NCBI GenBank assembly: GCA_051879515.1
Contig: JBJEME010000055.1
Coordinates: 1,961-65,960, forward strand
Direction of reading: 5' to 3'
DNA length: 64,000 bases
DNA from: Lachnospira sp.
GTDB taxonomy: Bacteria > Bacillota > Clostridia > Lachnospirales > Lachnospiraceae
Shown here: in pieces, positions 1 to 64,000 of the stretch
How the letters are laid out: each line of letters opens with the position of its first letter
Numbering within the stretch: position 1 is the first letter of the stretch
Position numbers and translations under genes: made by a program
The notes under the pieces: model-generated
What the model saw: the letters and a program-made list of their open reading frames with translations, nothing else
Told to the model about the DNA's origin: nothing
The model's database searches: none

Positions 1-101
1 TGCCCCTGCACCTTACAAAATCAAAGAGGAACAGGACAATACAAAGAAAAATCAAAGGGAGTTATAGAAAAATAAATGAGTAAAGGACGTTAAATTAGCT
101 C

Positions 102-130
102 TTGTTAATAACAGAATAGAATGATATATT
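102..130 (+). promoter_or_regulatory. Putative SigA promoter of the LysR gene
   Basis: TTGTTA (102-107), 17-bp spacer, extended -10 TGaTATATT (122-130). Confidence 0.5.
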
Positions 131-153
131 TAGCGTAACGAGGTGATCATTTT

Positions 154-1038
154 ATGGAGCTAAGAGTACTAAGATACTTTTTAATGGTTGCAAGGGAAGA
201 AAACATTACAAAAGCTGCAGAACTCTTGCATGTTACTCAACCCACTCTATCGCGTCAACTTATGCAGTTAGAGGAAGAACTAGGAGTTAAACTATTTAAA
301 AGAAGCAACCATAGCATACATTTAACGGAAGATGGAATGCTTTTAAAAAGAAGAGCGCAGGACATTGTTGCATTGACAGATAAAGCAGAGAAAGAACTAC
401 GTCATGAAGAAGAAGCCGTGACTGGAGAACTTGCGATAGGAAGCGGAGAAACACGAAGCGTGCAGGATTTAGCAGAGGTAATTGCTTTGTTTCAAAAAGA
501 ATATCCTGGAGTCCAATATGATTTCTATACTGCAAATGCAGATGATATAAAAGAGAGATTGGAAAGAGGATTATTAGATATTGGGCTTTTAACGGAACCA
601 GTAGATATATCAAAATTTAATTTTGTTCGACTTCCAAGAAGAGAGAAGTGGGGTGTGCTGGTTCGGAAGGATTCTGAATTAGCTAAAAAAGAAAAAATTA
701 GCCCAGACGATCTGGTACAGGTGCCATTAATATTGGTAAAGCGGACGCTTGTTCAAAATGAGCTTGTAAACTGGTTTGGTGAATATTATGAACAAATTCA
801 TGTAGTTGCCACTTATAACTTAATTAACAATGCAGCTGTTATGGTGGAGAATAATATAGGGGTTGCGCTTTGCTTTAATCTTGAAAATACATATAAAGAT
901 CTTTGCTTTGTACCACTTTCGCCCGCTGTTGAGACAGGAGCGGTGATTGTATGGAAGAAGGATCAATTGGTTTCAAAGGTAGCATATCGATTTATTGATT
1001 TTTTAAAGAAATACAGAACGAGCATTTCTGATAATTAA
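154..1038 (+). CDS. LysR family transcriptional regulator
   Basis: N-terminal MELRVLRYF...AAELLHVTQPTLSRQLMQLEEELGVKLF HTH followed by a LysR substrate-binding domain. Confidence 0.97.
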   Translation: MELRVLRYFLMVAREENITKAAELLHVTQPTLSRQLMQLEEELGVKLFKRSNHSIHLTEDGMLLKRRAQDIVALTDKAEKELRHEEEAVTGELAIGSGETRSVQDLAEVIALFQKEYPGVQYDFYTANADDIKERLERGLLDIGLLTEPVDISKFNFVRLPRREKWGVLVRKDSELAKKEKISPDDLVQVPLILVKRTLVQNELVNWFGEYYEQIHVVATYNLINNAAVMVENNIGVALCFNLENTYKDLCFVPLSPAVETGAVIVWKKDQLVSKVAYRFIDFLKKYRTSISDN

Positions 1039-1078
1039 ATATAGGTATTAGACATAAAGAAAAATGTAATGGTATATT
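1022..1078 (+). promoter_or_regulatory. LysR-type box 1 overlapping a SigA promoter
   Basis: ATAGGTATTAGACAT at 1041-1055 (T-N11-A). It contains -35 TAGACA (1049-1054); -10 TATATT is at 1073-1078. GCATTTCTGA lies 19 bp upstream. Confidence 0.7.
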
Positions 1079-1145
1079 GTAGATGTCCATAAGGGCATCT
1101 ACTTTTTTTGTTTGGAAATTATGTGGAAGGAAGTGCAAAACGATA

Positions 1146-1508
1146 ATGACAAAGAAGGAAGCAAGTGAAAGATACCAGATTCCAATCGAGATTTTGGAGA
1201 ACTATGAAAGATGGAATTTGCGCGAGGATGCAAAAAGAGTAATGGGGGAATGGCAATATGATGACTCGGATTTGGAACTATTGGGAACGATAATTACACT
1301 GCATGATATTGGATTTGAAGAAGATGAAATTGAGGAGTACATGAGATTATATTTGCGAGGGAATGTAACATCGTCAGAACGAGAGAGAATATTGAAGAAG
1401 AAAAGAAACCAGACATTGGATGAGATTCATTTGCAGGAAAAGCGGTTGGAGCTTTTAGATTACTTTCGGTTTAAAACACAGAGTGGCAGTGAGGATCATA
1501 AAAAATGA
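1146..1508 (+). CDS. MerR family transcriptional regulator
   Basis: MTKKEASERYQIPIEILENYE...QYDDSDLELL...LHDIGF matches a MerR HTH plus coiled coil. Start moved from 1083 to ATG 1146. Confidence 0.8.
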   Translation: MTKKEASERYQIPIEILENYERWNLREDAKRVMGEWQYDDSDLELLGTIITLHDIGFEEDEIEEYMRLYLRGNVTSSERERILKKKRNQTLDEIHLQEKRLELLDYFRFKTQSGSEDHKK

Positions 1509-2134
1509 AAAGGGCAAAACGTATTTTTATCAGAATGAGAAGATATTTTCTGTTTTTTTTACAGTATATGTTGTATGAAAAACCGCGGGGATTAGATTTT
1601 ACTATGCGAGATGTAGAAGTGTATCAGAAAAATGGGGGGGCTTATCATGGTTATAGTAAGACAAATGAAAAGCATATTCAAGAGATTTTCCAAAGGTTAT
1701 CCTTTGAGGGAGCTGGGCTGTTGGATGTTGGGTGTGGAAAGGGGGTTGTTTTAAAAGAAGCTGTAAAATTTCCTTTTGAAAAAGTGGCGGGTATAGAAAT
1801 TCGCCATGAATTAGTTCAGATAGCAAAAAGCAATTTTAAGATTCTTGGAATTGCAGATATGGTGAAATGTATGGAGGCTGATGCTGTAGAGTTTGAACAA
1901 TATGGAGAATACAATGTATTTTTCTTCTTTAACCCATTTTCTGAGGAAATTATGAAGAAAGTCGTTGACAAAATAATTAAGAGCAGGAATGAAACCGAGC
2001 GTATTATTACGGTGATTTATCATAACCCACGGTTTCTGTCAGTTTTTGAAAATAGATTACAAGTATTGAGTAAAGAAATATTATATGATGCACTAAAAGA
2101 TTATGATACCTGTATTCTGAAACTGAAATTATGA
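1505..2134 (+). CDS. Class I SAM-dependent methyltransferase
   Basis: Motif I LLDVGCGKG, plus VAGIE, EADA and FFFNPF. Overlaps the MerR stop (ATGA). Confidence 0.9.
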   Translation: MKRAKRIFIRMRRYFLFFLQYMLYEKPRGLDFTMRDVEVYQKNGGAYHGYSKTNEKHIQEIFQRLSFEGAGLLDVGCGKGVVLKEAVKFPFEKVAGIEIRHELVQIAKSNFKILGIADMVKCMEADAVEFEQYGEYNVFFFFNPFSEEIMKKVVDKIIKSRNETERIITVIYHNPRFLSVFENRLQVLSKEILYDALKDYDTCILKLKL

Positions 2135-2142
2135 AACAATAC

Positions 2143-2178
2143 AACTCTTCCACACGATGTAAGTGGGAGAGTTTTTTT
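2143..2178 (+). terminator. Intrinsic terminator
   Basis: AACTCTTCCAC / GTGGGAGAGTT stem followed by a T-run. Confidence 0.8.
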
Positions 2179-2193
2179 AGATATACAGTTTGA

Positions 2194-2249
2194 GCATATC
2201 TAAAGGAACATAATAGGTATTAGACATAATTGGGAACATTCTATATTAT
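2194..2249 (+). promoter_or_regulatory. LysR-type box 2 overlapping a SigA promoter of the PTS operon
   Basis: ATAGGTATTAGACAT at 2213-2227; TAGACA (2221-2226), 17 bp, TATTAT (2244-2249). GCATATCTAA lies 19 bp upstream. Confidence 0.7.
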
Positions 2250-2311
2250 AAAATTATCAGTACTGAAGAAGGTTATGGTATAGCAGGACAATGTATGGGA
2301 GGTAACAGAAG

Positions 2312-4201
2312 ATGAGTAAAGAATATGAAAGTCTGGCACAAAAAATTATTGAGCATGTGGGCGGTATAGAGAATGTGAATGATGTTTACCACTGTCAGAC
2401 CAGGCTTCGTTTTAAACTGGCTGATGAAGGAAAGGCAGATCAGGCACAGTTACAAGCTCTTGATGGGGTGTCTAAGGTTATGATTGGCGGAGGTGTTTTT
2501 CAGGTAATTATTGGGACGCATGTTAAGTATGTGTTTGAAGAAATTGAGAAAATTGTGGGACCGAGAAAAACGGATAATAGCGTAATAGAAAAGAAAGAGA
2601 AAAAGTCAATTCCGGGAACAATCATAGATTTTATTGCAGGTACATTTCAACCGGTTATCCCTGCATTATCCGGAGCAGGTATGGTGAAGGCACTGCTTGC
2701 TTTATTGGTAGTATTCCATGTGATTGCTACAGACTCGCAGACTTATTACATATTAAATTTTTTTGCAGACGGTGTATTTTATTTTTTGCCGATGATGCTG
2801 GCATTTACAGAAGCACAGAAACTGAAATGTAACCCTATTTTAGCAGTATCTGTTGCGGCAATTATGCTTCATCCAAACTGGGGAGCACTGGTATCTGCTG
2901 GAGAAGCGGTGCATTTATTCGGGATAATCCCTCTAAAGCTGACACTTTATACATCATCAGTTATCCCCATAATTCTGGTAATTCTTGTTCAGTCATATGT
3001 GGAGAGGTGGCTTGAAAAGCATATACCAAATGCTGTGAAGCTTGTGTTTGTACCAATGTTTACTTTTTTGATAATGGGAACTCTTGGTCTTGCGGTTTTA
3101 GGACCAATTGGCAGTGTGGTAGGAGATTATCTGGCAGTATTCTTTAACTTCCTCAGTGCGAATGCAAGCTGGGCACCTGCTTTGATTGTAGGAGGATTCT
3201 TACCGCTTATGGTTATGTTCGGACTGCATAACGGAGTCGCACCGTTGGGAGTAATGCAGATGGCAGACTTGGGTTATGACAGTATTTTTGGACCAGGATG
3301 TGCCTGCTCAAACATAGCACAGGGCACAGCAGCATTGGTTGTGGCATTACGCACGAAAGAAGCAAAGACAAAGCAGTTATCCATATCAGGTGGAATCACG
3401 GCATTGATGGGAATTACGGAACCTGTTTTATATGGTGTAAATCTTCCTAAAAAATATCCGTTAATTGCAGCAATGATTGGCGGTGGATTTGGTGGATTAT
3501 ATGCGGGATTGACACATACGCACAGATTTGCAACAGGCTCTTCAGGACTTCCGGCAGTACTACTCTATATTGGAGATGATTCCTTAGTGTGTCTGATTAA
3601 TATCTGTATCGCACTGGCAATTACAGTTGTTGTCACTGCAATTGTGACCTATGTTCTTAGTCTGAAATTTGAGACAAGAAAGGTTACAGAGAAAGATACA
3701 GAGAATAGTCCTGAAATTACACAGGATGAAACCATCATAGAGATTCAAAGAGAGCATGGTGAAATAAAGGCTCCGGTCAAAGGAAACTTGATTCCACTGG
3801 AACAGATTGGTGATGGAGTCTTTTCAGAGGGTGTTTTAGGACAGGGCTGTGGCATACAACCGGAAGAAGGATGTGTATATGCTCCGTTTGCAGGGACTGT
3901 TATTTCGGTAGCAGAGACCGGACATGCGATTGGACTTGAAAGTGATGATGGGATTGAACTGTTGATACATGTGGGAATTGATACGGTGGCACTGCAGGGA
4001 GAGGGATTTTTACCTAGTGTAACGACTGGTGATAAGGTGGTTTGCGGACAGAAGATTATGGCTTTTGATATAGAAAAAATAGCAGAGAAGTATCCAACAG
4101 TAACAGCCGTGATTGTTACAAACAGCGACGATTATGAGGAAATTACATTAGGTACTCCGGGAAAAGTGAAAGTAGAAGATACGGTACTTAATGTGAAGTA
4201 G
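2312..4201 (+). CDS. bglF: PTS beta-glucoside transporter EIIBCA
   Basis: EIIB HCQTRLRF, hydrophobic EIIC with GITEPVLYG, EIIA with ELLIHVGIDTV. Confidence 0.93.
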   Translation: MSKEYESLAQKIIEHVGGIENVNDVYHCQTRLRFKLADEGKADQAQLQALDGVSKVMIGGGVFQVIIGTHVKYVFEEIEKIVGPRKTDNSVIEKKEKKSIPGTIIDFIAGTFQPVIPALSGAGMVKALLALLVVFHVIATDSQTYYILNFFADGVFYFLPMMLAFTEAQKLKCNPILAVSVAAIMLHPNWGALVSAGEAVHLFGIIPLKLTLYTSSVIPIILVILVQSYVERWLEKHIPNAVKLVFVPMFTFLIMGTLGLAVLGPIGSVVGDYLAVFFNFLSANASWAPALIVGGFLPLMVMFGLHNGVAPLGVMQMADLGYDSIFGPGCACSNIAQGTAALVVALRTKEAKTKQLSISGGITALMGITEPVLYGVNLPKKYPLIAAMIGGGFGGLYAGLTHTHRFATGSSGLPAVLLYIGDDSLVCLINICIALAITVVVTAIVTYVLSLKFETRKVTEKDTENSPEITQDETIIEIQREHGEIKAPVKGNLIPLEQIGDGVFSEGVLGQGCGIQPEEGCVYAPFAGTVISVAETGHAIGLESDDGIELLIHVGIDTVALQGEGFLPSVTTGDKVVCGQKIMAFDIEKIAEKYPTVTAVIVTNSDDYEEITLGTPGKVKVEDTVLNVK

Positions 4202-5335
<1,134 letters not shown>

Positions 5336-5407
5336 CAGAATTGTTAAAATAGTGGCAAATAATTTATATATGAAATACTATTAGCACTTGTTAGAAATGC
5401 CTTTTAG

Positions 5408-5463
5408 GCATGTTTGAAAATAGTATATAGGTATTAGACATTTCTATATGCCAGCGATACAAT
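5408..5463 (+). promoter_or_regulatory. LysR-type box 3 overlapping a SigA promoter of the redox operon
   Basis: ATAGGTATTAGACAT at 5427-5441; TAGACA (5435-5440), 17 bp, TACAAT (5458-5463). GCATGTTTGA lies 19 bp upstream. Confidence 0.7.
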
Positions 5464-5495
5464 AAAGGTGTTCCAAAGGAACACCTTTATTTTTT
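5461..5495 (+). terminator. Perfect 14-bp inverted repeat with T-tail (terminator or operator)
   Basis: AATAAAGGTGTTCC-AAA-GGAACACCTTTATT-TTTT. Confidence 0.65.
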
Positions 5496-5527
5496 GTACA
5501 TAAATGGAAGGAGGCTTCAAAATAGAC

Positions 5528-6373
5528 ATGATTGAACTAAATAATGGAATAAAAATGCCGTTGCTTGGTTTCGGTGTTTTCCAGATAACAGATGAAATAG
5601 CGTGTGAAGAAAGCGTTTTATGTGCATTAAAGACCGGTTATCGAATGATTGATACAGCTGCCTGTTATGGAAATGAAAAAGCAGTAGGAGCAGCGATTAA
5701 AAGAAGCGGTATTCCCAGAGAGGAAATCTTTATCAGCTCGAAAGTCTGGATTCAAGATGCAGGCTATCTGGCAACAAAGCGTTCTTTTGAAAAGACGTTG
5801 CAAAATTTGCAGACAGATTATCTTGACTTGTACTTAATCCATATGCCTTATGGAGATTATCACGGCAGTTGGGAGGCAATGGAAGAACTATACCGGGAAG
5901 GCAAAATAAGAGCAATCGGTGTTTGCAATTTTCTACCGGATCGATTGGTAGATTTGATTTTAAGTCATCGGATTGTGCCTGCTATCAATCAAATTGAATT
6001 GCATCCATTTTGCCAGCAGACAGAATTGCGTTGCTTGATGGAGCAATATCGTATTCAAACAATGGCATGGGCACCTTTTGCGGAAGGTCGGGATGGGATT
6101 TTTGAAAACGAAATACTGAATGCAATTGGCAGAAAATATGGAAAAACACCTGCACAAGTCACTTTACGTTGGCTTCGACAGGAAAGAATCATTGCAATTC
6201 CAAAATCAGTTCATGCTGAACGCATAAAGCAGAACTTCGCAATAGATGATTTCTCTCTTACTGATTCAGATATAAGAGAGATTGAGAAAATGGATTGCCA
6301 TAAAAGCTTGATTCTGGAAATTCAGAGTTTAGATGAGGTACATAGGCTTCATGGTATTCATTTTGAACAATAG
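5528..6373 (+). CDS. Aldo/keto reductase (2,5-diketo-D-gluconate reductase-like)
   Basis: LNNGIKMPLLGFG, IDTAACY, FISSK, DLYLIHMP, IAIPKS. Likely start is ATG 5528 after GGAGG. Confidence 0.95.
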   Translation: MIELNNGIKMPLLGFGVFQITDEIACEESVLCALKTGYRMIDTAACYGNEKAVGAAIKRSGIPREEIFISSKVWIQDAGYLATKRSFEKTLQNLQTDYLDLYLIHMPYGDYHGSWEAMEELYREGKIRAIGVCNFLPDRLVDLILSHRIVPAINQIELHPFCQQTELRCLMEQYRIQTMAWAPFAEGRDGIFENEILNAIGRKYGKTPAQVTLRWLRQERIIAIPKSVHAERIKQNFAIDDFSLTDSDIREIEKMDCHKSLILEIQSLDEVHRLHGIHFEQ

Positions 6374-6396
6374 GTAGTCGGAAAGGAGAAATTACA

Positions 6397-6606
6397 ATGC
6401 CTCATATAGCAATTACCATGATTCCCGGACGGGATGAGGATGCCAAGCGAAGGCTGGCAAAAAAAGCACAGGAACTTCTAATCAAAGAACTGGGCGTTGA
6501 TTCCAAGTACGTGTCTGTATCTATTCAGGATATTCCCATGGAGAACTGGAAGAAATCTATGGAACAATATTCAGATGAAGTTCTGTATATTAAGCCGGGC
6601 ATATAA
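6397..6606 (+). CDS. 4-oxalocrotonate tautomerase family protein
   Basis: 69 aa, catalytic Pro-1 start (MPHI), AAGGAG RBS. Confidence 0.85.
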   Translation: MPHIAITMIPGRDEDAKRRLAKKAQELLIKELGVDSKYVSVSIQDIPMENWKKSMEQYSDEVLYIKPGI

Positions 6607-6639
6607 ACCAAATTTATGTGGAATTGGAGGATTAAAGAA

Positions 6640-7110
6640 ATGAGTAAGAAACTGGTAGCATATTTTTCAGCAAGCGGTAGAACAAAGAAAGCCGCTGAGC
6701 ATCTGGCTAAGGTAGCGGGGGCAGATCTGTTTGAAATCAAACCCGTTGTTCCTTATACCCGCGAGGATTTGAACTGGATGGACAAAAAGAGCCGTAGCAG
6801 CGTGGAGATGAATAATTCGTCTTCCCGCCCAGAGATTGCTGAGAAATTGGCAAATATGGCAGACTACGATACGGTGTTCGTTGGTTTTCCAATCTGGTGG
6901 TATGTTGCACCGCATATTATAAACACCTTTGTAGAAAGCTACGATTTTACAGGAAAAACGATGGTGCCTTTTGCTACCTCCGGTGGTAGTGGTATGGGCA
7001 ATACTGTTGATGATTTGAAGGAACTCTGCCCGAATGCCAATTGGAAAGTTGGGAAGGTGGTAAATGGCATGTCCGACAAAGAACTGTCTGAATGGGTAAA
7101 TATGTTTTGA
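6640..7110 (+). CDS. Cytoplasmic flavodoxin (Flavodoxin_4 type)
   Basis: [29 protein letters not shown]. No signal peptide. Start at ATG 6640 after GGAGG. Confidence 0.92.
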
Positions 7111-7125
7111 TGTAGGAGGATAACT

Positions 7126-7812
7126 ATGGAAATGAAAAGGACTGACCCCGAATTTTTTGAACGATTTCATTATTTTGCCTTTGATGAGGTTGTTAATGAA
7201 GAAAATCAGCAGCTTGATGCACCTACACGATATTTGGCAATTATAGCTGCTTTGATTGGCTGCGGTGGACTGGATGCGTACCGGGAAATGCTGCCTATTG
7301 CATTGGAAAATGGTGTTACTCCGATCATGCTCAAGGAAACTGTTTATCAGGCAACGGATTATCTCGGGTATGGACGGATACTTCCTTTTTTGGATGCAGC
7401 CAATGATATTTTTGAGCAGAACGGAATTGAGCTGCCTCTGCCCGGGCAAGCCACCACAACGCTTAATGACAGGTTGGAAAAAGGTGCTGATGCACAGGCT
7501 GCTATTTTTGGTGAACAGATGAAAGAGGCATGGAAGAATGGGCATATCAACCGCTGGTTGGCTGCAAATTGTTTTGGAGACTTTTACACGCGCACCGGGC
7601 TTGATTTGAAACAGCGTGAGATGATTACCTTTTGCTTCCTTATGGCACAGGGTGGTTGTGAACCACAGCTTATCGCACATGCAAAGGGAAATATGAACCT
7701 GGGCAATGATAAAGAGTTTCTTGTTCGGGTGGTGTCCCAATGCCTGCCTTATATTGGTTATCCACGCAGTCTCAATGCGGTTAGCTGTATTCAAAAAGCT
7801 GCAGAGAATTAA
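7126..7812 (+). CDS. Carboxymuconolactone decarboxylase (CMD/AhpD-like) family protein, two repeats
   Basis: DFYTRTGLDLKQREMIT, LIAHAKG, PYIGYPRSLNA. Confidence 0.88.
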   Translation: MEMKRTDPEFFERFHYFAFDEVVNEENQQLDAPTRYLAIIAALIGCGGLDAYREMLPIALENGVTPIMLKETVYQATDYLGYGRILPFLDAANDIFEQNGIELPLPGQATTTLNDRLEKGADAQAAIFGEQMKEAWKNGHINRWLAANCFGDFYTRTGLDLKQREMITFCFLMAQGGCEPQLIAHAKGNMNLGNDKEFLVRVVSQCLPYIGYPRSLNAVSCIQKAAEN

Positions 7813-7845
7813 AAAGTTTTATGTGATTTGGAAAGGAATGATAGG

Positions 7846-8850
7846 ATGGAATATACAACTTTAGGAAATACAGACATTCAAATCTCAAAAATATGTGTAG
7901 GCTGCATGAGTTTTGGCAAGGCAGGTACGATGCACGATTGGACACTGGACGAAGAGGAAACAGAGAAGGTGGTCAGACATGCTCTTTCTCTCGGTATCAA
8001 CTTTTTTGATACTGCCAATGGCTATTCTGCCGGGACAAGTGAAGAATATCTGGGTCGTGCATTAAAAAAAAGCATTGCACGTGACAAGGTAGTGATAGCC
8101 TCAAAGGTTTATTTTAACCCCGGAAGACTGTCCGCTGCGGCAATTCACAGAGAAATAGATGGTACGCTCAAGCGTTTGGGAACAGATTACCTTGACCTGT
8201 ATATTATCCATCGCTTTGATTATGACACACCAATTGAAGAAACTATGGAAGCCCTGAATGATTTGGTCAAAGCCGGAAAGGTACGGGCACTGGGTGCTTC
8301 TGCTATGTATGGATATCAGTTCTATAATATGCAGCTTGCTGCACGTGATCATGGATGGGCACAGTTTCAGGCTATGGAAAATCATTATAATCTGCTTTAC
8401 CGAGAGGACGAGCGGGAATTGATTCCAATCTGCAGGCAGATGGGCGTATCTCTAATGCCGTACAGTCCGTTGGCAGCGGGTCATCTTACCCGCCCACAGT
8501 GGAATACGGATACTCTTCGTAGCACAACCGATAGGGTAGCGATGGGAAAATACGACCGTACCGAGGAGCAGGATATGCAGATTGTTTTGCGTGTGCATGA
8601 ACTGGCAGAGCGATACGGCGTGAAGATGCAGCAGATTGCACTTGCGTGGCACTGGGCAAAGGGTGTCGCATCTCCTATCATCGGAGCTACGAAAGCATCC
8701 CATTTTGAAGATGCAGCCGCTGCACTTGCAGTGAAGCTGACAGAGGAGGATATAGCATATCTTGAGGAACCATATCTTCCGCACCGTATTGTGGGAGCCA
8801 TTGATCATAACCCCGCAGATGGGGTAATGCTGTTAGATGAAAAGAAATAG
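7846..8850 (+). CDS. Aldo/keto reductase (YajO-like subfamily)
   Basis: YTTLGNT, GINFFDTANGYS, IASKV, DLYIIHRFD, PYSPLAAG. Confidence 0.94.
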   Translation: MEYTTLGNTDIQISKICVGCMSFGKAGTMHDWTLDEEETEKVVRHALSLGINFFDTANGYSAGTSEEYLGRALKKSIARDKVVIASKVYFNPGRLSAAAIHREIDGTLKRLGTDYLDLYIIHRFDYDTPIEETMEALNDLVKAGKVRALGASAMYGYQFYNMQLAARDHGWAQFQAMENHYNLLYREDERELIPICRQMGVSLMPYSPLAAGHLTRPQWNTDTLRSTTDRVAMGKYDRTEEQDMQIVLRVHELAERYGVKMQQIALAWHWAKGVASPIIGATKASHFEDAAAALAVKLTEEDIAYLEEPYLPHRIVGAIDHNPADGVMLLDEKK

Positions 8851-8871
8851 CAAGTAAAGAGGTGATAAGAA

Positions 8872-10059
8872 TTGAAAAAATTTATTTTATGGATTCTTTC
8901 TATATGTCTGATATTCTGTTTTACAGCATGTGGCAGACAAGAAGACTCTGTTGATGAATTGGCACTATCTCAGCCTGATTTAGAAGAAAGTACACAACCG
9001 GAAAGCACAAGTGAAGAAGAGGCTCAGGGTGTTCCAGGGAATCAAAGTGTTTCAGAGGAAGGTCAGGAACATATATTGATTGCTTATTTTACATGGGCAG
9101 ATAATACAGTGGTAGAGGACGAGGATGCAGCGATTCAATCTGCGCTTGCCCACTATGAGTCTGTTGGTGACACATCAGATTATAGCGGAACGGATGCGAT
9201 TTCTTCCGCCAGTGTTGTGGCACCGGGAAATACAGCAAAAATGGCAGAGTGGATTCAGCAATATGTGGGAGGTGATTTGTTCCCGATTATTGTAACAGAA
9301 CCATATCCAAGTAATTATGATGATTGTCTTGACCGAGCCGCAGATGAAAAGGCTGAAAATGCCAGACCGGAACTTGCAAATCACATAGATAACATGGATG
9401 ACTATGATGTAGTTTTCCTTGGTTTTCCTAACTGGTGGTATACGGCACCAATGGCGGTTTTTTCTTTTATAGAGGAGTATGACCTTTCGGATAAAACAGT
9501 TGTTCCTTTTTGTGCGCATGGAACAGGAGGAATTGCAAGCAGTGTAAAGGACATTACAGCCGCATTGCCGGATTCGGCAGAAGTATTGGAGCCTATTGGA
9601 GTTTACAGGGCAGACATAAATAAAGCACAACCGGCTATCAATGAGTGGCTGGATAGACTTGGATTTCAGGAGAAAGAGGATGTAGCAAAGATGGATAACA
9701 ATGAGAGAAAGCTGAAAATGACAATTGATGGGCATGAACTCGCTATCACTCTTTATGACACGCCTGCAGCAAATGCGCTATATGATATGCTTCCAATGGA
9801 ATTGAACTTTGAAGATTTTAATGGTGTAGAAAAGATCAGCTATCTCTCACAAGAATTACCTACAGAAGGAGAACCGGATGGTTGTGATCCAGATGTTGGG
9901 GATCTATGCCTTTATGCCCCATGGGGAAATCTTTCTGTATTTTATCAGGATTTTCGGTATTCAGACAGCTTAATTTTGCTTGGTCATATTGATTCTGGGA
10001 TGGATATAATTTCCGGTATGAACGAGGATTTCACAGCAACACTCGAAGCCGTTGATTAA
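8872..10059 (+). CDS. Lipoprotein: flavodoxin domain plus C-terminal cyclophilin-like domain
   Basis: Lipobox FTAC, acidic linker, ILIAYFT...GNT...FLGFPNWW...PFCAHGTGG, then TLYDTPAANAL...GDLCLYAPWGNLSVFY. Confidence 0.85.
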   Translation: MKKFILWILSICLIFCFTACGRQEDSVDELALSQPDLEESTQPESTSEEEAQGVPGNQSVSEEGQEHILIAYFTWADNTVVEDEDAAIQSALAHYESVGDTSDYSGTDAISSASVVAPGNTAKMAEWIQQYVGGDLFPIIVTEPYPSNYDDCLDRAADEKAENARPELANHIDNMDDYDVVFLGFPNWWYTAPMAVFSFIEEYDLSDKTVVPFCAHGTGGIASSVKDITAALPDSAEVLEPIGVYRADINKAQPAINEWLDRLGFQEKEDVAKMDNNERKLKMTIDGHELAITLYDTPAANALYDMLPMELNFEDFNGVEKISYLSQELPTEGEPDGCDPDVGDLCLYAPWGNLSVFYQDFRYSDSLILLGHIDSGMDIISGMNEDFTATLEAVD

Positions 10060-10129
10060 ATTTTTTTTATGAAGAAGAGGCATCTAGCTGAAAGGGTATT
10101 TGCTGAAAAATACTTACAGGAGGATTGAG

Positions 10130-11134
10130 ATGAAAAAGTTGCTTATGGAAGCATTGGTTCTTAGCCTTGTCTTATCAATGACTGCCTGCAGAAAAATAGA
10201 TACAACATCAATATCGGATGAAATGACATCGCAAGAGTCAGTAGAAAATATAGAATCTCCTGTTATGGAGGAAAAGGATGAAGCAATGTTGGAGACCAAT
10301 GAAAATATAGAGAGCGCTATTCCCTTTAACTTTGAATCAAAAACTGTTCTTTTAAATAGTGGTTATGAAATGCCGATTTATGGAATTGGTACATACAGTC
10401 TATTAGGTGATGAATGTGTTGACTCTGTATCGGCGGCATTGAACAGCGGAGTTCGGTTAATTGATACAGCTTATATGTATCATAACGAGGAGAGTGTTGG
10501 AGAGGCGGTCAATAATTCGGGTATACCGCGAGAAGAAATATTTATCATCACGAAATTATATCCGGATCAGTATGAAGATGCTGAAGCTGCTATTGATGAA
10601 GCAATTGAAAAGTTGGATGTTGAGTATATTGACATGATGCTTCTTCATCATCCGGGAGAGGGTGATGTGAAAGCGTATCTCGCTATGGAAAAGGCAGTGG
10701 CAGAAGGAAAAATTCATTCGATTGGCCTGTCTAACTGGTACATTGAAGAATTGGAAAGTTTTCTGCCCCAGATAAATATTACGCCTGCACTTGTTCAGAA
10801 TGAGATTCATCCATATTATCAGGAGAATGATGTAATTCCATATATACAAAGTCTCGGTATTGTAGTACAGGGATGGTATCCTCTTGGCGGAAGGGGGCAT
10901 ACGGCAGAACTCCTCGGAGATGAAGTGATTTCTGAGATAGCGGATGCACATGGAAAATCATCAGCACAAGTAATCCTTAGATGGAATCTACAGAAAGGTG
11001 TAGTGGTAATTCCGGGTTCAAGCAATCCTGAACACATTCAGGAAAATACGGAACTATTTGACTTTGAACTGACTGAGGATGAAATGGAACGAATCAACGC
11101 ATTAGATAGAGGAGAAAAACACGACTGGTATTAG
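10130..11134 (+). CDS. Lipoprotein-anchored aldo/keto reductase
   Basis: MKKLL...VLSMTAC lipobox, acidic linker, AKR catalytic residues present (IDTA, MYHN, ITKL, LLHHP). Confidence 0.85.
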   Translation: MKKLLMEALVLSLVLSMTACRKIDTTSISDEMTSQESVENIESPVMEEKDEAMLETNENIESAIPFNFESKTVLLNSGYEMPIYGIGTYSLLGDECVDSVSAALNSGVRLIDTAYMYHNEESVGEAVNNSGIPREEIFIITKLYPDQYEDAEAAIDEAIEKLDVEYIDMMLLHHPGEGDVKAYLAMEKAVAEGKIHSIGLSNWYIEELESFLPQINITPALVQNEIHPYYQENDVIPYIQSLGIVVQGWYPLGGRGHTAELLGDEVISEIADAHGKSSAQVILRWNLQKGVVVIPGSSNPEHIQENTELFDFELTEDEMERINALDRGEKHDWY

Positions 11135-11269
11135 AACAATGGAAGTGTTGATACAAATGAGTGTCCTTTCAGATTTGTCATAAGAGTATTTTCCTATATT
11201 GGAGAATACATGTACAGCAATTTCTGAATAAGCTGGAATGTGATTGAAAAACTCAGAAAGGAGTAGATT

Positions 11270-12001
11270 ATGGAAAGACCTTATATTACCTGTCATATGA
11301 TGGTGTCATTGGATGGAAAAATTATCGGAGATTATATGGTTACGGAGGTTGCAGAAAAAATTAATTCAGAGTATGAACGGATACATGATGAATTTCAGGC
11401 TGATGCGTGGATGTGTGGTAGAGTGACAATGGATGATAACTTTACTTTTTATGAAGAGCCTGAACTGCCACATATTACGGAAAGGATACCTCATACAGAT
11501 TATATTGCGCAAAAGGATGCAGGCAGTTATGTGATAGCGGTTGACCCGTCCGGCAGGCTTGGATGGAAGGAGGACAATATTCACGGATATGCCAAAAGAC
11601 CGCCGGCACATATTGTTGAAGTCCTAACAGAACGGGCATCAGATGGATACCTTGCTTATCTGCAAGAATTAGGAATCTCATACATTTTTGCAGGTAAGGA
11701 GCATGTTGATTGTGAACTTCTTGTATATAAACTCAAAGAATTATTTGAAATCAAACGGCTACTGTTGGAAGGCGGAGGTTTCTTAAACGGTTCGTTTATG
11801 GTTGCAGGATTGATTGATGAGCTTAGTCTTGTGGTTGTACCCATAGCAGACGGGGATTCAGATACAGTAACGCTCTTTGAGAAGGCTGATTACATAGAAA
11901 AAGGTATTCCAATGGAGTTTCAGTTGGAAAATGTGAATCGTTTGGGCGAGAGCGGTCTCTGGCTTCAATATAAAACAAAGAAAAACCAATTAGGAGGTTA
12001 A
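11270..12001 (+). CDS. RibD C-terminal / dihydrofolate reductase-like oxidoreductase
   Basis: HMMVSLDGKI, LLEGGGFLNGSFM, GLIDELSLVVVP. Confidence 0.85.
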   Translation: MERPYITCHMMVSLDGKIIGDYMVTEVAEKINSEYERIHDEFQADAWMCGRVTMDDNFTFYEEPELPHITERIPHTDYIAQKDAGSYVIAVDPSGRLGWKEDNIHGYAKRPPAHIVEVLTERASDGYLAYLQELGISYIFAGKEHVDCELLVYKLKELFEIKRLLLEGGGFLNGSFMVAGLIDELSLVVVPIADGDSDTVTLFEKADYIEKGIPMEFQLENVNRLGESGLWLQYKTKKNQLGG

Positions 12002-12005
12002 GAAA

Positions 12006-12779
12006 ATGAAGAGGATAGCAGCTCTTATGATGTCACTTCTACTGATGTGCACTCTGGCTGCTTGCAGTAGTCGAGGGAAGCAATCGGAAAGCAGTGTACC
12101 TATATCTGATACAGAAATACCTACTTCAACGGAAAAAACAGAACCTTCCGACAAAGAAAGTACAGAGCCATATGAAACAGAAAGCTCTCAAGAAAATTTG
12201 GAAACTGCGACAAACAGCAATATTCTGATCGTTTATTTTTCCCGCTATGGTAATACGGATTATCCCGATGATGTGGATGCCACTACTTCTGCCAGCATTG
12301 TGGCAGAAGGAAATGAGCGATATGGGACAACAGAATATGTCGCATATCTAATTCAGCAGACAGTAGGAGGTGATGTTCATAGGATTGAAACTGTTACTCA
12401 CTATACGGCAGATTTCGATGAACTGCGGGATGTGAATCACGAGGAAATGCAGCAGGGATTCTTGCCGGAATTGAAAGAAAGCAATCTGGATATTTCAACT
12501 TATGATACGGTGTTTATCGGATATCCGGTATGGGCGACCAGCGTACCGCAGGCGGTTCTGTCTTTTTTGGAGCAGTATGACCTGTCCGGGAAAACAGTTA
12601 TTCCGTTTTGCACTCATGATGGTTATGGTGCAGGAAGTAGTTTTAAGGTGATTGCTGATGCCAGTCATGCAACAGTGTCACCGGAAGGTATTGCAATAGA
12701 AGCAAAAGATGTACCTACAGCACAAAATACTGTAGCTGATTGGCTTACAGATATTGGTATTTCCAGTACTCAGGATTAA
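12006..12779 (+). CDS. Lipoprotein flavodoxin (C-terminal domain probably lost)
   Basis: Lipobox LAAC, ILIVYFSR, VFIGYPVW, PFCTHDGYG. Confidence 0.87.
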   Translation: MKRIAALMMSLLLMCTLAACSSRGKQSESSVPISDTEIPTSTEKTEPSDKESTEPYETESSQENLETATNSNILIVYFSRYGNTDYPDDVDATTSASIVAEGNERYGTTEYVAYLIQQTVGGDVHRIETVTHYTADFDELRDVNHEEMQQGFLPELKESNLDISTYDTVFIGYPVWATSVPQAVLSFLEQYDLSGKTVIPFCTHDGYGAGSSFKVIADASHATVSPEGIAIEAKDVPTAQNTVADWLTDIGISSTQD

Positions 12780-12883
12780 ACCGTTGGAAGAGTCACTCCC
12801 AATCTTTCTGTGATTAATGATCTTGATAGCACGGAAGATATTACATTTTCATTAGTACAATAATAAATTTGGAGGAAATTATT

Positions 12884-13618
12884 ATGAAAAAAACAATCGC
12901 TATTTTACTTTCTTTATTCATGATTTTGTGCCTTGCGGCTTGCGGCAATTCTGCAAGTAGTACGGATCAGTCTTCAGTGGAAGATGATGGTGTAGAAAAC
13001 AATATAAGTAATGGTGTATCGACAGATAATGATGATACATTAACAGAAAGTAGCAATTCGGACAATATGGAAAGCGAGGCAGTGTCCGAATCACAGGTGG
13101 AGGAAACAGAAACTCCAAATGTGCAGGAAACCAAAGTTTTAGTGGCTTATTTTTCTGCTACCAACACAACGGAAGGTGTAGCAGAACATATTGCAAATGG
13201 TCTGGATGCTGATCTTTACGAGATTATTCCTGAAGATCCCTACACAGATGCTGATCTTAATTACAATGATAACAACAGCCGAACTACGATTGAAATGAAT
13301 GATCCCAATGCCCGTCCGGCAATCTCAGGTTCCGTAGAGAACATGGAACAGTATGATATTGTGTTTATTGGTTATCCAATCTGGTGGGGAGAAGCACCAA
13401 GAATTGTCAGCACTTTTATGGAAAGCTACGATTTTTCCGGTAAGACAATAGTTCCGTTCTGCACCTCCGCCAGTAGTGGCATAGGTTCTAGCGCAACAAA
13501 TCTGGAACGGCTTACGAGCGGTGCTACATGGCTTTCCGGTCAGCGTTTGAACGGAAGCGATTCTCAGGATACAGTTATGGAATGGGTAAACAGCCTTGGT
13601 TTGGACTTTGGAGAATAG
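12884..13618 (+). CDS. Lipoprotein flavodoxin
   Basis: Lipobox LAAC, S/D/E/N-rich linker, VLVAYFSATNTT, FIGYPIWW, PFCTSASSG. Start at ATG 12884. Confidence 0.88.
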   Translation: MKKTIAILLSLFMILCLAACGNSASSTDQSSVEDDGVENNISNGVSTDNDDTLTESSNSDNMESEAVSESQVEETETPNVQETKVLVAYFSATNTTEGVAEHIANGLDADLYEIIPEDPYTDADLNYNDNNSRTTIEMNDPNARPAISGSVENMEQYDIVFIGYPIWWGEAPRIVSTFMESYDFSGKTIVPFCTSASSGIGSSATNLERLTSGATWLSGQRLNGSDSQDTVMEWVNSLGLDFGE

Positions 13619-13649
13619 TTAGGTAAAACAGATCCAAGGAGATGATTAT

Positions 13650-14435
13650 ATGAAAAAATTACTTGTATTTATGATTTCTCTCATGCTGGTAGTTTCTCTG
13701 GCTGCTTGTTCTAATATGCAGCAGGACACAAATTCCGAAAATGCATCGAGCGAAGAAACTGAACAGGCAACAGAATCCGTCCCCATAGAAACCACGGAAT
13801 CGGATATTTCGCAGGGAGAGGATAATGTGGATTTTTCCAATACTGATACCACTCCTTCAGAGGCGGAAGAAGGGGAGGGCAGCAATATCCTGATTGCTTA
13901 TTTTACCTACGGTGAAAATGCGGAGCTTCCGGATGATGTGGATGCTTCCTCAACCGCCAGTATCCAGATATTAAACGGTAAAGTTACAGGAAATACCGGT
14001 GTAATGGCACACATGATTGCGGAGGCTTCCGGCGGAGAACTGTTCTCCATTCGGACAGTTGAGCCTTATCCTGATAATTATAATGATACCGTTGATGCCG
14101 GGGAAGCTGAAAAGAATAATAATATCCGTCCAGAAATAGCTACGCATATCGAGAATCTGGAACAATACGAAACGGTTTTTGTTGGATTTCCTAATTGGTG
14201 GTATGGCATGCCTATGGTAATGTACAGTTTCTTTGATGAGTACGATTTTAGCGGGAAAAATATTATTCCTTTTTGTACTTCCGGTGGCAGTGCATTTTCA
14301 GATGCAATTGATGAAATAAAGGAAATGGAGCCAGATGCAACAGTTCTAAATGGACTTCATATCGGTGGTTCCAGTGTATCCGATGCGAAAAGCAGAGTGA
14401 ATGAGTGGGTGGAGGAACTCGGCTTATCAAAATAA
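13650..14435 (+). CDS. Lipoprotein flavodoxin
   Basis: Lipobox LAAC, ILIAYFTY...GNT, FVGFPNWW, PFCTSGGS. Confidence 0.88.
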   Translation: MKKLLVFMISLMLVVSLAACSNMQQDTNSENASSEETEQATESVPIETTESDISQGEDNVDFSNTDTTPSEAEEGEGSNILIAYFTYGENAELPDDVDASSTASIQILNGKVTGNTGVMAHMIAEASGGELFSIRTVEPYPDNYNDTVDAGEAEKNNNIRPEIATHIENLEQYETVFVGFPNWWYGMPMVMYSFFDEYDFSGKNIIPFCTSGGSAFSDAIDEIKEMEPDATVLNGLHIGGSSVSDAKSRVNEWVEELGLSK

Positions 14436-14455
14436 TGCGAAAGGACAAATAACTC

Positions 14456-15169
14456 ATGAAACTTAAAATGAAAATAAAAATAGGAATTGATTTTCTGATG
14501 ACAGTGTTGTTGCTTTGTCTGATGGCGTATCAAATCACTGGGCAGGAGTTACATGAGTGGTTTGGTACCGGGATGCTTGTACTGTTCATCGCACACAACG
14601 TTCTAAATATCAGGTGGTACAGTAGCTTATTAAAAGGAAAATATATGCCGTTTCGTATCGTGCAGACAATTGTCAATTTTGGTGTCCTAATTTCCATCCT
14701 TTGTCTTGGATACAGCGGAATTGTTATGTCACGTCATGTATTTTCTGCACTGCCCTTTAGAGGACCGATGGCAACAGCGAGAAGTATGCACATGTCAGTC
14801 TCTTATTGGGGGTTTGTATTAATGAGCATTCATTTGGGCATGCACTGGGGACAGATTATGGGAGTGTTTCGAAGAATATTCGCAGGTAAGAAGATGCATG
14901 GAATATTTGCATGGGGATTACGGCTGGTGGCGATGGCAATAGCAGGATATGGATTAGTTTGCTTCACCCGGAAGGATATTGTTTCGTATATGTTCCTCAA
15001 AAAACAATTTGTATTTTTCGATTTTGAACAAAATGCCTTGTCCGTATTCTGTGAGTATATAGTCATGATGGTTTTTTGGGCATTTGTCAGCTATTACATC
15101 ACTAGAGGAATCGGAAAGATTTTCACTTTGAAATACAAAAGGAAGGAGACAAATCATGAAGAAATTTAG
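14456..15169 (+). CDS. DUF4405-like membrane protein (putative diheme cytochrome b)
   Basis: Several TM helices, LHEWFG motif, His33/His47 and His112/His126 each spaced by 14, plus His130. Confidence 0.75.
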   Translation: MKLKMKIKIGIDFLMTVLLLCLMAYQITGQELHEWFGTGMLVLFIAHNVLNIRWYSSLLKGKYMPFRIVQTIVNFGVLISILCLGYSGIVMSRHVFSALPFRGPMATARSMHMSVSYWGFVLMSIHLGMHWGQIMGVFRRIFAGKKMHGIFAWGLRLVAMAIAGYGLVCFTRKDIVSYMFLKKQFVFFDFEQNALSVFCEYIVMMVFWAFVSYYITRGIGKIFTLKYKRKETNHEEI

Positions 15170-16640
15170 TGCTCTTTTAATAGCAGCAGCAATGCTTATT
15201 ACATTGTGTTCCTGCGGCAACAATGCTACTGAACCGCAAAATGTTTTTTCAACCGAAAGTTTAACCGAAAGCAACTCGGAACAGACAGATACTGCAAGTG
15301 AACCGGAAATAAATCAGACTGTAAGCAATATACCCGAGGATTTTGTTCTGATTTCGGGAGGAACTTTCCAAATGGGCAGCCCGGAGGAAGAAGCATGGCG
15401 CTCAGAGGATGAAACCCAGCATACTGTAACAGTCAGTGATTTCTATATGAGTATTTATGAGCTTACCCAGGCAGAATATCAAGAAGTTATGGGGGAGAAT
15501 CCGTCCAGTTTTTCCGGGGGTGATTTGCCCGTGGAAAATATTTCCTGGCTGGATGCCATACGCTATTGCAATGCCAGAAGTGAACAGGAAGGCTTAACAC
15601 CGGCTTATAAGATAGATGAACAAAATGTAACATGGGATCGCAGTGCAGATGGTTATCGGCTTCCTACCGAAGCGGAATGGGAATATGCCTGCCGTGCAGG
15701 AACTACGACACCATTCAATACAGAAACCTCCATCAGTGCTGAAGAATGTAATTATTTTGGACATTACCCTTATGAAATTGAGGACAATTATTTTTCTCAG
15801 GGGAATCTGGAGACTAAGCCCGGGGAGTATCGCCAAACCACTGTTGCAGTCGATAGTTTTTCTCCAAATAAGTGGGGAATTTACAATATGCACGGCAATG
15901 TCGGTGAATGGGTCTGGGATTATTATGGAGCCTATGGCACAGAAGAACAAACCAATCCAACCGGTGCTGAAACGGGAACGCTGCGAGTATATCGTGGTGG
16001 CGGTTGGAACGATTTTGCAAAAAATATGCGTAGTGCTTATCGCGCAACACTGGCAGAAAATAAAGGCAGTTTCAATATAGGAATTCGATTAGTGCGAAAC
16101 GCTGTAAGTGGTAGCGGAAGTGTTGTCAGTGCGGATATGCAAAACAAAGCAAATACTGATGGAAAGGTCTTAATTGCTTTCTTCTCATGGGGTGGAAACA
16201 CCAAAGGAATTGCAGAGGAAATACAATCACAGACTGGTGCGGATTTATTTGAAATCGAACTGGTGCATCCTTATTCGACAGATTATAACACAGTATTGGA
16301 TGAAGCACAGCGGGATCAGAATGAGCAGGCGCGTCCTGAACTTGCCACTCATGTAGAGAATATGGATGAGTATGAAATAATTCTTCTGGGATATCCAAAC
16401 TGGTGGGCATCTATCCCAATGCCGATTGCGTCATTCTTGGAAGAATATGATTTTTCCGGAAAGACAATTATTCCATTCTGTTCTCATGGAGGAGGCAGAT
16501 TCGGGCAGAGTCTGACAGCGATTACGAAGTTGGCACCTGATTCCATCATGGGAGAAGCACTTGCTGTTAGTTACTCTGGTGGCAGTACTCTGCCTGATGA
16601 CATAACAGAATGGTTGAAAACAAACGGAATAATTGAATAA
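15156..16640 (+). CDS. Lipoprotein: FGE-sulfatase (SUMF1-like) domain fused to flavodoxin
   Basis: Lipobox LCSC; GGTFQMGS, PVENISW, YRLPTEAEWEYACR, MHGNVGEW, RGGGW, GIRL; then VLIAFFSWGGNT...GYPNWW...PFCSHGGG. Confidence 0.88.
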   Translation: MKKFSALLIAAAMLITLCSCGNNATEPQNVFSTESLTESNSEQTDTASEPEINQTVSNIPEDFVLISGGTFQMGSPEEEAWRSEDETQHTVTVSDFYMSIYELTQAEYQEVMGENPSSFSGGDLPVENISWLDAIRYCNARSEQEGLTPAYKIDEQNVTWDRSADGYRLPTEAEWEYACRAGTTTPFNTETSISAEECNYFGHYPYEIEDNYFSQGNLETKPGEYRQTTVAVDSFSPNKWGIYNMHGNVGEWVWDYYGAYGTEEQTNPTGAETGTLRVYRGGGWNDFAKNMRSAYRATLAENKGSFNIGIRLVRNAVSGSGSVVSADMQNKANTDGKVLIAFFSWGGNTKGIAEEIQSQTGADLFEIELVHPYSTDYNTVLDEAQRDQNEQARPELATHVENMDEYEIILLGYPNWWASIPMPIASFLEEYDFSGKTIIPFCSHGGGRFGQSLTAITKLAPDSIMGEALAVSYSGGSTLPDDITEWLKTNGIIE

Positions 16641-16668
16641 ATAGATAAATGTCAAGGGAGGAAAAGGC

Positions 16669-18012
16669 ATGGATCAGCAAACAGCTCTGTTTTCAAATAA
16701 GAGCTTGAGGGCAATGATTATTCCCCTGTTTTTAGAACAGTTGTTGGTGATGCTTGTGGGACTGGCAGATACACTTATTGTAAGCTACGCCGGAGAAGCA
16801 GCAGTATCCGGGGTTTCACTGGTGAACCAGTTTAATACTATTTTCATTTATCTGTTTACAGCTTTGGCTTCCGGCGGAGCCGTTGTAATTAGTCAGTATA
16901 TCGGAAAGAAGGCAAATGAAGATGCCGGGGAGTCTGCAAGTCAGCTATTGTCCTTTTCTACAGTGTTTTCTTTGTTGGTAGCAGTACTGGTACTGATAGG
17001 AAATGAAACAATGCTTCGTTTGCTGTTTGGGAAAGTAGAGAAAGATGTCATGCAGGCTTGCATTACATACTTGAGAATTTCTGCTTACTCCTATCCGGCA
17101 CTTGCAATTTATAATTCCGGTGCAGCATTGTTCCGGAGTATTGGCAAGACCAGTATAACGATGTATTTGTCCCTAGCATCCAATATTATCAATATTATCG
17201 GAAATGTAATTGGTGTATTTGTTTTAAAGGCAGGTGTGGCTGGTGTAGCATATCCTTCTCTAATTGCCCGAATCTTTTCGGCAGTTGTGATTACGTTGCT
17301 TTGCTTTCATAAGAAGTATCAAGTCGTGTATAGAAGCAAATGGATTTTTCGGTGGAATGGAAGTCTTATGAAACACATACTGAACATCGCCATTCTGAAT
17401 GGATTGGAGAACGGTGTTTTTCAGTTGGTAAAGGTAGCTTTGAGCAGTATTGTAGCACTTTTTGGTACTTATCAGATTGCGGCAAACGGTGTGGCGCAAA
17501 GCATCTGGTCACTGGCGGCTTTGGCTGGTGTTTCCATGGGACCGGTATTTATCACGGTAATTGGGCAGTGCATGGGAAATGGGGATGCCAGGGCGGCAGA
17601 TGATTATTTTAAGAAATTGACAAGGATAACCCTTCTGATTTCATCCGCATGGAATCTGCTGGTATTTTTGTTGACCCCGACTTTTCTTAAATTTTATGCC
17701 TTGGAACCAGAAACAAAACAGCTAGTTATATGGCTAGTGCTGATTCATAATGTGTTTAACGCTGTTGCATTTCCATTTTCCGGTGCTCTCAGCAATGGGC
17801 TTCGGGCGGCAGGAGATGTGAAGTTTACCATGTATGTATCTGTCATATCCACCATTGCAGTGCGCTTAATTCTATCTTATCTTTTAGGAATTACGCTGCA
17901 AATGGGGGTCATTGGCATTGCGATTGCTATGGTTTGTGACTGGCTGATTCGGGCTGTGATTTTCTTCTGGAGACAGAAATCAGGGAAGTGGAAAAAATTC
18001 CAGGTAATCTAG
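16669..18012 (+). CDS. MATE family efflux transporter
   Basis: About 12 TM segments, GLADTLIVSYAGEAAVSGVSL, RAAGD. Confidence 0.93.
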   Translation: MDQQTALFSNKSLRAMIIPLFLEQLLVMLVGLADTLIVSYAGEAAVSGVSLVNQFNTIFIYLFTALASGGAVVISQYIGKKANEDAGESASQLLSFSTVFSLLVAVLVLIGNETMLRLLFGKVEKDVMQACITYLRISAYSYPALAIYNSGAALFRSIGKTSITMYLSLASNIINIIGNVIGVFVLKAGVAGVAYPSLIARIFSAVVITLLCFHKKYQVVYRSKWIFRWNGSLMKHILNIAILNGLENGVFQLVKVALSSIVALFGTYQIAANGVAQSIWSLAALAGVSMGPVFITVIGQCMGNGDARAADDYFKKLTRITLLISSAWNLLVFLLTPTFLKFYALEPETKQLVIWLVLIHNVFNAVAFPFSGALSNGLRAAGDVKFTMYVSVISTIAVRLILSYLLGITLQMGVIGIAIAMVCDWLIRAVIFFWRQKSGKWKKFQVI

Positions 18013-18039
18013 GCAGATAAATTGAAAAGGAGATGTTTA

Positions 18040-18444
18040 ATGAAAACACATGCATTTCAACAAATTTTCCCATTAGGGGAGAAAAATGATGCGTATGCCC
18101 AATTCTTTGTTGGGCAAAGCTATTTGAAGATGTTGACGACGGAGCGTGTCAGCATTGCAAACGTAACTTTTGAGCCAGGTTGCCGCAACAACTGGCATAT
18201 TCACCATAAAGGCGGACAGATTTTACTCTGCACCGCCGGACGTGGATATTATCAGGAATGGGGCAAGCCTGCACAGGAATTGAAACCGGGAGATGTGGTG
18301 AATATTCCACCGGAGGTGAAGCATTGGCATGGGGCAGCTCCAGACAGTTGGTTTTCCCATCTGGCAATTGAGGTTCCTGTAGTAGATGCATCAAATGAAT
18401 GGCTGGAAGAAGTCGATGCACAGGAATATGAAAAGTTAAAATAG
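18040..18444 (+). CDS. Cupin domain protein
   Basis: FEPGCRNNWHIHH...GQIL, PGDVVNIPPEVKHWHGA. Start at ATG 18040. Confidence 0.92.
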   Translation: MKTHAFQQIFPLGEKNDAYAQFFVGQSYLKMLTTERVSIANVTFEPGCRNNWHIHHKGGQILLCTAGRGYYQEWGKPAQELKPGDVVNIPPEVKHWHGAAPDSWFSHLAIEVPVVDASNEWLEEVDAQEYEKLK

Positions 18445-18456
18445 GAGGATTCAAAT

Positions 18457-19629
18457 ATGAGTTTCACAATTTTTATGCCAACAAAATGGATTTTTGGTGC
18501 GGGAGTATTGAGCGAACTGAGTAAACAGCCTCTTCCGGGGAAGAAGGCAATGCTTGTCACATCGAATGGAAAATCGACAAAAGAAACCGGTTCACTTTAT
18601 CGGGTCATCGAGCAACTCGCAAAATGTGGGGTCGAAAGTTTGATTTTTGATAAAATCGAAGCAAACCCTTTGAAAAAAACGGTTATGGATGGTGCGGCTT
18701 TCGCAAAATCAAGCGGTTGTGACTTTATTGTGGCACTGGGTGGTGGAAGTGTTATGGATGCGTCAAAAGCAATTGCAGCTATGGCTACGAATAGCGGAGA
18801 TTTATGGGACTATATTTGCGGTGGTACAGGAAAGGGACATCCGCTGACTGAACAGCCTTTGCCGGTTGTCGCGATTACAACTACAGCAGGAACCGGAAGT
18901 GAGGTTGATCAATGGGGTGTCGTCTCCAATGATGAAACCAATGAGAAGATTGGTTTTGGCGGCTATGACTCTCTGTTTCCTGTACTGTCCATTGTTGATC
19001 CGGAACTGATGGCTACCGTACCGCCGATGTTTACAGCTTTTCAGGGCTTTGATGCACTGTTTCACAGTACAGAAGTGTACATATCCAAATTTGCTAATCC
19101 ATTCTCTGACATGGTGGCATTGACAGCTATTGAGTACATTGCAAAAAATCTTGCTAATGCTGTGAACGATGGAGCAGATATGACGGCTCGTGAAAAAGTA
19201 GCCTTTGGTAATACGCTTTCCGGTTATTCCATGGTAACAGGAGCTTGTACCAGCGAGCATGCGATGGAACATGCCATGAGTGCATATCATCACGATTTGC
19301 CCCACGGTGCCGGATTGATTATGATTTCTAAAGCCTACTATCAGCATTTTGTGGATCTGCATGTCTGTGACGACCGTTTTATCAAGATGGCACAGGTGAT
19401 GGGGATGCCGGAAGCTTCTAAAGCACAAGATTTCATTACAATGCTGGATAAGTTACAAAAAGATTGCGGTGTGGATAATCTGAAAATGTCGGATTATCAG
19501 TTTGAGCAAGATGAATTTAGGACTCTTGCGCAGAATGCAAGAGCGACAATGGGCGGTTTGTTTGCCTCTGATCCGGTGGAACTGTCTGACGATGACTGTG
19601 TAAAAATATTTGAGAGATCCTATCGGTAG
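18457..19629 (+). CDS. Iron-containing alcohol dehydrogenase
   Basis: ALGGGSVMDASK, TTAGTGSE, DALFH, EHAMEH, PHGAG. Confidence 0.94.
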   Translation: MSFTIFMPTKWIFGAGVLSELSKQPLPGKKAMLVTSNGKSTKETGSLYRVIEQLAKCGVESLIFDKIEANPLKKTVMDGAAFAKSSGCDFIVALGGGSVMDASKAIAAMATNSGDLWDYICGGTGKGHPLTEQPLPVVAITTTAGTGSEVDQWGVVSNDETNEKIGFGGYDSLFPVLSIVDPELMATVPPMFTAFQGFDALFHSTEVYISKFANPFSDMVALTAIEYIAKNLANAVNDGADMTAREKVAFGNTLSGYSMVTGACTSEHAMEHAMSAYHHDLPHGAGLIMISKAYYQHFVDLHVCDDRFIKMAQVMGMPEASKAQDFITMLDKLQKDCGVDNLKMSDYQFEQDEFRTLAQNARATMGGLFASDPVELSDDDCVKIFERSYR

Positions 19630-19641
19630 AGGTTGGCGTAT

Positions 19642-20829
19642 ATGAAAGCGTTTTTAAAGAGGAAAGCATATTGTTTGGGTTGTATTGTGGTAATAGTGAT
19701 ATGTTTAACAGCAGTTTGTCTGTTCAGTTCTTTATTGCATCATTCAAATAATATCAGCCAAAAGGAAACAACAACAGAACTGTTTGCTATGGATACATAT
19801 ATTACCATGACTGCCTATGGCGAGGATGCTGGAAAGGCTCTGTCTGAGGTGGAATACAAACTAACGGAGTTAGAAAAGCTATGGTCTGTGACAGATTCTG
19901 AAAGCGATATTTATGCTGTTAACCACAACAATGGGCAGGCTACCATGGTGAGCGAAGAAACAGAGGTATTGCTTTCCTTTGTTTTGCAAATGTCAGAGGA
20001 GACGAATGGTGCTTTGGACCCAACGATTTATCCTGTTTTGACTGCATGGGGGTTTACTACAGATGAAAAACGTATTCCATCTGATACTGAGATTACTGAT
20101 TTATTGAGATATGTGGGTTATCAGCATGTCAAATTGGAGGACAGAAATGTCTTGTTAGCTGAGGGCATGATGCTGGATATTGGTGCAGTTGGCAAGGGCT
20201 ATGCTAGTGACCTTGCAGCTCAGATACTGCGAGATAACGGCATTAACTCAGCTTTGCTGGATTTTGGCGGTAATATTCAGACAGTTGGAGAAAAGCCAGA
20301 TGGAAGTCCATGGCGGATTGGTGTTCGAGATCCGCTTTCCAGTGACACATTGGGTGTTTTGGAAATCAGTAACATGGCTGTTGTGACTTCTGGCAATTAT
20401 GAGAGATACTTTATTGGTGAAGATGGCAAACAGTATGGTCACATTATCGACCCTGTTACTTGTTATCCGGTTGAAAATGGTCTCGCTTCTGTTACCGTGA
20501 TTTCTGAGGAAGGACGTTTGTGTGATGCGCTGTCTACTTCACTTTTTGTTATGGGACTTGATAATGCTATCGAATACTGGAAAGAACATCAGAATTTTGA
20601 AATGATTCTGATTACGGACAATAGAGAAATCTATTTGACAGATGGTATTAAAGATGTGTTTTCACTGGATATAAAGCAATTTTTTAGAACAATAAAATTG
20701 ATTGATGTAGCTATAGTGGTCATACTGCTAATTGCTCTGGGATTAGCTGGATATGTACAAATGGAGAAAACAAAGGAAATGGGTGATACTTCTGTTCTAT
20801 ATACTGTGGAAGAGTATAAAGCAAAATGA
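19642..20829 (+). CDS. apbE: FAD:protein FMN transferase (ApbE), N-terminally membrane-anchored, with an atypical C-terminal tail
   Basis: FAMDT, ALDPTI, LDIGAVGKGY, DFGGNI, VTSGNYERY, HIIDP, CDALSTSLF. Confidence 0.9.
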   Translation: MKAFLKRKAYCLGCIVVIVICLTAVCLFSSLLHHSNNISQKETTTELFAMDTYITMTAYGEDAGKALSEVEYKLTELEKLWSVTDSESDIYAVNHNNGQATMVSEETEVLLSFVLQMSEETNGALDPTIYPVLTAWGFTTDEKRIPSDTEITDLLRYVGYQHVKLEDRNVLLAEGMMLDIGAVGKGYASDLAAQILRDNGINSALLDFGGNIQTVGEKPDGSPWRIGVRDPLSSDTLGVLEISNMAVVTSGNYERYFIGEDGKQYGHIIDPVTCYPVENGLASVTVISEEGRLCDALSTSLFVMGLDNAIEYWKEHQNFEMILITDNREIYLTDGIKDVFSLDIKQFFRTIKLIDVAIVVILLIALGLAGYVQMEKTKEMGDTSVLYTVEEYKAK

Positions 20830-20871
20830 TTTTGAAACAGCTGGAACCTAAGTAGACGGGGAGAAAAATAT

Positions 20872-21021
20872 ATGAACAAGTTGTATTTTTGGATATCGCA
20901 TATTCATAGGTGTATATCGTTTCATGAAGAAAGGGAATATCAGCTTATAAAGTGCTTGAATGAAAAAGATTTAAAACGACAAGTTTATTATTATATAGAT
21001 ATAGGTTATAAAGTGCAATAA
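20872..21021 (+). CDS. Small hypothetical protein (49 aa), not in the ORF track
   Basis: ATG 20872 after GGGGAG; reads MNKLYFWISHIHRCISF...GYKVQ and stops 1 bp before the next ORF. Confidence 0.35.
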   Translation: MNKLYFWISHIHRCISFHEEREYQLIKCLNEKDLKRQVYYYIDIGYKVQ

Positions 21022-21022
21022 G

Positions 21023-21799
21023 GTGAAAAAGATACCGAAAAGAGATGATTATATGAAGAAGCAGACAAAACGCTATTTATTGATAGATGGGTTTCGTGGT
21101 GTTGCCATTATAAGTATGATTATATTTCATTTTTTATACGATGTGAATGAAGTGTTTGGAGTTAATACAGGATGGTATGAAAATACCAATATACATATCT
21201 GGCAGCAAAGTATATGTTGGTCATTCATTATTATATCGGGTTTTGTATGGCAGCTAGGGATAAAATCAAATATAAAAAGAGGAGTAATTCTAAATATTTG
21301 CGGGATTGTGATTACTTTAGTCACAACAGTTTTCACTCCGTCGCAGATAGTTTGGTTTGGAATCCTGAACTTTATGGGATGTGCTTCATTGATTATGATA
21401 CCACTGAATAGAATTGCAGGCAAGATTTCATCATTGTTAGGTATGATTTTGAGTATGTCGATATTCGTGATTTGTAGGAATATTACAGAGGGAATTATAG
21501 GTATTAAAAATATTTTTGTTATAGAATTACCGGATTGGTTGTATGAAAGCAAAATTTTGACACCACTGGGTTTCCCGTTTCGTGGCTTTACGTCCAGTGA
21601 CTATTTTCCTGTCCTGCCTTGGTTAGCATTATTCTTGTTTGGATACTATCTTTATTCTTATGCAAATAGAACCGGTAAACTTGGAGAGTATGCTTACCGA
21701 AATATACCGGTCTTAACGCAAATAGGGCAAAAAAGCATTTGGATTTATTTGCTACATCAGCCAATTTGTATGGCAGTGTGCGAGATAATTTTATTGTAA
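21023..21799 (+). CDS. DUF1624 / heparan-alpha-glucosaminide N-acetyltransferase-like membrane protein
   Basis: IDGFRGVAIISMIIFH, FGIL, SSDYFPVLPW, SIWIYLLHQP. Confidence 0.85.
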   Translation: MKKIPKRDDYMKKQTKRYLLIDGFRGVAIISMIIFHFLYDVNEVFGVNTGWYENTNIHIWQQSICWSFIIISGFVWQLGIKSNIKRGVILNICGIVITLVTTVFTPSQIVWFGILNFMGCASLIMIPLNRIAGKISSLLGMILSMSIFVICRNITEGIIGIKNIFVIELPDWLYESKILTPLGFPFRGFTSSDYFPVLPWLALFLFGYYLYSYANRTGKLGEYAYRNIPVLTQIGQKSIWIYLLHQPICMAVCEIILL

Positions 21800-21842
21800 A
21801 GGATTATTGCATACAGATTGTTATAGTTTGATTGGAAGCAAA

Positions 21843-21890
21843 AAGAAAACCAATAGCTTCGCATGGGATTCTATTGGTTTTTCTTATTTT
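21843..21890. terminator. Bidirectional terminator between convergent genes
   Basis: AAGAAAACCAATAG / CTATTGGTTTTTCTT inverted repeat. Confidence 0.75.
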
Positions 21891-22294
21891 CTTGGACTGT
21901 CTTGTCCTCTCAGTAAATCAAGAATGTAACGAATCATAGGAAGTAAGTCATGTGCTTCCTGTTCCGTGCAGTCATTTAACGTGGCTAGGAGCTTTTGAAG
22001 GCTAGGTGATTGATTCTCTTTATTTGGATAGAAAATTCTATCCGATGGTATCTTCAAATATGTAATTAGGGGATAAAGCACTTCAAACTTCGGATTACCA
22101 CGTCCTGCTTCAATGTTCAGTATGGTACGTTGATCCAGATTAAGAATTTCGGCCAGCTTTTCTTGTGAAAGACCGAGTTCCATACGATATTCACGCACCG
22201 CGTTGGCAAGGGCTTGTTTATAATTATAAATTATATTACCAAAGTAAGCAGGGCTAAGAATAGTAAAAAGATGGCAAGATAGCCATTGCAACAA
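21884..22294 (-). CDS. XRE family HTH regulator (start uncertain)
   Basis: LANAVREYRMELGLSQEKLAE...LNIEAGRGNP. No ATG near the expected start. Confidence 0.75.
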   Translation of the reverse strand: MLQWLSCHLFTILSPAYFGNIIYNYKQALANAVREYRMELGLSQEKLAEILNLDQRTILNIEAGRGNPKFEVLYPLITYLKIPSDRIFYPNKENQSPSLQKLLATLNDCTEQEAHDLLPMIRYILDLLRGQDSPRK

Positions 22295-22308
22295 TTAAAT
22301 AGAAATGA

Positions 22309-22496
22309 GATATCCGGGCGGAGCAACGAGATCGTGGTCGAGCGTATGAGGTTGTGCCGGGTATCAAGAGTTTGTTAGAACTGGAGATGTGGTCGAGCAT
22401 CAGGAGTCGTACAAAACGGTAACAGTATTAAGTATGGTAGAAGTCTATCTATAGGTAGATTCTATTTGTTTACTGTGTTTTGTACGGCTCCTTTTA
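22309..22496 (+). ncRNA. Candidate structured RNA or leader between divergent XRE genes
   Basis: Stem 22309-22317 / 22357-22365 and a 15-bp stem 22403-22417 / 22477-22491 with nested helices and a T-tail. Confidence 0.4.
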
Positions 22497-22544
22497 TATT
22501 TGCCAGCTCTGTTATCGTTTTTCGGCTCCAAGAAAGGAGTTAAA

Positions 22545-22868
22545 ATGTATTACGATATAGTAGAGAGTGGTAAGAGAATTAAGGAAATGAGGAAGAAAGC
22601 AGGTATGACACAGGAAGAACTTGCTGAGGCTGTTGGAATGACGAGGGAAGCACTGGCAAGAATTGAAACTGGGAAAAATGGTACTTCGGTTGATGGTATT
22701 ATAAATTTTGCTCATTATTTTAAGACATCTACAGATAATATTCTTGGATGGACGGATGAGAAGGATTTTGATAACGATATTAAGAGAAAACTGAATTTAG
22801 TGGCGGAGGATAAAAAGGAGTTGGCATATAAGTGTATATTGGGGTTATTGGATAATTTCATATGTTAG
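22545..22868 (+). CDS. XRE family HTH regulator
   Basis: GKRIKEMRKKAGMTQEELAE...LARIETG. AAAGGAG RBS before ATG 22545. Confidence 0.9.
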   Translation: MYYDIVESGKRIKEMRKKAGMTQEELAEAVGMTREALARIETGKNGTSVDGIINFAHYFKTSTDNILGWTDEKDFDNDIKRKLNLVAEDKKELAYKCILGLLDNFIC

Positions 22869-22960
22869 CATAGGCATTAGCGTATAAAGTACAAATCATA
22901 TATGATATTCTTAAAAAGCATCTATTTTGAAGAAAAGTTGCAGAATGACGAATAAAATAA

Positions 22961-22989
22961 TTGACGAATAAGTATAATATAGATATAAT
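22961..22989 (+). promoter_or_regulatory. SigA promoter of the ATPase/RloB operon
   Basis: TTGACG, 17 bp, TATAAT. Confidence 0.75.
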
Positions 22990-23035
22990 TAAGATATAAT
23001 TTTGCATAAAAATTGCAGAATGGAGGATTTTGAGA

Positions 23036-24370
23036 ATGCTATTACAATTCAAAGTAAAAAACTATAAATCTTTTCTGGAAGATGCTGAATTTTCTATGGA
23101 AGCAGCCCCAAAACAGAAAGGGCTCGATTATAGCTTAAGTAATATAAAATTTAAGAAGAGAATCATAAAAGGTCTCAGTTCTTCTGTTATTTATGGACCG
23201 AATGCATCAGGTAAGACAAATGTGATTGGTGCTATGGATACATTGCGCTCTATTATCCTTAGAGGAAATATACGAAATGCCGAAGAAAAGGGTTCACCAA
23301 ACCCTGCATCAGAGTCATTGGAGCTTATACCTAATAATACATTAAAGACTGCGAAACCGGTAGAATTCGGTATTACTTTTATGGAGAATAACCTTCTTAT
23401 CAGTTATGAACTAGTACTTGATATCGGAAGATTTCTTGAAGATACACATAAGAGAAGAATTCTTAGAGAGACTTTATGTGTCAATGATTCTGTTATTTTT
23501 CATAGGGAAGAAAGTCTGGTTGTGGAAAATTTGAATGTAATTAAAAATTATTTGTCGGATTCCACGGATGTTAATGCTGATGGAATATATCAGATAGCAA
23601 CGAATAGTCTTAATGAAGAAGAACTTTTTCTTATGAATGGTTTCAAGCTTTTGTATTCACAGAATCTTGTAAAAATTATATCAGGATGGTTTGCAAATAA
23701 GTTCATGGTTATTTGCAGAGCAGATTCGTTACAGTTGATTAAGAGATTCGCTGATCCACAGAAACCGACTGTATATATTGAGAAGACAACCAATAGAGCA
23801 GCAGAACTCTTTGGTATCAATTCCAATGCGATAGGCTATGTTGTAGGGGACGATGATACAGGGACGAAGTTATGTTCTATTTTTAAGGATGAGAAGAATA
23901 AAAAGATTGCAACGATGGCGGCAGAATTATTTGAGTCTTATGGAACCATTCGCTTTATCACTATCTTCCCATTGGTGCTTAAGGCTATACTGACCGGAGG
24001 AACTTTGATTGTGGATGAGTTTGATGCATCTATTCATCCGATGGCACTTATGAATATTATCAATATTTTTCATAATGATGAAATCAATATTCACCACGCA
24101 CAGTTGATTTTTAATACTCATAATCCGATATTCCTTAATTCTAATATTTTCAGAAGAGATGAAATTAAGTTTGTAGAGAGAGATGATGATACTCATCTAA
24201 GTGTACTTTATGCACTTTCTGATTTTGGAACTACCGGGGATAAAGGTGTCAGAAAGCATGATGATTATATGCAACATTATTTTGTTAGCGAATATGGTGC
24301 CATTAAGGATATAGATTTTACTCCGATTTTTGAAGAGATTATGAATCAGGAAAGAGGGGTGGAATCATGA
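23036..24370 (+). CDS. AAA_21/AAA_15-type ATPase (RloA / AbiLi-like)
   Basis: FKVKNYKSF, Walker A YGPNASGKT, ESYGT, Walker B LIVDEFDASIHP, QLIFNTH, RRDEIKFVE, YGAI. Confidence 0.88.
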   Translation: MLLQFKVKNYKSFLEDAEFSMEAAPKQKGLDYSLSNIKFKKRIIKGLSSSVIYGPNASGKTNVIGAMDTLRSIILRGNIRNAEEKGSPNPASESLELIPNNTLKTAKPVEFGITFMENNLLISYELVLDIGRFLEDTHKRRILRETLCVNDSVIFHREESLVVENLNVIKNYLSDSTDVNADGIYQIATNSLNEEELFLMNGFKLLYSQNLVKIISGWFANKFMVICRADSLQLIKRFADPQKPTVYIEKTTNRAAELFGINSNAIGYVVGDDDTGTKLCSIFKDEKNKKIATMAAELFESYGTIRFITIFPLVLKAILTGGTLIVDEFDASIHPMALMNIINIFHNDEINIHHAQLIFNTHNPIFLNSNIFRRDEIKFVERDDDTHLSVLYALSDFGTTGDKGVRKHDDYMQHYFVSEYGAIKDIDFTPIFEEIMNQERGVES

Positions 24371-25026
24371 TTAAGAGAAAATCCACCAAAAAGTATTACT
24401 TTACAGTTGAGGGTGAAACAGAAAAATGGTATCTGGAATGGTTAAGAGATAGAATCAATGAATGTGAAAAAGCTAACTTTAAGGTATCGTTTGATATTCA
24501 GATTCAGAAAAATCCTTTAAAGAGAGCGAAGTCTCTAATAGCAACGAGCAAGACTGAAATCTGGCATCTGTCTGATTATGAAAGCGATGATCCTATTCAT
24601 GTAAAACAGTTTACTGAGACGATGGATAATATGAAAGCTGCAACCAATCTTGGTAAACAGATTTCATATAAGTTTGGATATACAAATCTGACTTTTGATT
24701 TATGGATCATCTTACATAAAGCTGCTTGTAATGGTTCCAAGGCTCATAGAAAAAATTATATCAATCCATTGAATCAGGCATATGGCGAAAAATTTGAAAA
24801 TATGGATGAATACAAGCATGAAGATAATTTTAAAAGATGCTTGGCACAACTATCTTTAGATAATGTCCAGTGTGCCATAGAAAGAGCTAACAACATAATG
24901 AAAAAAAACAGAGAGAATGGTTATTGCCTTTATGAGTACAAGGGATATAAGTATTATAAAGAAAATCCATCTTTAGCAATCAATGAGATTATTGAAAAAA
25001 TTTTTAAGGACTGTAAATTAATATAG
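24367..25026 (+). CDS. RloB domain protein (AbiLii-like)
   Basis: FTVEGETEKWYL TOPRIM-like start, TNLTFDLWIILH, ENPS. Overlaps the ATPase stop. Confidence 0.82.
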   Translation: MIKRKSTKKYYFTVEGETEKWYLEWLRDRINECEKANFKVSFDIQIQKNPLKRAKSLIATSKTEIWHLSDYESDDPIHVKQFTETMDNMKAATNLGKQISYKFGYTNLTFDLWIILHKAACNGSKAHRKNYINPLNQAYGEKFENMDEYKHEDNFKRCLAQLSLDNVQCAIERANNIMKKNRENGYCLYEYKGYKYYKENPSLAINEIIEKIFKDCKLI

Positions 25027-25041
25027 ACGCAAAATATAAAC

Positions 25042-25076
25042 AAGCCGTTTGATCGTAAAGGTCAGATGGCTTTTTT
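25042..25076 (+). terminator. Intrinsic terminator
   Basis: AAGCCGTTTGATC / GGTCAGATGGCTT followed by a T-run. Confidence 0.75.
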
Positions 25077-25242
25077 GTGTTTTTTGTGAGCACCATATCA
25101 CAAAATGTGAGTACAATGTCATAACAATTTAATTTGCTCTGCAATAAAATGTTTATAGGTTAAGAAATATGGATTGACCTACAGGACAAGCGGCGCGCGC
25201 AAGCTTTCCTAATCTAATTTATGAAAAGGAAGGTAAAGCCAA

Positions 25243-26040
25243 ATGACAAATTATAACGGTAAAGAAGTACTTAACGGACTTTTGTTCATAAAATCAATGA
25301 TGAGTGTAGAAAATGTAGAGAGACAGGCAATTGCACTTAGAAAGTTAGCTAACAAAGCAGGTGTTGACTGTAATCATGCCCTTTTAGATGACAGCTATTC
25401 TAAATCAATTGACAGAGATGCTATAGCTGATGTGTTTGATACACTGATAGTGCGGGATATACGCAAAAAATACAAGATAAGAAATACGCAGCTGATGGAT
25501 AGAATTGTGGATTTCCTTATGGATAATGTGTCGAATCTTTCGTCCGCGCGTAACATTACGAATACTCTTGGAAGCATGCATGAGAAGATACACCATACGA
25601 CGGTTGGCAATTATATGCAATATCTGTGCAATGCATTCGCGTTCTACAAGGTTAGGAGATATGATATTAAGGGGAAGAAGTATTTATCGAGCAACGACAA
25701 ATACTATTTGAGTGACCATACTTTCCGTTATGCAAAGCTTGGAACAAAGAATATGGATTACGGGCGGATATTGGAAAATATCGTGGCTGTTGAGCTACTG
25801 CGTAGAGGATATGAGGTTTATGTGGGCATATTATATAAGAAGGAAATAGATTTTGTCGCAGTGAAGCGGAGTGAGAAAATCTATATTCAGGCGTCTGATA
25901 ATATCAGTGATGAGAAGACCTTTGAAAGAGAGGTAGCTCCACTTTTGCAGATTAAAGATGCATACCCTAAGTATGTGATAGCCAGAACCAGAAAAATAAA
26001 AGTAAAGAGAGAAAGCATTAACAGCTTCAAATTCAAGTAA
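25243..26040 (+). pseudogene. Chimera: degenerate resolvase-like N-terminus fused to the C-terminal half of an AAA_14/DUF4143 ATP-binding protein
   Basis: From DVFDTLIVRDI onward it matches a DUF4143-type C-terminus (KYYLSD, LENIVAVELLRRG, KEIDFVA). No Walker A. The first ~63 aa resemble a serine-recombinase catalytic fragment. Confidence 0.65.
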
Positions 26041-26210
26041 AAAAAATAAACCACGAAATAATTTTAACCCAATTTAACTTTCCATACTGAATTTAATATG
26101 TTATTATACTTTATATATTGTTGTGTTTGACTTGGATGAAGGGATTCTCAGCCGGTACGATGAATACACTTATTATCGGCTGGAGTAATGAAAGGAAGGA
26201 GATAAATATT

Positions 26211-26720
26211 TTGAAAAAGAATTTTGCTCTTATTCTGGCAGTGGTTTTCTGGCTGAGCCTGACAGCCTGCGATTTCGGCGTATTCGGTATTGGCGGAAAT
26301 GACGTTGATCCCGACATTGGCGGAACCGACTGGCGCACCACCGGCATTTGGCGCGGTGCCGGCACCATCACCCGCGACGGAGAGGACACTAATGTGCTGG
26401 TGTGTGTCCACAAAGAGGATGCCACCATCTATTACGATACGGAAGAACAGACGTTGTTCGGCTTTGTGGACTACCCAATTACACTCAATGGGAACGCATG
26501 GGATATGTTTCAGAGTATCGATTTCACTGACTTGAACGGCGATGGCAACAGCGACGTGACCATGAGGTTTGATGACAGCGGCAATGAGCTGCTGATGGTG
26601 TGGTTCTGGGACACGGAGAGCGAACAGTTTGTGTACCAGCCGGAGAAATCTTTGCTCCGTTTGGACAATGAAACGGGTTTCGGCACATTCTCATACTCCA
26701 CAGATGAAGTCAGTACCTAA
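26211..26720 (+). CDS. Hypothetical lipoprotein with a DxNxDG calcium-binding-like motif
   Basis: TTG 26211 after AAGGAG, lipobox LTAC, DFTDLNGDGNSDV. Locally GC-rich. Confidence 0.7.
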   Translation: MKKNFALILAVVFWLSLTACDFGVFGIGGNDVDPDIGGTDWRTTGIWRGAGTITRDGEDTNVLVCVHKEDATIYYDTEEQTLFGFVDYPITLNGNAWDMFQSIDFTDLNGDGNSDVTMRFDDSGNELLMVWFWDTESEQFVYQPEKSLLRLDNETGFGTFSYSTDEVST

Positions 26721-26830
26721 TCTAATGTTCGCTGAATGTACGCAATCAATAATTTTATTAAAAAATTTGAATAAGTAACATATAATTCGCCAATACTTTC
26801 TGTGTAAAATAAAACCGGGAGGTATTGGCG

Positions 26831-27016
26831 ATGTCACATTTATCAGAAAAAGAATTATCCTTTGTGAAGGACCTTTTATCAGAGGAAGATTTACTTGTAA
26901 AAAAGTTTGATATGCTTGCTGAACATGCAAAGTCGAAAGAAGTAAAGGAAGAGATGATGACTATATCAAACAAGCATCAGGAACATTTAAATAAATTATA
27001 TTCTAAGTTGTCTTAA
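26831..27016 (+). CDS. Small spore-coat-associated protein
   Basis: LSEKELSFVKDLLSEEDLL...KHQEH helical protein of the type that precedes Coat F genes; GGGAGG RBS. Confidence 0.65.
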   Translation: MSHLSEKELSFVKDLLSEEDLLVKKFDMLAEHAKSKEVKEEMMTISNKHQEHLNKLYSKLS

Positions 27017-27060
27017 TAACAACCAGAGTAAAATATGGTAAATAATCAGGGGGTAATAAA

Positions 27061-27321
27061 ATGGTAGTATATTCAGAAAAGGAAATATTAGGTGATGCTT
27101 TGGCTACTCAGAAGGCGGCAACAGCTAATTTTAATACTGCAGCAAACGAGTGCGTTAATGAGGATGTAAGACAGGTGATGATGAACATTCTCGAGGAAGA
27201 ACACGATCTTTCGCAGGATGTTTTTAACATGATGCATGATAAAGGATTTTATCCGACACCTGAGGCTGATGAGACAAAGGTTGAACAGGTAAAGCAGCAA
27301 TACTCGTCTTGTGTAAAGTAA
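27061..27321 (+). CDS. Coat F domain spore coat protein
   Basis: SEKEILGDAL...AANEC...VRQ...EEH...VFNMMHDKGFYP. Confidence 0.85.
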   Translation: MVVYSEKEILGDALATQKAATANFNTAANECVNEDVRQVMMNILEEEHDLSQDVFNMMHDKGFYPTPEADETKVEQVKQQYSSCVK

Positions 27322-27372
27322 GCCAAAATCAATGGCTGAATCAAATTCAAATAAAATGTAAATCAAATTAAA

Positions 27373-27417
27373 AAAGCCATCGAAACACTCGATAATTTGC
27401 AGTGTTTCGGTGGCTTT
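27373..27417. terminator. Bidirectional terminator
   Basis: AAAGCCATCGAAACACT / AGTGTTTCGGTGGCTTT. Confidence 0.8.
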
Positions 27418-27458
27418 GTGCTAGTCAATGCAAAGCTCTGTGTAGTTTATTATATAAA

Positions 27459-28547
27459 TTATATTTCCGCACGAAGCTCCCAGATACCGTCTTTATTTTT
27501 TTGACTCATCAATGACTTTGTGAAGGCGGAAACGATTTTCCTGCCCATTTCATCCGTCAGATCCGAATCTAAAGGGTCTGTTACAAGTGTAGGAAATTGC
27601 ATTATAACCGTATTATCAACGGAATTTTCTCCAGCAATAACTTGTACAAGAGCATCATGCCGGTTATTTTTATCCGAACGCAAAATCGGAAGCAAATATT
27701 CATCACAGAGATATTCAATTCCTCTTGCCTGTCGCGATGTCATATCAAAAGACACCGAAAATTTACGAATTTCGCTGCAAAGAGCATAAACATCTATGTC
27801 GTCTTTTGTCACCCTGCGTTCAAACATCCTTGCACGGTACATAAATCGACGTGTCAGCTCTTTTGATGGATGCTCAATCACCTCTTCAGGGGTTCCTTGT
27901 TCATAAATGCCATGCTCCGCCATAAAGATTATATTAGATGCGACATTTTTGGCAAATCGCATTTCATGTGTAACAATAATACTGGTCATACCTGTATCTA
28001 CTAAGCGTCGTATAACGGTTTCCACCTCGTCAACCATTGTCGGGTCAAGTGCGCTTGTCGGCTCGTCAAACAGCATAACCTCAGGTTTCATTGCAAGTGC
28101 TCGTGCGATTGCCACACGTTGCTTTTGTCCACCGGACAGTTGGTTTGGCATATGATAGCGACGATTCTCCATTCCGACAAGAGCAAGCAATTCTTCTGCC
28201 TGTCTAATGGCTTCTGATTTAGGAATTCCGGACACCTTCATCGGCGAGAGAATTATATTTTCCAGCACATTCAAATGAGAAAAAAGGTTGAAACTTTGGT
28301 AAACCATGCCAAGCTTACGGCGAATCATATCAAGATTTGCTTGAGGAGCAAGAATATCTTCCCCATCAATTTCAATACTGCCCGAATCGGGTTTTTCCAA
28401 ACGGTTGATACAGCGAAGCAGTGTGCTTTTACCACATCCGGACGATCCAAGGATTACGGTAGTGCTTCCCTTTGGAATATGAAGATTTACGTTCTCAAAC
28501 ACAATATTTTCACCAAAACTTTTTGAGAGCCCTTTTATCGTAATCAT
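27459..28547 (-). CDS. Polar amino acid ABC transporter ATPase (GlnQ-like) with a ~120-aa C-terminal extension
   Basis: GSSGCGKST, LSGGQKQR, MLFDEPTSALD, VTHEM. Confidence 0.92.
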   Translation of the reverse strand: MITIKGLSKSFGENIVFENVNLHIPKGSTTVILGSSGCGKSTLLRCINRLEKPDSGSIEIDGEDILAPQANLDMIRRKLGMVYQSFNLFSHLNVLENIILSPMKVSGIPKSEAIRQAEELLALVGMENRRYHMPNQLSGGQKQRVAIARALAMKPEVMLFDEPTSALDPTMVDEVETVIRRLVDTGMTSIIVTHEMRFAKNVASNIIFMAEHGIYEQGTPEEVIEHPSKELTRRFMYRARMFERRVTKDDIDVYALCSEIRKFSVSFDMTSRQARGIEYLCDEYLLPILRSDKNNRHDALVQVIAGENSVDNTVIMQFPTLVTDPLDSDLTDEMGRKIVSAFTKSLMSQKNKDGIWELRAEI

Positions 28548-29236
28548 TTCACTTCACCTCCCAGATGCTTTCTTTTTCCTGCTAAATCTAAAATTGGCCC
28601 GACAATCCAGCCGATGATAAGATAGATTAAGCTGACAGTCAATAGTGCGAACATAGGGTCAAATGTACGAGACGATACAATATCTGAAGCACGTGTCAAA
28701 TCCATAATAGCGAGATACCCCACCACGGAGGTTTCCTGTAAGCAGCTGATAAATTGGTTTTTGTATACAGGAAGTGCTATTTTTATCGTCTGTGGCAAAA
28801 TAATATACCAAAATGATTGAAAACGTGTCATACCGAGGGTTCGTGCGGCTTCCACCTCTCCAGGGGAAACCGTTTCGACAGACGTCTGAAAGATATCCGA
28901 CATATAACATCCGGTTTTCATTGTCAGTCCGATAATTACAGTCACAACAACAGGAATCGAAATTGATCCAAAAATAAAATATACTAACAGTAAAAGCAGA
29001 ACCAAGGTAGGTATCTGAATCAGCACTGATGTAAATATTCTCGTAATTTTACGCACCCAAGTACATCCCGCCATTTTCAGCTTACAAAGGATTATTCCGA
29101 TAAGCGTTCCAAATATAAAGGACGTAAAGGTCAGAAGAAGCGTCATCCAAAATCCTTCCACGAAAAAACGCCATCTGTCTTCATGCAAAAAAGTAACATA
29201 TATTTGTTTATACAGTTCTTCAAAAAATTCAGTCAT
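28544..29236 (-). CDS. Amino acid ABC transporter permease
   Basis: TM helices, EAARTLGMT EAA loop, ILPQ. Start at ATG 29236. Confidence 0.92.
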   Translation of the reverse strand: MTEFFEELYKQIYVTFLHEDRWRFFVEGFWMTLLLTFTSFIFGTLIGIILCKLKMAGCTWVRKITRIFTSVLIQIPTLVLLLLLVYFIFGSISIPVVVTVIIGLTMKTGCYMSDIFQTSVETVSPGEVEAARTLGMTRFQSFWYIILPQTIKIALPVYKNQFISCLQETSVVGYLAIMDLTRASDIVSSRTFDPMFALLTVSLIYLIIGWIVGPILDLAGKRKHLGGEVK

Positions 29237-29250
29237 ACATTCACTTCCTC

Positions 29251-30111
29251 TCAATAATCAAACGGAATCAATACTTTCATATTGTCCGGGTCAGCAACTT
29301 CAATAAATACAATCTCAAACTGCATATATGGCTGTGAGAGATAAACCGTACCTGTAAGCTCCGTGTCAACACGCAGATTCTCAATAAATGTGCCTACGGC
29401 AAGATCATATTCACCGTTTACAATTCCCATCTGAATGGTGGAATAAATTCCATCGACAAATTCAATTGAATAACCATATTCGTTTGCGAATCTTGTAACA
29501 ACCTCAACTTCACTTCCGGCAAATTCACCGCTTTCAGAATCGATATAGCAAAAAGGATAGTAACCTGTCACCAAGCCGACTTTCAATGGTTTGCCACCTT
29601 CTATGGGCTCTACTTTGTGATATTCATACGAATCGCTATTGAGCCGGTTGTAAAGCTCCGTGAAGGTCGAACTTCCATAAAATGAAGAAGCAAATTGATT
29701 GAACTCTTCCAACACATCAGTTCGTTCACAGTTTACGCAGGCAACCAATTCCCCGGTTCCTGCTGATGGTTCCACAACTCGCAGACCACTTACACAATTC
29801 ATTACATCTGTTGCAAACGGGCGCTCAATTGCGATAGCATCGACATGACCATAGCGCAGAGCCATTATAAGATTGGCAAGTCCATCATATCGGACTAACG
29901 TCATATCGTCTCTGTCTGACAACAAGTAGTCGGCACTCCATACCAGACTCACACCGATGCGTCGTCCGTCGAAATTGTCAGTATCAGTAATAGGTTGATA
30001 TGTATGTTTTTGAGAGCATCCGCTTAAGACAAATAATAATACTATTGCAAGCAAAACCGATACAAGCGTCTTTGGCATAACTGCTCTGTTGAATTTCTTA
30101 AATAACAACAA
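29251..30111 (-). CDS. Amino acid ABC substrate-binding lipoprotein (SBP_bac_3, circularly permuted)
   Basis: Lipobox LSGC; ALRYGHVDA and LKVG...YYPFCY...GEYDLAV motifs. Confidence 0.82.
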   Translation of the reverse strand: MLLFKKFNRAVMPKTLVSVLLAIVLLFVLSGCSQKHTYQPITDTDNFDGRRIGVSLVWSADYLLSDRDDMTLVRYDGLANLIMALRYGHVDAIAIERPFATDVMNCVSGLRVVEPSAGTGELVACVNCERTDVLEEFNQFASSFYGSSTFTELYNRLNSDSYEYHKVEPIEGGKPLKVGLVTGYYPFCYIDSESGEFAGSEVEVVTRFANEYGYSIEFVDGIYSTIQMGIVNGEYDLAVGTFIENLRVDTELTGTVYLSQPYMQFEIVFIEVADPDNMKVLIPFDY

Positions 30112-30158
30112 ATGTCCAACTCCTTTCTTTAAAAAATGCGATATGTATATTATGCAGG

Positions 30159-30203
30159 AAAAAATAAACCCCTAAACCCCATGAGGGGCAGGGGCCTATT
30201 TTT
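30159..30203 (-). terminator. Terminator downstream of the LRR gene
   Basis: CCCCT...CCCC-ATGA-GGGG...AGGGG flanked by A/T runs. Confidence 0.65.
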
Positions 30204-30210
30204 ATACAAA

Positions 30211-32964
30211 TCACTTACAGTCTTTCTGTTTGTGATAAACTCCTGTAACAGTCAGCAGACCGCAGCTTACAAAGAGAAGTACAATCCACAATGCCATACG
30301 GTTGGCATCTCCTGTCTTTGGAGACTCCGCATCAACATCTCCTCCGGTTACGTTCTGGTCAGTGTCAGCAAGCAATTCACCGTATTCGTTTCCGCACAAA
30401 GCACACAATGCCTTGGCAGTGGTTGTTGCCGTTCCACCCTTGCATGTATGTGCGCCGACCTTTGCTTGCTCACTTTCTGCAACAGCAATAACGGGATAGC
30501 CGCATAATGTGTCAGGTATATCAACAGTGCTCATGCCATCTGCTAAATTAATTTCTGTAATGGTCACATTTGTTTCATCAAGGCTGTATTTCACCTGTGA
30601 CGTTGTATCGGGGATTCCTTCCAGAATTCTCAATTCCTTATCTGGCAGGAATATACTTTCAAGGCTTGTACATTCTCTAAAAGCATAATGTGCGATGGAT
30701 GAGACGCTGTATGGGATTGTAACGCTTTCAAGATTTGTGCAATTCCTAAAAGCATAAGCTTCAATGGTTTTAACGCTACTTGGGATTGTAACGTTTTCAA
30801 GGTTTGAACAGTCTCTAAAAGCACTTAGTCCGATGGATGTAACACTGTTTGGTATCGTAAAAGCATTGTTGCTGTTTCCAATAGGATATTGAATCAATAC
30901 AGTCTGTTCCTTATTATACAAAACGCCGTCTTTGGAAGAATAATTGGTATTGTTCTCATCCACTGTAATGCTTTCAAGGTTTGTGCAGTAACGAAAATTG
31001 TAATCTCCAACGGATGTAACACTGCCAGAAATTGTAATGCTTTCAAGGTTTGTGCAATTCCTAAAAGCATAATCTTTAATGGATGTAACACCGTCTGGGA
31101 TTGAAAAGATCTTTCTGCTATTTCCAGAAGGATATTGAATCAATACAGTTTGTTCTTTATCATATAAAACGCCGTCTTTGGAAGAATAATTGGTATTGTT
31201 CTCATCCACTGTAATGCTTTCAAGGTTTGTGCAGTAACGAAAACCGTAATATCCAATGGATGTAACGCTGCCAGGGATTGTAACACTTTCAAGGTTTGTG
31301 CAGTCCCTAAAAGCATAATCATCGATGGTTGTAACGCTGCCAGGGATTGTAAAGGTCTTTTCGCTATTCCCAGCAGGATATAAAATCAATACAGTTTGTT
31401 CTTTATCATATAAAACACCGTCTTTAGAAGAATAATCACTATTGTCTGCATCGACGTTTATGCTTTTAAGGTTTGTGCAGTCTCTAAAAGCATATTCTCC
31501 GATGGATGAAACGCTGTCGGGAATTGTAATGCTTTCAAGGTTTGTGCAGTATCTAAAAGCACAATCTTTGATGGATATAATGCTGTCAGGGATTGTAAAG
31601 GTTTTTCCGCTATTACCGACAGGATATTGAATTAATACAGTTTGATTTTTATCGTATAAAACACCAGTTACATCAGAAGAGTAGTAGGTATTATTTTGGT
31701 TCACAGTAATGCTCTCAAGGCTTGTGCATTCCCAAAAAGCTTCATTTCCGATGGATGAAACGCTCTCTGGAATCGTAATGCTTGTCAGTGAGACACACGA
31801 ACAAAAAGCATCAGCCCCAATTGTTGTAACACCATCTGGGATTGTTACGCTTGTCAGTGAGGTACAATTCTCAAAAGCATAATTCCCAATCGTTGTAACA
31901 CTATTTGGGATTGTTACGCTTGTCAGTGAGACACAATTCTCAAATGCATAATTATCAATCGCAGTAACGCCCTCTGGGATTGTTATGCTTTTTAACGAGG
32001 AACATTCAGAAAATGCCATTACCGGAATCGTAGTAACGCCCTCTGGGATTGTTATGCTTTCAAGGTATGAACTAAACGCAAAAGCATAATCTTTGATGGT
32101 GGTAACAGTGTTCGGGATTTCATAAGATTTTCTATTATTTCCTGAAGGATATTGCATCAATACCGTTTGTTGTTTATCGTATAAAACACCATCTTTAGAA
32201 AGGTAGTTAGCATTATTTTCCCCTACTGTTATGTTTGTAAGTGAGCTGCATTTATAAAATACATAATCCGCAATCGACGTAACGCTATCGGGAATTGTTA
32301 TGCTTGTCAGTGATGTACATTCACCCACTATATTCTCCGTAATCGACGTAACACCCTCCGGGATTGTTAAACTTGTCAGTGATCCACAGCAATAAAATGC
32401 CCAAGGCTCAATCGACGTAACGCCCTCTGGTATTGTTAAATATTTCAGCGAGAGACAGTCAAAAAATGCAGCAGTCTTTATAGTTGTAACGGTGCTTGGA
32501 ATGGTATAGGACTCTCTGTTATTCCCAATAGGATATTGAATTAATACAGTTTGTTGTTTATCAAATAAAACACCATCTTTAGAAGAGTAGTTAGCATTAT
32601 TTTCCGCTACCGTTATGTTTGTCAGTGAGTTACAGCCCCAGAATGCCTGATCCTCAATTGTTGTAACACTGTCTGGAATAGTTACACTTTTCAGGTTATT
32701 ACTCACAAATGTATATGCTTCTATGCCGGTTACCGGCACACCATCTATCTCTTTTGGAATGATTACATCTGTGACTCCATACTCACAGGCTGTTATTAAT
32801 CCGGTAGATTTATCAAAATAAATCGCTCCACCAGTAACCCCCTCTGTCCATTTTACATCAGTATCAGTTGAGGCAGATATGGACACAGTTGGTATTATGC
32901 ATGCAGTCATTACCATAAAGACTGCTGTAACAATAGATGTTAATTTTTTTAATCTATTATTCAT
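30211..32964 (-). CDS. BspA-type leucine-rich repeat surface protein, sortase-anchored
   Basis: Signal peptide, many 23-aa (L-x-S-I-T-I-P-x-S-V-T-x-I-G-x-x-A-F-x-x-C) repeats, SPKTGD plus TM plus basic tail. Confidence 0.93.
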   Translation of the reverse strand: MNNRLKKLTSIVTAVFMVMTACIIPTVSISASTDTDVKWTEGVTGGAIYFDKSTGLITACEYGVTDVIIPKEIDGVPVTGIEAYTFVSNNLKSVTIPDSVTTIEDQAFWGCNSLTNITVAENNANYSSKDGVLFDKQQTVLIQYPIGNNRESYTIPSTVTTIKTAAFFDCLSLKYLTIPEGVTSIEPWAFYCCGSLTSLTIPEGVTSITENIVGECTSLTSITIPDSVTSIADYVFYKCSSLTNITVGENNANYLSKDGVLYDKQQTVLMQYPSGNNRKSYEIPNTVTTIKDYAFAFSSYLESITIPEGVTTIPVMAFSECSSLKSITIPEGVTAIDNYAFENCVSLTSVTIPNSVTTIGNYAFENCTSLTSVTIPDGVTTIGADAFCSCVSLTSITIPESVSSIGNEAFWECTSLESITVNQNNTYYSSDVTGVLYDKNQTVLIQYPVGNSGKTFTIPDSIISIKDCAFRYCTNLESITIPDSVSSIGEYAFRDCTNLKSINVDADNSDYSSKDGVLYDKEQTVLILYPAGNSEKTFTIPGSVTTIDDYAFRDCTNLESVTIPGSVTSIGYYGFRYCTNLESITVDENNTNYSSKDGVLYDKEQTVLIQYPSGNSRKIFSIPDGVTSIKDYAFRNCTNLESITISGSVTSVGDYNFRYCTNLESITVDENNTNYSSKDGVLYNKEQTVLIQYPIGNSNNAFTIPNSVTSIGLSAFRDCSNLENVTIPSSVKTIEAYAFRNCTNLESVTIPYSVSSIAHYAFRECTSLESIFLPDKELRILEGIPDTTSQVKYSLDETNVTITEINLADGMSTVDIPDTLCGYPVIAVAESEQAKVGAHTCKGGTATTTAKALCALCGNEYGELLADTDQNVTGGDVDAESPKTGDANRMALWIVLLFVSCGLLTVTGVYHKQKDCK
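30884..31870 (-). repeat. Intragenic 246-bp (82-aa) tandem modules in the LRR gene
   Basis: GGATAT(T/A)...AATACAGT recurs at 30884, 31130, 31376 and 31622. Confidence 0.85.
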
Positions 32965-33104
32965 TATATGTTCCTCCTCTTTTTATAAAGCAAACGCTTA
33001 TTTACTTATTTATATTGTATTGTCCTAATTTTGTTATGTCAAGTGGGTTATTCAACCAATGATTTCTTGAAATGATTTCTCATTACTCACTTCCGGCTGT
33101 ATTA

Positions 33105-34673
33105 TCAGTCTATCGTGAATCTGGTGAGATTCTCCACCAGATGGTTCGCCTGAACATTCATATTGCCACAGTTGTCAGTAATACGGTGCATAAGTGCTGC
33201 CAGTTCTTCAGAACTTGCTGTAACTTCCTGGGTTGCGGCTGCCGTACTCTCAGCACTCTTTTCAATATTCTCAATCTGATTTGATATACTGTGAACCAAA
33301 TCATTCATTTCGTTGGTTATTCGGGTTACATCCTGCAGCTTATTACCCGTTGCCTCTATTCCTCCAAATATTGTTTCGAAAGAATTTATGACCTGTCCGG
33401 TATAAGAGAGGTTCTCCTTATTCTTGTCAACAACGTTCTCTATATACTCTCCACAGGCAGTGAAATTACCGGTAAGAGAATCAATAATCTGTTTGATATT
33501 ATCCAATTCTGAAGATGTATTCTCTGCAAGATTCTTAATGCTTTCAGCAACAACAGAGAATCCTCTTCCGGCTTCTCCTGCTCTTGCTGCCTCAATGGAA
33601 GCATTCAGGGACAAGAGACTGGTCTGAGATGCAATCTCTTCAATAACACTAAGAATATCAGTCATTTTCTTAATGGCTTCATTGGTCTCATGGATTTTTA
33701 CAGCAATAATAGAAATCTGCTCAGTCATCTGGGAGCTTCCTTTTGACATCACTTCAATCTTTTGTTTCATGTCATTACCGGAATTGTTCAGCTGCCCTAC
33801 ATAATCAATCATACTGTCAACTGCATTGTGAATGTCTTCCCCGTCATCAACCATCATATCAATGCTGTTCACAATTTCACTGACAGCACCAGCCTGGTTG
33901 GTAGCATCAGAAGCAACATTCTCTATAGCCGTGGCTACCTGACCAGTGGCCTCCATGGCACTTTCCGTCATGGAACTGATTTCTTCTGACAAAGACATGA
34001 CATCATTACTTACGTCAGAGACCTTATGCATTACTTCATTCAGGCTATGCACCATACTTCCAACCGAATTATTCATGGCAGCAATTTCATCTTTTCCTTT
34101 AAGTTCATCCACACGGCAGGTCAAATCGCCATCCGCAATGGACTTCACGGTTTCGCTGGATTTTAAAATCGGTTTAATCATTTTGTTTATTGCAAAAAGG
34201 ATAACTACAATATCAACCAAAATGAATGCTAACGCAAATCCGACAATAATCATACTCATGATGCGCTCCAGATGGGTAATTTCAGCTTTGGGACGCCCTG
34301 CAAAAATCATACCGTTGTCGGTTGGTTTGTAATAACCCATGTAATCTACGCCGTTAATGACAACATCCCTTGTCTGATACTCTTTACCTTCCTTCAGCAC
34401 AATCTGGATAACTTCTTCGCTGGCTTTGGTGCCAACTGCTCCCTCAATGGAACTCTCAACTCTGGTATCACCTTCGAATATCGTTATATCAATATCATCT
34501 TCTTTGAAGGCGTATACATCCCCGTTAAAACCGTCTAGAGCAATCTTAAGCATCTTAAGATTATCTTTCACCTTGGAATCGCTGGCAATGTATGTTGTAA
34601 GAATTGTCAGCGTTACCCCCAAGAAAATCAATGGAACGATAACTAATAATAAAATCTTTTGTTTAAACTTCAT
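33105..34673 (-). CDS. Methyl-accepting chemotaxis protein (single Cache, HAMP, MCP signal domain)
   Basis: Two TM helices, [37 protein letters not shown]. Confidence 0.95.
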
Positions 34674-34778
34674 AGAAAATCCCCCTGGTTATTATTATTG
34701 TTCTTCACACACATATATATACATATCGTAACATGACAGGGGGTAAATTACAACCTAAAAAGGCATAAAATCAGATTT

Positions 34779-35396
34779 TTATCCATTTTTTATCGATAAA
34801 TATTCAAGCGTTCCGTCAGGAAGACCGGTGCCTTTTTCAAGAAGGGAGATAAGACCTTTTAATGTGTTTTCTATGTCCTCTGTTGTGGATGGAACAATGT
34901 AATTGTCAAGCTTCACGGCAATTACAATCAATACTATTTCGGCAAGTGCTTCAGGATAATCAAATTCAATCTCACCGCAGGAAATTCCCTGGGAAATAAT
35001 TTCTGTCAATGCCGGTTTTAACTCTGAAACAAGATAATTCAAGTGCTTTTTATGCAGAAGAGCGAGACTCTGCGCACTCTCGTCGGACAAATGTGTGTTG
35101 TTCAAAAAAAGGGCAGATGAACTCCGGCAGGCTTGAAATAACATTGCCATCCGTGTGTAAGAGGATACATTTGTGTTGGCAGCAAGATTTTTAGCTGTCT
35201 GAAGAGGGCGTTCATAGCCTCTTCGAATCAGGGCATCAAAAATCGCATTTTTTGAAGGGTAATAATAGTAAATGCTTCCCTTTCCTATACCGGCTTTATC
35301 TGCAATTTCACTGACTGATATATGCTGTATGTCTTTTTCGTTCATGAGCTGCTGCAATGCATCGAGTATAATGTCTGATTTATTCTGTTCTGCCAT
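34779..35396 (-). CDS. TetR/AcrR family regulator
   Basis: ISVSEIADKAGIGKGSIYYYYPSK. Start at ATG 35396. Confidence 0.92.
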   Translation of the reverse strand: MAEQNKSDIILDALQQLMNEKDIQHISVSEIADKAGIGKGSIYYYYPSKNAIFDALIRRGYERPLQTAKNLAANTNVSSYTRMAMLFQACRSSSALFLNNTHLSDESAQSLALLHKKHLNYLVSELKPALTEIISQGISCGEIEFDYPEALAEIVLIVIAVKLDNYIVPSTTEDIENTLKGLISLLEKGTGLPDGTLEYLSIKNG

Positions 35397-35522
35397 ATCC
35401 TGTTTGACCGCCTTTCTGCAAAATGTGTTTTGTATTTTAACATATTGTTTTTGGTCGGACAATAGACAGGAAAAGAGATATCATAATAATTCTGATATAT
35501 TCATACATATATTTGTATACAC

Positions 35523-35586
35523 AGTAGTTGACCGATGGTCGAACTACGTGATAAAATTAAGAAAAATAAATCGACCGTCGGTCAGA
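35523..35586. promoter_or_regulatory. Two palindromic candidate TetR operators overlapping a SigA promoter
   Basis: GACCGATGGTC (35530-35540, inside a longer GTAGTT...AACTAC repeat) and GACCGTCGGTC (35573-35583). TTGACC 35528 and TGaTAAAAT 35549-35557. Confidence 0.7.
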
Positions 35587-35601
35587 TATATGGAGGTCAC
35601 T

Positions 35602-35952
35602 ATGACATACGCAGAATTTTTTTATGAGATCAAGAACAGATTTATGGAAGCTGATGTGAGCGATATTCATGAACATCTTGCATTCCAGTTTAATGTGGTG
35701 GATTCAGAATGCGGAGGTATATTTTATGTCGAGGTGAAGGACGGAAAGCTTTATGTGGAGCCGTATGAGTATTACGATCGTGATGCAATGTTTATTTCAG
35801 ACCCTGACACATTTATGAAGATTGCTGATGGTAAAACAGACCCTGTAACAGCATTTACTTTTCATAAGCTCAAGGTGGAAGGAAGCATTGATAAGGCACT
35901 ACGCCTGAAAGAAATCATAGATTTGAAGAAAAAACAGGCCGGGAAGGCATAA
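35602..35952 (+). CDS. SCP2 sterol/lipid-binding domain protein
   Basis: FQFNV...GIFYVEVKDG, DPVTAF..KLKVEG. GGAGG RBS before ATG 35602. Confidence 0.88.
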   Translation: MTYAEFFYEIKNRFMEADVSDIHEHLAFQFNVVDSECGGIFYVEVKDGKLYVEPYEYYDRDAMFISDPDTFMKIADGKTDPVTAFTFHKLKVEGSIDKALRLKEIIDLKKKQAGKA

Positions 35953-36033
35953 TACGACAAACAATAATGAATCATAAAAGGGTACAAGACGAACAATAAA
36001 ACATGCCGGGAAGGCATAATACGATAAAAAATA
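35931..36033 (+). repeat. 36-bp imperfect direct repeat, 67-bp period
   Basis: AAAACAGGCCGGGAAGGCATAATACGACAAACAATA (35931) and AAAACATGCCGGGAAGGCATAATACGATAAAAAATA (35998). Confidence 0.85.
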
Positions 36034-36049
36034 CAGGACAGGTGACGGT

Positions 36050-37018
36050 ATGGGAGTTAAAAAGATTATAGGAACAGGTCTTGCATGCGCAGGAGTATTA
36101 GGAGCTGTGGGTGCAGCAGAGATAGCATATTTCTACGGAAGAACTATGATAAGGCAGAAAACAGACATGGGTCGGACGGTTAAGATGGCAGGAACAGACT
36201 GGTCACAGTATAAGGATATGCTTGCAGAACGAAAACAATTCATGCTGGAGCAGCCACATGAGGATGTATATGTGGAAACCTTTGACTGCTTAAGACTCCA
36301 TGGAGTGTATTTCCCGCCAATAAACAATGCCTGTAAGAAGAAACGGGTTGTTATCTGTTTGCACGGTTATACAAGCAGGAGTATGCAGGATTTTACCGGT
36401 CTTACAGATTATTACTTTAAGCGTGGATATGCAATGCTTCAGACAGACGCAAGGGCACACGGCGAGAGCGAGGGCGAGTATATAGGCTTCGGATGTCTTG
36501 ACAGGAAAGATTTACTTAAGTGGATTGACTGGGTGATTGAAAAAATCGGACCTGATACGGAAATCTTTCTTCACGGCATTTCAATGGGAGCTTCTACAGC
36601 ACTTATGGCAAGCGGACTGATGCTTCCTTCGCAGGTAAAAGGAATAATATCTGACTGTGCATTCACTTCCCCTAGGGAAGTATTCACACATGTACTCAAT
36701 ACAATGTACCATCTGCCGGCTTTTCCAATGATTCAGGGAGCAGATGTTGTCAACAGAATATTTGCAGGTTACGGAATGGATGAATGTAATGCGAAACGCG
36801 AGGTGCAGAAGGCTGCAATTCCGATCCTTTTCATACACGGAGAAAAGGATACGTTTGTTCCGGCAAGAATGTGCAGGGAGATATATGAGTGCTGTGCTTC
36901 CCCTAAAAAGCTTTTAATAGTAGAGGGAGCAGCCCATGGAGAAAGCTATTACAAAGATACAGAAAGCTACGAAGCTGCACTTGATGATTTCTTTGAAAAT
37001 ATAAATACTTGGAGGTGA
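36050..37018 (+). CDS. Alpha/beta hydrolase
   Basis: HGY, RAHGES, nucleophile GISMG, IHGEKD, HG. Confidence 0.92.
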   Translation: MGVKKIIGTGLACAGVLGAVGAAEIAYFYGRTMIRQKTDMGRTVKMAGTDWSQYKDMLAERKQFMLEQPHEDVYVETFDCLRLHGVYFPPINNACKKKRVVICLHGYTSRSMQDFTGLTDYYFKRGYAMLQTDARAHGESEGEYIGFGCLDRKDLLKWIDWVIEKIGPDTEIFLHGISMGASTALMASGLMLPSQVKGIISDCAFTSPREVFTHVLNTMYHLPAFPMIQGADVVNRIFAGYGMDECNAKREVQKAAIPILFIHGEKDTFVPARMCREIYECCASPKKLLIVEGAAHGESYYKDTESYEAALDDFFENINTWR

Positions 37019-37022
37019 TTGT

Positions 37023-38420
37023 ATGAAAACACATAAAGGTTATAAGACATATCCTCTTACAAAAGCACAGGCGTTCCATTTTTATTATATGGATAAATGT
37101 CCGAAAAAAGAGGTTGTAAATGTGGGCACGAGTCTGACAATAGAATATGAGCTTGATTTTGATGTGCTAAAGCAGTCCGTATACAAGGCAATCGAGAGGT
37201 GTGAATCAATGCGACTTCGCTTTGTATATGACAACAAACTTAAGCAGTGGTTCCAGTATGTTGTGGAAAAGGAAGACAGGGATATAGAGTTTTTTGATTT
37301 TTCAAATCATACGATGAAAGAAGCTGAGACTATGATGACATCATGGACCAGGATCCCTTTCAAAATGCAGGATTCACCGATGAACCGCATAGTACTTATT
37401 AAGATGCCTGATGGCAGTCAGGGCATGTATGTACTGATTAATCATTTAATAGCAGATGCACAGTCACTGATTATTTTCATGAGAGATATAATTGAGATTT
37501 ACTGTAATGCCAAGTATGAGGGAGTGGAATATCCAAAGGAGATGCGCTCATATATTGAACAGCTTGAAAAGGATCTTGCCTATGAGGCGGGAAGCAAGGC
37601 ACAGCAGAAAGACAGGGAGTTCTTCCAGAACCTTATTGAACAGTCAGAGCCTCTCTATAACGGAATTGATGGTCCGCGGGCACTTGTGGCAGAGCGAAAG
37701 AATAATCCATCTGCGAGGGCAGCTGCATTCATTACGCCATACATGGAATCAGCTCTTGATATATATCACCTTGAGAAAGAACCTACAGCAAGGCTCTTGA
37801 AATTCTGTGAGGAACAGCATGTTTCACTCCAGTGTCTTCTAATAATGGGACTTAGAACATATTTTCAGAAGGCAAATGGTAATGACGATGTGTCCATAAA
37901 TGTGGCTTATGCAAGAAGAGCAACACTTTCAGAGAAGAAGTCAGGTGGAACGAGAATTCACTCATTCCCGTTCAGAACAATTATACCGGAGAACAAGACG
38001 TTTCTTGAAGGAATACATATAATCCGTGACGGGCAGAATGAAATATTCCGTCATGTTAATTATGATCCTGTTGAGTATTTTGCGTACAGGGCGAAGACAT
38101 ATCCTGTGGCTCCCGGAAGAACCTATGAACCTATGTCGCTTACATATCAGCCTATGACCTCAAAGGAACAGGGCTTAAGTAAGCTTGGGGACATTAAGTA
38201 TAAGACAAAATGGTATCCGAACGGTGCCACCACACAGGCACTCTACCTGACAGTTATGCACAGACCGGATGACAACGGACTGGACTTTAATTTTGAGCAC
38301 CAGATAATGGCAATATCAAAAAATACGTTGGATCATTTTTATTATTATATGTGCAGAATTATGTTTAAGGGAATTGAAAATCCTAACATGAAAATAGGCG
38401 ACATCATTAAGCTTACCTGA
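37023..38420 (+). CDS. Stand-alone NRPS-type condensation domain protein
   Basis: YPLTKAQ C1-like motif, CESMRLRF, active site NHLIADA (HHxxxDG variant), FRHVNYD. Confidence 0.85.
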   Translation: MKTHKGYKTYPLTKAQAFHFYYMDKCPKKEVVNVGTSLTIEYELDFDVLKQSVYKAIERCESMRLRFVYDNKLKQWFQYVVEKEDRDIEFFDFSNHTMKEAETMMTSWTRIPFKMQDSPMNRIVLIKMPDGSQGMYVLINHLIADAQSLIIFMRDIIEIYCNAKYEGVEYPKEMRSYIEQLEKDLAYEAGSKAQQKDREFFQNLIEQSEPLYNGIDGPRALVAERKNNPSARAAAFITPYMESALDIYHLEKEPTARLLKFCEEQHVSLQCLLIMGLRTYFQKANGNDDVSINVAYARRATLSEKKSGGTRIHSFPFRTIIPENKTFLEGIHIIRDGQNEIFRHVNYDPVEYFAYRAKTYPVAPGRTYEPMSLTYQPMTSKEQGLSKLGDIKYKTKWYPNGATTQALYLTVMHRPDDNGLDFNFEHQIMAISKNTLDHFYYYMCRIMFKGIENPNMKIGDIIKLT

Positions 38421-38522
38421 TATATGAAAATGATGCGTGGTACCAATTACTATATGACAGAATGAAACATTTGGAAAAGATAAGTGACAAATATTAAAAC
38501 GTAGAAAAAGAAGGGCGACATT

Positions 38523-38753
38523 ATGTTTGAGAAATTAGTTGATATCATCATGAATTATGTTGAAGTGGACAAAGAAGAAATTAAGCCGGAATCAAGATTT
38601 ATGGAGGATTTGGGATTTACTTCCTTTGATTTCATGAGCATGCTAGGTGAGATTGAGGACGAGCTTGACGTAGAGATTGATCAGATTGAGGCTGCCAATA
38701 TCCGAACTGTAAAGGAAGCAGCAGATTATCTTGAGAAGCTTTCTTTAAAATAA
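38523..38753 (+). CDS. Acyl carrier (thiolation) protein
   Basis: 76 aa, acidic, DLGFTSFD with a phosphopantetheinyl Ser candidate at position 34. Confidence 0.92.
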   Translation: MFEKLVDIIMNYVEVDKEEIKPESRFMEDLGFTSFDFMSMLGEIEDELDVEIDQIEAANIRTVKEAADYLEKLSLK

Positions 38754-38774
38754 TTCTTTCCGGGAGGATAATAT

Positions 38775-40310
38775 ATGAATGTAGTAAGCAGCACGATACG
38801 GGATATACTTGTCAGGGCAGAGGCTTCATATGGCTCATGTGATGCCTTCAGATACAAGGCTAAAAGCGAAGATCCGGATGGAAAAAAGACGATTGTTGAG
38901 CATAAAACATACACTGAATTAAAGCAGGATTCGGAGAAATTATCCGCAGCGCTGGAATCAATCGGTGAGAAAAATACCCATATTGCAATTCTTGGAGCAA
39001 CATCATATGAATGGGTAGTCACCTATATGGGAACGGTAAATGGAGGAAATGTGGCGGTTCCCCTGGATGCACAGCTTCCGGCAGATGACATATGTGATCT
39101 TTTGGTGCGGGCAGATGTGACAACACTTGTATATGATGACAGCAAGGCTTTGACAGCGGAAGAGGCTTCTTTGAAATGTCCGGGACTTCGCCATCTTATT
39201 GCGATGAGCAAGGAAGAAGATGATGGCAATATACTGTCATTCTGGAAACTGGTAAATGCACAGGAACAGGGTTATGATTATGCGCCTGATCCTGAGGAAC
39301 TTGCCACAATCATGTTTACCTCGGGAACAACAGGAAAAAGCAAGGGAGTAATGCTATCTCACAGGAACTTGGCAGAAAATGCAACATGTCTTGACATGAA
39401 GATTGAAGAGGGAACAGTTATAATGTCAGTCCTTCCTATTCATCATGCCTATTGCCTGAGCATGGATATCTTAAAGGGACTATCAATCGGCTGCGTCATA
39501 TGCATAAATGATTCGCTGATGCGTGTTGCAAGGAATATAAAGCTCTTTGAGCCGAACATGATACTTATGGTACCGCTTATGATAGAAACTCTTGCCAAAA
39601 AGTTAGAGTCAGCAGCACTTCTTCCTGCACCTATAGTGAAAGCTAAAGTATTCGGAAAGCAGTTTCACACCATATGTAGCGGTGGCGCTTACATGAATCC
39701 GGCTTACATAGATACATTTAAAAAATATGGTATTACAATACTTCAGGGCTATGGCATGACGGAATGTTCCCCTGTAATAAGCACCAATCTGCCATGGAAC
39801 AGTAAAGTTGGTTCTGTGGGAAAGCTTCTGCCTAACTGTGAGGCTAAGACAGTCGATGAGGAACTCTGGGTAAAGGGATCAAGTGTCATGCAGGGCTACT
39901 ATCACATGCCGGAAGAGACTGCAGAAACACTTGCTGACGGATGGCTTAAAACAGGAGATCTGGGATATGTGGACGAGGATGGATTTGTGTTCCTGACAGG
40001 AAGAAAGAAAAATCTCATTATTACTCCGAACGGAGAAAATGTATCTCCTGAGGAAATCGAGAATAAGCTTTCTGAAAAACGTATCATACAGGAGGTTCTT
40101 GTTCGAGAAAGCGACGGTGTCATTGAAGCAGAAATCTATCCTGACTATGAATATGCCGCAAAGAAAAAAGTGAAGGATTTAAGGAGCAACCTTCAGGAAA
40201 TTATAGATGAATATAATACGAATGCACCTCTTTATAAGCGTGTTGTAAAACTTAAGATTCGTGAAACTGAATTCGAGAAGAATACAACGAAAAAGATAAA
40301 GAGATTCTGA
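38775..40310 (+). CDS. Fatty acyl-AMP / long-chain acyl ligase (adenylation domain)
   Basis: MFTSGTTGKSKG, GYGMTE, KTGDLG, GRKK, ENVSPEEIE. Confidence 0.93.
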   Translation: MNVVSSTIRDILVRAEASYGSCDAFRYKAKSEDPDGKKTIVEHKTYTELKQDSEKLSAALESIGEKNTHIAILGATSYEWVVTYMGTVNGGNVAVPLDAQLPADDICDLLVRADVTTLVYDDSKALTAEEASLKCPGLRHLIAMSKEEDDGNILSFWKLVNAQEQGYDYAPDPEELATIMFTSGTTGKSKGVMLSHRNLAENATCLDMKIEEGTVIMSVLPIHHAYCLSMDILKGLSIGCVICINDSLMRVARNIKLFEPNMILMVPLMIETLAKKLESAALLPAPIVKAKVFGKQFHTICSGGAYMNPAYIDTFKKYGITILQGYGMTECSPVISTNLPWNSKVGSVGKLLPNCEAKTVDEELWVKGSSVMQGYYHMPEETAETLADGWLKTGDLGYVDEDGFVFLTGRKKNLIITPNGENVSPEEIENKLSEKRIIQEVLVRESDGVIEAEIYPDYEYAAKKKVKDLRSNLQEIIDEYNTNAPLYKRVVKLKIRETEFEKNTTKKIKRF

Positions 40311-40319
40311 TGGAAAGGG

Positions 40320-40402
40320 GCTGTCGCATTAAGAAATGAAATTAGTGCGGCGTCTCTTTTTTAGTCTATGAAGGCACCGCACTAATTTCTTAATACGACA
40401 GC
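40320..40402. repeat. Long imperfect inverted repeat (REP/MITE-like or bidirectional terminator)
   Basis: GCTGTCGCATTAAGAAAT[GAAAT]TAGTGCGGCGTCT versus AGGCACCGCACTAATTTCTTAATACGACAGC. Confidence 0.75.
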
Positions 40403-40436
40403 TATGTTAGGGGCGAATAGCCCTTAACTGTGATAC

Positions 40437-42185
40437 CTACGGATTGTTCCGTACTTCGTTCACCGGTGCTATAAAATTGGAAAGAGCTGCTACCATTTTT
40501 GGATGCCGGATTACAAAATGAATAACAGGTGTTTTTATCTTGGAAATCATGACATATTTACCTTCCAGTATGTGAATCTGGATGTTACCAAAAACCGGTG
40601 TTCCCGAATCATGAAACGTATAATTCTGATGAGATTCTGCGTATTCTTGTGTCAGACCTACATGAGCCAGATACTCATCATATGTGTATGTTATATCAGT
40701 CTCACAAAATGCACCTGCAAGTGCCATATGAACGGGATGAAGCTTAAATTCCTCCTCAGACAATACAGCTACATCATCAAGAACAGTGCTGTTTTGCAGA
40801 ACTTCTTCTGAAAGGATGCGCTGCTGCTCAGCAAAAGACAGTATTTTGCTTCGTTCTGTATTATCTATGTTTAGGCGGTCCAGTATATTCTTAAGTAATT
40901 CAGGAGATATTGTATAAACCGGAGGCGATGATAAAATATTGCGTCGGCTCCCGTTTTCCTGCGCATCTGACGCTAAAAATGCCTGAAACAGATTCTTGGA
41001 ATCTGCGCGGAAAATATCCATAAGAGGCAAAGCCTTAGAAAGAAGGTCAGACGCCTTCTGCTTATAATAGGCAACCTCCTCTTTGTTGTTGGTAAGATAA
41101 TATTTGCCGTTCTTATGATAACCATTTATGCATTCACCGGTCAGTGCAACAGTTCCGGAAACATAATTGAAGTGATGATACACATCTGTTGACACATTGG
41201 GAAGATGATAAGGCGAAACCTGTCCAGTCATATAAATAGGTATCCAGCTTTCAAGTCCCAGCATCATCTCCTGAAACGGTCTGTCAATATTGTGAATAAT
41301 ATTCAGATGCAGACCTTTTTTCAGAGACATGGCAATTGCAAACATCCACTTCTTGTTAAAATCCATATCCTCAGCCATATCAACCATCGGCATGTCACTA
41401 CACATAAAAATTGGTTCCTGTGATTTAGAAAGGACTGTCGATTTGAAAAAATCAAGTTCTCCTTTACGCATTTCTTCAATGCCGTAATAATTTCTTGATG
41501 TTGGCAGTTGAAATGGGACGGAAGGCACTTTTAATTCATCAAAATGAATAGCACGGATATATTCATCCAGATTGAATTCATCCAGCTTTTTTAAGAAGTT
41601 CTCCATGTAATCATCAGTCTGTTCAAAGGAGCCGTGATACAGCCATTCACGCAGATGCGACAAATAATCTGAATTCTCATAAATATCGTTCAGAGTACAT
41701 CCAAGCAGAGCGGCAGCTTTTGCTTTGTCAGAAGGCTGGCTGTGTCTGGATACAATAAAGCGGCAGAAGCTGTTACAAAACTCATTAAGATCACTTGGGC
41801 ATCTTTGACCGGACCGGATACGGTACAAATATGACACATCAAAATTAGTAGCTAAAGACATCACTTTCATGTTGATTCCAAGCGTATTGATTATAGTGTT
41901 ATAATTGGCAACGAACTTTTCATAATCCTCATTCTTCTGATTCAAAGTGCTTATGAAATCAGAAGAAACAGTTTCCATTGTTATGTCGGTAATATTTTTT
42001 TCATTGGCGATTTGAACTATGCCGCTAACAAGCTTTTGGAATTGTTCACTGCCGGGCACAGGCTCACGCTCTCCGGTGCGGTAGCGGCTGATTACGGCGG
42101 CAGACAATCCGGAAGCATCTGCCAGCCCCTTTGCGTTGCAACCAAGCTTGTCAATATATTCATTTATCAGTTCGTGAAATGTCAT
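40437..42185 (-). CDS. Large XRE-HTH transcriptional regulator-like protein
   Basis: N-terminal LADASGLSAAVISRYRTGEREP HTH, a second HTH-like segment (SYLYRIRSGQR), and a long unknown C-terminal domain. Confidence 0.7.
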   Translation of the reverse strand: MTFHELINEYIDKLGCNAKGLADASGLSAAVISRYRTGEREPVPGSEQFQKLVSGIVQIANEKNITDITMETVSSDFISTLNQKNEDYEKFVANYNTIINTLGINMKVMSLATNFDVSYLYRIRSGQRCPSDLNEFCNSFCRFIVSRHSQPSDKAKAAALLGCTLNDIYENSDYLSHLREWLYHGSFEQTDDYMENFLKKLDEFNLDEYIRAIHFDELKVPSVPFQLPTSRNYYGIEEMRKGELDFFKSTVLSKSQEPIFMCSDMPMVDMAEDMDFNKKWMFAIAMSLKKGLHLNIIHNIDRPFQEMMLGLESWIPIYMTGQVSPYHLPNVSTDVYHHFNYVSGTVALTGECINGYHKNGKYYLTNNKEEVAYYKQKASDLLSKALPLMDIFRADSKNLFQAFLASDAQENGSRRNILSSPPVYTISPELLKNILDRLNIDNTERSKILSFAEQQRILSEEVLQNSTVLDDVAVLSEEEFKLHPVHMALAGAFCETDITYTYDEYLAHVGLTQEYAESHQNYTFHDSGTPVFGNIQIHILEGKYVMISKIKTPVIHFVIRHPKMVAALSNFIAPVNEVRNNP

Positions 42186-42358
42186 TTACTTCTGTTCTCC
42201 TTTGAGTCGTTATAGTTTCCACTTAATTATAACTTATTAAAGATTGATGTAAAACAAAAATTGACAAAAATGACAAATGCCTGGTGCGGTAATTTTAAAA
42301 CAAAATAAGACAAAAAATTGTATAATCATAACAAAAAACAGGAGGACGGGAAAAGCCT

Positions 42359-43255
42359 ATGAATAATAATCTGAATAAAAAAGGAAATCTTATAAAGATG
42401 CTGGTATGTGCGGTATTATTAGTTGTCATTGCTGTTTTGGGGATTGTGACAGGACTGCTTAGTACGGACGAGCTGGGAGAAATGTTTGCTGTCAGTGGCG
42501 AACCGCTTCTAAAGCTTGCAGTAATGCTGTTTGGTGTACTGCTCCTGGAAAATCTTGTGGTATTTATCTTTGGAAGCATAAAGCCAAAGAGCCACAGGGC
42601 AAGATCAGTGGTATCGTTGATATCCAGCCTTGCAAAGTATGTTGCGTTTATCGTTATACTCTGCTGGGGACTTTCAATTCTTGGAGTCAATATTGGCACA
42701 ATCATTGCCAGTGTTGGAGTTCTGGCTTTAATTGTTGGTTTCAGTGCAGAAAGCCTGATTGCAGACATGGTAACAGGAGCCTTTATGCTCCTTGAGAATC
42801 AATATAATGTCGGGGATATTGTGGAGGTAAATGGTTTCAGGGGAACCGTGACAAGCATCGGTATCAGGACAACATGTATTACAGACACCGGAGACAACGT
42901 AAAAATTATCAATAATTCTGAGATGAAAAATATTCTGAATCGTTCTGACAATTTCTCAAGGGCTGTCAGTGATATTGCAATACCTTATGAAACTGATATT
43001 GAAAAGCTTGAGGGAGAGCTTCCGAAACTGATGGAGGAAATATACAATGCGCATACGGATATAATGCAGAAGATTCCTCAGTATCTTGGAATACAGTCAC
43101 TGGAAGATTCAGGAATACTGCTCCGTTTTGTGGTTGAGGTTTCGGAGAAAAATATTTTCTCTGCGACCAGAGCGATGAACCGTGATTTACTTCTCGGCTT
43201 CAGAAAGCTTGGCGTAGAATGTCCTTTCCCTCAGATTGATGTACATAGTAAGTAG
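42359..43255 (+). CDS. Small-conductance mechanosensitive channel (MscS family)
   Basis: GVLALIVGFSAESLIAD...YNVGDIVEV...GIRTT...NN, PFPQ. Confidence 0.92.
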   Translation: MNNNLNKKGNLIKMLVCAVLLVVIAVLGIVTGLLSTDELGEMFAVSGEPLLKLAVMLFGVLLLENLVVFIFGSIKPKSHRARSVVSLISSLAKYVAFIVILCWGLSILGVNIGTIIASVGVLALIVGFSAESLIADMVTGAFMLLENQYNVGDIVEVNGFRGTVTSIGIRTTCITDTGDNVKIINNSEMKNILNRSDNFSRAVSDIAIPYETDIEKLEGELPKLMEEIYNAHTDIMQKIPQYLGIQSLEDSGILLRFVVEVSEKNIFSATRAMNRDLLLGFRKLGVECPFPQIDVHSK

Positions 43256-43260
43256 GGGCG

Positions 43261-44205
43261 GTGCCTATGAAAAAAGATTTGGAATACAATATGGGACAGG
43301 AGTTTGAACTGCCTCCCGACGAGTATCTGCAGGGCGGAGGTAATGAAGTCCCGGAGGGCAGGAAACGGAAAGCTGTCTGGAAAAAAATGATATATATGGT
43401 TGCATCATTTTCAGTTGTGGCATACGTGGCAGTTTCATCTTCAGACTCCATGATACCGGCGCACATAGGAACAGATAACAAAGTGACTGATAAAGAACCC
43501 CAGGGAATATCTGATAAGCAGGATGCAGCGGAAGTACCGGAAACAGAGGCTCCAGACGGACAGAAGGGAAATGCCTCACTGCCGTCACTGAAAATATATC
43601 CTATAGAAGATGGAACATCATTTTATGTGGTGAATAATGAAACATATGACATGAACAGTGAAACGGGATACCGGATTCTTGGGCAAGGTTTCATTTTCGA
43701 GTCCTTGCTCCTTCAGGGAATGGACTATCAGCTTCCAAAGCATGAGCCTTCGGAAGGGTATGAGTTCCTGGGCTGGGTAATTTACTATGACGGCGGTAAT
43801 TATGGAATGGCAGGAAATGCTCTGACAGCAGAAAATGTATGCTATGTAAAACCGGAGAATGGCAGCCGTTCCATTGAGGTTCACGCAGCATGGCGCCGTG
43901 ATGGAATTGGTCAGCATCCTTACCTTTTAACACTGGATGCTAATGGCGGCACAATCGAAGGAGAAAGTACGGCAACCTACGATGCAGCCGGACCAATGGA
44001 ATCGGGAACCAATATATATTTGTGTGCGTATCCTGTTCCTGAACGGGAAGGCTATACATTTGCGGGCTGGTATGCAAATCCTGATTCCAGCGGTAAACAG
44101 ACAAATAAATTGTTTGGATTGGATTTCTATGAAAAGAATGGTGATGCTTATAACTGGAGTAAGACCATACCAATCACTCTCTATGCCGGATGGGTAAAGA
44201 ATTAA
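43261..44205 (+). CDS. Single-pass membrane protein with InlB B-repeat / Flg_new-like domains
   Basis: One TM helix; GYEFLGW...HAAW and LDANGG...PEREGYTFAGWY...TLYAGW. Confidence 0.75.
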   Translation: MPMKKDLEYNMGQEFELPPDEYLQGGGNEVPEGRKRKAVWKKMIYMVASFSVVAYVAVSSSDSMIPAHIGTDNKVTDKEPQGISDKQDAAEVPETEAPDGQKGNASLPSLKIYPIEDGTSFYVVNNETYDMNSETGYRILGQGFIFESLLLQGMDYQLPKHEPSEGYEFLGWVIYYDGGNYGMAGNALTAENVCYVKPENGSRSIEVHAAWRRDGIGQHPYLLTLDANGGTIEGESTATYDAAGPMESGTNIYLCAYPVPEREGYTFAGWYANPDSSGKQTNKLFGLDFYEKNGDAYNWSKTIPITLYAGWVKN

Positions 44206-44272
44206 CATTAGTGTATCAGGCTATTTACGAACCGATGCACTTCAAACCAAAACAACTTATACAGTATTGACG

Positions 44273-44307
44273 ACGGCTGAAGGCTGATTATATCAGCTTT
44301 CAGCCGT
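44273..44307. terminator. 16-bp stem inverted repeat
   Basis: ACGGCTGAAGGCTGAT-TAT-ATCAGCTTTCAGCCGT. Confidence 0.6.
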
Positions 44308-44325
44308 ATTAAGTTCATTGGAATA

Positions 44326-44354
44326 TTGACGTTAAATGTTGTAAATGGTAAACT
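44326..44354 (+). promoter_or_regulatory. SigA promoter of the polysaccharide locus
   Basis: TTGACG, 17 bp, extended -10 TGgTAAACT. Confidence 0.7.
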
Positions 44355-44410
44355 ATTATAGTTCTTATATTTGAACACTCTTGATATTCTGGAGAAAAGG
44401 GGATGCATAC

Positions 44411-45415
44411 ATGATAATAACTAAAACACCATTCCGTATGTCGTTTTTTGGAGGAGGTACGGATATGGAGGATTATTTCAGAGATAATGGCGGCGCTGTT
44501 ATTTCAACAACATTTGATAAATATTGTTATGTAAATGTCAGACATCTTCCCAGATTTTTTGATTACTCCACCGAGTTGGCATATTCAAAAACGGAAAGAG
44601 TAACTGAGATAGATGATATTCAGCATCCGGCGATTCGTAATGCAATGAAGATGTTGGATATGAGAGAAATAAGATTGACCTACGAGGCAGATCTTCCCGC
44701 ACGTTCGGGATTGGGAACATCATCTTCTTTTGCGGTAGGTATGTTAAATGCTTTTTATGCATTGAAGGGAAAGTATGCTTCTAAGAAGAAACTGGCTGAT
44801 GAGGCCATTTTTCTTGAGAGAGTACTTTGTCAGGAAGCTGGAGGATGGCAGGATCAGATTGCAGCCTCTTATGGCGGATTTAACAGAATTAATTTCGGAC
44901 CTGATGGGTATGAAGTATTACCTGTGATTATTTCTCCGGAAAGAAAAAAGAGACTGAATGATAACCTTATGATGTTTTTTACCGGTTTTACACGTTTTTC
45001 TTCGGATGTGCAGAAAGTAAACATGGTTTCATCTACAGAGGAGAAGAGGGCTCGTCTTAAGAAAATGTACGAACTTGTTGATGAAGCGGAAGAAGTTCTG
45101 GTGAATAGGGATAGAGATTTGGATGATTTTGGACGCCTGTTAGATATGACCTGGAGACTGAAAAAGGAAACCGGGAATTCCATAAGTACAGGCAGTATTG
45201 ATGAATTATACGAAAGAGGAATCAAAGCCGGAGCACTTGGCGGAAAGCTGCTTGGTGCAGGTGGAGGCGGCTTCCTTGTTTTTTATGTGCAACAGGATAA
45301 ACAGGATGAAGTTAAAGAGGCCATGAAAGATTTAATGTACATACCATTTGAATTTGAGAATGGTGGTACAAGGGTAATACACTACAGCCCGGAAGAATAT
45401 GAACACAGAGGATAG
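44411..45415 (+). CDS. hddA: D-glycero-alpha-D-manno-heptose-7-phosphate kinase (GHMP family)
   Basis: KTPFRMSFFGGGTD, PARSGLGTSS, GGWQDQ, GGKLLGAGGGG. Adjacent to hddC/gmhB/gmhA. Confidence 0.87.
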   Translation: MIITKTPFRMSFFGGGTDMEDYFRDNGGAVISTTFDKYCYVNVRHLPRFFDYSTELAYSKTERVTEIDDIQHPAIRNAMKMLDMREIRLTYEADLPARSGLGTSSSFAVGMLNAFYALKGKYASKKKLADEAIFLERVLCQEAGGWQDQIAASYGGFNRINFGPDGYEVLPVIISPERKKRLNDNLMMFFTGFTRFSSDVQKVNMVSSTEEKRARLKKMYELVDEAEEVLVNRDRDLDDFGRLLDMTWRLKKETGNSISTGSIDELYERGIKAGALGGKLLGAGGGGFLVFYVQQDKQDEVKEAMKDLMYIPFEFENGGTRVIHYSPEEYEHRG

Positions 45416-45417
45416 AT

Positions 45418-46728
45418 ATGAAAGTAGTAATAATGGCAGGAGGAAGAGGAACGAGAATAGCTGAGCTTTTTCCCGACATACCAAAGCCTCTTATACCAAT
45501 ACAAAATGTTCCGGTTTTAGAAAGAGAAATAATTTCCCTTGTCTCTCAAGGTTTTACTGAATTTATTATTACTGTTTCTTATATGGCAGATAAGATAATG
45601 GAATATTTTGGCGACGGAAGCAAGTGGGGAGCATTAATTGAATATTTTGTTGAGGAGACTCCATTAGGCAATGCAGGTGCACTATTTAAATTGCAGGATA
45701 AGATAGGAGAAGAAGATTTTTTGCTCCTGAATGCAGATGCCGTGTTTGATGTGGATTTTAATCGGATGGTTTCTTATCACGAGGAAAAAGGTGCACTGGT
45801 CACACTTTTTACACACCCAAACTCTCATCCATACGACAGCAGCCTTATTCTTGCAGGAGCAGATGGCGCTGTTGATAAATGGCTTGCCAAAGAAGATGAC
45901 AGGCCAAGGTGGTACAAGAACAGGGTGAATGCCGGTCTTCATGTGATATCTCCAAGAATTTTTGCAATGAGTGGAATAGATGGCAGTAAAGTTGGAACAC
46001 AAGGTAAAGATGGAACAATTACAAAGGTTGACCTTGACCGTCAGTTATTAAAGCCCATGTGTAATACGGGAAAAGTATTTTGCTATGATTCGCCGGAGTA
46101 CGTAAAAGATATGGGAACTCCTGAAAGATATATGAGTGTAGCAGAGGATTACAAAAATGGAAAGGTTCAGGCGAAAAACCTTGCTAATAAACAAAAGGCC
46201 ATATTTTTAGATCGCGATGGGACAATCAATAAGTATGTCGGCTTTTTAAGGAGAGAAGAAGAGTTTGAACTCATACCCGGGGTAGCAGAGGCTGTAAAGA
46301 AGATAAACAACAGTGGTTATCTTGCTGTTATTGTTACTAATCAGCCCGTTATAGCCAGGGGAGAGGTTACATATTCTCAATTGGAGAATATAAACAATAA
46401 GATGGAAACACTTCTCGGTGAAGAAGGTGCATATCTTGATGCAATTTATTTCTGTCCGCATCATCCTCATAAAGGGTTTGATGGGGAAGTACCAGAATTA
46501 AAAATTGATTGTGAATGCAGGAAACCAAAACCGGGCATGCTTTTAAAAGCTGCCAAAGATTTAAATATTGATCTTGGTAAGTCTTTCATGGTCGGTGATG
46601 GCGAGAATGATATCAAAGCAGGTAAATCTGCCGGGTGTAAGACTGTGCTGTTAAATTCTGAATGTGAAAACTTTGGTCAGGATTATTCTGTTAAGAATTT
46701 GAAAGAGTTTGTTGACCGGTATGTGTGA
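45418..46728 (+). CDS. Fused heptose-1-phosphate guanylyltransferase (HddC) and heptose-1,7-bisphosphate phosphatase (GmhB)
   Basis: MAGGRGTR...PKPL nucleotidyltransferase, then FLDRDGTIN, TNQP, CPHHP...CECRKPKPG, GD. Confidence 0.88.
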   Translation: MKVVIMAGGRGTRIAELFPDIPKPLIPIQNVPVLEREIISLVSQGFTEFIITVSYMADKIMEYFGDGSKWGALIEYFVEETPLGNAGALFKLQDKIGEEDFLLLNADAVFDVDFNRMVSYHEEKGALVTLFTHPNSHPYDSSLILAGADGAVDKWLAKEDDRPRWYKNRVNAGLHVISPRIFAMSGIDGSKVGTQGKDGTITKVDLDRQLLKPMCNTGKVFCYDSPEYVKDMGTPERYMSVAEDYKNGKVQAKNLANKQKAIFLDRDGTINKYVGFLRREEEFELIPGVAEAVKKINNSGYLAVIVTNQPVIARGEVTYSQLENINNKMETLLGEEGAYLDAIYFCPHHPHKGFDGEVPELKIDCECRKPKPGMLLKAAKDLNIDLGKSFMVGDGENDIKAGKSAGCKTVLLNSECENFGQDYSVKNLKEFVDRYV

Positions 46729-46737
46729 GGAATAAAT

Positions 46738-47376
46738 ATGAATCCTTTGGATATATTGATAGATAGATACCCTGAGTTGGCGGGGCAAAGAGAGAATATA
46801 GATGCGGCTTTCCATATCCTGGAGGAGAGCTTTAACAAAGGTGGAAAACTGCTGGTTGCAGGGAATGGTGGTTCGGCTGCTGATGCAGAACACATTGTTG
46901 GAGAGCTGATGAAAGGCTTTGAGAACCCAAGAAAGTTAAGAGAAGATGAAAAGAAAAGACTGGAAGATGTAGATTTAAAACTGGGAAAGCTCCTGGGGGA
47001 GAATCTTCAGGGAGGACTTCCTGCAATTGCGCTTGATGGGCATTTTGCATTATCCACAGCATACATGAATGATTGCGAACCGTTGCTGTGTTTTGCCCAG
47101 CAGGTTAATGGATATGGAAGACAGGAGGATGTGTTTATGGGCATATCCACTTCCGGGAATTCCAAGAATATTATATATGCAGCAACTGTTGCCAAGGCGA
47201 AAGGCATGAAGGTTGTGGGACTGACCGGGGCAAAAGACAGTCAATTAAGTGAAATGGCTGACGTTACTATCCGTTCACCACAGACAAGAACCTATATGAT
47301 TCAGGAGCATCATTTGCCAATATATCATTGCTTATGTTTAATGTTGGAAGAAAGATTTTTTGGAGAGAAGGAATAA
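46738..47376 (+). CDS. gmhA: Phosphoheptose isomerase
   Basis: GNGGSAADAEH, GISTSGNSKN, QEHH...H. Confidence 0.92.
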   Translation: MNPLDILIDRYPELAGQRENIDAAFHILEESFNKGGKLLVAGNGGSAADAEHIVGELMKGFENPRKLREDEKKRLEDVDLKLGKLLGENLQGGLPAIALDGHFALSTAYMNDCEPLLCFAQQVNGYGRQEDVFMGISTSGNSKNIIYAATVAKAKGMKVVGLTGAKDSQLSEMADVTIRSPQTRTYMIQEHHLPIYHCLCLMLEERFFGEKE

Positions 47377-48114
47377 ATGGAGAAGCAACCACTTTTAAAT
47401 ACATATGTTAATAATATAGATATGGATGAGGCTATAGAAGTCATTGAAAAAATGATTGCTTCTGATGACAAATCTTATGTTGTAGCAATTAATGTGGATG
47501 TTGTGATTAAAATGGAGGAGGATTCTTATCTTAATAAGATTACCAATCAGGCAGATATGGTGCTTGTAGATGGTAAACCTCTGATTTGGATTTCCAGATA
47601 TTATAAAAGGCCTATCAAAGCAAAGATATCCGGTTCTGATTTGGTTCCGGCTCTCTGTGAAGTGGCAGCAAAAAAAGGCTATACAATATTTATCATCGGG
47701 GGAAAGGACGGAATTGCGGAGAAAGCAAGGAAAAACCTTAAAAAGAAGCATCCCGGGATTAATATTGTTGGAACCTATGCTCCGCCTTTTGGATTTGAGA
47801 AAGATGAAAAAGAATTAGAAACAATTAATGAAATGATAAGTAAGGTGCATCCGGATTTACTGATTGCCTGTTTTGGATGTCCAAAGCAAGAAAAATGGAT
47901 ATATGAGAATTACCGGAAATACGATGCTAAGGTGTCGATATGCGCAGGTGCAACTGTGGATTTTCTGGCTGGAAATGTGAAACGGTCACCCAGATGGATG
48001 AGCAATCATGGTTTAGAATGGTTCTATCGTTTTTTACAGGAACCAAAGCGAATGTTCAAAAGATACTTTGTTGATGATGTGAAAATTTTCAAACTGATAA
48101 GGAAATACAGGTGA
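47377..48114 (+). CDS. WecB/TagA/CpsF family glycosyltransferase
   Basis: NVD, DGKPL, SGSDL, GCPKQEKW, GLEWFYRFLQEPKRMFKRY. Confidence 0.93.
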   Translation: MEKQPLLNTYVNNIDMDEAIEVIEKMIASDDKSYVVAINVDVVIKMEEDSYLNKITNQADMVLVDGKPLIWISRYYKRPIKAKISGSDLVPALCEVAAKKGYTIFIIGGKDGIAEKARKNLKKKHPGINIVGTYAPPFGFEKDEKELETINEMISKVHPDLLIACFGCPKQEKWIYENYRKYDAKVSICAGATVDFLAGNVKRSPRWMSNHGLEWFYRFLQEPKRMFKRYFVDDVKIFKLIRKYR

Positions 48115-48118
48115 TTTT

Positions 48119-49207
48119 ATGAATTTATCAGAACAGAATATACTTTTCTTTACAAGAACGATGAAGCTTGGGGGTACAGAAAATGTAATTCTTCAATTGT
48201 GTGAAATCTTCAAGCCACTGGTTAATAATATTGTTGTATGTTCATGTGGCGGTGTCAATGTTGAGAAGCTTAATTCAATGGGGATTAAGCATTATGATAT
48301 TCCTGATATAGAAAATAAATCACCTTCAACGATTTATAAAGTATCAAAAACGGTTAAAGATGTTGTAAAAAGGGAGAACATAACGGTAATACACACACAT
48401 CACAGAATGGCAGCCTTTTACGTTTCTCTTTTGCGTTTATATAAGAACCGATATTTTATTAATACAAGTCATAATACATTTTCCGATAAAAAGAGTCTGA
48501 CCAGATATGTGTACAAGCATGCCAATATGATTGCATGCGGTGAAATGGTAAAGAAAAATCTGGTTAATTATTTCGGATTCAATGATGAGAAAGTTACTGT
48601 TATTCATAATGCGGTAAGGTCTTTTGATGGGGCTGTCGTTGAAGAACCGCTGATTACAGAACTTCATAAGAAGGGTTGTTTTGTTGTTGGAAACGTTGGA
48701 AGATTGTCAAAACAAAAAGGGATGGAGTATTATATTAAATCCATACCCGGTGTATTAAAGAAACATCCGGAAGCGAGGTTCATGGTTATTGGCAGCGGAG
48801 AGGACGAAGAGAAGCTTAAAGAACTGGTATGCACTCTTGGATTAGAGGATTATATATACTTTACCGGATACCGTTCTGATATTCAGAACATAATAGAACA
48901 GCTGGATTTAGTGGTTTTAAGTTCTCTATGGGAGGGACTGCCACTTACTCCAATAGAAGCATTTTCTGTTGGAAAGACCATAGTTGCCACTGCTGTCGAT
49001 GGCACTGTTGAAATAGTTGAGGATGGTGTTAATGGAGTGCTGGTGAGAGCAAAAGACAGCGAAGCGTTAACTGAGGGAATTAATTCATTGATTTCAAACG
49101 ATGCGTTAAGAAAAGAGTTTGAATATAATGCAAAGAAACAATTTGATTCGAAATTCTCTTTTAATCATTTGATTAAAAAATATACAACATACTATGAGGG
49201 CTTATAA
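48119..49207 (+). CDS. Glycosyltransferase family 4
   Basis: [28 protein letters not shown]. Confidence 0.93.
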
Positions 49208-49208
49208 A

Positions 49209-49787
49209 ATGGGAAGTGATAATCATACAAAAAGCTTAGGTAATACAATGCCAAAACCTGTTAAAATGGTTTATTATGCCGTTGTACTTTTTGGAAATGC
49301 AGTAATTAATAAGATTCCAAGCCGTCATCTGAGAAAATGGTTCTACCAGCTGATGGGTGCGAAGATAGGTAAGAATACTTATCCGTGCCGCCGGGTGGAA
49401 GTGCTGCTGCCTCAAGGCCTTACATTAGGAGATGGTGTGGCAGTCGGATGGTTTGCAGAACTTGATGCGCGTGGTGGAATCACAGTTGAACATGATACTA
49501 ATATTTCAAGTCATGTAAAAATGATTACCGGAAGTCATGATATTGATGATCCGTATTTTACGGCGGATTTTAAGCCTATTCATGTAGGACATCACTGCTG
49601 GATAGGAACAGGCGCCACTATACTTCAGGGTGTGACAATAGGAGATGGTGCAGTGGTTGCTGCAGGCGCTGTTGTAACTAAAGATGTTCCGGCTTATGAG
49701 GTATGGGGTGGAGTACCTGCTAAATTCATAAGGCAAAGGACACAGGATCTTCAATACAATATCGGGGCACCGCAGATTCTGCATTAA
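49209..49787 (+). CDS. Hexapeptide-repeat O-acyltransferase
   Basis: [30 protein letters not shown]...GGVPAK. Confidence 0.9.
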
Positions 49788-49834
49788 TTATTATGTGAAC
49801 TTTAAAAATGATTTAGGAGATTGTCAAAGAGTAT

Positions 49835-50554
49835 ATGATTCCAAAAGTAATTCATTATTGTTGGTTTGGTGGGAAACCATTACCGGATGATGTAAAGAAA
49901 TGCATAAAAACATGGGAAAAGTTTTGCCCGGATTATGAGATTAAGAGGTGGGATGAGAAGAATTTTGATGTTTACTCACACCCATTTATTAAAAGTGCAT
50001 ATGAGGCAAAGGCCTGGGCGTTTGTGTCGGATTATGCCCGACTTAAGATTGTTTATGATGAAGGTGGAATATATCTTGATACAGATGTAGAACTATTAAA
50101 GAATCTGGATTTCTTATTAGAATATAAATTCTATATCGGTGTGCAGCAGCAGGATAATTATTGCACTACGGGACTTGGATTTGGCGCAGAAAAAAACAGC
50201 CCGATAGTTGAATCGATGCTTAAGGTATACGATTCTCTGACATATGAAGATTCACAAAAAACCAATCTGTCCTGTCCTGCGTTGAATGATGGAGTGGTTA
50301 GAAGATTGGGAAATATTGATATAGATAATATAAATATTATTGACGGATGCTGCATCCTGCCTCCGCGCTATATGGATCCAATTGCTCCGGGCGACAATAA
50401 AAATCTTATATGCAATGATAGTATATCGATACACCATTATTCTGCATCATGGGTATCGGGATTTACAAGACTGAAAAGGAAATGTATAAGAGCTTTTGGA
50501 GAAGAGAGATATCATAAGATAAAGAAAATGATATATAAGAACAAAAATCTGTGA
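49835..50554 (+). CDS. Glycosyltransferase family 32 (DXD)
   Basis: MIPKVIHYCWFG, AFVSDYAR, GGIYLDTDVE, HHYSASW. Confidence 0.92.
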   Translation: MIPKVIHYCWFGGKPLPDDVKKCIKTWEKFCPDYEIKRWDEKNFDVYSHPFIKSAYEAKAWAFVSDYARLKIVYDEGGIYLDTDVELLKNLDFLLEYKFYIGVQQQDNYCTTGLGFGAEKNSPIVESMLKVYDSLTYEDSQKTNLSCPALNDGVVRRLGNIDIDNINIIDGCCILPPRYMDPIAPGDNKNLICNDSISIHHYSASWVSGFTRLKRKCIRAFGEERYHKIKKMIYKNKNL

Positions 50555-50576
50555 AATTAATCAGTAGTGGAGTAAA

Positions 50577-51809
50577 ATGATTAGATTAATTAGTTTTCTA
50601 AAAAATAAGGCGTTAGTTCCTTTATTATTTCTTTTTGTTATATTTTTTGATGTTATTTCTAATAATGTTATAGCAGGAAATTATTTGGACGAGTTTATAG
50701 CAATAATGTCGTTTGGTCTAATGCTTTTTTTGATAATAAAGAACAAAAGAGAAGTAGATAAAAAGAAAATTATGGTTGTGATGGCAGCTTTATTATCAAT
50801 ATTTATAGGCGTATTATCAAATATAATCTTTCGGTATGTGACTGATCCCGGGATAATTGTTCGCGATATTGTTGGACTTTATAAGTTCTTTGCAACTTTT
50901 TATGCAGTTGATTATATTTTTGATAATTACAATGCATATTACAAGAGAAGCCTGGTTGCGATTTCTAAAGTATTGATTGTTATAATAGCAGTATTTGGCT
51001 TTGTGTCGCTGTTTGTCAATATAGGGATGGGAAGTGATGTCCGCTACGGGTTAAGAAGCTATAAGTTTATATATAGCTTTTATAATGTCCTTGTTTATAA
51101 CATAGTATTGTTGATTGCTGTTATCTCATGTGAAAAGAAGAAAAATATTATATACTACATTCTTGGGTCATTTTCATTGATTCTGACTTTTAGAACAAAA
51201 GCCTTAATGGTAATAGGAATACTTCTGGTTATTTTCATCTTGAACCGCAAGGATGAGAATAATCTGATTTATGGAAAAATATCTAATAAGCTTAAAGTAA
51301 TAATACCAGCCGGGTTGGTGCTCTTTTTACTGGCAAAGGATAAGATTTTTCAATATATATCTTTTGGAAAATACAACAGTATCAGAATAGGAGCACTTGT
51401 TACGGGATTTGAAATTGCTCTGGATCATTTCCCTTTTGGGGCCGGCTTTGGAACGTATGGTTCAGATTTATCTTATTCATCAAATTCAAAGCTATATGAA
51501 TTATATAATGACATTAATTATGTTGACATGATGAATGCCAATCTGGGATATGCGTCTATGTCAGATACATTCTGGCCGGCTGTTTTTGCGCAAATAGGTT
51601 TAATCGGTCTTGTTATATATCTGTTTTGTATGGCTTCTGTTTTCCTTCATGTAAAGGAGAAAGAAGGTACGCCTGTTTGCTATAAGAATGCATGTATATT
51701 TATTTTGCTGTATATGTTAACTGTAAGCTTGTCTGAAGCAGTATTCATTAATCCGAGTGGAGTTACAGCACCAGTCATTATGGCTCTGCTATTAAATATA
51801 AAAGATTAA
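50577..51809 (+). CDS. wzy: Wzy-like polysaccharide polymerase
   Basis: Multi-TM, very AT-rich, FPFGAGFG loop, position within the locus. Confidence 0.7.
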   Translation: MIRLISFLKNKALVPLLFLFVIFFDVISNNVIAGNYLDEFIAIMSFGLMLFLIIKNKREVDKKKIMVVMAALLSIFIGVLSNIIFRYVTDPGIIVRDIVGLYKFFATFYAVDYIFDNYNAYYKRSLVAISKVLIVIIAVFGFVSLFVNIGMGSDVRYGLRSYKFIYSFYNVLVYNIVLLIAVISCEKKKNIIYYILGSFSLILTFRTKALMVIGILLVIFILNRKDENNLIYGKISNKLKVIIPAGLVLFLLAKDKIFQYISFGKYNSIRIGALVTGFEIALDHFPFGAGFGTYGSDLSYSSNSKLYELYNDINYVDMMNANLGYASMSDTFWPAVFAQIGLIGLVIYLFCMASVFLHVKEKEGTPVCYKNACIFILLYMLTVSLSEAVFINPSGVTAPVIMALLLNIKD

Positions 51810-51877
51810 AATGAATTAAAGACAGGTAGAAAAGAGCCAGATGAAATTATTCGGTTTCGGAAAGGAAGTTAGATAGA

Positions 51878-52936
51878 ATGAGGTTATATCAGATTATTGA
51901 AACTGCTGCAAAGTCGAATACTGCAGGTTCAAAGGCCGTTGACGATATCATAGATATTTCGAATGGTATGGGCTTTGAAAAAGTATACATTGTGAACAAT
52001 GAAATGAATCAAAGCCTGTTATCAAAGTGTCGCAGGCAGATGAATTGTCTATTAGAATGGAACAAGGCATACAAAGCTATAGAAGATGGTTCCGTAGTCC
52101 TTTTGCAGCATCCGTTTCACAGGAGACAAATTGGCAGGAAACATACTCTGATAAAATTAAAGCGTAAAAAGAATGTTAAGTTCATTTCTGTAATACATGA
52201 TGTTGAAGCATTGAGAAAAATAATGAATGATTCATACCATCAAAAAGAATTTTCCATGATGCTTCAGGCAGCTGATATTTTAATTGTACATAATGACAGT
52301 ATGGCGAAATGGTTTACAGATATTGGAGTTTCTGCCGACAAAATCGTTGTATTAAATATTTTTGATTATTTACATAACAATAAAAATAATATAATGCAAA
52401 AACCGGCATTTGAAAAAAAGATTATTATTGCGGGAAATCTTGATGTAAACAAAAGTCAATATATCGGACAGCTTGAACAACTTGAAAAAGTGGCAGTCCA
52501 GCTATATGGACCAAATTTTAATACAGAAATGTTACAATATTCTAATATAAGTTATGGCGGGAGCCTTCCACCGGATGAAGTACCACAGGTTCTTACATCT
52601 GGTTTTGGTCTTGTATGGGATGGCAACAGTATTGAAAAATGCAGTGGCAATACAGGAGAGTACTTAAGATATAACAATCCTCATAAACTGTCGCTATATT
52701 TGTCGTCGGGGTTACCTGTAGTAATATGGAAAGAAGCTGCAGAAGCGGAATTTGTAGTTAAGAATAACGTGGGAATTGTTGTGAATTCGCTGAAAGAATT
52801 ATCATCTGTTTTTGAAGGAATTACCGAGGAAGATTATAACGCTATGGCGAATAATGTTGAAAAGATAGCGGATAAACTAAGGAATGGGGAATATACTAAG
52901 ACCGCACTTAACAAAGCAATTAAACAGATTTCTTAA
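51878..52936 (+). CDS. Putative galactofuranosyltransferase (WbbI-like)
   Basis: NTAGSKA, IHDVE, FGLVWDG, YNNPHKLSLY. Directly upstream of glf. Confidence 0.8.
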   Translation: MRLYQIIETAAKSNTAGSKAVDDIIDISNGMGFEKVYIVNNEMNQSLLSKCRRQMNCLLEWNKAYKAIEDGSVVLLQHPFHRRQIGRKHTLIKLKRKKNVKFISVIHDVEALRKIMNDSYHQKEFSMMLQAADILIVHNDSMAKWFTDIGVSADKIVVLNIFDYLHNNKNNIMQKPAFEKKIIIAGNLDVNKSQYIGQLEQLEKVAVQLYGPNFNTEMLQYSNISYGGSLPPDEVPQVLTSGFGLVWDGNSIEKCSGNTGEYLRYNNPHKLSLYLSSGLPVVIWKEAAEAEFVVKNNVGIVVNSLKELSSVFEGITEEDYNAMANNVEKIADKLRNGEYTKTALNKAIKQIS

Positions 52937-53003
52937 TAATTCAGATAAAATTTATTAAAGTAATAATTATAGAATCTAGGTTGTATGAAATGGAGATAAG
53001 TAA

Positions 53004-54122
53004 ATGTACGATTATTTAGTAGTTGGCTCAGGATTATTCGGAGCAGTATTTGCCCAGCAGGCAAAAGCAAATGGAAAAAGTGTACTGGTTATAGACAAAC
53101 GAAATCATGTGGCTGGAAATGTTTATACAGAAAAAGTGGAGGGCATTAATGTCCACAAATACGGTGCACATATATTTCACACTAACAACAAAGAGGTTTG
53201 GGACTACGTTACAAAGTTTGCAACATTTAATCGTTTTACAAACTCTCCTGTAGCCAATTATAAGGGGGAACTTTATTCGCTTCCGTTTAATATGTACACT
53301 TTTAACAAGATGTGGGGAGTAGTTACACCTGAAGAGGCGATGGAGAAAATAGACGAACAGAGAAAAGAGATTATTGGAGAGCCAAAGAATCTTGAAGAGC
53401 AGGCAATATCTCTTGTAGGTCGTGATATTTATGAGAAGTTAATTAAGGGATATACTGAAAAACAGTGGGGAAGAGATTGTAAAGAACTCCCTTCTTTCAT
53501 TATCAAACGACTTCCGGTACGACTTACTTTTGATAATAATTACTTCAATGCCCTTTATCAGGGAATTCCTGTTGGCGGATACACTAAATTTGTAGAAAAT
53601 ATCCTTGATGGGATAGAAGTTAAATTGGGAGAGGACTACCTGGCTGATAAAGCTAAATGGGATGGAATTGCCGGGAAGGTTGTTTATACCGGGCCAATCG
53701 ATGCATATTTTAAATATTGCTTAGGCACATTGGAATATAGAAGTGTGCGATTTGAAAATGAAATTTTAGATAAGCCAAACTTCCAAGGCAATGCTGCTGT
53801 TAATTACACAGATAGAGAGACTCCGTGGACTAGAATTATAGAGCATAAATGGTTTGAATTTGGCAAGGATGAGAATGGTAACGAATTAGACAAGACTGTA
53901 ATAAGCAGGGAGTATAGCAGTGAGTGGAAGCCGGGAGACGAGCCATACTATCCGGTAAATGATGAAAAGAATGGGGAACTGTATAAGAAATACAAAGAGC
54001 TTGCCGATAAAGAAGAGAAAGTTATCTTTGGCGGAAGACTTGGTGAGTATAAGTACTATGACATGGATGCGGTAATTGCATCTGCGTTGGAGAAATGCAG
54101 GAGTGAATTGCATTATGAATAA
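53004..54122 (+). CDS. glf: UDP-galactopyranose mutase
   Basis: VGSGLFG, HKYGAHIFH, YFNALYQGIP, GDEPYYP, GRLGEYKYYDMD. Confidence 0.97.
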   Translation: MYDYLVVGSGLFGAVFAQQAKANGKSVLVIDKRNHVAGNVYTEKVEGINVHKYGAHIFHTNNKEVWDYVTKFATFNRFTNSPVANYKGELYSLPFNMYTFNKMWGVVTPEEAMEKIDEQRKEIIGEPKNLEEQAISLVGRDIYEKLIKGYTEKQWGRDCKELPSFIIKRLPVRLTFDNNYFNALYQGIPVGGYTKFVENILDGIEVKLGEDYLADKAKWDGIAGKVVYTGPIDAYFKYCLGTLEYRSVRFENEILDKPNFQGNAAVNYTDRETPWTRIIEHKWFEFGKDENGNELDKTVISREYSSEWKPGDEPYYPVNDEKNGELYKKYKELADKEEKVIFGGRLGEYKYYDMDAVIASALEKCRSELHYE

Positions 54123-55083
54123 TAACGAGCCGATTTTATCAATCTGTATTCCTACATATAACAGATCAGAGGCATTGAGGCAGTCACTGGAACGTTATGT
54201 TTCATGCGAAGGTTTTGATGATTCAGTGGAAATTGTTATATCAGATAATGCATCTACTGACAATACCGGAGAAATTGCCGCTGAATATGCTATGAAGTTT
54301 AAGAATATAAAGTATTATAGAAATGAGACAAACGTAAAAGATTCAAATTTTGAACTGGCGTTAAAAAGAGGAACCGGCAGATACTTGAAACTTCAAAATG
54401 ATGCGACACTGTTTGATGTTGATGCGTTGGTTTACATGAAAGACTGTATAAGCAGAAGTGATACGAACCGTCCGATTTTTTTTACTAACGATTTCATATA
54501 CACAAAGTTCAAAGGGCAGGCTAAGATAGAATGTAACTCCTTTGATGAATTTATTTCAGCATTATCAACTTATGTTACCGCAATTTCATGCTTTGGTGTG
54601 TGGAAAGAACAATTGAGTGACGTGCATAACTTTACAAAATATACAGAGTTAATGCTAAATCAGGATGACTGGACTTATCAGTTGTTGGAGAAATACGGCA
54701 AATGCACTTTGTTCAATAAACATTATTATAATGTGTTACCTAAAAATGGCGGAGGTTATCACTGGTTTAAAATTCATCTGGATAATTATTACAAAATAAT
54801 GCAGCCATATATTGATAAAGGTTTAATCGGCAAGAAAACCGTAAAGAAGGATAAGAAAAATCTTTTGTTTCATTTTATGCCGGAACTGAAACATACGTAT
54901 GTGTATCCTGTTAATGGTTGGGCGTTTGAAAAGAAGGGCACATTCAGGTATCTGTGGAAGTACTATAAAAAAGAATGGTATTTTTATGCGCTTATTATAA
55001 TATATCCATTAGCTTTTATTGTTCTAAATCCAATTCATTATGGTAAAAACTGGCTTAATAAACTTATCGCAAGGAAAAGGTAA
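54115..55083 (+). CDS. Glycosyltransferase family 2 (candidate dideoxyhexosyl transferase)
   Basis: LSICIPTYNR, IVISDNASTDNT, QNDD-like motif. Start at ATG 54115. Confidence 0.85.
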   Translation: MNNNEPILSICIPTYNRSEALRQSLERYVSCEGFDDSVEIVISDNASTDNTGEIAAEYAMKFKNIKYYRNETNVKDSNFELALKRGTGRYLKLQNDATLFDVDALVYMKDCISRSDTNRPIFFTNDFIYTKFKGQAKIECNSFDEFISALSTYVTAISCFGVWKEQLSDVHNFTKYTELMLNQDDWTYQLLEKYGKCTLFNKHYYNVLPKNGGGYHWFKIHLDNYYKIMQPYIDKGLIGKKTVKKDKKNLLFHFMPELKHTYVYPVNGWAFEKKGTFRYLWKYYKKEWYFYALIIIYPLAFIVLNPIHYGKNWLNKLIARKR

Positions 55084-55086
55084 TAT

Positions 55087-56535
55087 ATGTCAAATAATTT
55101 AGTGAAGAAGAATACTGTTATAAACATCATTAAGTCTTTATGTTCAATAATATTTCCGTTTATAACATTTCCATATATATCCAGGACATTGTTGCCTGAC
55201 AGTGTAGGAAAAATTAATTTTGGTAATTCTATTGTGAGTTATTTTTCATTGGTTGCCACATTGGGAATTGGCACATATGCCTTAAAAGAATGCTCAAGAA
55301 ACAGGAGCAATAGAGAAGACCTGTCAAAGACAGCCAGTGAAATTTTTTCCATTAACATCTGTTCAACTTTGTTTGCCTACATCGCATTGGGGATTACTTT
55401 ATTTTTCAGGAGCAGTCTGGATAATTACAAAGTATTGATTATAATACAAAGTTCAGTTATTTTATTTAATACCCTTGGTGCTGACTGGATAAATTCAGCA
55501 ATGGAGGATTTCACCTATATAACATTAAGGTCCGTGGGGGTTCAGGTATTATCAATTATTCTAATGTTTATTTTTATACACAGACCTGAAGATTATCTGA
55601 AATACGCACTTATTTCTGTAATTTCCTCAAGTGGTGGTAATATTCTTAATATATTTTACAGAAAGAAATATTGTGATATTCATTTTACATTTAAAATGAA
55701 TATAAAGAAGCACCTGCCACCCATACTTTTATTTTTTTCAATGATTCTTGCTCAGCAGATATATGTTAATTCAGATATTACAATTCTTGGAATTTATAAG
55801 GGTGATTATGAGGTTGGTTTATACAGCACTTCCGTAAAACTTTATAACATAGTTAATACTGTTATTGCATCAGTTTCAACAGTAGTGTGGCCACAAATTG
55901 CGGAAGCATATAAGAAACATAGCCAGGAAGATGTCAACAGACTGGCAAAATATTCTTTGAATTTTATTCTGTTGTTTGGACTTCCGTGTATAATAGGAAT
56001 TAATGTGGTTGCAAAAGAGATAATACTCTTAATAGCCGGAGAACAGTATTTAAACGCGTCAACGTCATTGCATATTCTCACGGTTGCTCTGCTTTTTTCC
56101 TTAATCGGAGGCTGGCTTGGAAGTACCAATTTCTTGCCAAACGGGAAGGAGAAAGTGTGTCTTATAGCTTCTTCGGTAGCTGCTGTAACTAATATAATAT
56201 TGAATTTTTTACTTATTCCCAACTGGGGATTGAATGCCGCGGCATTTACAACCGCTGTTTCTGAAGCTTTGGCATTGGTAGTTTTACTCATAAATTATGA
56301 TAAAGCCATGAAGATAACCGGAATATTTTCAATTCTAAAGGGACCTGTCATTGGCTGTGTATATATTGTCGCAGTCTCACTGATTGTCCGTTTAATAGTT
56401 TCTAATAGTATTGCAATTTGCCTGATTACTATTATTCTGAGTATAATGGGTTATATTGGGATACTTGTTTTAGTAAAAGATGAGTTTTTCCTGAGTTATT
56501 TAAGACCTATAATAAATAAACTGAAAAGGGGATAA
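55087..56535 (+). CDS. wzx: Wzx flippase
   Basis: About 12-14 TM segments, PYISRTL..G.INF, VGLYSTSVK, LIP.WG..AAA. Confidence 0.88.
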   Translation: MSNNLVKKNTVINIIKSLCSIIFPFITFPYISRTLLPDSVGKINFGNSIVSYFSLVATLGIGTYALKECSRNRSNREDLSKTASEIFSINICSTLFAYIALGITLFFRSSLDNYKVLIIIQSSVILFNTLGADWINSAMEDFTYITLRSVGVQVLSIILMFIFIHRPEDYLKYALISVISSSGGNILNIFYRKKYCDIHFTFKMNIKKHLPPILLFFSMILAQQIYVNSDITILGIYKGDYEVGLYSTSVKLYNIVNTVIASVSTVVWPQIAEAYKKHSQEDVNRLAKYSLNFILLFGLPCIIGINVVAKEIILLIAGEQYLNASTSLHILTVALLFSLIGGWLGSTNFLPNGKEKVCLIASSVAAVTNIILNFLLIPNWGLNAAAFTTAVSEALALVVLLINYDKAMKITGIFSILKGPVIGCVYIVAVSLIVRLIVSNSIAICLITIILSIMGYIGILVLVKDEFFLSYLRPIINKLKRG

Positions 56536-56538
56536 AAT

Positions 56539-57321
56539 ATGAAAGTAGTATTGTTAGCAGGTGGTTTTGGAACCAGAATATCAGAAGAATCAATATATAA
56601 ACCTAAGCCAATGGTTGAGATTGGCGGTAAACCGATACTCTGGCATATCATGAAGGAATATTCATATTATGGAATCAATGAATTTATAATATGTGCCGGT
56701 TATAAACAGGATTATATTAAAAAATGGTTTTCTGATTACTTCCTTTCCAACTCTGATGTTACATTTGATTATTGTAATGGAAAGAATGACATTACAATTC
56801 ATCAGTCTAATATAGAACCATGGAAAGTCACTGTCGTTGACACCGGTCTGCATACAATGACCGGTGGAAGAATAAAAAGAATTCAAAAGTATGTTGGTGA
56901 TGAACCATTCTTTATGACTTATGGAGACGGAGTGTGTGATGTTAATATGAACAAGCTTCTTGAATTCCATAAGTCACATGGAAAGATTGCAACATTAACG
57001 GCTGTGCTTCAGGATCAATCAAAAGGTGTACTTGATATTGGCGGGGATAATGCAGTAAAATCTTTTAGAGAAAAGAGTATTAATGATGGGGCACCAATTA
57101 ATGCCGGATATATGGTATTTGAACCTCAGATATTTGATTACATTGAAGGGGATACTACTGTGTTTGAAAAGGAGCCATTAGAGAAACTGGCAGCGGATGG
57201 ACAATTGATGTCATATATGCATAAAGGTTTCTGGCAGTGCATGGACAGTGTAAGAGAAAAGGCAATGCTTGAGAAGTTAATAGAAATGGACGAGGCTCCT
57301 TGGATGAAGTGGGAGAAATAA
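56539..57321 (+). CDS. rfbF: Glucose-1-phosphate cytidylyltransferase
   Basis: LAGGFGTRISEE, PKPMVEIG, TMTGGRIKR, TYGDG, FWQCMD. Confidence 0.95.
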   Translation: MKVVLLAGGFGTRISEESIYKPKPMVEIGGKPILWHIMKEYSYYGINEFIICAGYKQDYIKKWFSDYFLSNSDVTFDYCNGKNDITIHQSNIEPWKVTVVDTGLHTMTGGRIKRIQKYVGDEPFFMTYGDGVCDVNMNKLLEFHKSHGKIATLTAVLQDQSKGVLDIGGDNAVKSFREKSINDGAPINAGYMVFEPQIFDYIEGDTTVFEKEPLEKLAADGQLMSYMHKGFWQCMDSVREKAMLEKLIEMDEAPWMKWEK

Positions 57322-57322
57322 T

Positions 57323-58381
57323 ATGGATTTGAATTTTTATAAAGGAAAGAAAGTTTTAGTTACAGGTCATACAGGTTTCAAAGGAACATGGTTGTGCAGA
57401 ATTTTAGTGAATGCCGGAGCTGATGTCACAGGGTATTCCCTGGAGGCTCCTACTAACCCTTCCCTTTTTTCAATTGCAGGGTTGGAAGGAAAGATGAAAA
57501 GTATAATTGGCGATATAAGAGATTATGACCATCTCTTCAGTGTGTTTGAAGAAAGCCGGCCGGAAATAGTATTTCATCTTGCAGCACAGCCAATAGTAAG
57601 AGACAGCTATAAGGAACCTAAATATACGTATGAAACAAATGTCATGGGAACTGTTAATTTGCTTGAATGTGTAAGACATTTTACCTGTGTGAAGTCAGTA
57701 TTAAATGTTACCACAGACAAGGTTTACCACAATAATGAATGGTGTTGGGGTTATAGAGAGGATGAACCGTTAGATGGATTTGATCCGTACTCTAATTCGA
57801 AATCCTGTTCCGAGCTTGTAACACACAGTTACAAGAATAGTTTCTTTGATGAAAGAGAAATTGCGGTTTCTACTGCAAGAGCCGGTAATGTTATAGGAGG
57901 AGGAGACTTTGCCAATGACAGAATAATACCGGATTGTGTACGGGCAATGGAGAGAGGGGAGATTATAGGAGTGAGAAATCCATATTCAACCCGACCATAC
58001 CAGCATGTTTTAGAGCCATTAAGTGTATATCTTACTATTGCAGCAAAGCAGTATGAGAATAAGGATTATCAGGGGTATTATAATGTTGGACCTGATGATT
58101 GTGATTGTGTTACAACAGGAGATCTGGTTGACTTGTTCTGTTCAAAATGGGGCAGGGATGCCAGGTGGGAAAACCAGGCTGAAGCCAATGCACCGCATGA
58201 AGCTAATTTCTTAAAATTGGATTGCAGTAAAATAAAAAGTGTATTTGGATGGAAGCCAAGGTGGCACATTGACGAATGTATGGAAAAGGTTTGTGAGTTT
58301 TCCAAAGTGTGGTTAAAGGGCGGAGATGTACCGGCAGAAATGGACAAAGAGATAAATGATTTTTTTGAAGAGGAGAAATAA
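57323..58381 (+). CDS. rfbG: CDP-glucose 4,6-dehydratase
   Basis: TGHTGFKGTWL, HLAAQ, TTDKVY, YSNSK, RAGNVIGGGD, RPYQHVLEPL. Confidence 0.95.
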   Translation: MDLNFYKGKKVLVTGHTGFKGTWLCRILVNAGADVTGYSLEAPTNPSLFSIAGLEGKMKSIIGDIRDYDHLFSVFEESRPEIVFHLAAQPIVRDSYKEPKYTYETNVMGTVNLLECVRHFTCVKSVLNVTTDKVYHNNEWCWGYREDEPLDGFDPYSNSKSCSELVTHSYKNSFFDEREIAVSTARAGNVIGGGDFANDRIIPDCVRAMERGEIIGVRNPYSTRPYQHVLEPLSVYLTIAAKQYENKDYQGYYNVGPDDCDCVTTGDLVDLFCSKWGRDARWENQAEANAPHEANFLKLDCSKIKSVFGWKPRWHIDECMEKVCEFSKVWLKGGDVPAEMDKEINDFFEEEK

Positions 58382-58382
58382 G

Positions 58383-59735
58383 ATGGCAAGTTGGAAAAAT
58401 GAATCTGAAGCAAGAGAACAGATCAAGGCAATGGTTAGCGAGTATTATAAAGATTTTAAGGAACCGGTTGAATCTAAGGAAAACTTCAAACCGGGAGACC
58501 GTATCAGCTACGCTTCAAGAGTCTACGATGAAAAGGAGATGCAGGCGTTAACTGATGCAATGCTGGATTTCTGGCTTACCACAGGCAGATTTTCAAATGA
58601 ATTTGAAAAGAATTTTGCTGAATGGATTGGTGTAAAGTATGCACATCTTGTTAACAGCGGTTCTTCTGCCAATCTTATCGCGTTCAGCGTGTTAACGGCA
58701 CCTGAGCTCGGAGAAAGACAGATTAAACGAGGTGATGAGGTTATCACTGTTGCATGTGGTTTCCCAACAACAATAACTCCTATTCTTCAGTATGGTGCAG
58801 TACCTGTATTTGTGGATGTTACTGTTCCACAATACAACATCGACATAACTAAACTGGAAGAGGCATATTCTGAAAAGACAAAGGCTGTAATGATAGCACA
58901 TACACTCGGTAATCCATTTGATTTAGCTTCGGTAAAAGATTTTTGTGACAGACATAATTTATGGCTTGTTGAAGATAACTGTGATGCGCTCGGTACAAAG
59001 TACACAATCGATGGTGTGACTAAGTTTACAGGTACATGGGGAGATATCGGAACATCAAGCTTTTATCCTCCTCATCATATGACTATGGGTGAAGGCGGAT
59101 GTGTTTACACTGATAATCCAACATTAAATCGCCTTATATTATCTTACCGTGACTGGGGAAGAGATTGTATCTGTGTATCCGGTCAGGATAACCTTTGCGG
59201 ACATCGTTGGGATGGTCAGTTTGGCGAGTTGCCTAAGGGTTATGATCATAAATATACTTATTCCCACTTCGGATATAACTTGAAGGTCACAGATCTTCAG
59301 GCAGCAGTAGGAGTAGAGCAGTTGAAGAAATTCCCATCTTTCATTGAAAGAAGAAAGCATAACTGGTCAAGGCTTCACAAGGCATTAGAGGATGTACAGG
59401 ATAGAATTATTCTTCCGGAACCAGCTCCAAATAGTGATCCATCATGGTTTGGTTTCTTAATATCTGTGCGCCCTGAAACAGGATTGAATAGAAATGAAGT
59501 AACTAAATATATTGAGAGCAAAAATGTTCAGACTCGTTTATTATTCTCAGGAAATATTATCAAACAGCCATGTTTTGATGAAATAAGGGGAACAGAAGCC
59601 TACAGAGTTGTTGGCGATTTAAGCAGCAGCGATTTTGTTGTGAACAATACATTCTGGGTTGGAGTATACCCAGGTATGACTGATGCCATGATTGATTACA
59701 TGGCTGAAGTGATTAAGGATGCTGTTGGGAAATAA
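58383..59735 (+). CDS. rfbH: CDP-4-keto-6-deoxyglucose 3-dehydratase (E1, DdhC/RfbH)
   Basis: EDNCDALG; SFYPPHH with His at the usual PLP-Lys position; DWGRDCIC...C Fe-S cysteines; GYDHKY. Confidence 0.92.
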   Translation: MASWKNESEAREQIKAMVSEYYKDFKEPVESKENFKPGDRISYASRVYDEKEMQALTDAMLDFWLTTGRFSNEFEKNFAEWIGVKYAHLVNSGSSANLIAFSVLTAPELGERQIKRGDEVITVACGFPTTITPILQYGAVPVFVDVTVPQYNIDITKLEEAYSEKTKAVMIAHTLGNPFDLASVKDFCDRHNLWLVEDNCDALGTKYTIDGVTKFTGTWGDIGTSSFYPPHHMTMGEGGCVYTDNPTLNRLILSYRDWGRDCICVSGQDNLCGHRWDGQFGELPKGYDHKYTYSHFGYNLKVTDLQAAVGVEQLKKFPSFIERRKHNWSRLHKALEDVQDRIILPEPAPNSDPSWFGFLISVRPETGLNRNEVTKYIESKNVQTRLLFSGNIIKQPCFDEIRGTEAYRVVGDLSSSDFVVNNTFWVGVYPGMTDAMIDYMAEVIKDAVGK

Positions 59736-59759
59736 TATATCAGTTACGGAGGAGTTATC

Positions 59760-61586
59760 ATGAAACAGAGATTGGCGGATTATGTTGCTGATTTTCTTGT
59801 TGCACATGGAGTCAAAGATGTATTCAGTGTGGTTGGCGGCGGTGCCATGCACCTGAATGATGCACTCGGGCACAAGAAGGGGTTGAAGGTAACATACAAT
59901 CATCATGAACAGGCGTGTGCAATGGCGGCGGAAGCGTATGCCAGACTTGATAATAGAATTGCTGCAGTTTGCGTTACTACCGGGCCGGGAGGAACCAATG
60001 CACTGACAGGTGTTGTTGGAGGGTGGCTGGATTCTATTCCAATGTTCGTTGTTTCCGGTCAGGTTCGTTACGATACAACATCACGCTATGCATTGCAATT
60101 CACGGAGACACCGTTGCGCGCAATGGGGGACCAGGAGTATGACATCGTCAAATCTGTGGCTCCAATGACAAAATATGCAGTTATGATTGAAAACCCCAAT
60201 ACAATTCGCTATCATTTAGAGAAAGCCTGGCACCTTGCCACAACCGGTCGTCCGGGACCTGTATGGATTGATATCCCTTTGAATTATCAGGGCGGCTATA
60301 TTGAGACAGATAGTCTTTTGGGATACGATCCAAAAGAAGATGATTCTAAACTTCCTCCTGCTGTTGACGAAACGACAATACAGACAGTTCTTGAAAAAAT
60401 TCGTAATGCTAAGCGTCCGGTTTTTCACGCAGGATATGGAATCCGCTTATCCGGAGGATATGAAGCATTTCGCTCTGTAGCAGAAAAATTAAATATTCCT
60501 ATTGTAACATACTGGAATGCGGTTGATTTAATTGAAGATGATAATCCTTTTTATTGCGGACGCGCCGGTAATATGGGGGATCGTCCCGGAAACTGGGCAA
60601 TCCAGAATGCCGATTTGATTCTTGCGGTAGGTACACGTATTTCTATCCGTCAGGTAGGGTATAATTGGAAAACCTGGGCTCGTGAGGCTGAGGTTATAAT
60701 GGTTGATATTGATCAGGCAGAATTAAAGAAGCCGACACTTCATGTGGAAATGCCTATTTGGGCAGATGCGAAAGATTTTCTCACGAAAATGAATAATTTG
60801 ATGTCAGAGAAAGTATTTAATGGCGAAGATTGGATTAAGGTTTGTCAGGGATGGAAAAAGAATTATCCGGTTGTTCAGAAAAGACAGTGGGAGGAAAACG
60901 GTTCTACTGCCAATGTATATGCGTTTGTGGATTATTTGAGCTCAAGACTTCCACAGAACAGTCTGACAGCCGTATCAAACGGTGCATGCTGTGTAGTTGG
61001 TAATCAGACCTATCATATTAAGAGAGGAAGCAGAATGGCTAACAATAGTGCAGTTGCTTCCATGGGGTACGGTTTGCCTGCGGCCATTGGAACATGTATA
61101 GGTGGTGGCAGAAAAGAAACTATATGTCTTGAGGGCGATGGCAGTATTATGATGAACCTTCAGGAACTGCAGACGATATTAACCAATAAACTTCCAATCA
61201 AAATATTCCTGATTAATAATAATGGATATCACTCTATCAGAATTACACAGACCAACTTATTTAGTAAGAATTTTGTGGGTATAGGGGAAGAATCCGGAGA
61301 TTTGTCCTTCCCTGAGTTTAAAAAGATTGCAGAAGCATTCGGGTATAGATATTTCTGTGCTCACAGTAATTCAGAAATGAAAGAAGTTGTGGATGAAGTA
61401 CTAAAGCTTGATGGACCTGTATTTACAGAGATATTCACAGATACAGACCAGGTATGGGAACCAAAGAGCAGTACAAAGCGTTTGGAAGATGGAACACTGG
61501 TTAGTCCGCCACTTGAGGATCTGGCACCATTTTTACCTAGGGAAGAGCTGAAAGAGCAGATGTTCATTCCTATGATTGAGGAATAA
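59760..61586 (+). CDS. ThDP-dependent acetolactate-synthase-like enzyme (YerE-like)
   Basis: HHEQ, TTGPG.TN, SMGYGLP, GDGS...NN ThDP motif. Embedded in the CDP-sugar operon. Confidence 0.88.
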   Translation: MKQRLADYVADFLVAHGVKDVFSVVGGGAMHLNDALGHKKGLKVTYNHHEQACAMAAEAYARLDNRIAAVCVTTGPGGTNALTGVVGGWLDSIPMFVVSGQVRYDTTSRYALQFTETPLRAMGDQEYDIVKSVAPMTKYAVMIENPNTIRYHLEKAWHLATTGRPGPVWIDIPLNYQGGYIETDSLLGYDPKEDDSKLPPAVDETTIQTVLEKIRNAKRPVFHAGYGIRLSGGYEAFRSVAEKLNIPIVTYWNAVDLIEDDNPFYCGRAGNMGDRPGNWAIQNADLILAVGTRISIRQVGYNWKTWAREAEVIMVDIDQAELKKPTLHVEMPIWADAKDFLTKMNNLMSEKVFNGEDWIKVCQGWKKNYPVVQKRQWEENGSTANVYAFVDYLSSRLPQNSLTAVSNGACCVVGNQTYHIKRGSRMANNSAVASMGYGLPAAIGTCIGGGRKETICLEGDGSIMMNLQELQTILTNKLPIKIFLINNNGYHSIRITQTNLFSKNFVGIGEESGDLSFPEFKKIAEAFGYRYFCAHSNSEMKEVVDEVLKLDGPVFTEIFTDTDQVWEPKSSTKRLEDGTLVSPPLEDLAPFLPREELKEQMFIPMIEE

Positions 61587-61713
61587 ATGAAGTAAATGTC
61601 AGCTAAAGCAGACCGTGCTCGGCTCGCAAAGCAAAGCAAGTCCATCAAGGATTGAGGAATGTAGGGAGTTGGAAGCGGACTTGTCCGCTTTGATCAAAGA
61701 GGAGGCAGGCAAG

Positions 61714-62622
61714 ATGAGGAGAGCAATTATAACGGGTGCAACCGGTGCGATTGGAAGTGCGTTAATTAGGGAATTGATTGAGAATAATATAGAGACACTT
61801 GTTTTTTGCCGTGAGGGTTCAGAAAGAAACAGACAGATACCACAACATCCGCTTATTTCAATAAAATACTGCTCTTTGGAGCAGCTTGAATCCATAGAAA
61901 ATGATACCGGGAAAGAATATGATGTGTTTTATCATTTTGCATGGGAAGGAACAACAGGTTCTGCCAGAAATGATATGTACCTTCAGAATCAAAATGTACG
62001 GTATTCATTAGATGCAGTAGGAGCAGCGAACAGATTTGGATGTAAGAAGTTTATTGGAGCAGGGTCTCAGGCCGAATATGGAAGAGTAGAAGGAAATTTA
62101 AAACCGGATACAAAGACTTCTCCGGAAATGGGATATGGCATTGCAAAATTATGTGCAGGTAATATGACTCGGGAATATGCGCATAGTCTTAAAATGGAAC
62201 ACAACTGGGTAAGAATACTTAGTGTATATGGCCCTAATGATGGGGTACAGAGTATGGTAATGTCAACAATAGCAAAGCTGCAGGCGGGGGAAGTACCTCA
62301 GTTTACCAAGGGTGAGCAAATGTGGGATTATCTGTACAGCGGTGATGCTGCCAAAGCGTTCCGATTAATTGGTGAAAAAGGAATTGATGGAAAAGTATAT
62401 GTTCTTGGAAGCGGACAGGCCAAACCATTAAAACAGTATATTGAAGAATTGAGGGATGTTGTTGCTCCGGGAGCTGAACTTGGTATAGGCAATGTTCCAT
62501 ACAGTACAAAGCAGGTGATGCATTTATGTGCTGATATCTCAGAGTTAGAAGATGACACAGGATGGAAACCTGAAACAAAGTTTGAAGATGGAATCCGGAA
62601 GATTATACTTTCACAGATGTAA
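61714..62622 (+). CDS. NAD-dependent epimerase/dehydratase/reductase (extended SDR; candidate YerF-like or RfbJ/RfbS-like)
   Basis: TGATGAIG, GSQAEYG, YGIAK. Start at ATG 61714 after GGAGG. Confidence 0.88.
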   Translation: MRRAIITGATGAIGSALIRELIENNIETLVFCREGSERNRQIPQHPLISIKYCSLEQLESIENDTGKEYDVFYHFAWEGTTGSARNDMYLQNQNVRYSLDAVGAANRFGCKKFIGAGSQAEYGRVEGNLKPDTKTSPEMGYGIAKLCAGNMTREYAHSLKMEHNWVRILSVYGPNDGVQSMVMSTIAKLQAGEVPQFTKGEQMWDYLYSGDAAKAFRLIGEKGIDGKVYVLGSGQAKPLKQYIEELRDVVAPGAELGIGNVPYSTKQVMHLCADISELEDDTGWKPETKFEDGIRKIILSQM

Positions 62623-62702
62623 AGTGTAGTGGAGCATAATTTTTGCCAAATTTTTATTTGAATTTTTGTTGAATTTTTATTTGATTTTTTTAAAAAATAT
62701 TG

Positions 62703-62762
62703 TTGACGTTTTTGGTTATTAGTTGTAACATGAAATTAATTTTTGAATAACTTTTATTCAAA
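62703..62762 (+). promoter_or_regulatory. SigA promoter plus palindromic operator upstream of the pectate lyase
   Basis: TTGACG, 17 bp, TAACAT; then TTTGAATAA-CTT-TTATTCAAA (62742-62762). Confidence 0.6.
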
Positions 62763-62883
62763 TTGCACAAAAAGGTGTACGGTGTGAAATAATAATAAAT
62801 TATTTACACTGGGAACGGTTTTAAGGCTTTAGAAGTGCAAAAGAGAACACAATAATTTTTAAAAAGTAGAAAAGGAGAAAAAA

Positions 62884-64000
62884 ATGAAAAAGCAAGTAAA
62901 AAAATTCTTAAGCATGTTACTTGTAAGCGTAATGGCTCTTGCATCAATTCTTACATTTGATGTTGAACCAGTACACGCAGCTTCTGCTTCAATAACAGAA
63001 GCAGCCGGTGATCTTGAGACCGCATACGTTGAGTGGACACCTGTATCAGGGGCTTCCGGATACAACGTATATGTTAAGGCAGCCAGTGCAGCTGATTCAG
63101 CTTATGTTCAGCTTGATGATGAACTTATAAGAAAGTATCCATCATATATGAGAGCTGATGCTGTAGGTTTAAAGGCTGGCGATTATGTGATGAAGGTAGT
63201 GCCTCTTAATGATGGCGTTGAAGATACAGCTTCTGCAATGGTGACAGAAAAGCTCACTGTTCTTGCACATGACAGAAGCGGATTTGCTTTTGTGAATGGA
63301 ACATCATCAGGTGCTTATAATGATGATGGAACATTAAAGAGCAATGCAAAAGTGTTCTATATGACAGAAAGCACCAAGGGAGGATTTGTAGCAGCTGTTG
63401 ATGCAGCAGATGCCGGTAATTATCCTTTAGCTGTTCGTTTGATTGGAAACATCACAGACTTTACAGGTCTTGAGTCTGGAGACATGCTTATCGGAGAATG
63501 TAAATTTGGTCTTACTATAGAAGGTATTGGCGAGGATGCGACAGCTAATGGCTGGGGTGTTCGTATTAAGAATAGTAGTAATGTTGAAGTAAGAAATCTT
63601 GGATTTATGAACTGCGATAGTACAGAGGGTGATAGTGCAGGTCTTCAACAGGGTAATGACCATGTGTGGATTCATAACTGCGATTTCTTCTATGGTGCTG
63701 CAGGTTCTGATGCTGACCAGGTTAAGGGCGATGGTGCACTTGATACAAAGAAGTCTCAGTATGTAACTCATTCATATAATCACTTCTATGACACTGGAAA
63801 GACTCACTTAAATGGTAACGGTGATACAACACTTAACTATATCACTTATCACCATAATTGGTATGATCACTCGGATTCGCGTCATCCGCTTGTAAGATGT
63901 TCTTCAGCAGTACATGTTTACAATAACTTGTATGATGGTGTATCTAAGTATGGTATGATTTGCAGAATTGGTGCTTCTATCTTTTCAGAAGCAAATTATT
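62884..64000 (+). CDS. Secreted pectate lyase (PL1), 3'-truncated by the window edge; absent from the ORF track
   Basis: AAAGGAG RBS, signal peptide (..VHA), open frame to the end, NVEVRNL, VWIHNCDF, DGALD, TYHHNWY, RHPLVR (RxPxxR), HVYNNLY. Confidence 0.9.
   Translation, partial: MKKQVKKFLSMLLVSVMALASILTFDVEPVHAASASITEAAGDLETAYVEWTPVSGASGYNVYVKAASAADSAYVQLDDELIRKYPSYMRADAVGLKAGDYVMKVVPLNDGVEDTASAMVTEKLTVLAHDRSGFAFVNGTSSGAYNDDGTLKSNAKVFYMTESTKGGFVAAVDAADAGNYPLAVRLIGNITDFTGLESGDMLIGECKFGLTIEGIGEDATANGWGVRIKNSSNVEVRNLGFMNCDSTEGDSAGLQQGNDHVWIHNCDFFYGAAGSDADQVKGDGALDTKKSQYVTHSYNHFYDTGKTHLNGNGDTTLNYITYHHNWYDHSDSRHPLVRCSSAVHVYNNLYDGVSKYGMICRIGASIFSEANY

Follow-up and report, generated by a model that had tools for sequence, protein, structure and literature searches.

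A gut Lachnospiraceae operon for probable electron transfer through a two-haem membrane protein to flavin-carrying surface lipoproteins

We analysed a 64,000-nucleotide stretch of a Lachnospira sp. assembly (GCA_051879515.1, JBJEME010000055.1:1961-65960), referred to below as the window, in which genes are named by their first position. A preliminary description had singled out a gene cluster starting at 8872; its open reading frames were found where it had placed them, but an ORF map of the window gives a co-directional, tightly spaced run of 16 genes (5504-20829) that begins at 5504 (Table 1). Genes for signal-less, presumably cytoplasmic proteins (RibD_C-like 11270, cupin 18022 and iron-containing alcohol dehydrogenase 18457) are interspersed among the lipoprotein genes, as is the gene for the MATE membrane transporter 16669. 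Among NCBIfam models, the cupin comes nearest to (R)-mandelonitrile lyase, with 120.6 bits against a 140-bit cut-off.

Table 1. Features of the operon and its candidate regulator, in positions of the window.
Feature	Position	Strand	Evidence
LysR-family regulator, candidate operon regulator	154..1038	+	Pfam HTH_1 + LysR_substrate
Promoter-like site of operon	5427..5463	+	15-nt box ATAGGTATTAGACAT containing -35; -10 TACAAT
Aldo/keto reductase, DkgA-like, cytoplasmic	5504..6373	+	Pfam, NCBIfam; no signal peptide
Flavodoxin_4 without insert, cytoplasmic	6616..7110	+	Pfam 251.6 bits; no signal peptide
Carboxymuconolactone-decarboxylase (AhpD-like) family protein	7126..7812	+	Pfam CMD
Aldo/keto reductase, YdjG-like, cytoplasmic	7828..8850	+	Pfam, NCBIfam
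Lipoprotein, Flavodoxin_4 + Cyclophil_like2	8872..10059	+	Pfam; insert DAISSAS nt 9193-9213, predicted site Ser114
Lipoprotein aldo/keto reductase, YvgN-like	10130..11134	+	Pfam Aldo_ket_red
RibD_C-like reductase, no signal peptide	11270..12001	+	Pfam 62.4 bits; N-terminus
Lipoprotein Flavodoxin_4 with insert	12006..12779	+	Pfam; DATTSAS nt 12276-12296, predicted site Ser97
Lipoprotein Flavodoxin_4 without insert, non-covalent type, YFSATNTTEG	12884..13618	+	Pfam 204 bits; alignment
Lipoprotein Flavodoxin_4 with insert	13650..14435	+	Pfam; DASSTAS nt 13941-13961, predicted site Ser104
DUF4405 membrane protein, six predicted helices	14456..15169	+	Pfam DUF4405 44.7 bits, cut-off 26.7
Lipoprotein, Cys-less FGE-sulfatase-fold domain + Flavodoxin_4 without insert	15156..16640	+	Pfam FGE-sulfatase, Flavodoxin_4
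MATE transporter	16669..18012	+	Pfam; best named relative EmmdR/YeeO family
Cupin, cytoplasmic	18022..18444	+	Pfam
Iron-containing alcohol dehydrogenase, cytoplasmic	18457..19629	+	Pfam, NCBIfam
ApbE FAD:protein FMN transferase	19633..20829	+	Pfam 295.9 bits; PDB 7ESA FMN transferase, E 2e-55

The 15-nt box in the promoter-like site upstream of 5504 is present at 1041, 2213 and 5427, and four matches were reached in none of 100 shuffled sequences. An alignment of the box-bearing sites reveals a common upstream element, GCATnTnT, and the site at 5427..5463 scores 10/12 in a promoter scan. Homologues of the LysR-family regulator (40-66% identity) lie near DUF4405 genes in 13 of 35 loci.

Six lipoproteins with a signal, lipobox and acidic Ser/Thr/Glu linker, five of them flavodoxins and one an aldo/keto reductase, together with a DUF4405-like membrane protein bearing two His-x13-His pairs and a terminal ApbE, had been proposed in the preliminary description, and all of these are borne out by reading the N-termini and by Pfam (Flavodoxin_4 in 8872, 12006, 12884, 13650 and 15156, Aldo_ket_red in 10130). 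Each of the six begins with MKK or MKR and continues through a hydrophobic stretch to a lipobox whose Cys is residue 20, which gives a 20-residue signal; in gene order the lipoboxes are FTAC (8872), MTAC (10130), LAAC (12006), LAAC (12884), LAAC (13650) and LCSC (15156). The linkers that follow are 40-63 aa long and rich in Asp/Glu (18-30%) and Ser/Thr (20-39%), with 0-8% Lys/Arg. By the same inspection, a lipoprotein-type N-terminus was seen in none of the ten other operon proteins. These N-termini predict a surface location for the six lipoproteins, which is supported by homologues of the FGE-like-flavodoxin protein 15156 that carry SLH or Cu_amine_oxidN1 domains.

Alignment places a flavinylation-type insert in three of the five lipoprotein flavodoxin domains (8872, 12006 and 13650); it is absent from 12884 and 15156. 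The Enterocloster bolteae orthologue of 8872, 75% identical, has the motif DATSSAS, and a VDAS-x-S/T-AS motif appears in every variant among the top homologues of 13650 listed. In a structural model of 13650 (pLDDT 90.1), the insert sits between beta1 and alpha1, and the top fold matches of the model are the FMN-binding Flavodoxin_4 structures 4ICI, 4J8P and 3KLB. A recent study showed that homologous Flavodoxin_4 is flavinylated by ApbE at a Ser/Thr of an insert in this very position (PMC11334425). We infer that 8872, 12006 and 13650 carry covalent FMN.

The two His-x13-His pairs of 14456 are H33/H47 and H112/H126, and these four residues, together with H130, are invariant in eight homologues down to 38% identity. 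Its structural model consists of six long helices but is poor (pLDDT 65), and no significant fold match was obtained from it. From the conserved histidines and predicted helices, 14456 is predicted to be a di-haem-b transmembrane electron conduit. The following gene, 15156, overlaps it by 14 nt, and elsewhere the two products are joined in one polypeptide: in L017, a 759-aa protein combines DUF4405 with the FGE-like-flavodoxin part and also has a seventh helix and a linker, and a similar fusion of 728 aa (P0249) is also found. Since the genes overlap and fused proteins exist in other genera, 15156 is likely to be the direct partner of the cytochrome. Of the flavodoxins, this one has the closest link to DUF4405; it is a non-covalent type without a flavinylation motif. 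We rejected the possibility that 15156 is a formylglycine-generating enzyme (FGE), as the catalytic cysteine pair after the RGGS motif is missing in alignment to the Streptomyces coelicolor enzyme (6MUJ, 2Q17); one cysteine position falls within an absent 3-residue segment, and the other is aligned to a non-Cys residue.

The lipoprotein aldo/keto reductase 10130 keeps the catalytic Asp/Tyr/Lys/His tetrad, with LIDTAYMY, ITKLY and LLHHPG aligning with YvgN (3F7J). In NADPH-dependent enzymes of this family such as AKR1B1, the IPKS...R stretch supplies a Lys and an Arg that contact the 2'-phosphate of NADPH. Both are missing from 10130, which has IPGSSNPEH where YvgN has IPKSIKEHR, and the Gly and His of the altered stretch are kept in 118 of the best 120 homologues. 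The family also occurs in LysR clusters with neither DUF4405 nor ApbE, so 10130 may not draw on the electron chain.

By hydropathy, residues 6-39 and 347-380 of ApbE 19633 form hydrophobic segments, and the first of these is predicted to anchor the protein on the extracytosolic side. Its gene lies on the same strand as the preceding gene and 4 nt after it. The genome encodes one more ApbE, a paralogue on contig C88 with 33% identity; against these two ApbE genes, it has only one FMN_bind protein, in an Rnf operon. Orthologues of the MATE transporter (64-85% identity) adjoin DUF4405 modules and are confined to loci with motif-bearing flavodoxins (3/7 vs 0/28, Fisher p = 0.005, from few loci that are not phylogenetically independent), and export of FAD/FMN is a candidate role for 16669. 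A search of the 94%-complete genome gave no lumazine synthase above the cut-off, and the host is a probable riboflavin auxotroph, for which flavin export would be costly. No ferrochelatase was found in the genome, which counts against a haem-based path, and no UbiA-family match, which was obtained in 14/14 control genomes; the missing UbiA-family gene makes a quinol donor unlikely.

Across 35 family-level loci, lipoprotein flavodoxins or FGE-like-flavodoxin proteins lie within 10 kb of DUF4405 in 21, and the same holds for 18/20 of its closest homologues. The expectation that apbE would travel with these genes holds in E. bolteae, where a syntenic operon combines two Flavodoxin_4 genes, DUF4405, the FGE-like-flavodoxin gene, MATE and ApbE with LysR, CMD, aldo/keto reductase, cupin and iron-containing alcohol dehydrogenase genes, but not across the family, in which just 1/35 DUF4405 loci has apbE within 10 kb. 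Many DUF4405 loci have insert-less flavodoxins only, and ApbE is absent altogether from two DUF4405-bearing genomes. Flavinylation thus appears to be an optional addition and not the heart of the module.

We read 5504-20829 as a single operon under LysR control in a Lachnospiraceae bacterium that lacks quinones, an operon that joins cytoplasmic carbonyl and alcohol oxidoreductases to an extracytosolic module for electron transfer of the kind that Huang et al. (2024) described, and put the probability of this reading at roughly 0.7. A cytosolic reductant would first reduce DUF4405, the likely donor being an NAD(P)H flavoenzyme or the signal-less Flavodoxin_4 6616. Two b haems, on H33/H47 and H112/H126, would then take the electrons across the membrane, as haem binding by a homologue suggests. 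Gene overlap and the fusions point to the 15156 lipoprotein, with its Cys-less FGE fold and non-covalent flavodoxin, as the first acceptor outside, from which electrons could pass to the four further flavodoxin lipoproteins on their acidic tethers of 46-63 aa. By analogy with its homologues, membrane-anchored ApbE 19633 would attach FMN covalently to 8872, 12006 and 13650, at the last Ser of the D-A-x-S/T-S/T-A-S motif inserted in the phosphate-binding loop, and MATE 16669 probably exports FAD for ApbE and FMN for the two non-covalent flavodoxins. The likeliest final acceptors would be soluble surface oxidants or electrophiles (quinones, flavins, Fe(III) or O2), and the cytoplasmic aldo/keto reductase, alcohol dehydrogenase, cupin and CMD enzymes of the regulon would handle what enters the cell.

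The passage of electrons through DUF4405 to surface flavodoxins, as first proposed for this cluster, gains support from its match to the published class (PMC11334425). The accompanying proposal of covalent FMN supplied by ApbE agrees with that class as well, but extends only to the three insert-bearing domains. That the relay feeds surface enzymes is not supported: the lipoprotein aldo/keto reductase family also occurs in LysR clusters without DUF4405 and ApbE. The FGE-like domain has neither catalytic cysteine.

A different weighting of the same genes would make DUF4405 plus the surface FGE-fold-flavodoxin protein the working unit, in place of ApbE plus DUF4405. The FGE fold would then be a new kind of end-station of extracellular reduction, with a substrate-binding or catalytic role. 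ApbE flavinylation and a dedicated MATE FAD exporter would be an add-on that keeps cofactors on the surface of a flavin-poor gut anaerobe, and the LysR regulon (PTS, cupin, aldo/keto reductases, alcohol dehydrogenase and surface aldo/keto reductase) would answer to an electrophile from the diet, for example a quinone or aldehyde aglycone. We consider this proposal, taken as a whole, speculative and unlikely. In some genera the FGE-like-flavodoxin protein is fused to DUF4405; in others SLH or different wall domains anchor it.

It is also conceivable, if quite improbable, that the genes form a loose LysR regulon in which the lipoprotein aldo/keto reductase, the flavodoxins and the cyclophilin-like fusion would deal separately with surface electrophiles or quinones; electrons would follow no ordered relay, and the FGE-like-flavodoxin protein alone would work with DUF4405. 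Such independence would fit the gene content around DUF4405, which differs widely between genomes, the existence of a DUF4405-free cluster of ApbE and a double flavodoxin, the lipoprotein aldo/keto reductases of LysR clusters with neither partner, and the one operator-like box common to three promoters. Isolated surface flavodoxins, however, would have no evident electron source, and at 18 of the 20 closest loci DUF4405 has lipoprotein flavodoxins beside it. The order Flavodoxin_4, Flavodoxin_4, DUF4405, FGE-like-flavodoxin, MATE is moreover the same in the window, E. bolteae and Bianquea, which likewise argues against independent action.

Very little probability attaches to flavin capture or economy, in which the surface flavodoxins would hold scarce FMN or riboflavin for a riboflavin auxotroph, ApbE and MATE would take part in flavin trafficking, and the role of DUF4405 would be just to maintain the bound flavin in reduced form, or else an unrelated one. 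Covalently attached flavin is unavailable for uptake and the operon has no gene for a flavin uptake transporter, although the lack of a lumazine synthase match, the presence of five flavin-binding lipoproteins in one operon and the need of the two non-covalent flavodoxins to load flavin outside the cell would all suit a capture system. Periplasmic flavin-trafficking FAD pyrophosphatases are among the ApbE relatives (PMC4767422), but the fusion of DUF4405 to a flavodoxin-containing protein in other genera argues for electron transfer, and a homologous system has been interpreted, and partly tested, in the same way (PMC11334425). Inward flow or redox sensing, with surface flavodoxins gathering external electrons for cytoplasmic acceptors through DUF4405 or the haem protein reporting the outside redox state, is barely plausible: nothing in a di-haem conduit by itself fixes the direction of flow and the operon's cytoplasmic reductases could consume electrons, but a quinone-less fermenting anaerobe is usually short of electron sinks rather than of electrons, no sensor or signalling domain occurs among the operon genes, and the related flavinylated systems studied so far move electrons outward (PMC11334425).

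The preferred reading, electron export through DUF4405, can be set beside several known systems. The FGE-fold domain of 15156 belongs to the same fold family as Cys-less lipoproteins such as PorK/GldK of type IX secretion, PvdO and Treponema denticola variable protein 1, and its local sequence RGGGWNDFAKNMRSAYR is close to RGGSWKDVARFIRSATR of a PorK-type lipoprotein, both without the FGE cysteine pair. What sets 15156 apart is the flavodoxin joined to this domain and the genetic coupling to a cytochrome, neither of which is known from other members. Light et al. (2018) are reported to have described a flavin-based extracellular electron transfer system of Listeria monocytogenes consisting of FmnB/ApbE, the lipoprotein PplA, Ndh2 and demethylmenaquinone. 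That system likewise uses a Gram-positive lipoprotein with ApbE-attached FMN as the outside electron carrier and requires an external flavin supply, but its carrier has FMN_bind domains, whereas the carrier here is a flavodoxin, and its membrane transfer uses Ndh2 and a quinone, whereas here a haem protein takes this place. Quinone-dependent transfer of the Listeria type was rejected for this host because a UbiA/MenA-family prenyltransferase was not found in the 94%-complete genome.

MsrPQ of Escherichia coli and the PepSY-like ferric reductases, to which Huang et al. note a structural likeness (PMC11334425), also have four transmembrane histidines and hand electrons of the cytoplasmic side on to exported partners; no sequence-family membership is detectable for 14456, and its partner is a flavodoxin lipoprotein instead of a molybdoenzyme. 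The transporter 16669 shares the MATE family with Bfe, which supplies periplasmic FAD in Shewanella oneidensis (PMC3551548), and with YeeO of E. coli, cited in PMC13492142 as exporting flavins, but at 224 bits against a 465-bit cut-off for the EmmdR/YeeO NCBIfam model, it is not a YeeO orthologue, and flavin is its candidate substrate.

The closest counterpart is that of Huang, Meheust, Barquera and Light (2024, mSystems), whose passages on flavodoxins and DUF4405 note clusters of apbE, DUF4405 and Flavodoxin_4 in Firmicutes and report that an Oscillospiraceae DUF4405 bound haem b (PMC11334425); the suspicion that ApbE/DUF4405 neighbourhoods had already been surveyed was thus correct. As there, ApbE, a four-His DUF4405 and exported Flavodoxin_4 with the beta1-alpha1 insert occur in one cluster. 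Unlike the cluster in those passages, two of the five flavodoxin domains here are non-covalent, the module stands within a 16-gene LysR operon with cytoplasmic reductases, and the Listeria-type flavin transporter, frequent there and not obligatory, is absent from the 16 genes, which include only a MATE (PMC11334425). The Cys-less FGE-like-flavodoxin protein, the lipoprotein aldo/keto reductase and the cyclophilin-like fusion receive no mention in the same passages. Because Huang et al. had already described the core trio and tested part of it (PMC11334425), we regard the operon as an example of a known system, and a rich new one, of an electron-export design published with experiments in 2024.

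All open reading frames claimed in a preliminary description of this locus were recovered at the same coordinates. The gene run from 5504 to 20829 lies on the + strand throughout, with neighbouring genes overlapping by up to 14 nt or separated by up to 243 nt, and ends in ApbE as that description had it. Pfam also bore out its five flavodoxins and one AKR among the six proposed lipoproteins, each of which (6/6) has a predicted lipobox ending at Cys20 followed by an acidic linker of 40-63 aa, rich in Asp/Glu and Ser/Thr and nearly devoid of Lys/Arg.

Genes of the operon, by start coordinate in the window
Domain content	Start	Strand	Source
AKR	5504	+	Pfam
Flavodoxin_4, without signal peptide	6616	+	Pfam
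CMD	7126	+	Pfam
AKR	7828	+	Pfam
Lipoprotein Flavodoxin_4 + Cyclophil_like2	8872	+	Pfam
Lipoprotein AKR	10130	+	Pfam
RibD_C	11270	+	Pfam
Lipoprotein Flavodoxin_4, three genes	12006, 12884, 13650	+	Pfam
DUF4405	14456	+	Pfam
Lipoprotein FGE-sulfatase fold + Flavodoxin_4	15156	+	Pfam
MatE	16669	+	Pfam
Cupin	18022	+	Pfam
Fe-ADH	18457	+	Pfam
ApbE	19633	+	Pfam

It had been guessed that ApbE/DUF4405 neighbourhoods were already surveyed, and this is the case (Huang et al., mSystems 2024; PMC11334425). That paper describes an insert with a flavinylation motif, between beta1 and alpha1, in some Firmicutes Flavodoxin_4 proteins adjoining apbE, and reports flavinylation of two insert-bearing proteins by the cognate ApbE, for which the motif Ser/Thr is required (proteins tested in the paper: SHO45324.1, WP_073032509.1, MBD5117352.1). 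Aligning the operon's six Flavodoxin_4 domains, we found the insert in 8872 (DAISSAS), 12006 (DATTSAS) and 13650 (DASSTAS), but not in 12884, the 15156 domain or the cytoplasmic 6616. The original proposal that ApbE flavinylates the surface flavodoxins thus narrows to three predicted substrates and leaves out 12884 and 15156, supporting the coexistence of covalent and non-covalent types of surface flavodoxin at one locus.

The flavodoxin 13650 has 4264 homologues at E < 1e-10; a lipobox is present in 113 of the best 120, and VDAS-x-S/T-AS-I is kept in every variant among the top homologues listed. An AlphaFold model of the mature protein (pLDDT 90.1) places the insert at residues 8-35 (pLDDT 70-76), between beta1 and alpha1, and in the PDB its fold matches best to the Flavodoxin_4 structures 4ICI, 4J8P and 3KLB, the last an FMN complex that serves as comparison structure in Huang et al. 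(PMC11334425). Flavodoxin 12006 (12006-12779; 257 aa) lacks Cyclophil_like2, a domain for which sequence search of the PDB returned no relatives. Since its closest relatives in other genomes (L008:7007-8134, L015:7820-8935, L013:6506-7636; 371-376 aa) carry this domain at the C-terminus, it was probably lost from the copy in the window.

DUF4405 proteins, according to the same paper (PMC11334425), are encoded alongside apbE and flavinylated Flavodoxin_4 and share four central His; one of them binds haem b. The two His pairs noticed earlier in 14456 hold up: H33, H47, H112 and H126, together with H130, are invariant in 8 homologues with identity down to 38%. The model of 14456 has six long helices but low confidence (pLDDT 65), and Foldseek gave no significant fold match with it (best E-value 0.8); the weak look-alikes of this low-confidence model were FdnI (1KQF_C), the hydrogenase-1 cytochrome b subunit and CybB.

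The gene for 15156, the FGE-like-flavodoxin lipoprotein, shares 14 nt with the DUF4405 gene, and the pair recurs in the same order in Enterocloster bolteae, Bianquea renquensis and several family members. At one related locus (L017), a single 759-aa protein contains DUF4405 as well as the FGE-like domain and a flavodoxin, with a seventh hydrophobic helix and an acidic linker in between; P0249 is a 728-aa equivalent, and partial versions occur at L032 and L034. A basic loop ahead of the seventh helix fits an arrangement in which both DUF4405 termini would be cytoplasmic and the FGE-flavodoxin part outside. These observed fusions point to 15156 as a likely direct partner of the cytochrome. Among further homologues of 15156 are proteins with SLH or Cu_amine_oxidN1 domains, independent support for placement at the cell surface, and proteins with additional Flavodoxin_4 and Cyclophil_like2 domains. 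The FGE-like domain resembles those of PorK/GldK-type lipoproteins, and we rejected 15156 as a true formylglycine-generating enzyme because both catalytic cysteines are missing. Searches with 15156 showed the Cys-less domain to be very common (162,023 cluster representatives, E up to 0.001). The domain is often repeated 3-11 times in surface proteins 1000-4400 aa long (homologues P0241-P0390), which suggests that it may serve in binding rather than catalysis.

We surveyed 151 genomes, one per genus, and found a DUF4405 homologue in 31, about one genus in five. Within 10 kb on either side of the 35 resulting loci, lipoprotein flavodoxins or FGE-flavodoxins were found at 21 (18 of the 20 closest). 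Motif-bearing flavodoxins occurred at seven loci, several others having only insert-less lipoprotein flavodoxins, and LysR homologues at 13; E. bolteae (L008), a named species, has a syntenic operon. The expected co-occurrence of apbE failed, with apbE near DUF4405 at only 1/35 loci, and we therefore rejected ApbE as an obligatory neighbour in this family, where it is an optional part of DUF4405 systems. Two DUF4405 genomes lack ApbE altogether; its presence elsewhere in a genome is uninformative because Rnf needs ApbE anyway.

The source genome has two ApbE genes, 19633, whose product is hydrophobic at residues 6-39 and 347-380, and one on contig C88, and its only FMN_bind protein lies inside an Rnf operon on contig C106. 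At C88:32794-34891, the second gene encodes a lipoprotein and is followed by two small genes that resemble, by position and length alone, the NusG_II and Hpre_diP_synt_I genes 3' of apbE where the E. bolteae operon ends. The C88 gene is probably the housekeeping copy and, given this distribution, the operon's ApbE looks like a dedicated one.

ApbE uses FAD outside the cytoplasm. Orthologues of the MATE protein 16669 (64-85% identity) adjoin the module at L001, L008, L009, L015, L016 and L017, the genome's other MATE genes being at most 27% identical to it. Among the surveyed loci, which are few and phylogenetically non-independent, the orthologue occurred only alongside motif-bearing flavodoxins (3/7 vs 0/28, p = 0.005). 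The best named relative of 16669 is the YeeO family, at a score well under the cut-off. Flavin export by YeeO and by the Shewanella MATE transporter Bfe (PMC13492142, PMC3551548), taken with the extracytoplasmic use of FAD by ApbE, makes it a reasonable inference that 16669 is a candidate FAD exporter.

Searches of the 94%-complete genome turned up neither a UbiA-family prenyltransferase nor a ferrochelatase (PF00762), and no match to lumazine synthase passed the cut-off. We rejected a quinone-linked chain as in Listeria EET on the first of these absences. The organism is probably without quinones and dependent on outside haem and riboflavin. These gene absences make it probable that DUF4405 takes electrons from a soluble protein of the cytoplasm and not from a quinol, that the cell scavenges its haem, and that it is short of flavin; in that last case covalent anchoring of surface FMN would be useful. 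Flavin capture as the role of the surface proteins is less likely than electron transfer.

A relay of surface flavodoxins feeding surface enzymes had been proposed. The lipoprotein AKR 10130 keeps its catalytic tetrad, but the conserved IPKS...R stretch reads IPGSSNPEH; among its closest 120 homologues, a lipobox is present in 114 and the Gly and His are kept in 118. For the two homologues whose neighbourhoods were examined, the gene is part of a LysR cluster with AKR, hexapeptide transferase and FMN_red that lacks DUF4405 and ApbE. The enzyme end of the proposed relay is thus not supported, 10130 as a dedicated end-enzyme included, and 10130 cannot be assigned to the electron chain.

An identical 15-nt box, ATAGGTATTAGACAT, occurs at three promoter-like sites (1041-1055, 2213-2227 and 5427-5441) ahead of a MerR-like/methyltransferase pair, a PTS gene and the operon, each with a GCATnTnT element about 19 nt upstream. 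The shared box and element suggest that one regulator may control the three units, probably the LysR protein encoded at 154-1038. Such common control in a loose regulon, with no relay among its products, is a less likely account of the operon than an electron path. The only strong terminator-like hairpin of the operon region, a perfect 14-bp stem followed by a T run (5461-5491), lies between the -10 (5458-5463) and the first gene (5504), and could be the upstream unit's terminator overlapping the promoter or a leader attenuator. Downstream of the PTS EIIBCA gene (2312-4201), a chimeric ORF (4217-5335) begins as a GH1 6-phospho-beta-glucosidase (N-terminal half, profile positions 4-211 of 453), continues directly as the C-terminal part of an FMN_red/Flavodoxin_2 protein, and looks like a deletion joint or pseudogene. 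The nearest NCBIfam model to the cupin (18022-18444) is (R)-mandelonitrile lyase (120.6 bits against a 140-bit cut-off), and cupin and Fe-ADH pairs were seen again in related loci. Given an upstream PTS of beta-glucoside type, the pair hints, speculatively, at a role in handling plant glycoside aglycones.

An electron path that leads outward is the reading with the best support. Electrons would pass from a cytosolic donor to the di-haem DUF4405 protein, haem binding having been demonstrated for a homologue, then presumably to the FGE-like-flavodoxin protein and on to the flavodoxin lipoproteins on their tethers, of which three would carry FMN attached covalently by the operon's ApbE, as demonstrated for homologues, with flavin that the MATE protein may supply; an acceptor outside the cell would complete the path. 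The sequence features, synteny and fusions along it were observed here. Inward flow through the same carriers is less likely.

Lachnospiraceae and related gut Clostridia are usually viewed as plain fermenters. A widespread haem-to-flavodoxin surface path, if true, would provide them with a sink for electrons outside the cell, or with protection at the surface from oxidants and electrophiles. The lipoprotein flavodoxin 13650 has thousands of homologues, and DUF4405 reaches about a fifth of the family's genera. A full-text literature search found no later functional study of DUF4405, and nothing on the function or induction of such clusters beyond PMC11334425. The finding is real and was well read at first, its core is already published, and the locus contributes leads rather than discovery, of which the FGE-like partner, the surface AKR and the connection with the MATE protein most deserve pursuit. 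To the published system it adds a complete instance, for which Enterocloster bolteae has a syntenic counterpart, a candidate flavin exporter and a pointer to the partner of the cytochrome.

What the first reader, a model, noticed from the sequence alone, without database searches (positions are those of the whole stretch)
9193..13961. ApbE-like flavinylation motif inserted in the phosphate-binding loop of three lipoprotein flavodoxins
Seen: 8872 (DAISSAS, 9193-9213), 12006 (DATTSAS, 12276-12296) and 13650 (DASSTAS, 13941-13961) each carry an insertion between the xAYF[ST] strand and the G[NT]T helix start. The cytoplasmic flavodoxin 6640 and lipoproteins 12884 and 15156 lack it. Established: the canonical ApbE target is D-x-x-[ST]-G-A-[ST]. 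Inference: this is a G-to-S/T variant that tethers FMN covalently (Ser114, Ser97, Ser104) next to the flavodoxin pocket so it is not lost outside the cell. The literature on non-canonical flavinylated flavodoxins should be checked for prior reports.
Basis: partly seen in the sequence, partly recalled or inferred. Interest (0 to 1): 0.75.

Follow-up and report, generated by a model that had tools for sequence, protein, structure and literature searches.

The report
Covalently flavinylated surface flavodoxins, already described
Three membrane-tethered flavodoxins of a gut Clostridia bacterium carry a loop that very probably lets the neighbouring enzyme ApbE bond their flavin to a serine, but this protein class was published and confirmed experimentally in 2024, so these are further ordinary members.

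Summary
ORFs 8872, 12006 and 13650 are lipoprotein Flavodoxin_4 (PF12682) proteins. Each has a 27-44 residue insertion between strand beta1 and the G-[NT]-T start of helix alpha1, containing DAISSAS, DATTSAS or DASSTAS. The paralogs 6616, 12869 and 15156 lack the insertion.

Huang, Meheust, Barquera and Light (mSystems 2024, PMC11334425) described Flavodoxin_4 proteins with this beta1/alpha1 insertion. They showed ApbE-dependent, Ser-dependent covalent flavin in two of them. They also reported apbE + DUF4405 + flavinylated Flavodoxin_4 gene clusters. This window has all three parts: DUF4405 at 14456 and ApbE at 19633.

The "G-to-S/T variant" is the commonest state in this family, not an oddity. 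Across 88 motif-bearing domains from 80 genomes the consensus is D-A-x-[AST]-[SG]-A-S. Position 5 is S in 49 and G in 35. The acceptor is Ser in 88 of 88.

An AlphaFold2 model (pLDDT 90.7) matches the FMN-bound Flavodoxin_4 crystal structures. The sequences of the two validated proteins could not be retrieved.

Verdict: new members of a known kind, low interest.

The parts
8872..10059 (+). Lipoprotein with a Flavodoxin_4 domain carrying a 44-residue beta1/alpha1 insertion (residues 75-118), fused to a C-terminal Cyclophil_like2 domain
   Evidence: Pfam PF12682 E=3e-26 and PF18050 E=2e-35. Insertion seen. Lipobox FTAC with Cys20.
9193..9213 (+). Motif DAISSAS. Ser114 is the predicted FMN acceptor, only 4 residues before G119-N-T.
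   Evidence: The same heptamer occurs in relatives in L036 and L063.
12006..12779 (+). Lipoprotein Flavodoxin_4 with a 27-residue insertion (residues 80-106). It lacks the cyclophilin-like C-terminal domain that most of its orthologs have.
   Evidence: Pfam. Homologs of about 375 aa carry PF04126/PF18050.
12276..12296 (+). Motif DATTSAS. Ser97 is the predicted FMN acceptor.
   Evidence: 108 of 120 homologs have the identical heptamer and 119 of 120 keep D-A-x-x-S-A-S.
13650..14435 (+). Lipoprotein Flavodoxin_4 with a 27-residue insertion (residues 87-113)
   Evidence: Pfam. AlphaFold2 model of residues 75-261 has pLDDT 90.7. Foldseek top hits are 4ICI, 4J8P and 3KLB.
13941..13961 (+). Motif DASSTAS. 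Ser104 is the predicted FMN acceptor. It lies just before a beta-hairpin (106-108 / 111-113) that leads into G114-N-T.
14456..15169 (+). DUF4405 membrane protein, the presumed di-haem b cytochrome that carries electrons across the membrane
   Evidence: PF14358 E=2e-11. His33, His47, His112 and His126 are conserved in 38-40 of 41 homologs. Haem b binding was shown for a homolog in PMC11334425.
19633..20829 (+). ApbE flavin transferase with an N-terminal membrane anchor
   Evidence: PF02424 E=4e-88, profile positions 1-265 of 266. It is one of two ApbE genes in the genome.
12869..13618 (+). Lipoprotein Flavodoxin_4 without the insertion (likely start at 12884). Predicted to bind FMN non-covalently outside the cell.
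   Evidence: PF12682 E=1e-60. No insertion.
15156..16640 (+). Lipoprotein with an FGE-sulfatase-fold domain fused to a Flavodoxin_4 domain without the insertion
   Evidence: PF03781 E=1e-46 and PF12682 E=2e-28
6616..7110 (+). Cytoplasmic Flavodoxin_4 with no signal peptide and no insertion. A candidate cytoplasmic electron donor.
   Evidence: PF12682 E=3e-75
10100..11134 (+). Aldo/keto reductase with a lipoprotein signal. A possible extracytoplasmic partner.
   Evidence: PF00248 E=1e-49. Lipobox MTAC.
16669..18012 (+). MATE-family transporter inside the cluster. Its role is unknown. FAD export is only a guess.
   Evidence: PF01554 E=2e-46. A homolog is present in 10 of 80 related loci.

Best explanation
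The three proteins are exported, lipid-anchored Flavodoxin_4 proteins. Their FMN is attached covalently by the cluster-encoded, membrane-anchored ApbE. ApbE takes FAD and transfers its FMN moiety as a phosphoester to the last Ser of D-A-x-x-[ST]-A-S (Ser114, Ser97, Ser104). That Ser lies in a loop inserted into the phosphate-binding turn between beta1 and alpha1. The flavin ring can therefore still occupy the normal flavodoxin pocket, but it cannot diffuse away from the cell surface. The DUF4405 di-haem cytochrome b encoded next to them most likely passes electrons from the cytoplasm to these flavodoxins. Possible donors are the cytoplasmic flavodoxin 6616 or the reductases of the cluster. The flavodoxins would hand the electrons on to exported partners whose substrates are unknown: the fused cyclophilin-like domain, the motif-less flavodoxins 12869 and 15156, and the AKR lipoprotein 10100. 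Shown here: the domain family, the insertion, motif conservation, the gene neighbourhood and the fold. Shown by others on homologs: ApbE- and Ser-dependent covalent flavin, and haem b in DUF4405. Inferred: covalent flavin in these three proteins, the direction and partners of electron flow, and the route of FAD export.
For: All three proteins are PF12682, and apbE and DUF4405 lie in the same same-strand gene array. The insertion splits the phosphate loop: YFT|insertion|TGNT aligns with YFS-CSGVT of FMN-bound 3KLB. Motif positions D1, A2, A6 and S7 are nearly invariant across 88 domains from 80 genomes, while positions 3-5 vary. This singles out S7 as the functional residue. The orthologous groups of 13650 and 12006 keep the motif down to about 55-60% identity, and the nearest relatives of 8872 in the tree also carry it. 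One genome (L001) has all three orthologs at 83-86% identity. The AlphaFold2 model has pLDDT 90.7 and a flavodoxin core matching 4ICI, 4J8P and 3KLB (TM 0.80-0.84). In the model Ser104 sits at the foot of a hairpin that ends at the G-N-T helix start. All 6 related loci with apbE within 10 kb carry a motif-bearing Flavodoxin_4, and 5 of those 6 have at least one non-G motif. The published experiments on this class are in PMC11334425. A Gly-to-Ala change in the canonical motif only halves flavinylation (review PMC12052999).
Against: No experiment exists on these proteins, or on any protein shown here to have S/T at position 5. The sequences of the two validated proteins could not be retrieved, so I do not know whether they are G-type or S-type. 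The Ser-to-FMN distance was not measured because no model coordinates were available. Enrichment of apbE near motif-bearing genes is not significant (6 of 58 against 0 of 22, Fisher p=0.18). Presence of apbE anywhere in the genome does not discriminate (54 of 58 against 18 of 22). pLDDT is lowest across the motif itself (76). An insertion of the same length exists in relatives without the A-S motif, so the loop alone does not prove flavinylation.
Confidence: 0.85

Rival explanations
1. The insertion is a lid or extended phosphate-binding loop that holds FMN non-covalently. In this reading the conserved Ser hydrogen-bonds the phosphate, as the first Ser/Thr of a normal flavodoxin P-loop does, and no ApbE reaction takes place.
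For: An insertion of the same length with a Ser at the aligned position but N-S instead of A-S (MPETT..EE[DA]NSTVVIDGEVL-GNT) exists in 13 related loci, none of them with apbE nearby. Many exported Flavodoxin_4 domains have no site at all. apbE adjacency is rare overall (6 of 80 loci).
Against: Two proteins of this class were shown to carry covalent flavin dependent on ApbE and on the Ser (PMC11334425). The D-A....A-S signature matches the ApbE motif at four of its five fixed positions. apbE is in this cluster.
Confidence: 0.08
2. The proteins are flavinylated, but at another Ser/Thr of the S/T-rich stretch (for example Ser100, Ser101 or Thr102 of 13650) rather than at the last Ser.
For: The motifs contain three to four hydroxyl residues in a row.
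Against: Position 4 is Ala in 41 of 88 relatives and position 5 is Gly in 35 of 88. Position 7 is Ser in 88 of 88. ApbE modifies the last residue of its motif (PMC12052999).
Confidence: 0.04
3. The loop is a docking or structural element, for DUF4405 or for a partner enzyme, and has nothing to do with the flavin. Its resemblance to the ApbE motif would be coincidental.
For: None specific. The pLDDT of the motif is only moderate.
Against: The background frequency of the pattern is about 1e-5 per residue. The loop sits exactly in the FMN phosphate-binding turn. There is published experimental precedent.
Confidence: 0.03

Closest known systems
ApbE-flavinylated Flavodoxin_4 proteins of Anaerocolumna xylanovorans (SHO45324.1) and Desulfosporosinus lacus (WP_073032509.1), from Huang, Meheust, Barquera and Light, mSystems 2024 (PMC11334425)
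   Same: PF12682 domain. An insertion between beta1 and alpha1 carrying a flavinylation-like motif that ends in Ser. Firmicutes origin. Co-location with apbE. Extracytosolic location.
   Different: Three such paralogs sit in one cluster here, and one of them is fused to a cyclophilin-like domain. Direct sequence comparison was not possible because the two sequences could not be retrieved. It is therefore unknown whether the validated proteins have G or S/T at motif position 5.
apbE / DUF4405 / flavinylated Flavodoxin_4 gene clusters (Oscillospiraceae example, Fig. 6C of PMC11334425)
   Same: The apbE, DUF4405 cytochrome and flavinylated Flavodoxin_4 genes lie together on one strand. DUF4405 has four conserved His.
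   Different: No ECF-type flavin transporter was found in the cluster, but a MATE transporter is present. The cluster also holds two motif-less exported flavodoxins, three aldo/keto reductases (one of them exported), and Fe-ADH, cupin, CMD and RibD_C genes.
Non-covalent Flavodoxin_4 structures 3KLB, 4ICI and 4J8P (Bacteroides)
   Same: The same fold (TM 0.80-0.84) and the same G-x-T helix start and FMN pocket residues.
   Different: They lack the insertion and the acceptor Ser. They are cytoplasmic and bind FMN non-covalently.
Canonical ApbE substrates: FMN_bind domains of NqrC, RnfG, PplA and the fumarate/urocanate reductases, with motif D-x-x-[S/T]-G-A-[S/T]
   Same: Asp at position 1, Ala at position 6 and a hydroxyl acceptor at position 7. 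Extracytosolic location.
   Different: A different fold. Position 5 is S/T instead of G. The acceptor in this family is always Ser, whereas Thr is the residue ApbE prefers in studied systems.
Engineered 'flavin-fixing' (Tong et al., JACS 2023, PMC10722498)
   Same: The same principle: an ApbE motif placed so that the acceptor sits next to the phosphate of an FMN that was previously bound non-covalently.
   Different: That system is man-made. This one is the natural counterpart.

Membership tests
ApbE-flavinylated Flavodoxin_4 (PMC11334425) | Flavodoxin_4 (PF12682) domain | tested here: met
   E=3e-26, 1e-17 and 5e-30 for ORFs 8872, 12006 and 13650, all above the gathering score
ApbE-flavinylated Flavodoxin_4 (PMC11334425) | Insertion between strand beta1 and helix alpha1 that is absent from 3KLB-type proteins | tested here: met
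   44, 27 and 27 extra residues between YF[ST] and G[NT]T
ApbE-flavinylated Flavodoxin_4 (PMC11334425) | Flavinylation-like motif ending in Ser/Thr inside the insertion, conserved among relatives | tested here: met
   consensus D-A-x-[AST]-[SG]-A-S, final Ser in 88 of 88
ApbE-flavinylated Flavodoxin_4 (PMC11334425) | apbE in the same gene cluster | tested here: met
   ApbE at 19633-20829, same strand, 5.2-9.6 kb downstream of the three genes
ApbE-flavinylated Flavodoxin_4 (PMC11334425) | Extracytosolic location | tested here: met
   each protein has a lipoprotein signal with Cys20. This is by inspection only; no predictor was run.
ApbE-flavinylated Flavodoxin_4 (PMC11334425) | Acceptor Ser positioned at the FMN phosphate in the 3D model | tested here: inconclusive
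   the fold matches FMN-bound 3KLB, and the hairpin register puts Ser104 opposite G114/N115. No coordinates were returned, so no distance was measured.
ApbE-flavinylated Flavodoxin_4 (PMC11334425) | Covalent FMN that depends on ApbE and on the Ser | not testable with these tools
   Needs co-expression, UV SDS-PAGE and mass spectrometry
ApbE-flavinylated Flavodoxin_4 (PMC11334425) | Sequence similarity to the two validated proteins | not tested
   The sequences are not in the paper's supplement and neither organism was among the 80 named loci
Canonical ApbE motif D-x-x-[S/T]-G-A-[S/T] (PMC12052999) | Asp at position 1, Ala at position 6, Ser/Thr at positions 4 and 7 | tested here: met
Canonical ApbE motif D-x-x-[S/T]-G-A-[S/T] (PMC12052999) | Gly at position 5 | tested here: not met
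   S, S and T. Among relatives, S 49, G 35 and others 4. Gly-to-Ala lowers flavinylation to about 50% in a model substrate.
apbE/DUF4405/Flavodoxin_4 cluster (PMC11334425) | DUF4405 protein with four conserved haem-ligand His | tested here: met
   His33, His47, His112 and His126
apbE/DUF4405/Flavodoxin_4 cluster (PMC11334425) | ECF-type flavin transporter in the cluster (present often, not always) | tested here: not met
   no ECF component among the ORFs of 154-30111. A MATE transporter lies at 16669-18012.

The most novel reading that the evidence does not exclude
The cluster may be more than one further flavinylated flavodoxin. It could encode a multi-step surface redox relay. In it a DUF4405 cytochrome would feed three covalently flavinylated flavodoxins, and these would serve motif-less exported flavodoxins and exported enzyme-like domains: a cyclophilin-like domain, a Cys-less FGE fold and an aldo/keto reductase. 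This would be an extracytoplasmic reductive system for an unknown carbonyl, quinone or dietary substrate, under a LysR-type regulon. Separately, the family-specific motif D-A-x-[AST]-[SG]-A-S (Ser only, Gly dispensable, position 4 often Ala) would widen the accepted ApbE recognition rule, if S-type sites are shown to be modified.
Probability: 0.3. Interest if true: 0.5.

Novelty: new member of a known kind. Interest (0 to 1): 0.2.

Why it matters
Covalent attachment explains how a Gram-positive gut anaerobe keeps a soluble cofactor on proteins outside the membrane, and so how it moves electrons to the cell surface. That principle and this protein class were established in 2024. The window adds a well-preserved example with three flavinylated paralogs. 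This check also adds a family-wide description of the motif: S/T is more common than G at position 5, and the acceptor is always Ser. That could sharpen motif-based searches for ApbE substrates, which would miss more than half of this family if Gly is required. The physiological acceptor of the system remains the open question.

Tried and rejected
1. I tried to obtain the two experimentally validated sequences, SHO45324.1 and WP_073032509.1. The paper's Table S1 lists accessions only. Neither organism was among the 80 named genome loci or the named protein hits. No direct alignment was therefore possible.

2. I tested genome-level co-occurrence of the motif with apbE. ApbE is present in 54 of 58 motif genomes and 18 of 22 others. 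This is uninformative, because ApbE is nearly universal in these anaerobes.

3. I tested apbE adjacency: 6 of 58 motif loci against 0 of 22 others, Fisher p=0.18. The trend goes in the right direction but is not significant.

4. I tested whether non-G motifs go with a second, dedicated ApbE paralog. They do not (Fisher p=1.0), so that idea is rejected.

5. My first regex-based motif counts were out of register. I replaced them with profile-aligned or MAFFT-aligned columns.

6. I looked for model coordinates to measure the Ser-to-FMN distance. None are exposed.

7. I considered a second possible site, GSSAT, in 12869 (FCTSASSGIGSSAT). I rejected it because it lacks the Asp and the paralogs differ at that loop.
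Full report
**Observation**

The three coordinate ranges translate to DAISSAS, DATTSAS and DASSTAS. They lie in ORFs 8872-10059 (395 aa), 12006-12779 (257 aa) and 13650-14435 (261 aa). Each ORF starts with M-K-K/R, a hydrophobic stretch and a lipobox with Cys20, followed by a 50-70 residue acidic, Ser/Thr-rich linker.

Pfam places all three in Flavodoxin_4 (PF12682), and ORF 8872 also has a C-terminal Cyclophil_like2 domain. ORF 6616 has no signal peptide. ORF 12869 is a lipoprotein. ORF 15156 is a lipoprotein with an FGE-sulfatase-fold domain followed by Flavodoxin_4. All three are also PF12682.

In a MAFFT alignment and a profile alignment, the three motif-bearing proteins have 44, 27 and 27 extra residues between [AV]YF[ST] and G[NT]T. 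The other three have none.

The pattern D-x-x-[ST]-[ST]-A-[ST] occurs 20 times in 1.87 million residues of six-frame ORFs of this genome. Three of those are these homologous sites. Chance is excluded.

**Prior art**

A full-text search led to Huang, Meheust, Barquera and Light, mSystems 2024 (PMC11334425). That paper reports the following:

- In AlphaFold models the Ser is positioned for the covalent flavin to occupy the conserved pocket of 3KLB.
- The A. xylanovorans and D. lacus proteins, co-expressed with their cognate ApbE, give UV-fluorescent bands that are lost when the Ser is changed to Ala.
- A DUF4405 protein binds haem b.
- The authors conclude that flavinylation prevents loss of flavin outside the cytosol.

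**Context in the window**

Genes from 5504 to 20829 all lie on the + strand with short gaps. In order they are:

- AKR (5504)
- cytoplasmic Flavodoxin_4 (6616)
- CMD (7126)
- AKR (7828)
- flavodoxin with insertion plus cyclophilin-like domain (8872)
- AKR lipoprotein (10100)
- RibD_C (11270)
- flavodoxin with insertion (12006)
- flavodoxin without insertion (12869)
- flavodoxin with insertion (13650)
- DUF4405 (14456)
- FGE-fold plus flavodoxin (15156)
- MATE (16669)
- cupin (18022)
- Fe-ADH (18457)
- ApbE (19633)

DUF4405 keeps His33, His47, His112 and His126 in 38-40 of 41 homologs. The genome has two ApbE genes. The other one, on contig C88, is a lipoprotein next to a small membrane protein that I take to be of the Gx-transporter type; it was not scanned against any family library. 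All six complete Flavodoxin_4 genes of the genome lie in this cluster. A 15-bp box shared with two upstream promoters lies at 5427, just before the first gene.

**Conservation and the 'variant' question**

- Close and mid-distance homologs of 13650 (55-100% identity) all keep D-[AVT]-S-x-[ST]-A-S.
- 119 of 120 homologs of 12006 keep D-A-x-x-S-A-S.
- A search of 1.84 billion cluster representatives shows the insertion in many architectures, with both G-type motifs (DAVAGAS, DAVSGAS) and S-type motifs (DAVSSAS, DATTSAS, DASSSAS).

In 80 named genome loci, profile-registered columns give 88 motif-bearing domains:

| Motif position | Residue counts |
|---|---|
| 1 | D 86 |
| 2 | A 73 |
| 4 | A 41, S 32, T 15 |
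| 5 | S 49, G 35, others 4 |
| 7 | S 88, T 0 |

S/T at position 5 is therefore the commonest state. Only D1, A2, A6 and S7 are constrained, which identifies S7 as the acceptor.

A tree built without the insertion columns shows that each window paralog has its own orthologous group. An Oscillospiraceae MAG (L001) has all three orthologs at 83-86% identity. G and non-G states have interchanged several times.

According to the 2025 ApbE review, Gly-to-Ala in a model substrate still allows about 50% flavinylation.

**Structure**

An AlphaFold2 model of residues 75-261 of 13650 was built with 62 aligned sequences. It has mean pLDDT 90.7 and pTM 0.89. Its best PDB matches are the Flavodoxin_4 structures 4ICI, 4J8P and FMN-bound 3KLB (TM 0.80-0.84).

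The motif (model residues 24-30, pLDDT about 76) is followed by a beta-hairpin, residues 106-108 pairing with 111-113, which runs directly into G114-N-T at the start of alpha1. By hairpin register Ser104 lies opposite G114/N115, that is, at the phosphate-binding helix start.

The sequence alignment to 3KLB shows that the insertion splits the phosphate loop: YFS|CSGVT in 3KLB against YFT|insertion|TGNT here. In 8872 the Ser is only four residues before G-N-T.

- Every one of the six related loci with apbE within 10 kb has a motif-bearing Flavodoxin_4, and five of the six contain non-G motifs.
- The enrichment is not significant: 6 of 58 against 0 of 22, p=0.18.
- apbE presence anywhere in the genome does not discriminate: 54 of 58 against 18 of 22.
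- DUF4405 is the more frequent neighbour, in 39 of 80 loci. AKR (about 49), Fe-ADH (39) and LysR (37) are also frequent.

**Mechanism**

I put the odds at 0.85 that ApbE 19633 transfers FMN from FAD to Ser114, Ser97 and Ser104 on the outer face of the membrane. The remaining steps are inferred from the published model and the gene neighbourhood:

- DUF4405 supplies electrons from the cytoplasm.
- The tethered flavodoxins relay the electrons to exported partners.

The terminal acceptor is unknown.

The rivals each have low odds, because of the experimental precedent and the invariance of S7:

- a loop that binds FMN non-covalently
- a different acceptor residue
- a docking loop unrelated to the flavin

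**Verdict**

The feature is a new member of a known kind. Earlier notes from this scan on similar clusters in other genomes reached the same conclusion. I had already found the paper independently, and I treat those notes as agreement, not as evidence.

Noticed in passing
window 12869-13618 and 15156-16640; related loci L001-L080: Exported Flavodoxin_4 proteins without any flavinylation site are common. Two occur in this cluster. In related loci, 54 of 74 insertion-less domains have a lipobox or signal-like segment upstream, by a crude predictor. The rule 'outside the cell means flavinylated' is therefore not absolute. How these proteins keep their FMN is unexplained.
   Followed up: partly
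L038:10825-12030, L038:9980-10762, L026:9989-10747, L069:9878-10597 and others: A second class of beta1/alpha1 insertion has the same length and a conserved sequence, MPETTxPxNMTxEE[DA]NSTVVIDGEVL-GNT. A Ser aligns with the acceptor, but it is preceded by Asn instead of Ala and there is no Asp-Ala start. The class occurs in 13 of 80 loci, none with apbE nearby. It may be a non-covalent lid or an unrecognised modification site.
   Followed up: partly
88 motif-bearing domains in L001-L080 and the window: The acceptor is Ser in 88 of 88 domains and never Thr, although the ApbE review states that ApbE prefers Thr. Motif position 4, canonically S/T, is Ala in 41 of 88.
   Followed up: yes
window 12006-12779: Most homologs of this protein (about 370-400 aa) carry a C-terminal cyclophilin-like domain (PF04126/PF18050). 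This copy and a few others stop after the flavodoxin domain. The fusion of flavinylated flavodoxin with a cyclophilin-like domain is very widespread, and the role of that domain is unknown.
   Followed up: no
window 16669-18012: A MATE-family transporter sits between the flavodoxin genes and apbE. From my own knowledge, the FAD exporter Bfe of Shewanella is a MATE protein, so this gene could supply FAD to ApbE. A homolog occurs in only 10 of 80 related loci.
   Followed up: partly
window 10100-11134: This aldo/keto reductase has a lipoprotein signal. An enzyme that normally depends on NAD(P)H would be placed outside the cytoplasm. Homologs occur in 42 of 80 related loci.
   Followed up: no
window 1041-1055, 2213-2227, 5427-5441: An identical 15-bp box, ATAGGTATTAGACAT, occurs three times (0.22 matches expected by chance at up to 2 mismatches). 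Each copy overlaps a -35-like hexamer, and the third lies just upstream of the first gene of the flavodoxin cluster. This suggests one regulon with the LysR/MerR genes at 154-1508.
   Followed up: partly
window 5461-5491: A 14-bp perfect hairpin followed by a T-run lies between the promoter-like site at 5435-5463 and the AKR start at 5504. It could be the terminator of the upstream gene or a leader structure of the cluster.
   Followed up: no
window 4217-5335: One ORF joins the N-terminal half of a GH1 glycosidase (profile positions 4-211 of 453) to an FMN_red domain. It is probably a deletion fusion, a pseudogene or an assembly join.
   Followed up: no
window 23030-25026: An AAA_21 ATPase and an RloB-like protein form an overlapping gene pair. 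This is a candidate abortive-infection type defence pair.
   Followed up: no

What the first reader, a model, noticed from the sequence alone, without database searches (positions are those of the whole stretch)
34779..40310. Clostridial fatty-acid-amide-type biosynthetic cluster with unknown amine substrate
Seen: TetR divergent from SCP2, hydrolase, stand-alone C domain, ACP and acyl-AMP ligase. Established: C-T-A clusters of this layout in gut Clostridia conjugate fatty acids to amines and yield GPCR-active amides (Chang et al., Nat Microbiol 2021). Inference: this strain makes an N-acyl amide. The NHLIADA active-site variant and the product are uncharacterised, and the hydrolase and SCP2 may supply lipids.
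Basis: partly seen in the sequence, partly recalled or inferred. Interest (0 to 1): 0.65.

Follow-up and report, generated by a model that had tools for sequence, protein, structure and literature searches.

The report
Known-type gut fatty-acid-amide gene cluster
This gut Lachnospiraceae bacterium carries an intact copy of an already published type of small gene cluster that joins fatty acids to amines to make signalling-type lipids; it is an ordinary new member, and which amine it uses remains unknown.

Summary
Window 34779-40310 holds a TetR repressor gene divergent from a five-gene operon: SCP2 lipid carrier, membrane-anchored alpha/beta hydrolase, free-standing condensation (C) protein, ACP and acyl-adenylating ligase.

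It belongs to the published Clostridia fatty-acid-amide (FAA) NRPS-like family (Chang 2021; ebf/ecf, Elmassry 2024; OaaC structure, JBC 2026).
- The C protein matches OaaC (PDB 12kh) at E=1e-106. Other solved C domains reach only about 1e-9.
- Agathobacter rectalis ATCC 33656, the lauroyl-tryptamine producer, has the same six-gene layout, with proteins 61-70% identical.
- The block is syntenic in about 50 Lachnospiraceae species, but patchy: 38 of 301 genera and 10 of 51 species of the window's own genus.

The NHLIADA motif keeps the catalytic His and the Asp. It is a clade-level variant of the published (D/H)HxxxD(S/A/G) motif. Position 1 changed at least 6 times on the tree.

New here:
- A conserved pair of TCGACCnnnGGTCGA operators 43-44 bp apart flanks the operon promoter. 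These are the only two copies in the 3.14 Mb genome.
- The family splits into a minimal OaaC-type clade and an SCP2/hydrolase/TetR-type clade.

The amine cannot be inferred. Verdict: new member of a known kind, low to moderate interest.

The parts
34779..35396 (-). TetR/AcrR-family repressor, 205 aa counted from Met23 of the listed ORF. The ORF as listed runs to the TTG at 35462.
   Evidence: - PF00440, 3e-13.
- Orthologues are 203 aa and sit divergently in the same place.
- The best solved relatives are the palmitate-responsive M. tuberculosis AcrR entries 5D18 and 6A4L, E about 7e-9 over residues 7-187 (PMC6768106).
35528..35543 (.). Operator O1, TTGACCGATGGTCGAA. It overlaps the -35 hexamer of the operon promoter.
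   Evidence: - Palindrome GACCnnnGGTC.
- Conserved at the same place in 25 loci as the first of a pair.
- The promoter scan gives TTGACC-18-TAAAAT with an upstream TG at 35528-35557.
35528..35557 (+). Predicted sigma-70-type promoter of the SCP2-to-ligase operon: -35 TTGACC, 18-nt spacer, extended -10 TG-n-TAAAAT.
   Evidence: 10 of 12 matches with TG. This is a prediction only.
35571..35586 (.). Operator O2, TCGACCGTCGGTCAGA. It lies 43 bp after O1, between the -10 box and the SCP2 ribosome-binding site.
   Evidence: - (inverted repeat I1).
- O1 and O2 are the only two GACCnnnGGTC sites in the whole 3.14 Mb genome; the reversed control pattern occurs 14 times.
35602..35952 (+). SCP2-fold lipid carrier, 116 aa.
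   Evidence: - PF02036, 9e-13.
- Solved relatives are archaeal and mammalian SCP2 / non-specific lipid-transfer proteins.
- 66% identical to A. rectalis ACR74787.1.
36050..37018 (+). Membrane-anchored alpha/beta serine hydrolase, 322 aa.
   Evidence: - Hydrolase_4, 1.2e-17.
- Ser178 (in GISMG), Asp267 and His296 are invariant in 50 orthologues.
- A hydrophobic helix at about residues 6-28 is followed by conserved Arg/Lys.
- Solved relatives are esterases and monoacylglycerol lipases.
37023..38420 (+). Free-standing FAA-type condensation protein, 465 aa, motif NHLIADA at residues 140-146.
   Evidence: - PF00668, 1.3e-40.
- OaaC (PDB 12kh): E=1e-106 and 39% identity.
- A. rectalis ACR74789.1: 61% identity.
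- AF2 model with pLDDT 89.8 and a C-domain fold, TM 0.75-0.81.
- It is the only C domain in the genome.
38523..38753 (+). Dedicated acyl carrier protein, 76 aa. The phosphopantetheine serine is Ser34, in DLGFTSFDF.
   Evidence: - PF00550, 4.7e-11.
- It scores below the cut-offs of the housekeeping ACP models.
- 70% identical to A. rectalis ACR74790.1.
38775..40310 (+). Fatty-acid-adenylating ANL enzyme, 511 aa, expected to load the ACP.
   Evidence: - PF00501, 7.5e-66.
- Read from the sequence: core motifs TSGTTGKSKGV, GYGMTE, TGDLG, GRKKNLII and a C-terminal Lys.
- 61% identical to A. rectalis ACR74791.1 and 49% to the C. eutactus oaa ligase.

Best explanation
This is a TetR-controlled fatty-acid-amide (FAA) synthase operon of the published gut-Clostridia NRPS-like type.

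Core chemistry, inferred by homology to reconstituted systems:
- The ligase adenylates a medium- or long-chain fatty acid and loads it on the phosphopantetheine arm of the dedicated ACP.
- The ACP is primed by the genome's single Sfp-type PPTase, which is encoded on another contig.
- The free-standing C protein uses His141 of NHLIADA to catalyse attack of a free small-molecule amine on the acyl-ACP thioester. This releases an N-acyl amide.

Accessory steps, inferred and untested anywhere:
- The membrane-tethered serine hydrolase has its catalytic domain probably on the cytoplasmic side. It frees fatty acids from ester lipids.
- The SCP2 protein carries those fatty acids to the ligase.

Regulation, from sequence conservation:
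- TetR dimers bind two TCGACCnnnGGTCGA operators. One covers the -35 box and the other lies just downstream of the -10 box, so binding shuts off the operon.
- A lipid ligand, probably a fatty acid, is the likely inducer.

The amine acceptor, and therefore the product, cannot be read from the sequence.
For: Domains and gene order.

C protein versus characterised enzymes:
- OaaC (12kh) scores E=1e-106 over residues 4-463. The next solved C domains score about 1e-9.
- OaaC, with its ligase and ACP, makes FAAs in vitro and does not accept oleoyl-CoA.
- Locus L085 is A. rectalis ATCC 33656 (ACR74787/89/90/91). It has the same layout of TetR, then SCP2, hydrolase, C, ACP and ligase, and the same operator pair. 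Identity to the window's operon proteins is 61-70%.
- That cluster is reported to make lauroyl tryptamine.
- ebf/ecf, with SCP2-like protein, hydrolase, C, T and A, make acyl-putrescines and acyl-lysines.
- In the tree the window falls inside the FAA family, in the SCP2/hydrolase clade.

Other support:
- Synteny of all six genes in about 50 species.
- Catalytic His and Asp are kept in all homologues with a readable motif.
- The hydrolase triad is invariant.
- An Sfp-type PPTase is present in the genome.
- The operators are conserved in position and spacing and are unique in the genome.
- The promoter overlaps O1.
- The nearest solved TetR relatives respond to palmitate.
Against: - Nothing here is biochemical.
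- Identity to characterised C proteins is only 39% (OaaC) and 61% (A. rectalis). The window's subclade (NHLI[A/S]DA) contains no characterised member.
- The roles of the hydrolase and SCP2 have not been shown for any family member. The hydrolase could instead proof-read the ACP or hydrolyse the product.
- The TetR ligand assignment rests on 39-bit matches.
- The predicted TetR promoter is not covered by an operator.
- The hydrolase topology rests only on the positive-inside rule.
Confidence: 0.85

Rival explanations
1. The chemistry is the same (acyl-ACP plus amine gives an N-acyl amide), but the native purpose is the bacterium's own. It would detoxify or buffer antimicrobial free fatty acids, or make a membrane lipoamine or lipoamino acid, rather than produce a host GPCR ligand. 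A fatty-acid-sensing TetR would switch the operon on when free fatty acids rise.
For: - A dedicated local repressor whose nearest solved relatives respond to palmitate, with operators unique in the genome.
- The lipid-handling SCP2 and a membrane-bound hydrolase are always co-inherited with the core in this clade.
- ebf/ecf products are simple acyl-putrescines and acyl-lysines.
- No exporter is conserved next to the operon.
Against: - There are no data on fatty-acid toxicity or induction.
- Published family members give GPCR-active products.
- The two purposes do not exclude each other.
Confidence: 0.25
2. The C protein forms an ester or transfers the acyl group to a non-amine acceptor (O-acyl transfer to an alcohol, sugar or lipid), so the product is not an amide.
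For: - The C-domain superfamily includes ester-forming members (general knowledge).
- Position 1 of the motif (N) and the last position (A) differ from the canonical HHxxxDG.
- The subclade is uncharacterised.
Against: - The protein lies inside the FAA clade, between two amide-forming characterised enzymes.
- Only PF00668 is hit.
- Alanine at the last motif position is reported in 36% of FAA C domains.
- A. rectalis (HHMVVDA) also has alanine there.
Confidence: 0.05
3. The operon is a silent or decaying accessory island with no product in this strain.
For: - Patchy distribution: 10 of 51 species in the genus and 38 of 301 genera.
- A 67-bp tandem duplication lies between SCP2 and the hydrolase.
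- No PPTase gene lies in the cluster.
Against: - All six reading frames are full length, with invariant catalytic residues.
- The promoter and operators are intact.
- An Sfp-type PPTase exists in the genome.
Confidence: 0.05

Closest known systems
Agathobacter rectalis ([Eubacterium] rectale) ATCC 33656 FAA cluster (ACR74787-ACR74791). It is reported to make lauroyl tryptamine (Chang et al. 2021, as cited in PMC10871352).
   Same: - Identical gene order: divergent TetR, then SCP2, hydrolase, C, ACP and ligase.
- The same pair of GACCnnnGGTC operators 43 bp apart.
- The operon proteins are 61-70% identical.
- Same major clade of the C tree.
   Different: - The C motif is HHMVVDA, against NHLIADA here.
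- It sits in a different, well-supported subclade. The common ancestor with the window spans 51 of 76 leaves.
- Its TetR is split by a frameshift in that genome record.
- Amine preference therefore cannot be transferred.
OaaC / OaaACP / OaaA of Coprococcus eutactus (oleoyl aminovaleric acid; PDB 12kh; PMC13310621).
   Same: - Free-standing C, ACP and ligase in the same order.
- The C proteins align end to end, E=1e-106.
- The catalytic His and the Asp are kept.
- The region aligned with OaaC's extra stretch around residues 209-230 is also present in the window's protein, with only a 2-residue gap.
   Different: - Only 39% identity.
- It belongs to the other major clade (motif DHRxxDS), which lacks SCP2 and TetR; only 3 of 12 sampled loci have a hydrolase homologue nearby.
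ebf/ecf clusters of Enterocloster bolteae and E. clostridioformis (N-acyl putrescines and N-acyl lysines; PMC10871352).
   Same: The same accessory set of SCP2-like lipid-transfer protein and hydrolase in front of C, T and A.
   Different: - ebf/ecf carry their own PPTase gene. Here the PPTase lies on another contig.
- A Hungatella hathewayi cluster with the same PPTase-containing layout is 55% identical in C.
Starter (lipo-initiating) condensation domains of NRPSs, for example CDA-C1 and RzmA.
   Same: - Same fold: TM 0.75-0.83 to the model.
- A fatty-acyl donor.
- Published as the nearest canonical class.
   Different: - Those domains are part of multidomain synthetases.
- They take acyl-CoA or acyl-ACP donors and a carrier-bound amino acid as acceptor.
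- Sequence identity is only 14-17%.

Membership tests
Clostridia FAA NRPS-like cluster (Chang 2021 / C_FAA of PMC13310621) | Free-standing condensation protein, not fused to A or T domains | tested here: met
   - A 465-aa ORF with PF00668 covering 3-444 of 456 model positions.
- It is the only C domain in the genome.
Clostridia FAA NRPS-like cluster (Chang 2021 / C_FAA of PMC13310621) | The C protein belongs to the FAA clade rather than to canonical NRPS C classes | tested here: met
   - OaaC scores 1e-106, against about 1e-9 for other solved C domains.
- 61% identity to the A. rectalis ATCC 33656 C protein.
- The tree places it inside the family.
- No canonical C domains were included in the tree.
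Clostridia FAA NRPS-like cluster (Chang 2021 / C_FAA of PMC13310621) | Non-canonical motif (D/H)HxxxD(S/A/G), with the second His and the Asp conserved | tested here: met
   - NHLIADA keeps the His and the Asp and ends in Ala.
- Position 1 is N rather than D or H. This variant is seen in 42 of 170 close homologues and in several lineages.
Clostridia FAA NRPS-like cluster (Chang 2021 / C_FAA of PMC13310621) | Adjacent stand-alone carrier protein with a phosphopantetheine serine | tested here: met
   - PF00550, 4.7e-11.
- Ser34 in DLGFTSFDF, read from the sequence.
Clostridia FAA NRPS-like cluster (Chang 2021 / C_FAA of PMC13310621) | Adjacent stand-alone adenylating enzyme homologous to the FAA ligases | tested here: met
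   - PF00501, 7.5e-66.
- 61% identical to ACR74791.1 and 49% to the oaa ligase.
- The core motifs are present.
Clostridia FAA NRPS-like cluster (Chang 2021 / C_FAA of PMC13310621) | A PPTase is available to prime the ACP | tested here: met
   One Sfp-type PPTase of 241 aa lies on contig C75. It is not in the cluster.
Clostridia FAA NRPS-like cluster (Chang 2021 / C_FAA of PMC13310621) | The ligase loads a fatty acid on the ACP, and the C protein condenses it with a free amine to an N-acyl amide | not testable with these tools
   This needs in vitro reconstitution or heterologous expression with LC-MS.
Clostridia FAA NRPS-like cluster (Chang 2021 / C_FAA of PMC13310621) | The product is active on host GPCRs | not testable with these tools
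   The product is unknown.
SCP2/hydrolase-bearing subtype (A. rectalis, ebf/ecf) | An SCP2-like carrier and an alpha/beta hydrolase directly upstream of C-T-A | tested here: met
   -.
Canonical multimodular NRPS | A, T and C domains fused in modules, with a carrier-bound acceptor | tested here: not met
   All the domains are separate proteins. There is a single C domain and no second carrier protein in the cluster.
TetR-family local repressor with a palindromic operator | A divergent TetR gene plus conserved palindromic sites in the shared intergenic region | tested here: met
   - TCGACCnnnGGTCGA occurs twice, 43-44 bp apart, in 25 loci.
- The two copies here are the only ones in the genome.
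- Binding and the ligand were not tested.

The most novel reading that the evidence does not exclude
The NHLI[A/S]DA subclade holds the window, three named MAGs, and an uncultured Lachnospiraceae species seen on more than a thousand metagenomic contigs. It may use an amine not yet found for this family and so make a new FAA. The whole SCP2/hydrolase clade may be a fatty-acid-inducible module, switched by a dedicated TetR through the conserved double operator, whose first purpose is to handle exogenous fatty acids.
Probability: 0.3. Interest if true: 0.45.

Novelty: new member of a known kind. Interest (0 to 1): 0.25.

Why it matters
FAA clusters of gut Clostridia make lipids that act on host receptors. 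They have been linked to inflammatory bowel disease, some depleted and some enriched. This window adds one more intact, uncharacterised member.

Points of use to the field:
- The family splits cleanly into a minimal C-ACP-ligase clade (OaaC type) and a clade that always carries SCP2 and a membrane hydrolase, and usually a TetR.
- The second clade has a conserved double operator. This gives a direct handle for asking what induces FAA production.
- Amine choice clearly cannot be read from the HHxxxDG-like motif.

None of this changes the current picture of the family.

Tried and rejected
- Chang et al. 2021 itself is not held. Its content was taken from papers that cite it.
- I suspected that the very abundant 87%-identical homologue (P0121) was A. 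rectalis. Cluster names show only uncultured 'Lachnospiraceae bacterium' MAGs, so that idea was rejected.
- A. rectalis ATCC 33656 was instead found through its 3,449,685-bp contig and confirmed by accession names.
- I suspected that G194 (a cluster containing a PPTase gene) was Enterocloster. It is Hungatella hathewayi WAL-18680.
- The Foldseek PDB library predates 12kh. The structure search therefore confirmed only the general C-domain fold.
- A search for further operator sites, which might have revealed an amine-supplying regulon member, found none.
- A search for a group II (aromatic amino acid / glutamate) decarboxylase found nothing above the cut-off. The strain probably does not itself make tryptamine, tyramine, dopamine or GABA by that route, which does not identify the amine.
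- The flanking genes (chemotaxis receptor, 582-aa XRE-type protein, MscS channel) are not conserved with the cluster and were excluded from it.
- A call using a locus id in the 'of' field failed.
- Pocket-residue comparison to predict the amine was not attempted. The published acceptor-site residues are given only in a figure.
Full report
**What is there**

Between 34779 and 40310 the window holds six intact genes: a minus-strand TetR gene and, divergent from it, five plus-strand genes.

Pfam assigns them as follows, and NCBIfam agrees:
- TetR_N, 3.8e-13
- SCP2, 9.3e-13
- Hydrolase_4 / Abhydrolase_1, 1.2e-17
- Condensation, 1.3e-40, full length
- PP-binding, 4.7e-11
- AMP-binding, 7.5e-66

The carrier protein scores below the cut-offs of the housekeeping ACP models, so it is a dedicated ACP.

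Gene starts need small corrections.
- TetR most likely begins at Met23 of the listed ORF, giving 34779-35396 (205 aa). Orthologues are 203 aa, and a predicted minus-strand promoter lies inside the extension.
- SCP2 is 35602-35952, behind a GGAGG ribosome-binding site.

Read from the sequence, the ligase has the ANL core motifs: TSGTTGKSKGV, GYGMTE, TGDLG, GRKKNLII and a C-terminal Lys in TKKIKR. The ACP has its serine in DLGFTSFDF.

**Family assignment**

The C protein matches PDB 12kh at E=1e-106 over residues 4-463. The next solved C domains reach only about 1e-9. 12kh is OaaC of Coprococcus eutactus.

What is published about OaaC (PMC13310621):
- It is a free-standing FAA condensation protein.
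- With its ligase and ACP it makes oleoyl-, palmitoleoyl- and lauroyl-amides of aminovalerate and GABA in vitro.
- It does not use oleoyl-CoA.
- The paper also describes the family's non-canonical (D/H)HxxxD(S/A/G) motif. The second His is more than 99% conserved. The last position is Ser in 42%, Ala in 36% and Gly in 17% of sequences.

The Elmassry et al. preprint (PMC10871352) adds:
- ebf/ecf consist of a PPTase, an SCP2-like lipid-transfer protein, a hydrolase, C, T and A.
- They make acyl-putrescines and acyl-lysines.
- 713 of 8,427 Clostridia genomes carry such clusters.

**Characterised anchors found here**
- Locus L064 is 99% identical to the 12kh sequence, and its ligase falls in a Coprococcus eutactus cluster.
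- Locus L085 lies on a 3,449,685-bp contig. Its proteins are ACR74787.1, ACR74789.1, ACR74790.1 and ACR74791.1 of Agathobacter rectalis ATCC 33656. This is the strain whose cluster is reported to make lauroyl tryptamine.
- That cluster has the same order as the window (TetR, then SCP2, hydrolase, C, ACP, ligase). Identities to the window's proteins are SCP2 66%, hydrolase 61%, C 61%, ACP 70% and ligase 61%.

**Phylogeny**

I built a tree of 74-76 C proteins. It has two major clades.
- Clade A holds OaaC. Its motif is DHRxxDS, and it is usually a bare C-ACP-ligase set.
- Clade B holds the window, A. rectalis and Hungatella hathewayi. Its motif ends in DA, and it carries SCP2 and hydrolase, usually with a divergent TetR.

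The window sits in a strongly supported six-member subclade with NHLI[A/S]DA (SH-aLRT 100). A. rectalis sits in a different subclade with HHM[VI]VDA. Their common ancestor spans 51 of the 76 leaves. No characterised enzyme falls in the window's subclade, so the amine cannot be transferred by homology.

**The motif**
- NHLIADA occurs in 35 of 170 close homologues. DHLTLDA is the commonest form, with 69.
- Position 1 (D, N, H or S) changes at least 6 times on the tree. The last position changes twice.
- The catalytic His and the Asp are kept in every sequence with a readable motif. H141 and D145 are invariant in the 36-sequence alignment.
- N at position 1 is best read as a tolerated variant of the usual D.

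**Structure**

An AlphaFold model built on 36 homologues has pLDDT 89.8 and pTM 0.86. It matches NRPS condensation domains, including the starter domains CDA-C1 and RzmA, at TM 0.75-0.83. The structure library predates 12kh.

**Conservation and distribution**
- All six genes are syntenic in about 50 Lachnospiraceae loci, while the flanking genes are not.
- One genome per genus: 38 of 301 genera of the family have a homologue.
- In the window's own genus, 10 of 51 species have one, at no more than 79% identity. Homologues with 88-91% identity lie in species that did not appear in that genus scan.
- This looks like an accessory operon exchanged among Lachnospiraceae.
- An 87%-identical version with the same layout is very common in metagenomes, listed in 1,299 index blocks. 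It belongs to an uncultured species named only 'Lachnospiraceae bacterium'.

**Regulation (new here)**

The TetR-SCP2 intergenic region holds two palindromes, GACCGATGGTC (35530-35540) and GACCGTCGGTC (35573-35583).
- In 25 loci the same pair is found 42-45 bp apart, with consensus TTGACCnnnGGTCGAA and TCGACCnnnGGTCGAA.
- 43 of 63 loci have at least one copy, almost always at this position.
- A. rectalis has the pair too.
- In the window's 3.14 Mb genome these are the only two matches. The reversed control pattern occurs 14 times.
- O1 overlaps the -35 box of a good predicted promoter, TTGACC-18-TAAAAT with an upstream TG. O2 lies between the -10 box and the ribosome-binding site.
- This is the classic arrangement for repression by a TetR dimer pair.

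The nearest solved relatives of the TetR are the M. tuberculosis AcrR entries 5D18 and 6A4L (E about 7e-9, residues 7-187). Palmitate releases that protein from its DNA (PMC6768106). Bacillus FadR also aligns over the full length, weakly. A fatty-acid inducer is thus plausible but is only a hint.

**Accessory proteins**
- The hydrolase keeps Ser178 (GISMG), Asp267 and His296 in all 50 orthologues.
- It has an N-terminal hydrophobic helix followed by an invariant basic stretch. By the positive-inside rule the catalytic domain would face the cytoplasm.
- Its solved relatives are esterases and monoacylglycerol lipases.
- SCP2 matches mammalian and archaeal SCP2 lipid carriers.
- Their role in supplying fatty acids is an inference, and it has not been shown for any family member.

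**Genome context**
- The genome has one C domain.
- It has one PPTase, of the Sfp type (241 aa), on another contig.
- It has no group II decarboxylase above the cut-off.

**Verdict**

The cluster is a new member of a known kind, and the product is unknown.

**Limits**
- No canonical C domains were used as an outgroup.

Noticed in passing
L085:3847-4681 (Agathobacter rectalis ATCC 33656 genome record): The TetR gene next to the lauroyl-tryptamine cluster is split between two reading frames. Residues about 28-122 are in one frame and about 109-224 in another, while the two operators are intact. If this is real and not a sequencing error, the operon would be derepressed in the type strain.
   Followed up: partly
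window 35931-35966 and 35998-36033: A 36-nt direct repeat, 92% identical and spaced 67 bp apart, duplicates the 3' end of SCP2 including its stop codon in the SCP2-hydrolase spacer. In relatives such as L059 this spacer is only about 12 bp.
   Followed up: partly
window 40437-42185 (minus strand): A 582-aa protein has only an N-terminal HTH_3 match and no other family hit. It is convergent with the ligase gene and is not conserved next to the cluster in other genomes.
   Followed up: no
L059-L061, and L004 (CAMECH010000041.1) / MDD74515xx proteins: A very abundant uncultured Lachnospiraceae species carries an 87%-identical cluster. Copies of it are deposited in MAGs labelled Bacteroides sp. 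and Treponema sp., which looks like mis-binning of this contig.
   Followed up: partly
G000 contig C75 (L063:1480-2205, minus strand): The only ACPS-superfamily hit in the 94%-complete genome is an Sfp-type PPTase of 241 aa next to a chemotaxis receptor gene. No short AcpS-type gene was detected, so this one enzyme may serve both fatty-acid synthesis and the FAA carrier protein.
   Followed up: partly
L078:1945-2376: In one relative (G112) a MerR-family regulator, not a TetR, precedes SCP2. The regulator of this operon type has therefore been exchanged at least once.
   Followed up: no
window 30211-32964 (minus strand): A 917-aa surface protein made of many leucine-rich (BspA-like) repeats, with a C-terminal membrane anchor, lies upstream of the chemotaxis receptor gene.
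   Followed up: no

Follow-up and report, generated by a model that had tools for sequence, protein, structure and literature searches.

Sugars of the 3,6-dideoxy type with a carbon branch have been described from the O antigens of Gram-negative bacteria, from lipooligosaccharides of mycobacteria and from antibiotics of actinomycetes. The formation of CDP-yersiniose A in Yersinia pseudotuberculosis O:VI (DdhA-D, YerE, YerF) passes through CDP-4-keto-3,6-dideoxyglucose, ThDP-dependent acyl addition at C-4 and NAD(P)H-dependent reduction of the branch (PMC9306805, PMC12247030). In Pectobacterium atrosepticum, the cluster for erwiniose (ErwE, ErwF, ErwJ, ErwI) likewise has a ThDP enzyme and, after it, a reductase beside the genes for CDP-4-keto-3,6-dideoxyglucose; ErwE rejects pyruvate and needs 4-hydroxy-2-oxo acids, which ErwI/ErwJ provide. 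JanthE (PDB 8rph, 8rpi, 8rpj) is a ketone-accepting YerE-like enzyme (PMC12188165, PMC12247030). Pyruvate is a poor donor for JanthE, which prefers longer ones.

We analysed a stretch of 64,000 nucleotides from Lachnospira sp., a member of the Lachnospiraceae from the gut (contig JBJEME010000055.1), hereafter the window. At the end of a surface-polysaccharide cluster, immediately 3' of the repeat-unit flippase gene wzx, five genes lie on the + strand. rfbF/ddhA (56539..57321) encodes a glucose-1-phosphate cytidylyltransferase yielding CDP-glucose (TIGR02623 equivalog, 361 bits, cut-off 300), rfbG/ddhB (57323..58381) a CDP-glucose 4,6-dehydratase (TIGR02622 equivalog, 444 bits, cut-off 278), and rfbH/ddhC (58356..59735) the PMP- and [2Fe-2S]-dependent CDP-4-keto-6-deoxyglucose 3-dehydrase, or E1 (NF011936, 708 bits, cut-off 423). 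Next come a predicted JanthE/YerE-like ThDP carboligase of 608 aa with TPP_enzyme_N, M and C domains (59760..61586; hereafter 59760) and an extended SDR of 302 aa from the Epimerase family (61714..62622). These coordinates and family profiles bear out the run of rfbF, rfbG, rfbH, a ThDP enzyme and an SDR after wzx that an earlier, sequence-only reading of the window had described. The five genes probably constitute a cassette for a C4-branched CDP-3,6-dideoxyhexose. The predicted logic is that of the CDP-yersiniose A pathway, and donor-making genes are absent in Yersinia and the window alike. However, the Yersinia pathway includes DdhD (E3), which the window lacks, and its glycan is an LPS O antigen, whereas the genes here predict a Wzx/Wzy polysaccharide in a Gram-positive host.

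The best solved relative of 59760 was JanthE over its full length (PDB 8rph, confirmed as the enzyme of Janthinobacterium sp. HH01; 433 bits, E 2e-128, 38% identity), compared with 228 bits for 5ahk, which we take to be PpYerE, and 223 bits for E. coli AHAS I. PpYerE was no closer than AHAS, with identities of 29% and about 28%, respectively. The start of 59760 is preceded by a GGAGG ribosome-binding site, and in the protein the catalytic Glu50 lies within HHEQ, while GDG at residue 459 is followed by NN. The three-domain ThDP fold, the catalytic Glu and GDG...NN are common to 59760 and IlvB (E. coli AHAS I, PDB 6lpi), but 59760 has a C-terminal tail of about 40 residues (DGTLVSPPLEDL) that is missing in AHAS and is common to JanthE. 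Phylogenetic analysis placed 59760 in a clade of JanthE and Firmicutes sequences with 100% SH-aLRT, its nearest relative being the enzyme of locus L004 (85% identical), and left AHAS and PpYerE each outside. In terms of the phylogeny against YerE and IlvB that the sequence-only reading had proposed as a check, 59760 was separated from AHAS and joined JanthE, and PpYerE did not fall with them. Compared by way of PpYerE, 59760 appears to belong to the JanthE clade and not demonstrably to the YerE/PpYerE clade. By relationship it would be of the YerE-like, ketone-accepting type, with a predicted acyl addition at C-4 of CDP-4-keto-3,6-dideoxyglucose.

Relatives of 59760 are often annotated publicly as 'acetolactate synthase large subunit', and AHAS models match it at E 1e-97. 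If it were an ordinary acetolactate/acetohydroxyacid synthase, or otherwise unrelated to sugars, and the SDR a 4-ketoreductase, the product would be an unbranched 3,6-dideoxyhexose of the abequose/paratose type; in size, the SDR resembles CDP-abequose and CDP-paratose synthases. Yet every AHAS equivalog cut-off was missed, the best score being 326 bits for TIGR00118 (cut-off 538), while the true IlvB of the same genome scored 752 bits and adjoins ilvD and leuB. Neither a small regulatory subunit nor a branched-chain amino-acid gene context was found for 59760, whose neighbours are rfbH and the SDR gene. We examined 300 evenly drawn Clostridia genomes and found both the ThDP enzyme and RfbH in 17, the ThDP enzyme alone in 2, RfbH alone in 4 and neither in 277 (Fisher p = 4e-22, phylogeny uncorrected). 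A ThDP enzyme confined to 19 of the 300 genomes, 17 of them with RfbH, is a misfit for a housekeeping function, and together with the tree this makes an AHAS at this position highly improbable. Seen from the other side, 17 of the 21 genomes with the E1 dehydrase also carried the ThDP enzyme.

The gene set of the cassette reappeared around ThDP homologues in most of the best 80 Bacillota loci, in which the ThDP enzymes were 68-86% identical. Near the ThDP gene, rfbH was found in 51/80, rfbF in 42/80 and an SDR homologue in 42/80, the last mostly immediately 3' of it. Where no rfbH lay nearby, an orthologue was present elsewhere in 16/16 genomes, and RfbH was conserved at 60-80% identity. The cassette is common in gut Clostridia. 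The same order recurs in other phyla: the JanthE locus runs NTP-transferase, 4,6-dehydratase, DegT/RfbH, JanthE, SDR, as in the window, and a Zoogloeaceae locus has the identical arrangement. 59760 and JanthE also agree in the hot-spot residues Y297 and K567. They differ in that JanthE has a CDG motif in place of the canonical GDG and in that the Firmicute sequences all carry D, M and R where JanthE has the hot spots V121, Y268 and P293; the host of JanthE, moreover, is a Gram-negative betaproteobacterium. The JanthE locus further holds an acetaldehyde dehydrogenase and a DmpG-type aldolase, neither of which occurs in the window, and its order of ThDP enzyme, SDR, dehydrogenase and aldolase is that of the erwiniose cluster. 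This neighbourhood of JanthE emerged as a by-product and points to a possible physiological function of the enzyme. With 59760 set apart from AHAS and nearest to JanthE, the shared locus order and the co-occurrence with RfbH, the proposal of the sequence-only reading that this strain makes yersiniose or a related branched sugar gains support at the level of homology and gene context.

ATG 61714, preceded by an AGGAGG ribosome-binding site, is almost certainly the start of the SDR and gives the 302-aa protein; GTG 61615 is merely the beginning of the mechanical ORF (61615-62622). The motifs GATGAIG (GxxGxxG) and YGIAK (YxxxK) are present. The best PDB match of the SDR reached 72 bits, and its similarity to the counterpart in the JanthE locus was weak (22% identity, E 9e-6). 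The conserved adjacency to the ThDP gene suggests that it reduces the newly formed side-chain ketone with NAD(P)H, in the role of YerF/ErwF.

Replacement of the PLP lysine by His and a four-Cys 2Fe-2S motif are the hallmarks of E1 (PMC8987622). RfbH of the window shows both, with His at the lysine position (SFYPPHHMTMGEGG) and the cysteines C209...C271-x-C273-x7-C281, and is 50% identical to RfbH of the JanthE locus. No FNR-type gene for an E3 reductase (DdhD/RfbI/AscD) was found in the cluster, and the only two PF00175 proteins of the genome are both on other contigs. A crude motif scan likewise detected no FNR-type or 2Fe-2S reductase in the best 80 related loci. The Yersinia E1 requires E3 (PMC8987622), and 3-deoxygenation might accordingly be incomplete here, leaving the ThDP enzyme to branch CDP-4-keto-6-deoxyglucose or another keto sugar and to yield a branched 6-deoxyhexose. 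This outcome seems improbable, since RfbH is strongly conserved, keeps the catalytic His and the four cluster cysteines and closely tracks the ThDP enzyme in its distribution, which is hard to square with an idle protein. Moreover, SpnQ, which in spinosyn formation serves as the E1-type PMP/2Fe-2S TDP-4-keto-2,6-dideoxyglucose 3-dehydrase, needs no E3 of its own and draws on general ferredoxin or flavodoxin reductase pairs (PMC8987622). SpnQ is a model for the window's RfbH in this respect, although its substrate is a TDP-sugar and its pathway that of an actinomycete antibiotic, whereas RfbH matches an equivalog specific for the CDP-sugar. The JanthE and Zoogloeaceae loci, too, have no adjoining E3. 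Anaerobic Clostridia are rich in ferredoxin- and flavodoxin-type carriers. Because no E3 is encoded, electrons for the iron-sulfur cluster of RfbH would come from ferredoxins or flavodoxins of general use.

The length of the branch depends on the 2-oxo acid that serves as donor. No aldolase or other keto-acid synthase was found anywhere in 44.4-62.6 kb, and a two-carbon, yersiniose-type branch is therefore the most economical reading. In some Firmicute relatives, a 525-aa HMGL-like aldolase, unrelated to the DmpG-type one (24% identical), lies directly downstream of the ThDP gene; this was so in 14/80 of the best loci, the other 66/80 being without it. The full-length protein was encoded in 6/19 ThDP-positive Clostridia genomes, invariably adjoining the ThDP gene, and was absent from the genome of the window. 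Given this absence from both cluster and genome, pyruvate is most likely the donor.

On the other hand, the same pathway could run on another donor, for instance 2-oxobutyrate, a 4-hydroxy-2-oxo acid or, supplied in trans, a 2-keto-3-deoxy sugar acid; the C4 branch would then be longer or functionalised, resembling that of erwiniose or caryophyllose. The donor preferences of JanthE, the nearest characterised relative, and of ErwE point in this direction, as does the erwiniose-type pair of aldolase and acetaldehyde dehydrogenase in the JanthE locus. The ThDP enzymes adjoining the 525-aa aldolase are 79-85% identical to 59760 and include its nearest relative (L004). No residue at any position set them apart from the remaining enzymes, and all 80 have the same residues at the active-site hot spots; the sequence therefore does not tell which donor is used. 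On another contig (C21), the same genome has a gene for a 337-aa aldolase-like protein (32-35% identical) beside a cytidylyltransferase gene, but it belongs to a separate polysaccharide locus, and its product is without the C-terminal half of the 525-aa aldolase. The full-length aldolase is found in a minority of carriers and always in cis, indicating that genes for special donors appear to travel with the cassette; the window's cluster has none. A non-pyruvate donor is the less likely reading, though worth keeping in view, and the two-carbon yersiniose-type branch on the CDP-3,6-dideoxyhexose, tentative as it is, we hold to be close to an even prospect.

The genes upstream of the cassette, all on the + strand, indicate the glycan for which the sugar would be destined. 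Heptose genes for a nucleotide-activated D-glycero-D-manno-heptose occupy 44381..47376 and were recognised by NCBIfam and Pfam matches: an HddA-like kinase (44381), a nucleotidyltransferase fused to GmhB (45418) and GmhA (46738). Most of their scores lie below the equivalog cut-offs, so that the identity of the heptose is provisional. The segment 47377..50554 encodes a WecG/TagA-family glycosyltransferase, which is a second-step enzyme, a GT4, a WcaF-like O-acetyltransferase (49194) and a GT32-like glycosyltransferase. It is followed at 51878..54122 by a WbbI-like Galf transferase (51878; NF007326, 402 bits, slightly below the cut-off of 420) and the UDP-galactopyranose mutase gene glf (53004; TIGR00031, 418 bits, cut-off 304). 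The heptose, Galf and O-acylation genes that the sequence-only reading had listed are thus present. Between these two segments, a 410-aa polytopic membrane protein (50577..51809) with about 10 hydrophobic segments and a large loop between residues 253 and 331 gave no family match and is, from its position, a candidate Wzy polymerase. Wzx (55087..56535) matches Polysacc_synt, Polysacc_synt_3 and MurJ, has about 10 hydrophobic segments and shares 49% identity with the Wzx that adjoins the same module in locus L017. No initiating phosphotransferase was found within 44-63 kb. A GT2 glycosyltransferase with a C-terminal membrane anchor (54115..55083; Glycos_transf_2 match) lies next to wzx. GT2s 25-35% identical to it occur in four ThDP loci (L017, L026, L036 and L043), in two of which the GT2 gene immediately precedes wzx-rfbF; this and the adjacency make GT2 54115 a weak candidate for the transferase of the branched sugar. 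The product is predicted to enter a Wzx/Wzy-type heteropolysaccharide with heptose, galactofuranose and O-acetyl groups.

From these data we propose the following pathway. RfbF and RfbG, by family assignment, would form CDP-glucose and from it CDP-4-keto-6-deoxyglucose. RfbH would then take off the 3-hydroxyl group while general carriers reduce its 2Fe-2S cluster, by analogy with SpnQ. The ThDP enzyme, as homology to JanthE and the gene context suggest, would decarboxylate a 2-oxo acid and attach the resulting acyl carbanion at the C-4 ketone, which becomes a tertiary alcohol, after which the SDR would reduce the side-chain ketone. With pyruvate as donor, the product would be a yersiniose-type 4-C-(1-hydroxyethyl)-3,6-dideoxyhexose. 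A glycosyltransferase, possibly GT2 54115, would load the sugar on the lipid-linked repeat unit, which Wzx would flip.

A search of the accessible literature found no report of carbon-branched 3,6-dideoxy sugars from Firmicutes. Pathways of this kind are in print, and in silico mining has already yielded more than 200 YerE-like clusters, according to work cited in PMC12247030; the finding therefore widens the host range and frequency of the pathway and adds no new chemistry. A broader view, which we advance speculatively and consider rather doubtful as a whole, is that gut Clostridia direct the CDP-3,6-dideoxyhexose pathway almost always into ThDP-dependent carbon branching, without E3, and that carbon-branched dideoxy octoses or longer sugars are a common, chemically undetected surface-glycan epitope in about 6% of Clostridia species. 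The window would then hold the genes for the first Firmicute Wzx/Wzy heteropolysaccharide in which a yersiniose-type sugar occurs alongside heptose, galactofuranose and O-acetyl groups, and one nearly invariant enzyme might take pyruvate or aldolase-made donors according to its accessory genes. If true, the conserved Firmicute enzymes would enlarge the small set of ketone-accepting ThDP biocatalysts for chiral tertiary alcohols, and E1-type 3-deoxygenation would be routinely driven by general cellular reductants. Many gut commensal Clostridia would show branched sugars on their surface, which may serve as immune epitopes or phage receptors.

Family searches confirmed the sequence-only reading that rfbF, rfbG, rfbH, a ThDP enzyme and an SDR lie directly after wzx, in an unbroken run on the + strand. 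The wzx gene (55087-56535, Polysacc_synt/MurJ) is followed by genes for a glucose-1-phosphate cytidylyltransferase (56539-57321; TIGR02623, 361 bits, cut-off 300), a CDP-glucose 4,6-dehydratase (57323-58381; TIGR02622, 444 bits, cut-off 278), RfbH (58356-59735; NF011936, 708 bits, cut-off 423), a three-domain ThDP enzyme (59760-61586; TPP_enzyme_N, M and C) and an extended SDR of the Epimerase family. The SDR gene was set at 61714-62622 because an AGGAGG box lies 8 nt upstream of ATG 61714 and SDR homologues are 303-311 aa long, and the mechanical ORF start, GTG 61615, was rejected on these grounds. It is the last gene of the cluster, since the next gene, at 62884-63999 and open at the window end, encodes a pectate lyase (Pectate_lyase_4 with beta-helix), from which the organism is probably pectinolytic. 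The heptose, Galf and O-acetylation genes of the earlier reading are likewise present by family matches. From 44381 onward, the upstream part of the cluster encodes an HddA-like kinase, a nucleotidyltransferase-GmhB fusion and GmhA for heptose, a WecG/TagA-type transferase, a GT4, a WcaF-like acetyltransferase, a GT32-like enzyme, a protein of about 10 TM segments that is a candidate Wzy without family match, a WbbI-like Galf transferase, Glf and, upstream of wzx, a GT2 whose start is probably ATG 54115. Directly 5' of the cluster lies a gene for a 314-aa protein with a Listeria-Bacteroides repeat (Flg_new, 43261-44205), and a promoter-like site, TTGACG-17-TAAACT with TG, was observed at 44326-44354.

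To place the ThDP enzyme, we compared it with acetolactate synthases and with solved structures. All AHAS equivalog models matched it far under cut-off (the top one, TIGR00118, at 326 bits against a cut-off of 538), and the AHAS reading was rejected, a true IlvB being encoded elsewhere in the genome. This second ThDP homologue, on contig C106, is 25-26% identical to the window enzyme, scores 752 bits with TIGR00118 and adjoins ilvD and leuB, and it already fills the housekeeping AHAS role. Among solved structures, 8rph stood well ahead (433 bits, E 2e-128, with an alignment over the full length); 5ahk, which we take to be PpYerE, came next with 228 bits, and then E. coli AHAS I with 223 bits. 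The 8rph sequence is 100% identical to a protein annotated in Janthinobacterium sp. HH01, and the entry is JanthE (PMC12188165), a characterised YerE-like enzyme that joins 2-oxo acids to non-activated ketones and whose physiological substrate is stated as unknown (PMC12188165, PMC12247030). Because the window enzyme is 38% identical to JanthE, against 29% to 5ahk and 28% to AHAS I, we place it by sequence in the JanthE clade; the assignment does not extend to the YerE/PpYerE clade proper. Like JanthE, it has the engineered hot-spot residues Y297 and K567 and a C-terminal tail of about 40 residues (DGTLVSPPLEDL...) that is absent from AHAS and 5ahk, and the catalytic Glu (HHEQ) is kept; unlike JanthE, which has CDG, it has the canonical GDG. 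A maximum-likelihood tree of 81 Firmicute sequences with JanthE, 5ahk, E. coli AHAS I and the genome's own IlvB put the last two on one side (99% SH-aLRT) and all others on the other, with JanthE and the Firmicutes forming one clade (100% SH-aLRT). The earlier proposal of a YerE-like enzyme thus stood as to the separation from IlvB; a place in the YerE/PpYerE clade proper is no more than possible.

The order of the window's genes recurs in other phyla. A Zoogloeaceae ThDP homologue has an NTP-transferase, a 4,6-dehydratase and a DegT protein upstream in the same order. In Janthinobacterium sp. HH01 (AMWD01000002.1, L088:6805-14724), rfbF-like, rfbG-like and rfbH-like genes, JanthE and an SDR come first, followed by an acetaldehyde dehydrogenase and then a DmpG-type aldolase, an order matching the erwiniose cluster ErwE-ErwF-ErwJ-ErwI (PMC9306805). 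This erwiniose-type layout suggests that JanthE may act on CDP-4-keto-3,6-dideoxyglucose plus a 4-hydroxy-2-oxo acid. The RfbH of the JanthE locus is 50% identical to that of the window, and both have the same His and Cys motifs: in the window's RfbH, the aminotransferase Lys is replaced by His (SFYPPHHMTMGEGG) and four cysteines are arranged as C...C-x-C-x7-C. These features define E1/SpnQ-type enzymes, which depend on external electrons (PMC8987622). No FNR-type gene was found within the window's cluster, and a PF00175 (NAD_binding_1) search of the genome returned only two proteins, both on other contigs and neither near the cassette. A motif scan of the 966 ORFs in the best 80 of at least 593 related loci, crude enough to miss a divergent reductase, detected no E3-type reductase (the dedicated partner of RfbH), and none was seen in the JanthE or Zoogloeaceae loci. 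SpnQ draws on general ferredoxin or flavodoxin reductase pairs (PMC8987622), and such pairs would supply the electrons for RfbH in the same way.

Scanning a single genome from each species gave at least 593 stretches encoding ThDP relatives. The best 80 of these, all from Bacillota and 68-86% identical to the window enzyme, include Lachnospiraceae, Oscillospiraceae, Acutalibacteraceae, Dubosiella muris and Desulfosporosinus. Carriers available in culture are Eubacterium xylanophilum ATCC 35991, Gemmiger formicilis An723 and Dubosiella muris NM09_H32, and, of the aldolase type, Ruminococcaceae bacterium KHP2 and Desulfosporosinus sp. BG. When their 966 ORFs were clustered, the module rfbF-rfbG-rfbH-(GtrA)-ThDP-SDR-(GtrB-like GT2) recurred, with rfbH beside the ThDP gene in 51 of these 80 loci, rfbF in 42, rfbG and a GtrB-like GT2 in 41 each, and GtrA in 21. 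Given the recurrent GtrA and GtrB-like GT2, most relatives appear to attach the sugar to a polyprenol-phosphate carrier, whereas the window and two related loci (L026 and L017) have a GT2-wzx arrangement instead. In 16 genomes rfbH was missing from the 8 kb around the ThDP gene, and in every one of them an orthologue of 62-79% identity was present at another site. One locus (L028:8001-13412) has two ThDP paralogues, of 614 and 604 aa, either side of an HMGL-like aldolase within one rfbFGH-SDR-GtrB cassette. Five distant family members (P0135, P0138, P0165, P0242 and P0152) are fusions, carrying either an N-terminal extension of about 250 residues, in two cases a cupin, or an HAD phosphatase at the C-terminus; the N-terminally extended proteins were rejected as RfbF fusions of the Rosetta-stone kind, their extensions being cupin or unannotated. 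Of 300 Clostridia genomes sampled evenly, 19 encode the ThDP enzyme (E <= 1e-100) and 21 RfbH (E <= 1e-120), with both in 17, the ThDP enzyme only in 2, RfbH only in 4 and neither in 277 (Fisher p = 4e-22, with no phylogenetic correction).

The SDR contains GxxGxxG as well as YxxxK motifs, and its gene is conserved beside the ThDP gene in 42 of the best 80 of at least 593 loci. With its counterpart in the JanthE locus it shares only 22% identity, and no close solved relative was found, the best match reaching 72 bits. By the precedent of YerF and ErwF, it would act as the side-chain ketoreductase. GT2 54115, earlier named as the transferase of the sugar, has counterparts of 25-35% identity in four ThDP loci, in two of them just before wzx-rfbF, and the window's Wzx shares 49% identity with that of L017; this hints at the proposed role.

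Known enzymes differ in the donor of the branch: pyruvate serves YerE but is rejected by ErwE, and JanthE accepts a range of donors, with the longer ones preferred (PMC9306805, PMC12247030). In 14 of the best 80 of at least 593 loci, all Firmicute, a 525-aa HMGL-like protein, a possible donor-making aldolase, is encoded downstream of the ThDP gene, and HAD phosphatases or a PfkB kinase accompany it at times. A survey of 40 Clostridia genomes gave the full-length protein in 6 of the 19 ThDP-positive ones, always adjoining the ThDP gene, and in 0 of the 21 ThDP-negative ones; only some ThDP carriers have this accessory. A donor other than pyruvate would fit the scatter of aldolase-adjacent ThDP enzymes over the tree (the label needs 11 changes), the presence among them of L004, the window enzyme's nearest neighbour in the tree, and the alignment, in which no column or residue separates them from the rest and the hot spots are invariant. 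We nevertheless consider it rather unlikely here, given this restriction to a subset and the absence of the full-length protein from the window's genome. Because of that absence, a common metabolite, most simply pyruvate, is favoured as donor, and a two-carbon branch is put forward as a tentative, though credible, version. The genome does hold a 337-aa aldolase-like gene, 32-35% identical and 4-hydroxy-2-oxovalerate-aldolase-like, directly after a PseF-like cytidylyltransferase in a separate polysaccharide locus (contig C21, L083:212-19809) with rmlA, rmlB, rmlD, several transferases and a LicD/Mf1-like phosphotransferase. In Ruminococcaceae bacterium KHP2 (JIAE01000001.1, L085:7739-13414), the ThDP enzyme closest to that of the window (85% identical) is encoded in a small operon together with a 610-aa Metalloenzyme-DeoC aldolase fusion, a 521-aa HMGL-like protein and an 84-aa ORF; the operon lies far from that genome's rfbH and is possibly a donor-synthesis module.

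The reaction type (YerE 1998, ErwE 2022, JanthE 2024) is already published, as is the mining of gene clusters of this type, so the window's cassette adds to a known system; in the literature searched, we found no report of yersiniose-type sugars from Firmicutes. The distinguishing traits of the window are its probable Wzx/Wzy setting and the lack of any donor-making gene. The ThDP tree is discordant with taxonomy, with Desulfosporosinus and Dubosiella (Erysipelotrichaceae) nested among Lachnospiraceae and Oscillospiraceae at 80-86% identity, which suggests that the cassette may have spread horizontally among gut Bacillota. In the 300-genome sample, a JanthE-type ThDP enzyme accompanies the E1-type RfbH in 17 of 21 genomes, and the 3,6-dideoxyhexose pathway in Clostridia seems to feed mostly carbon branching, not simple abequose- or paratose-type sugars.
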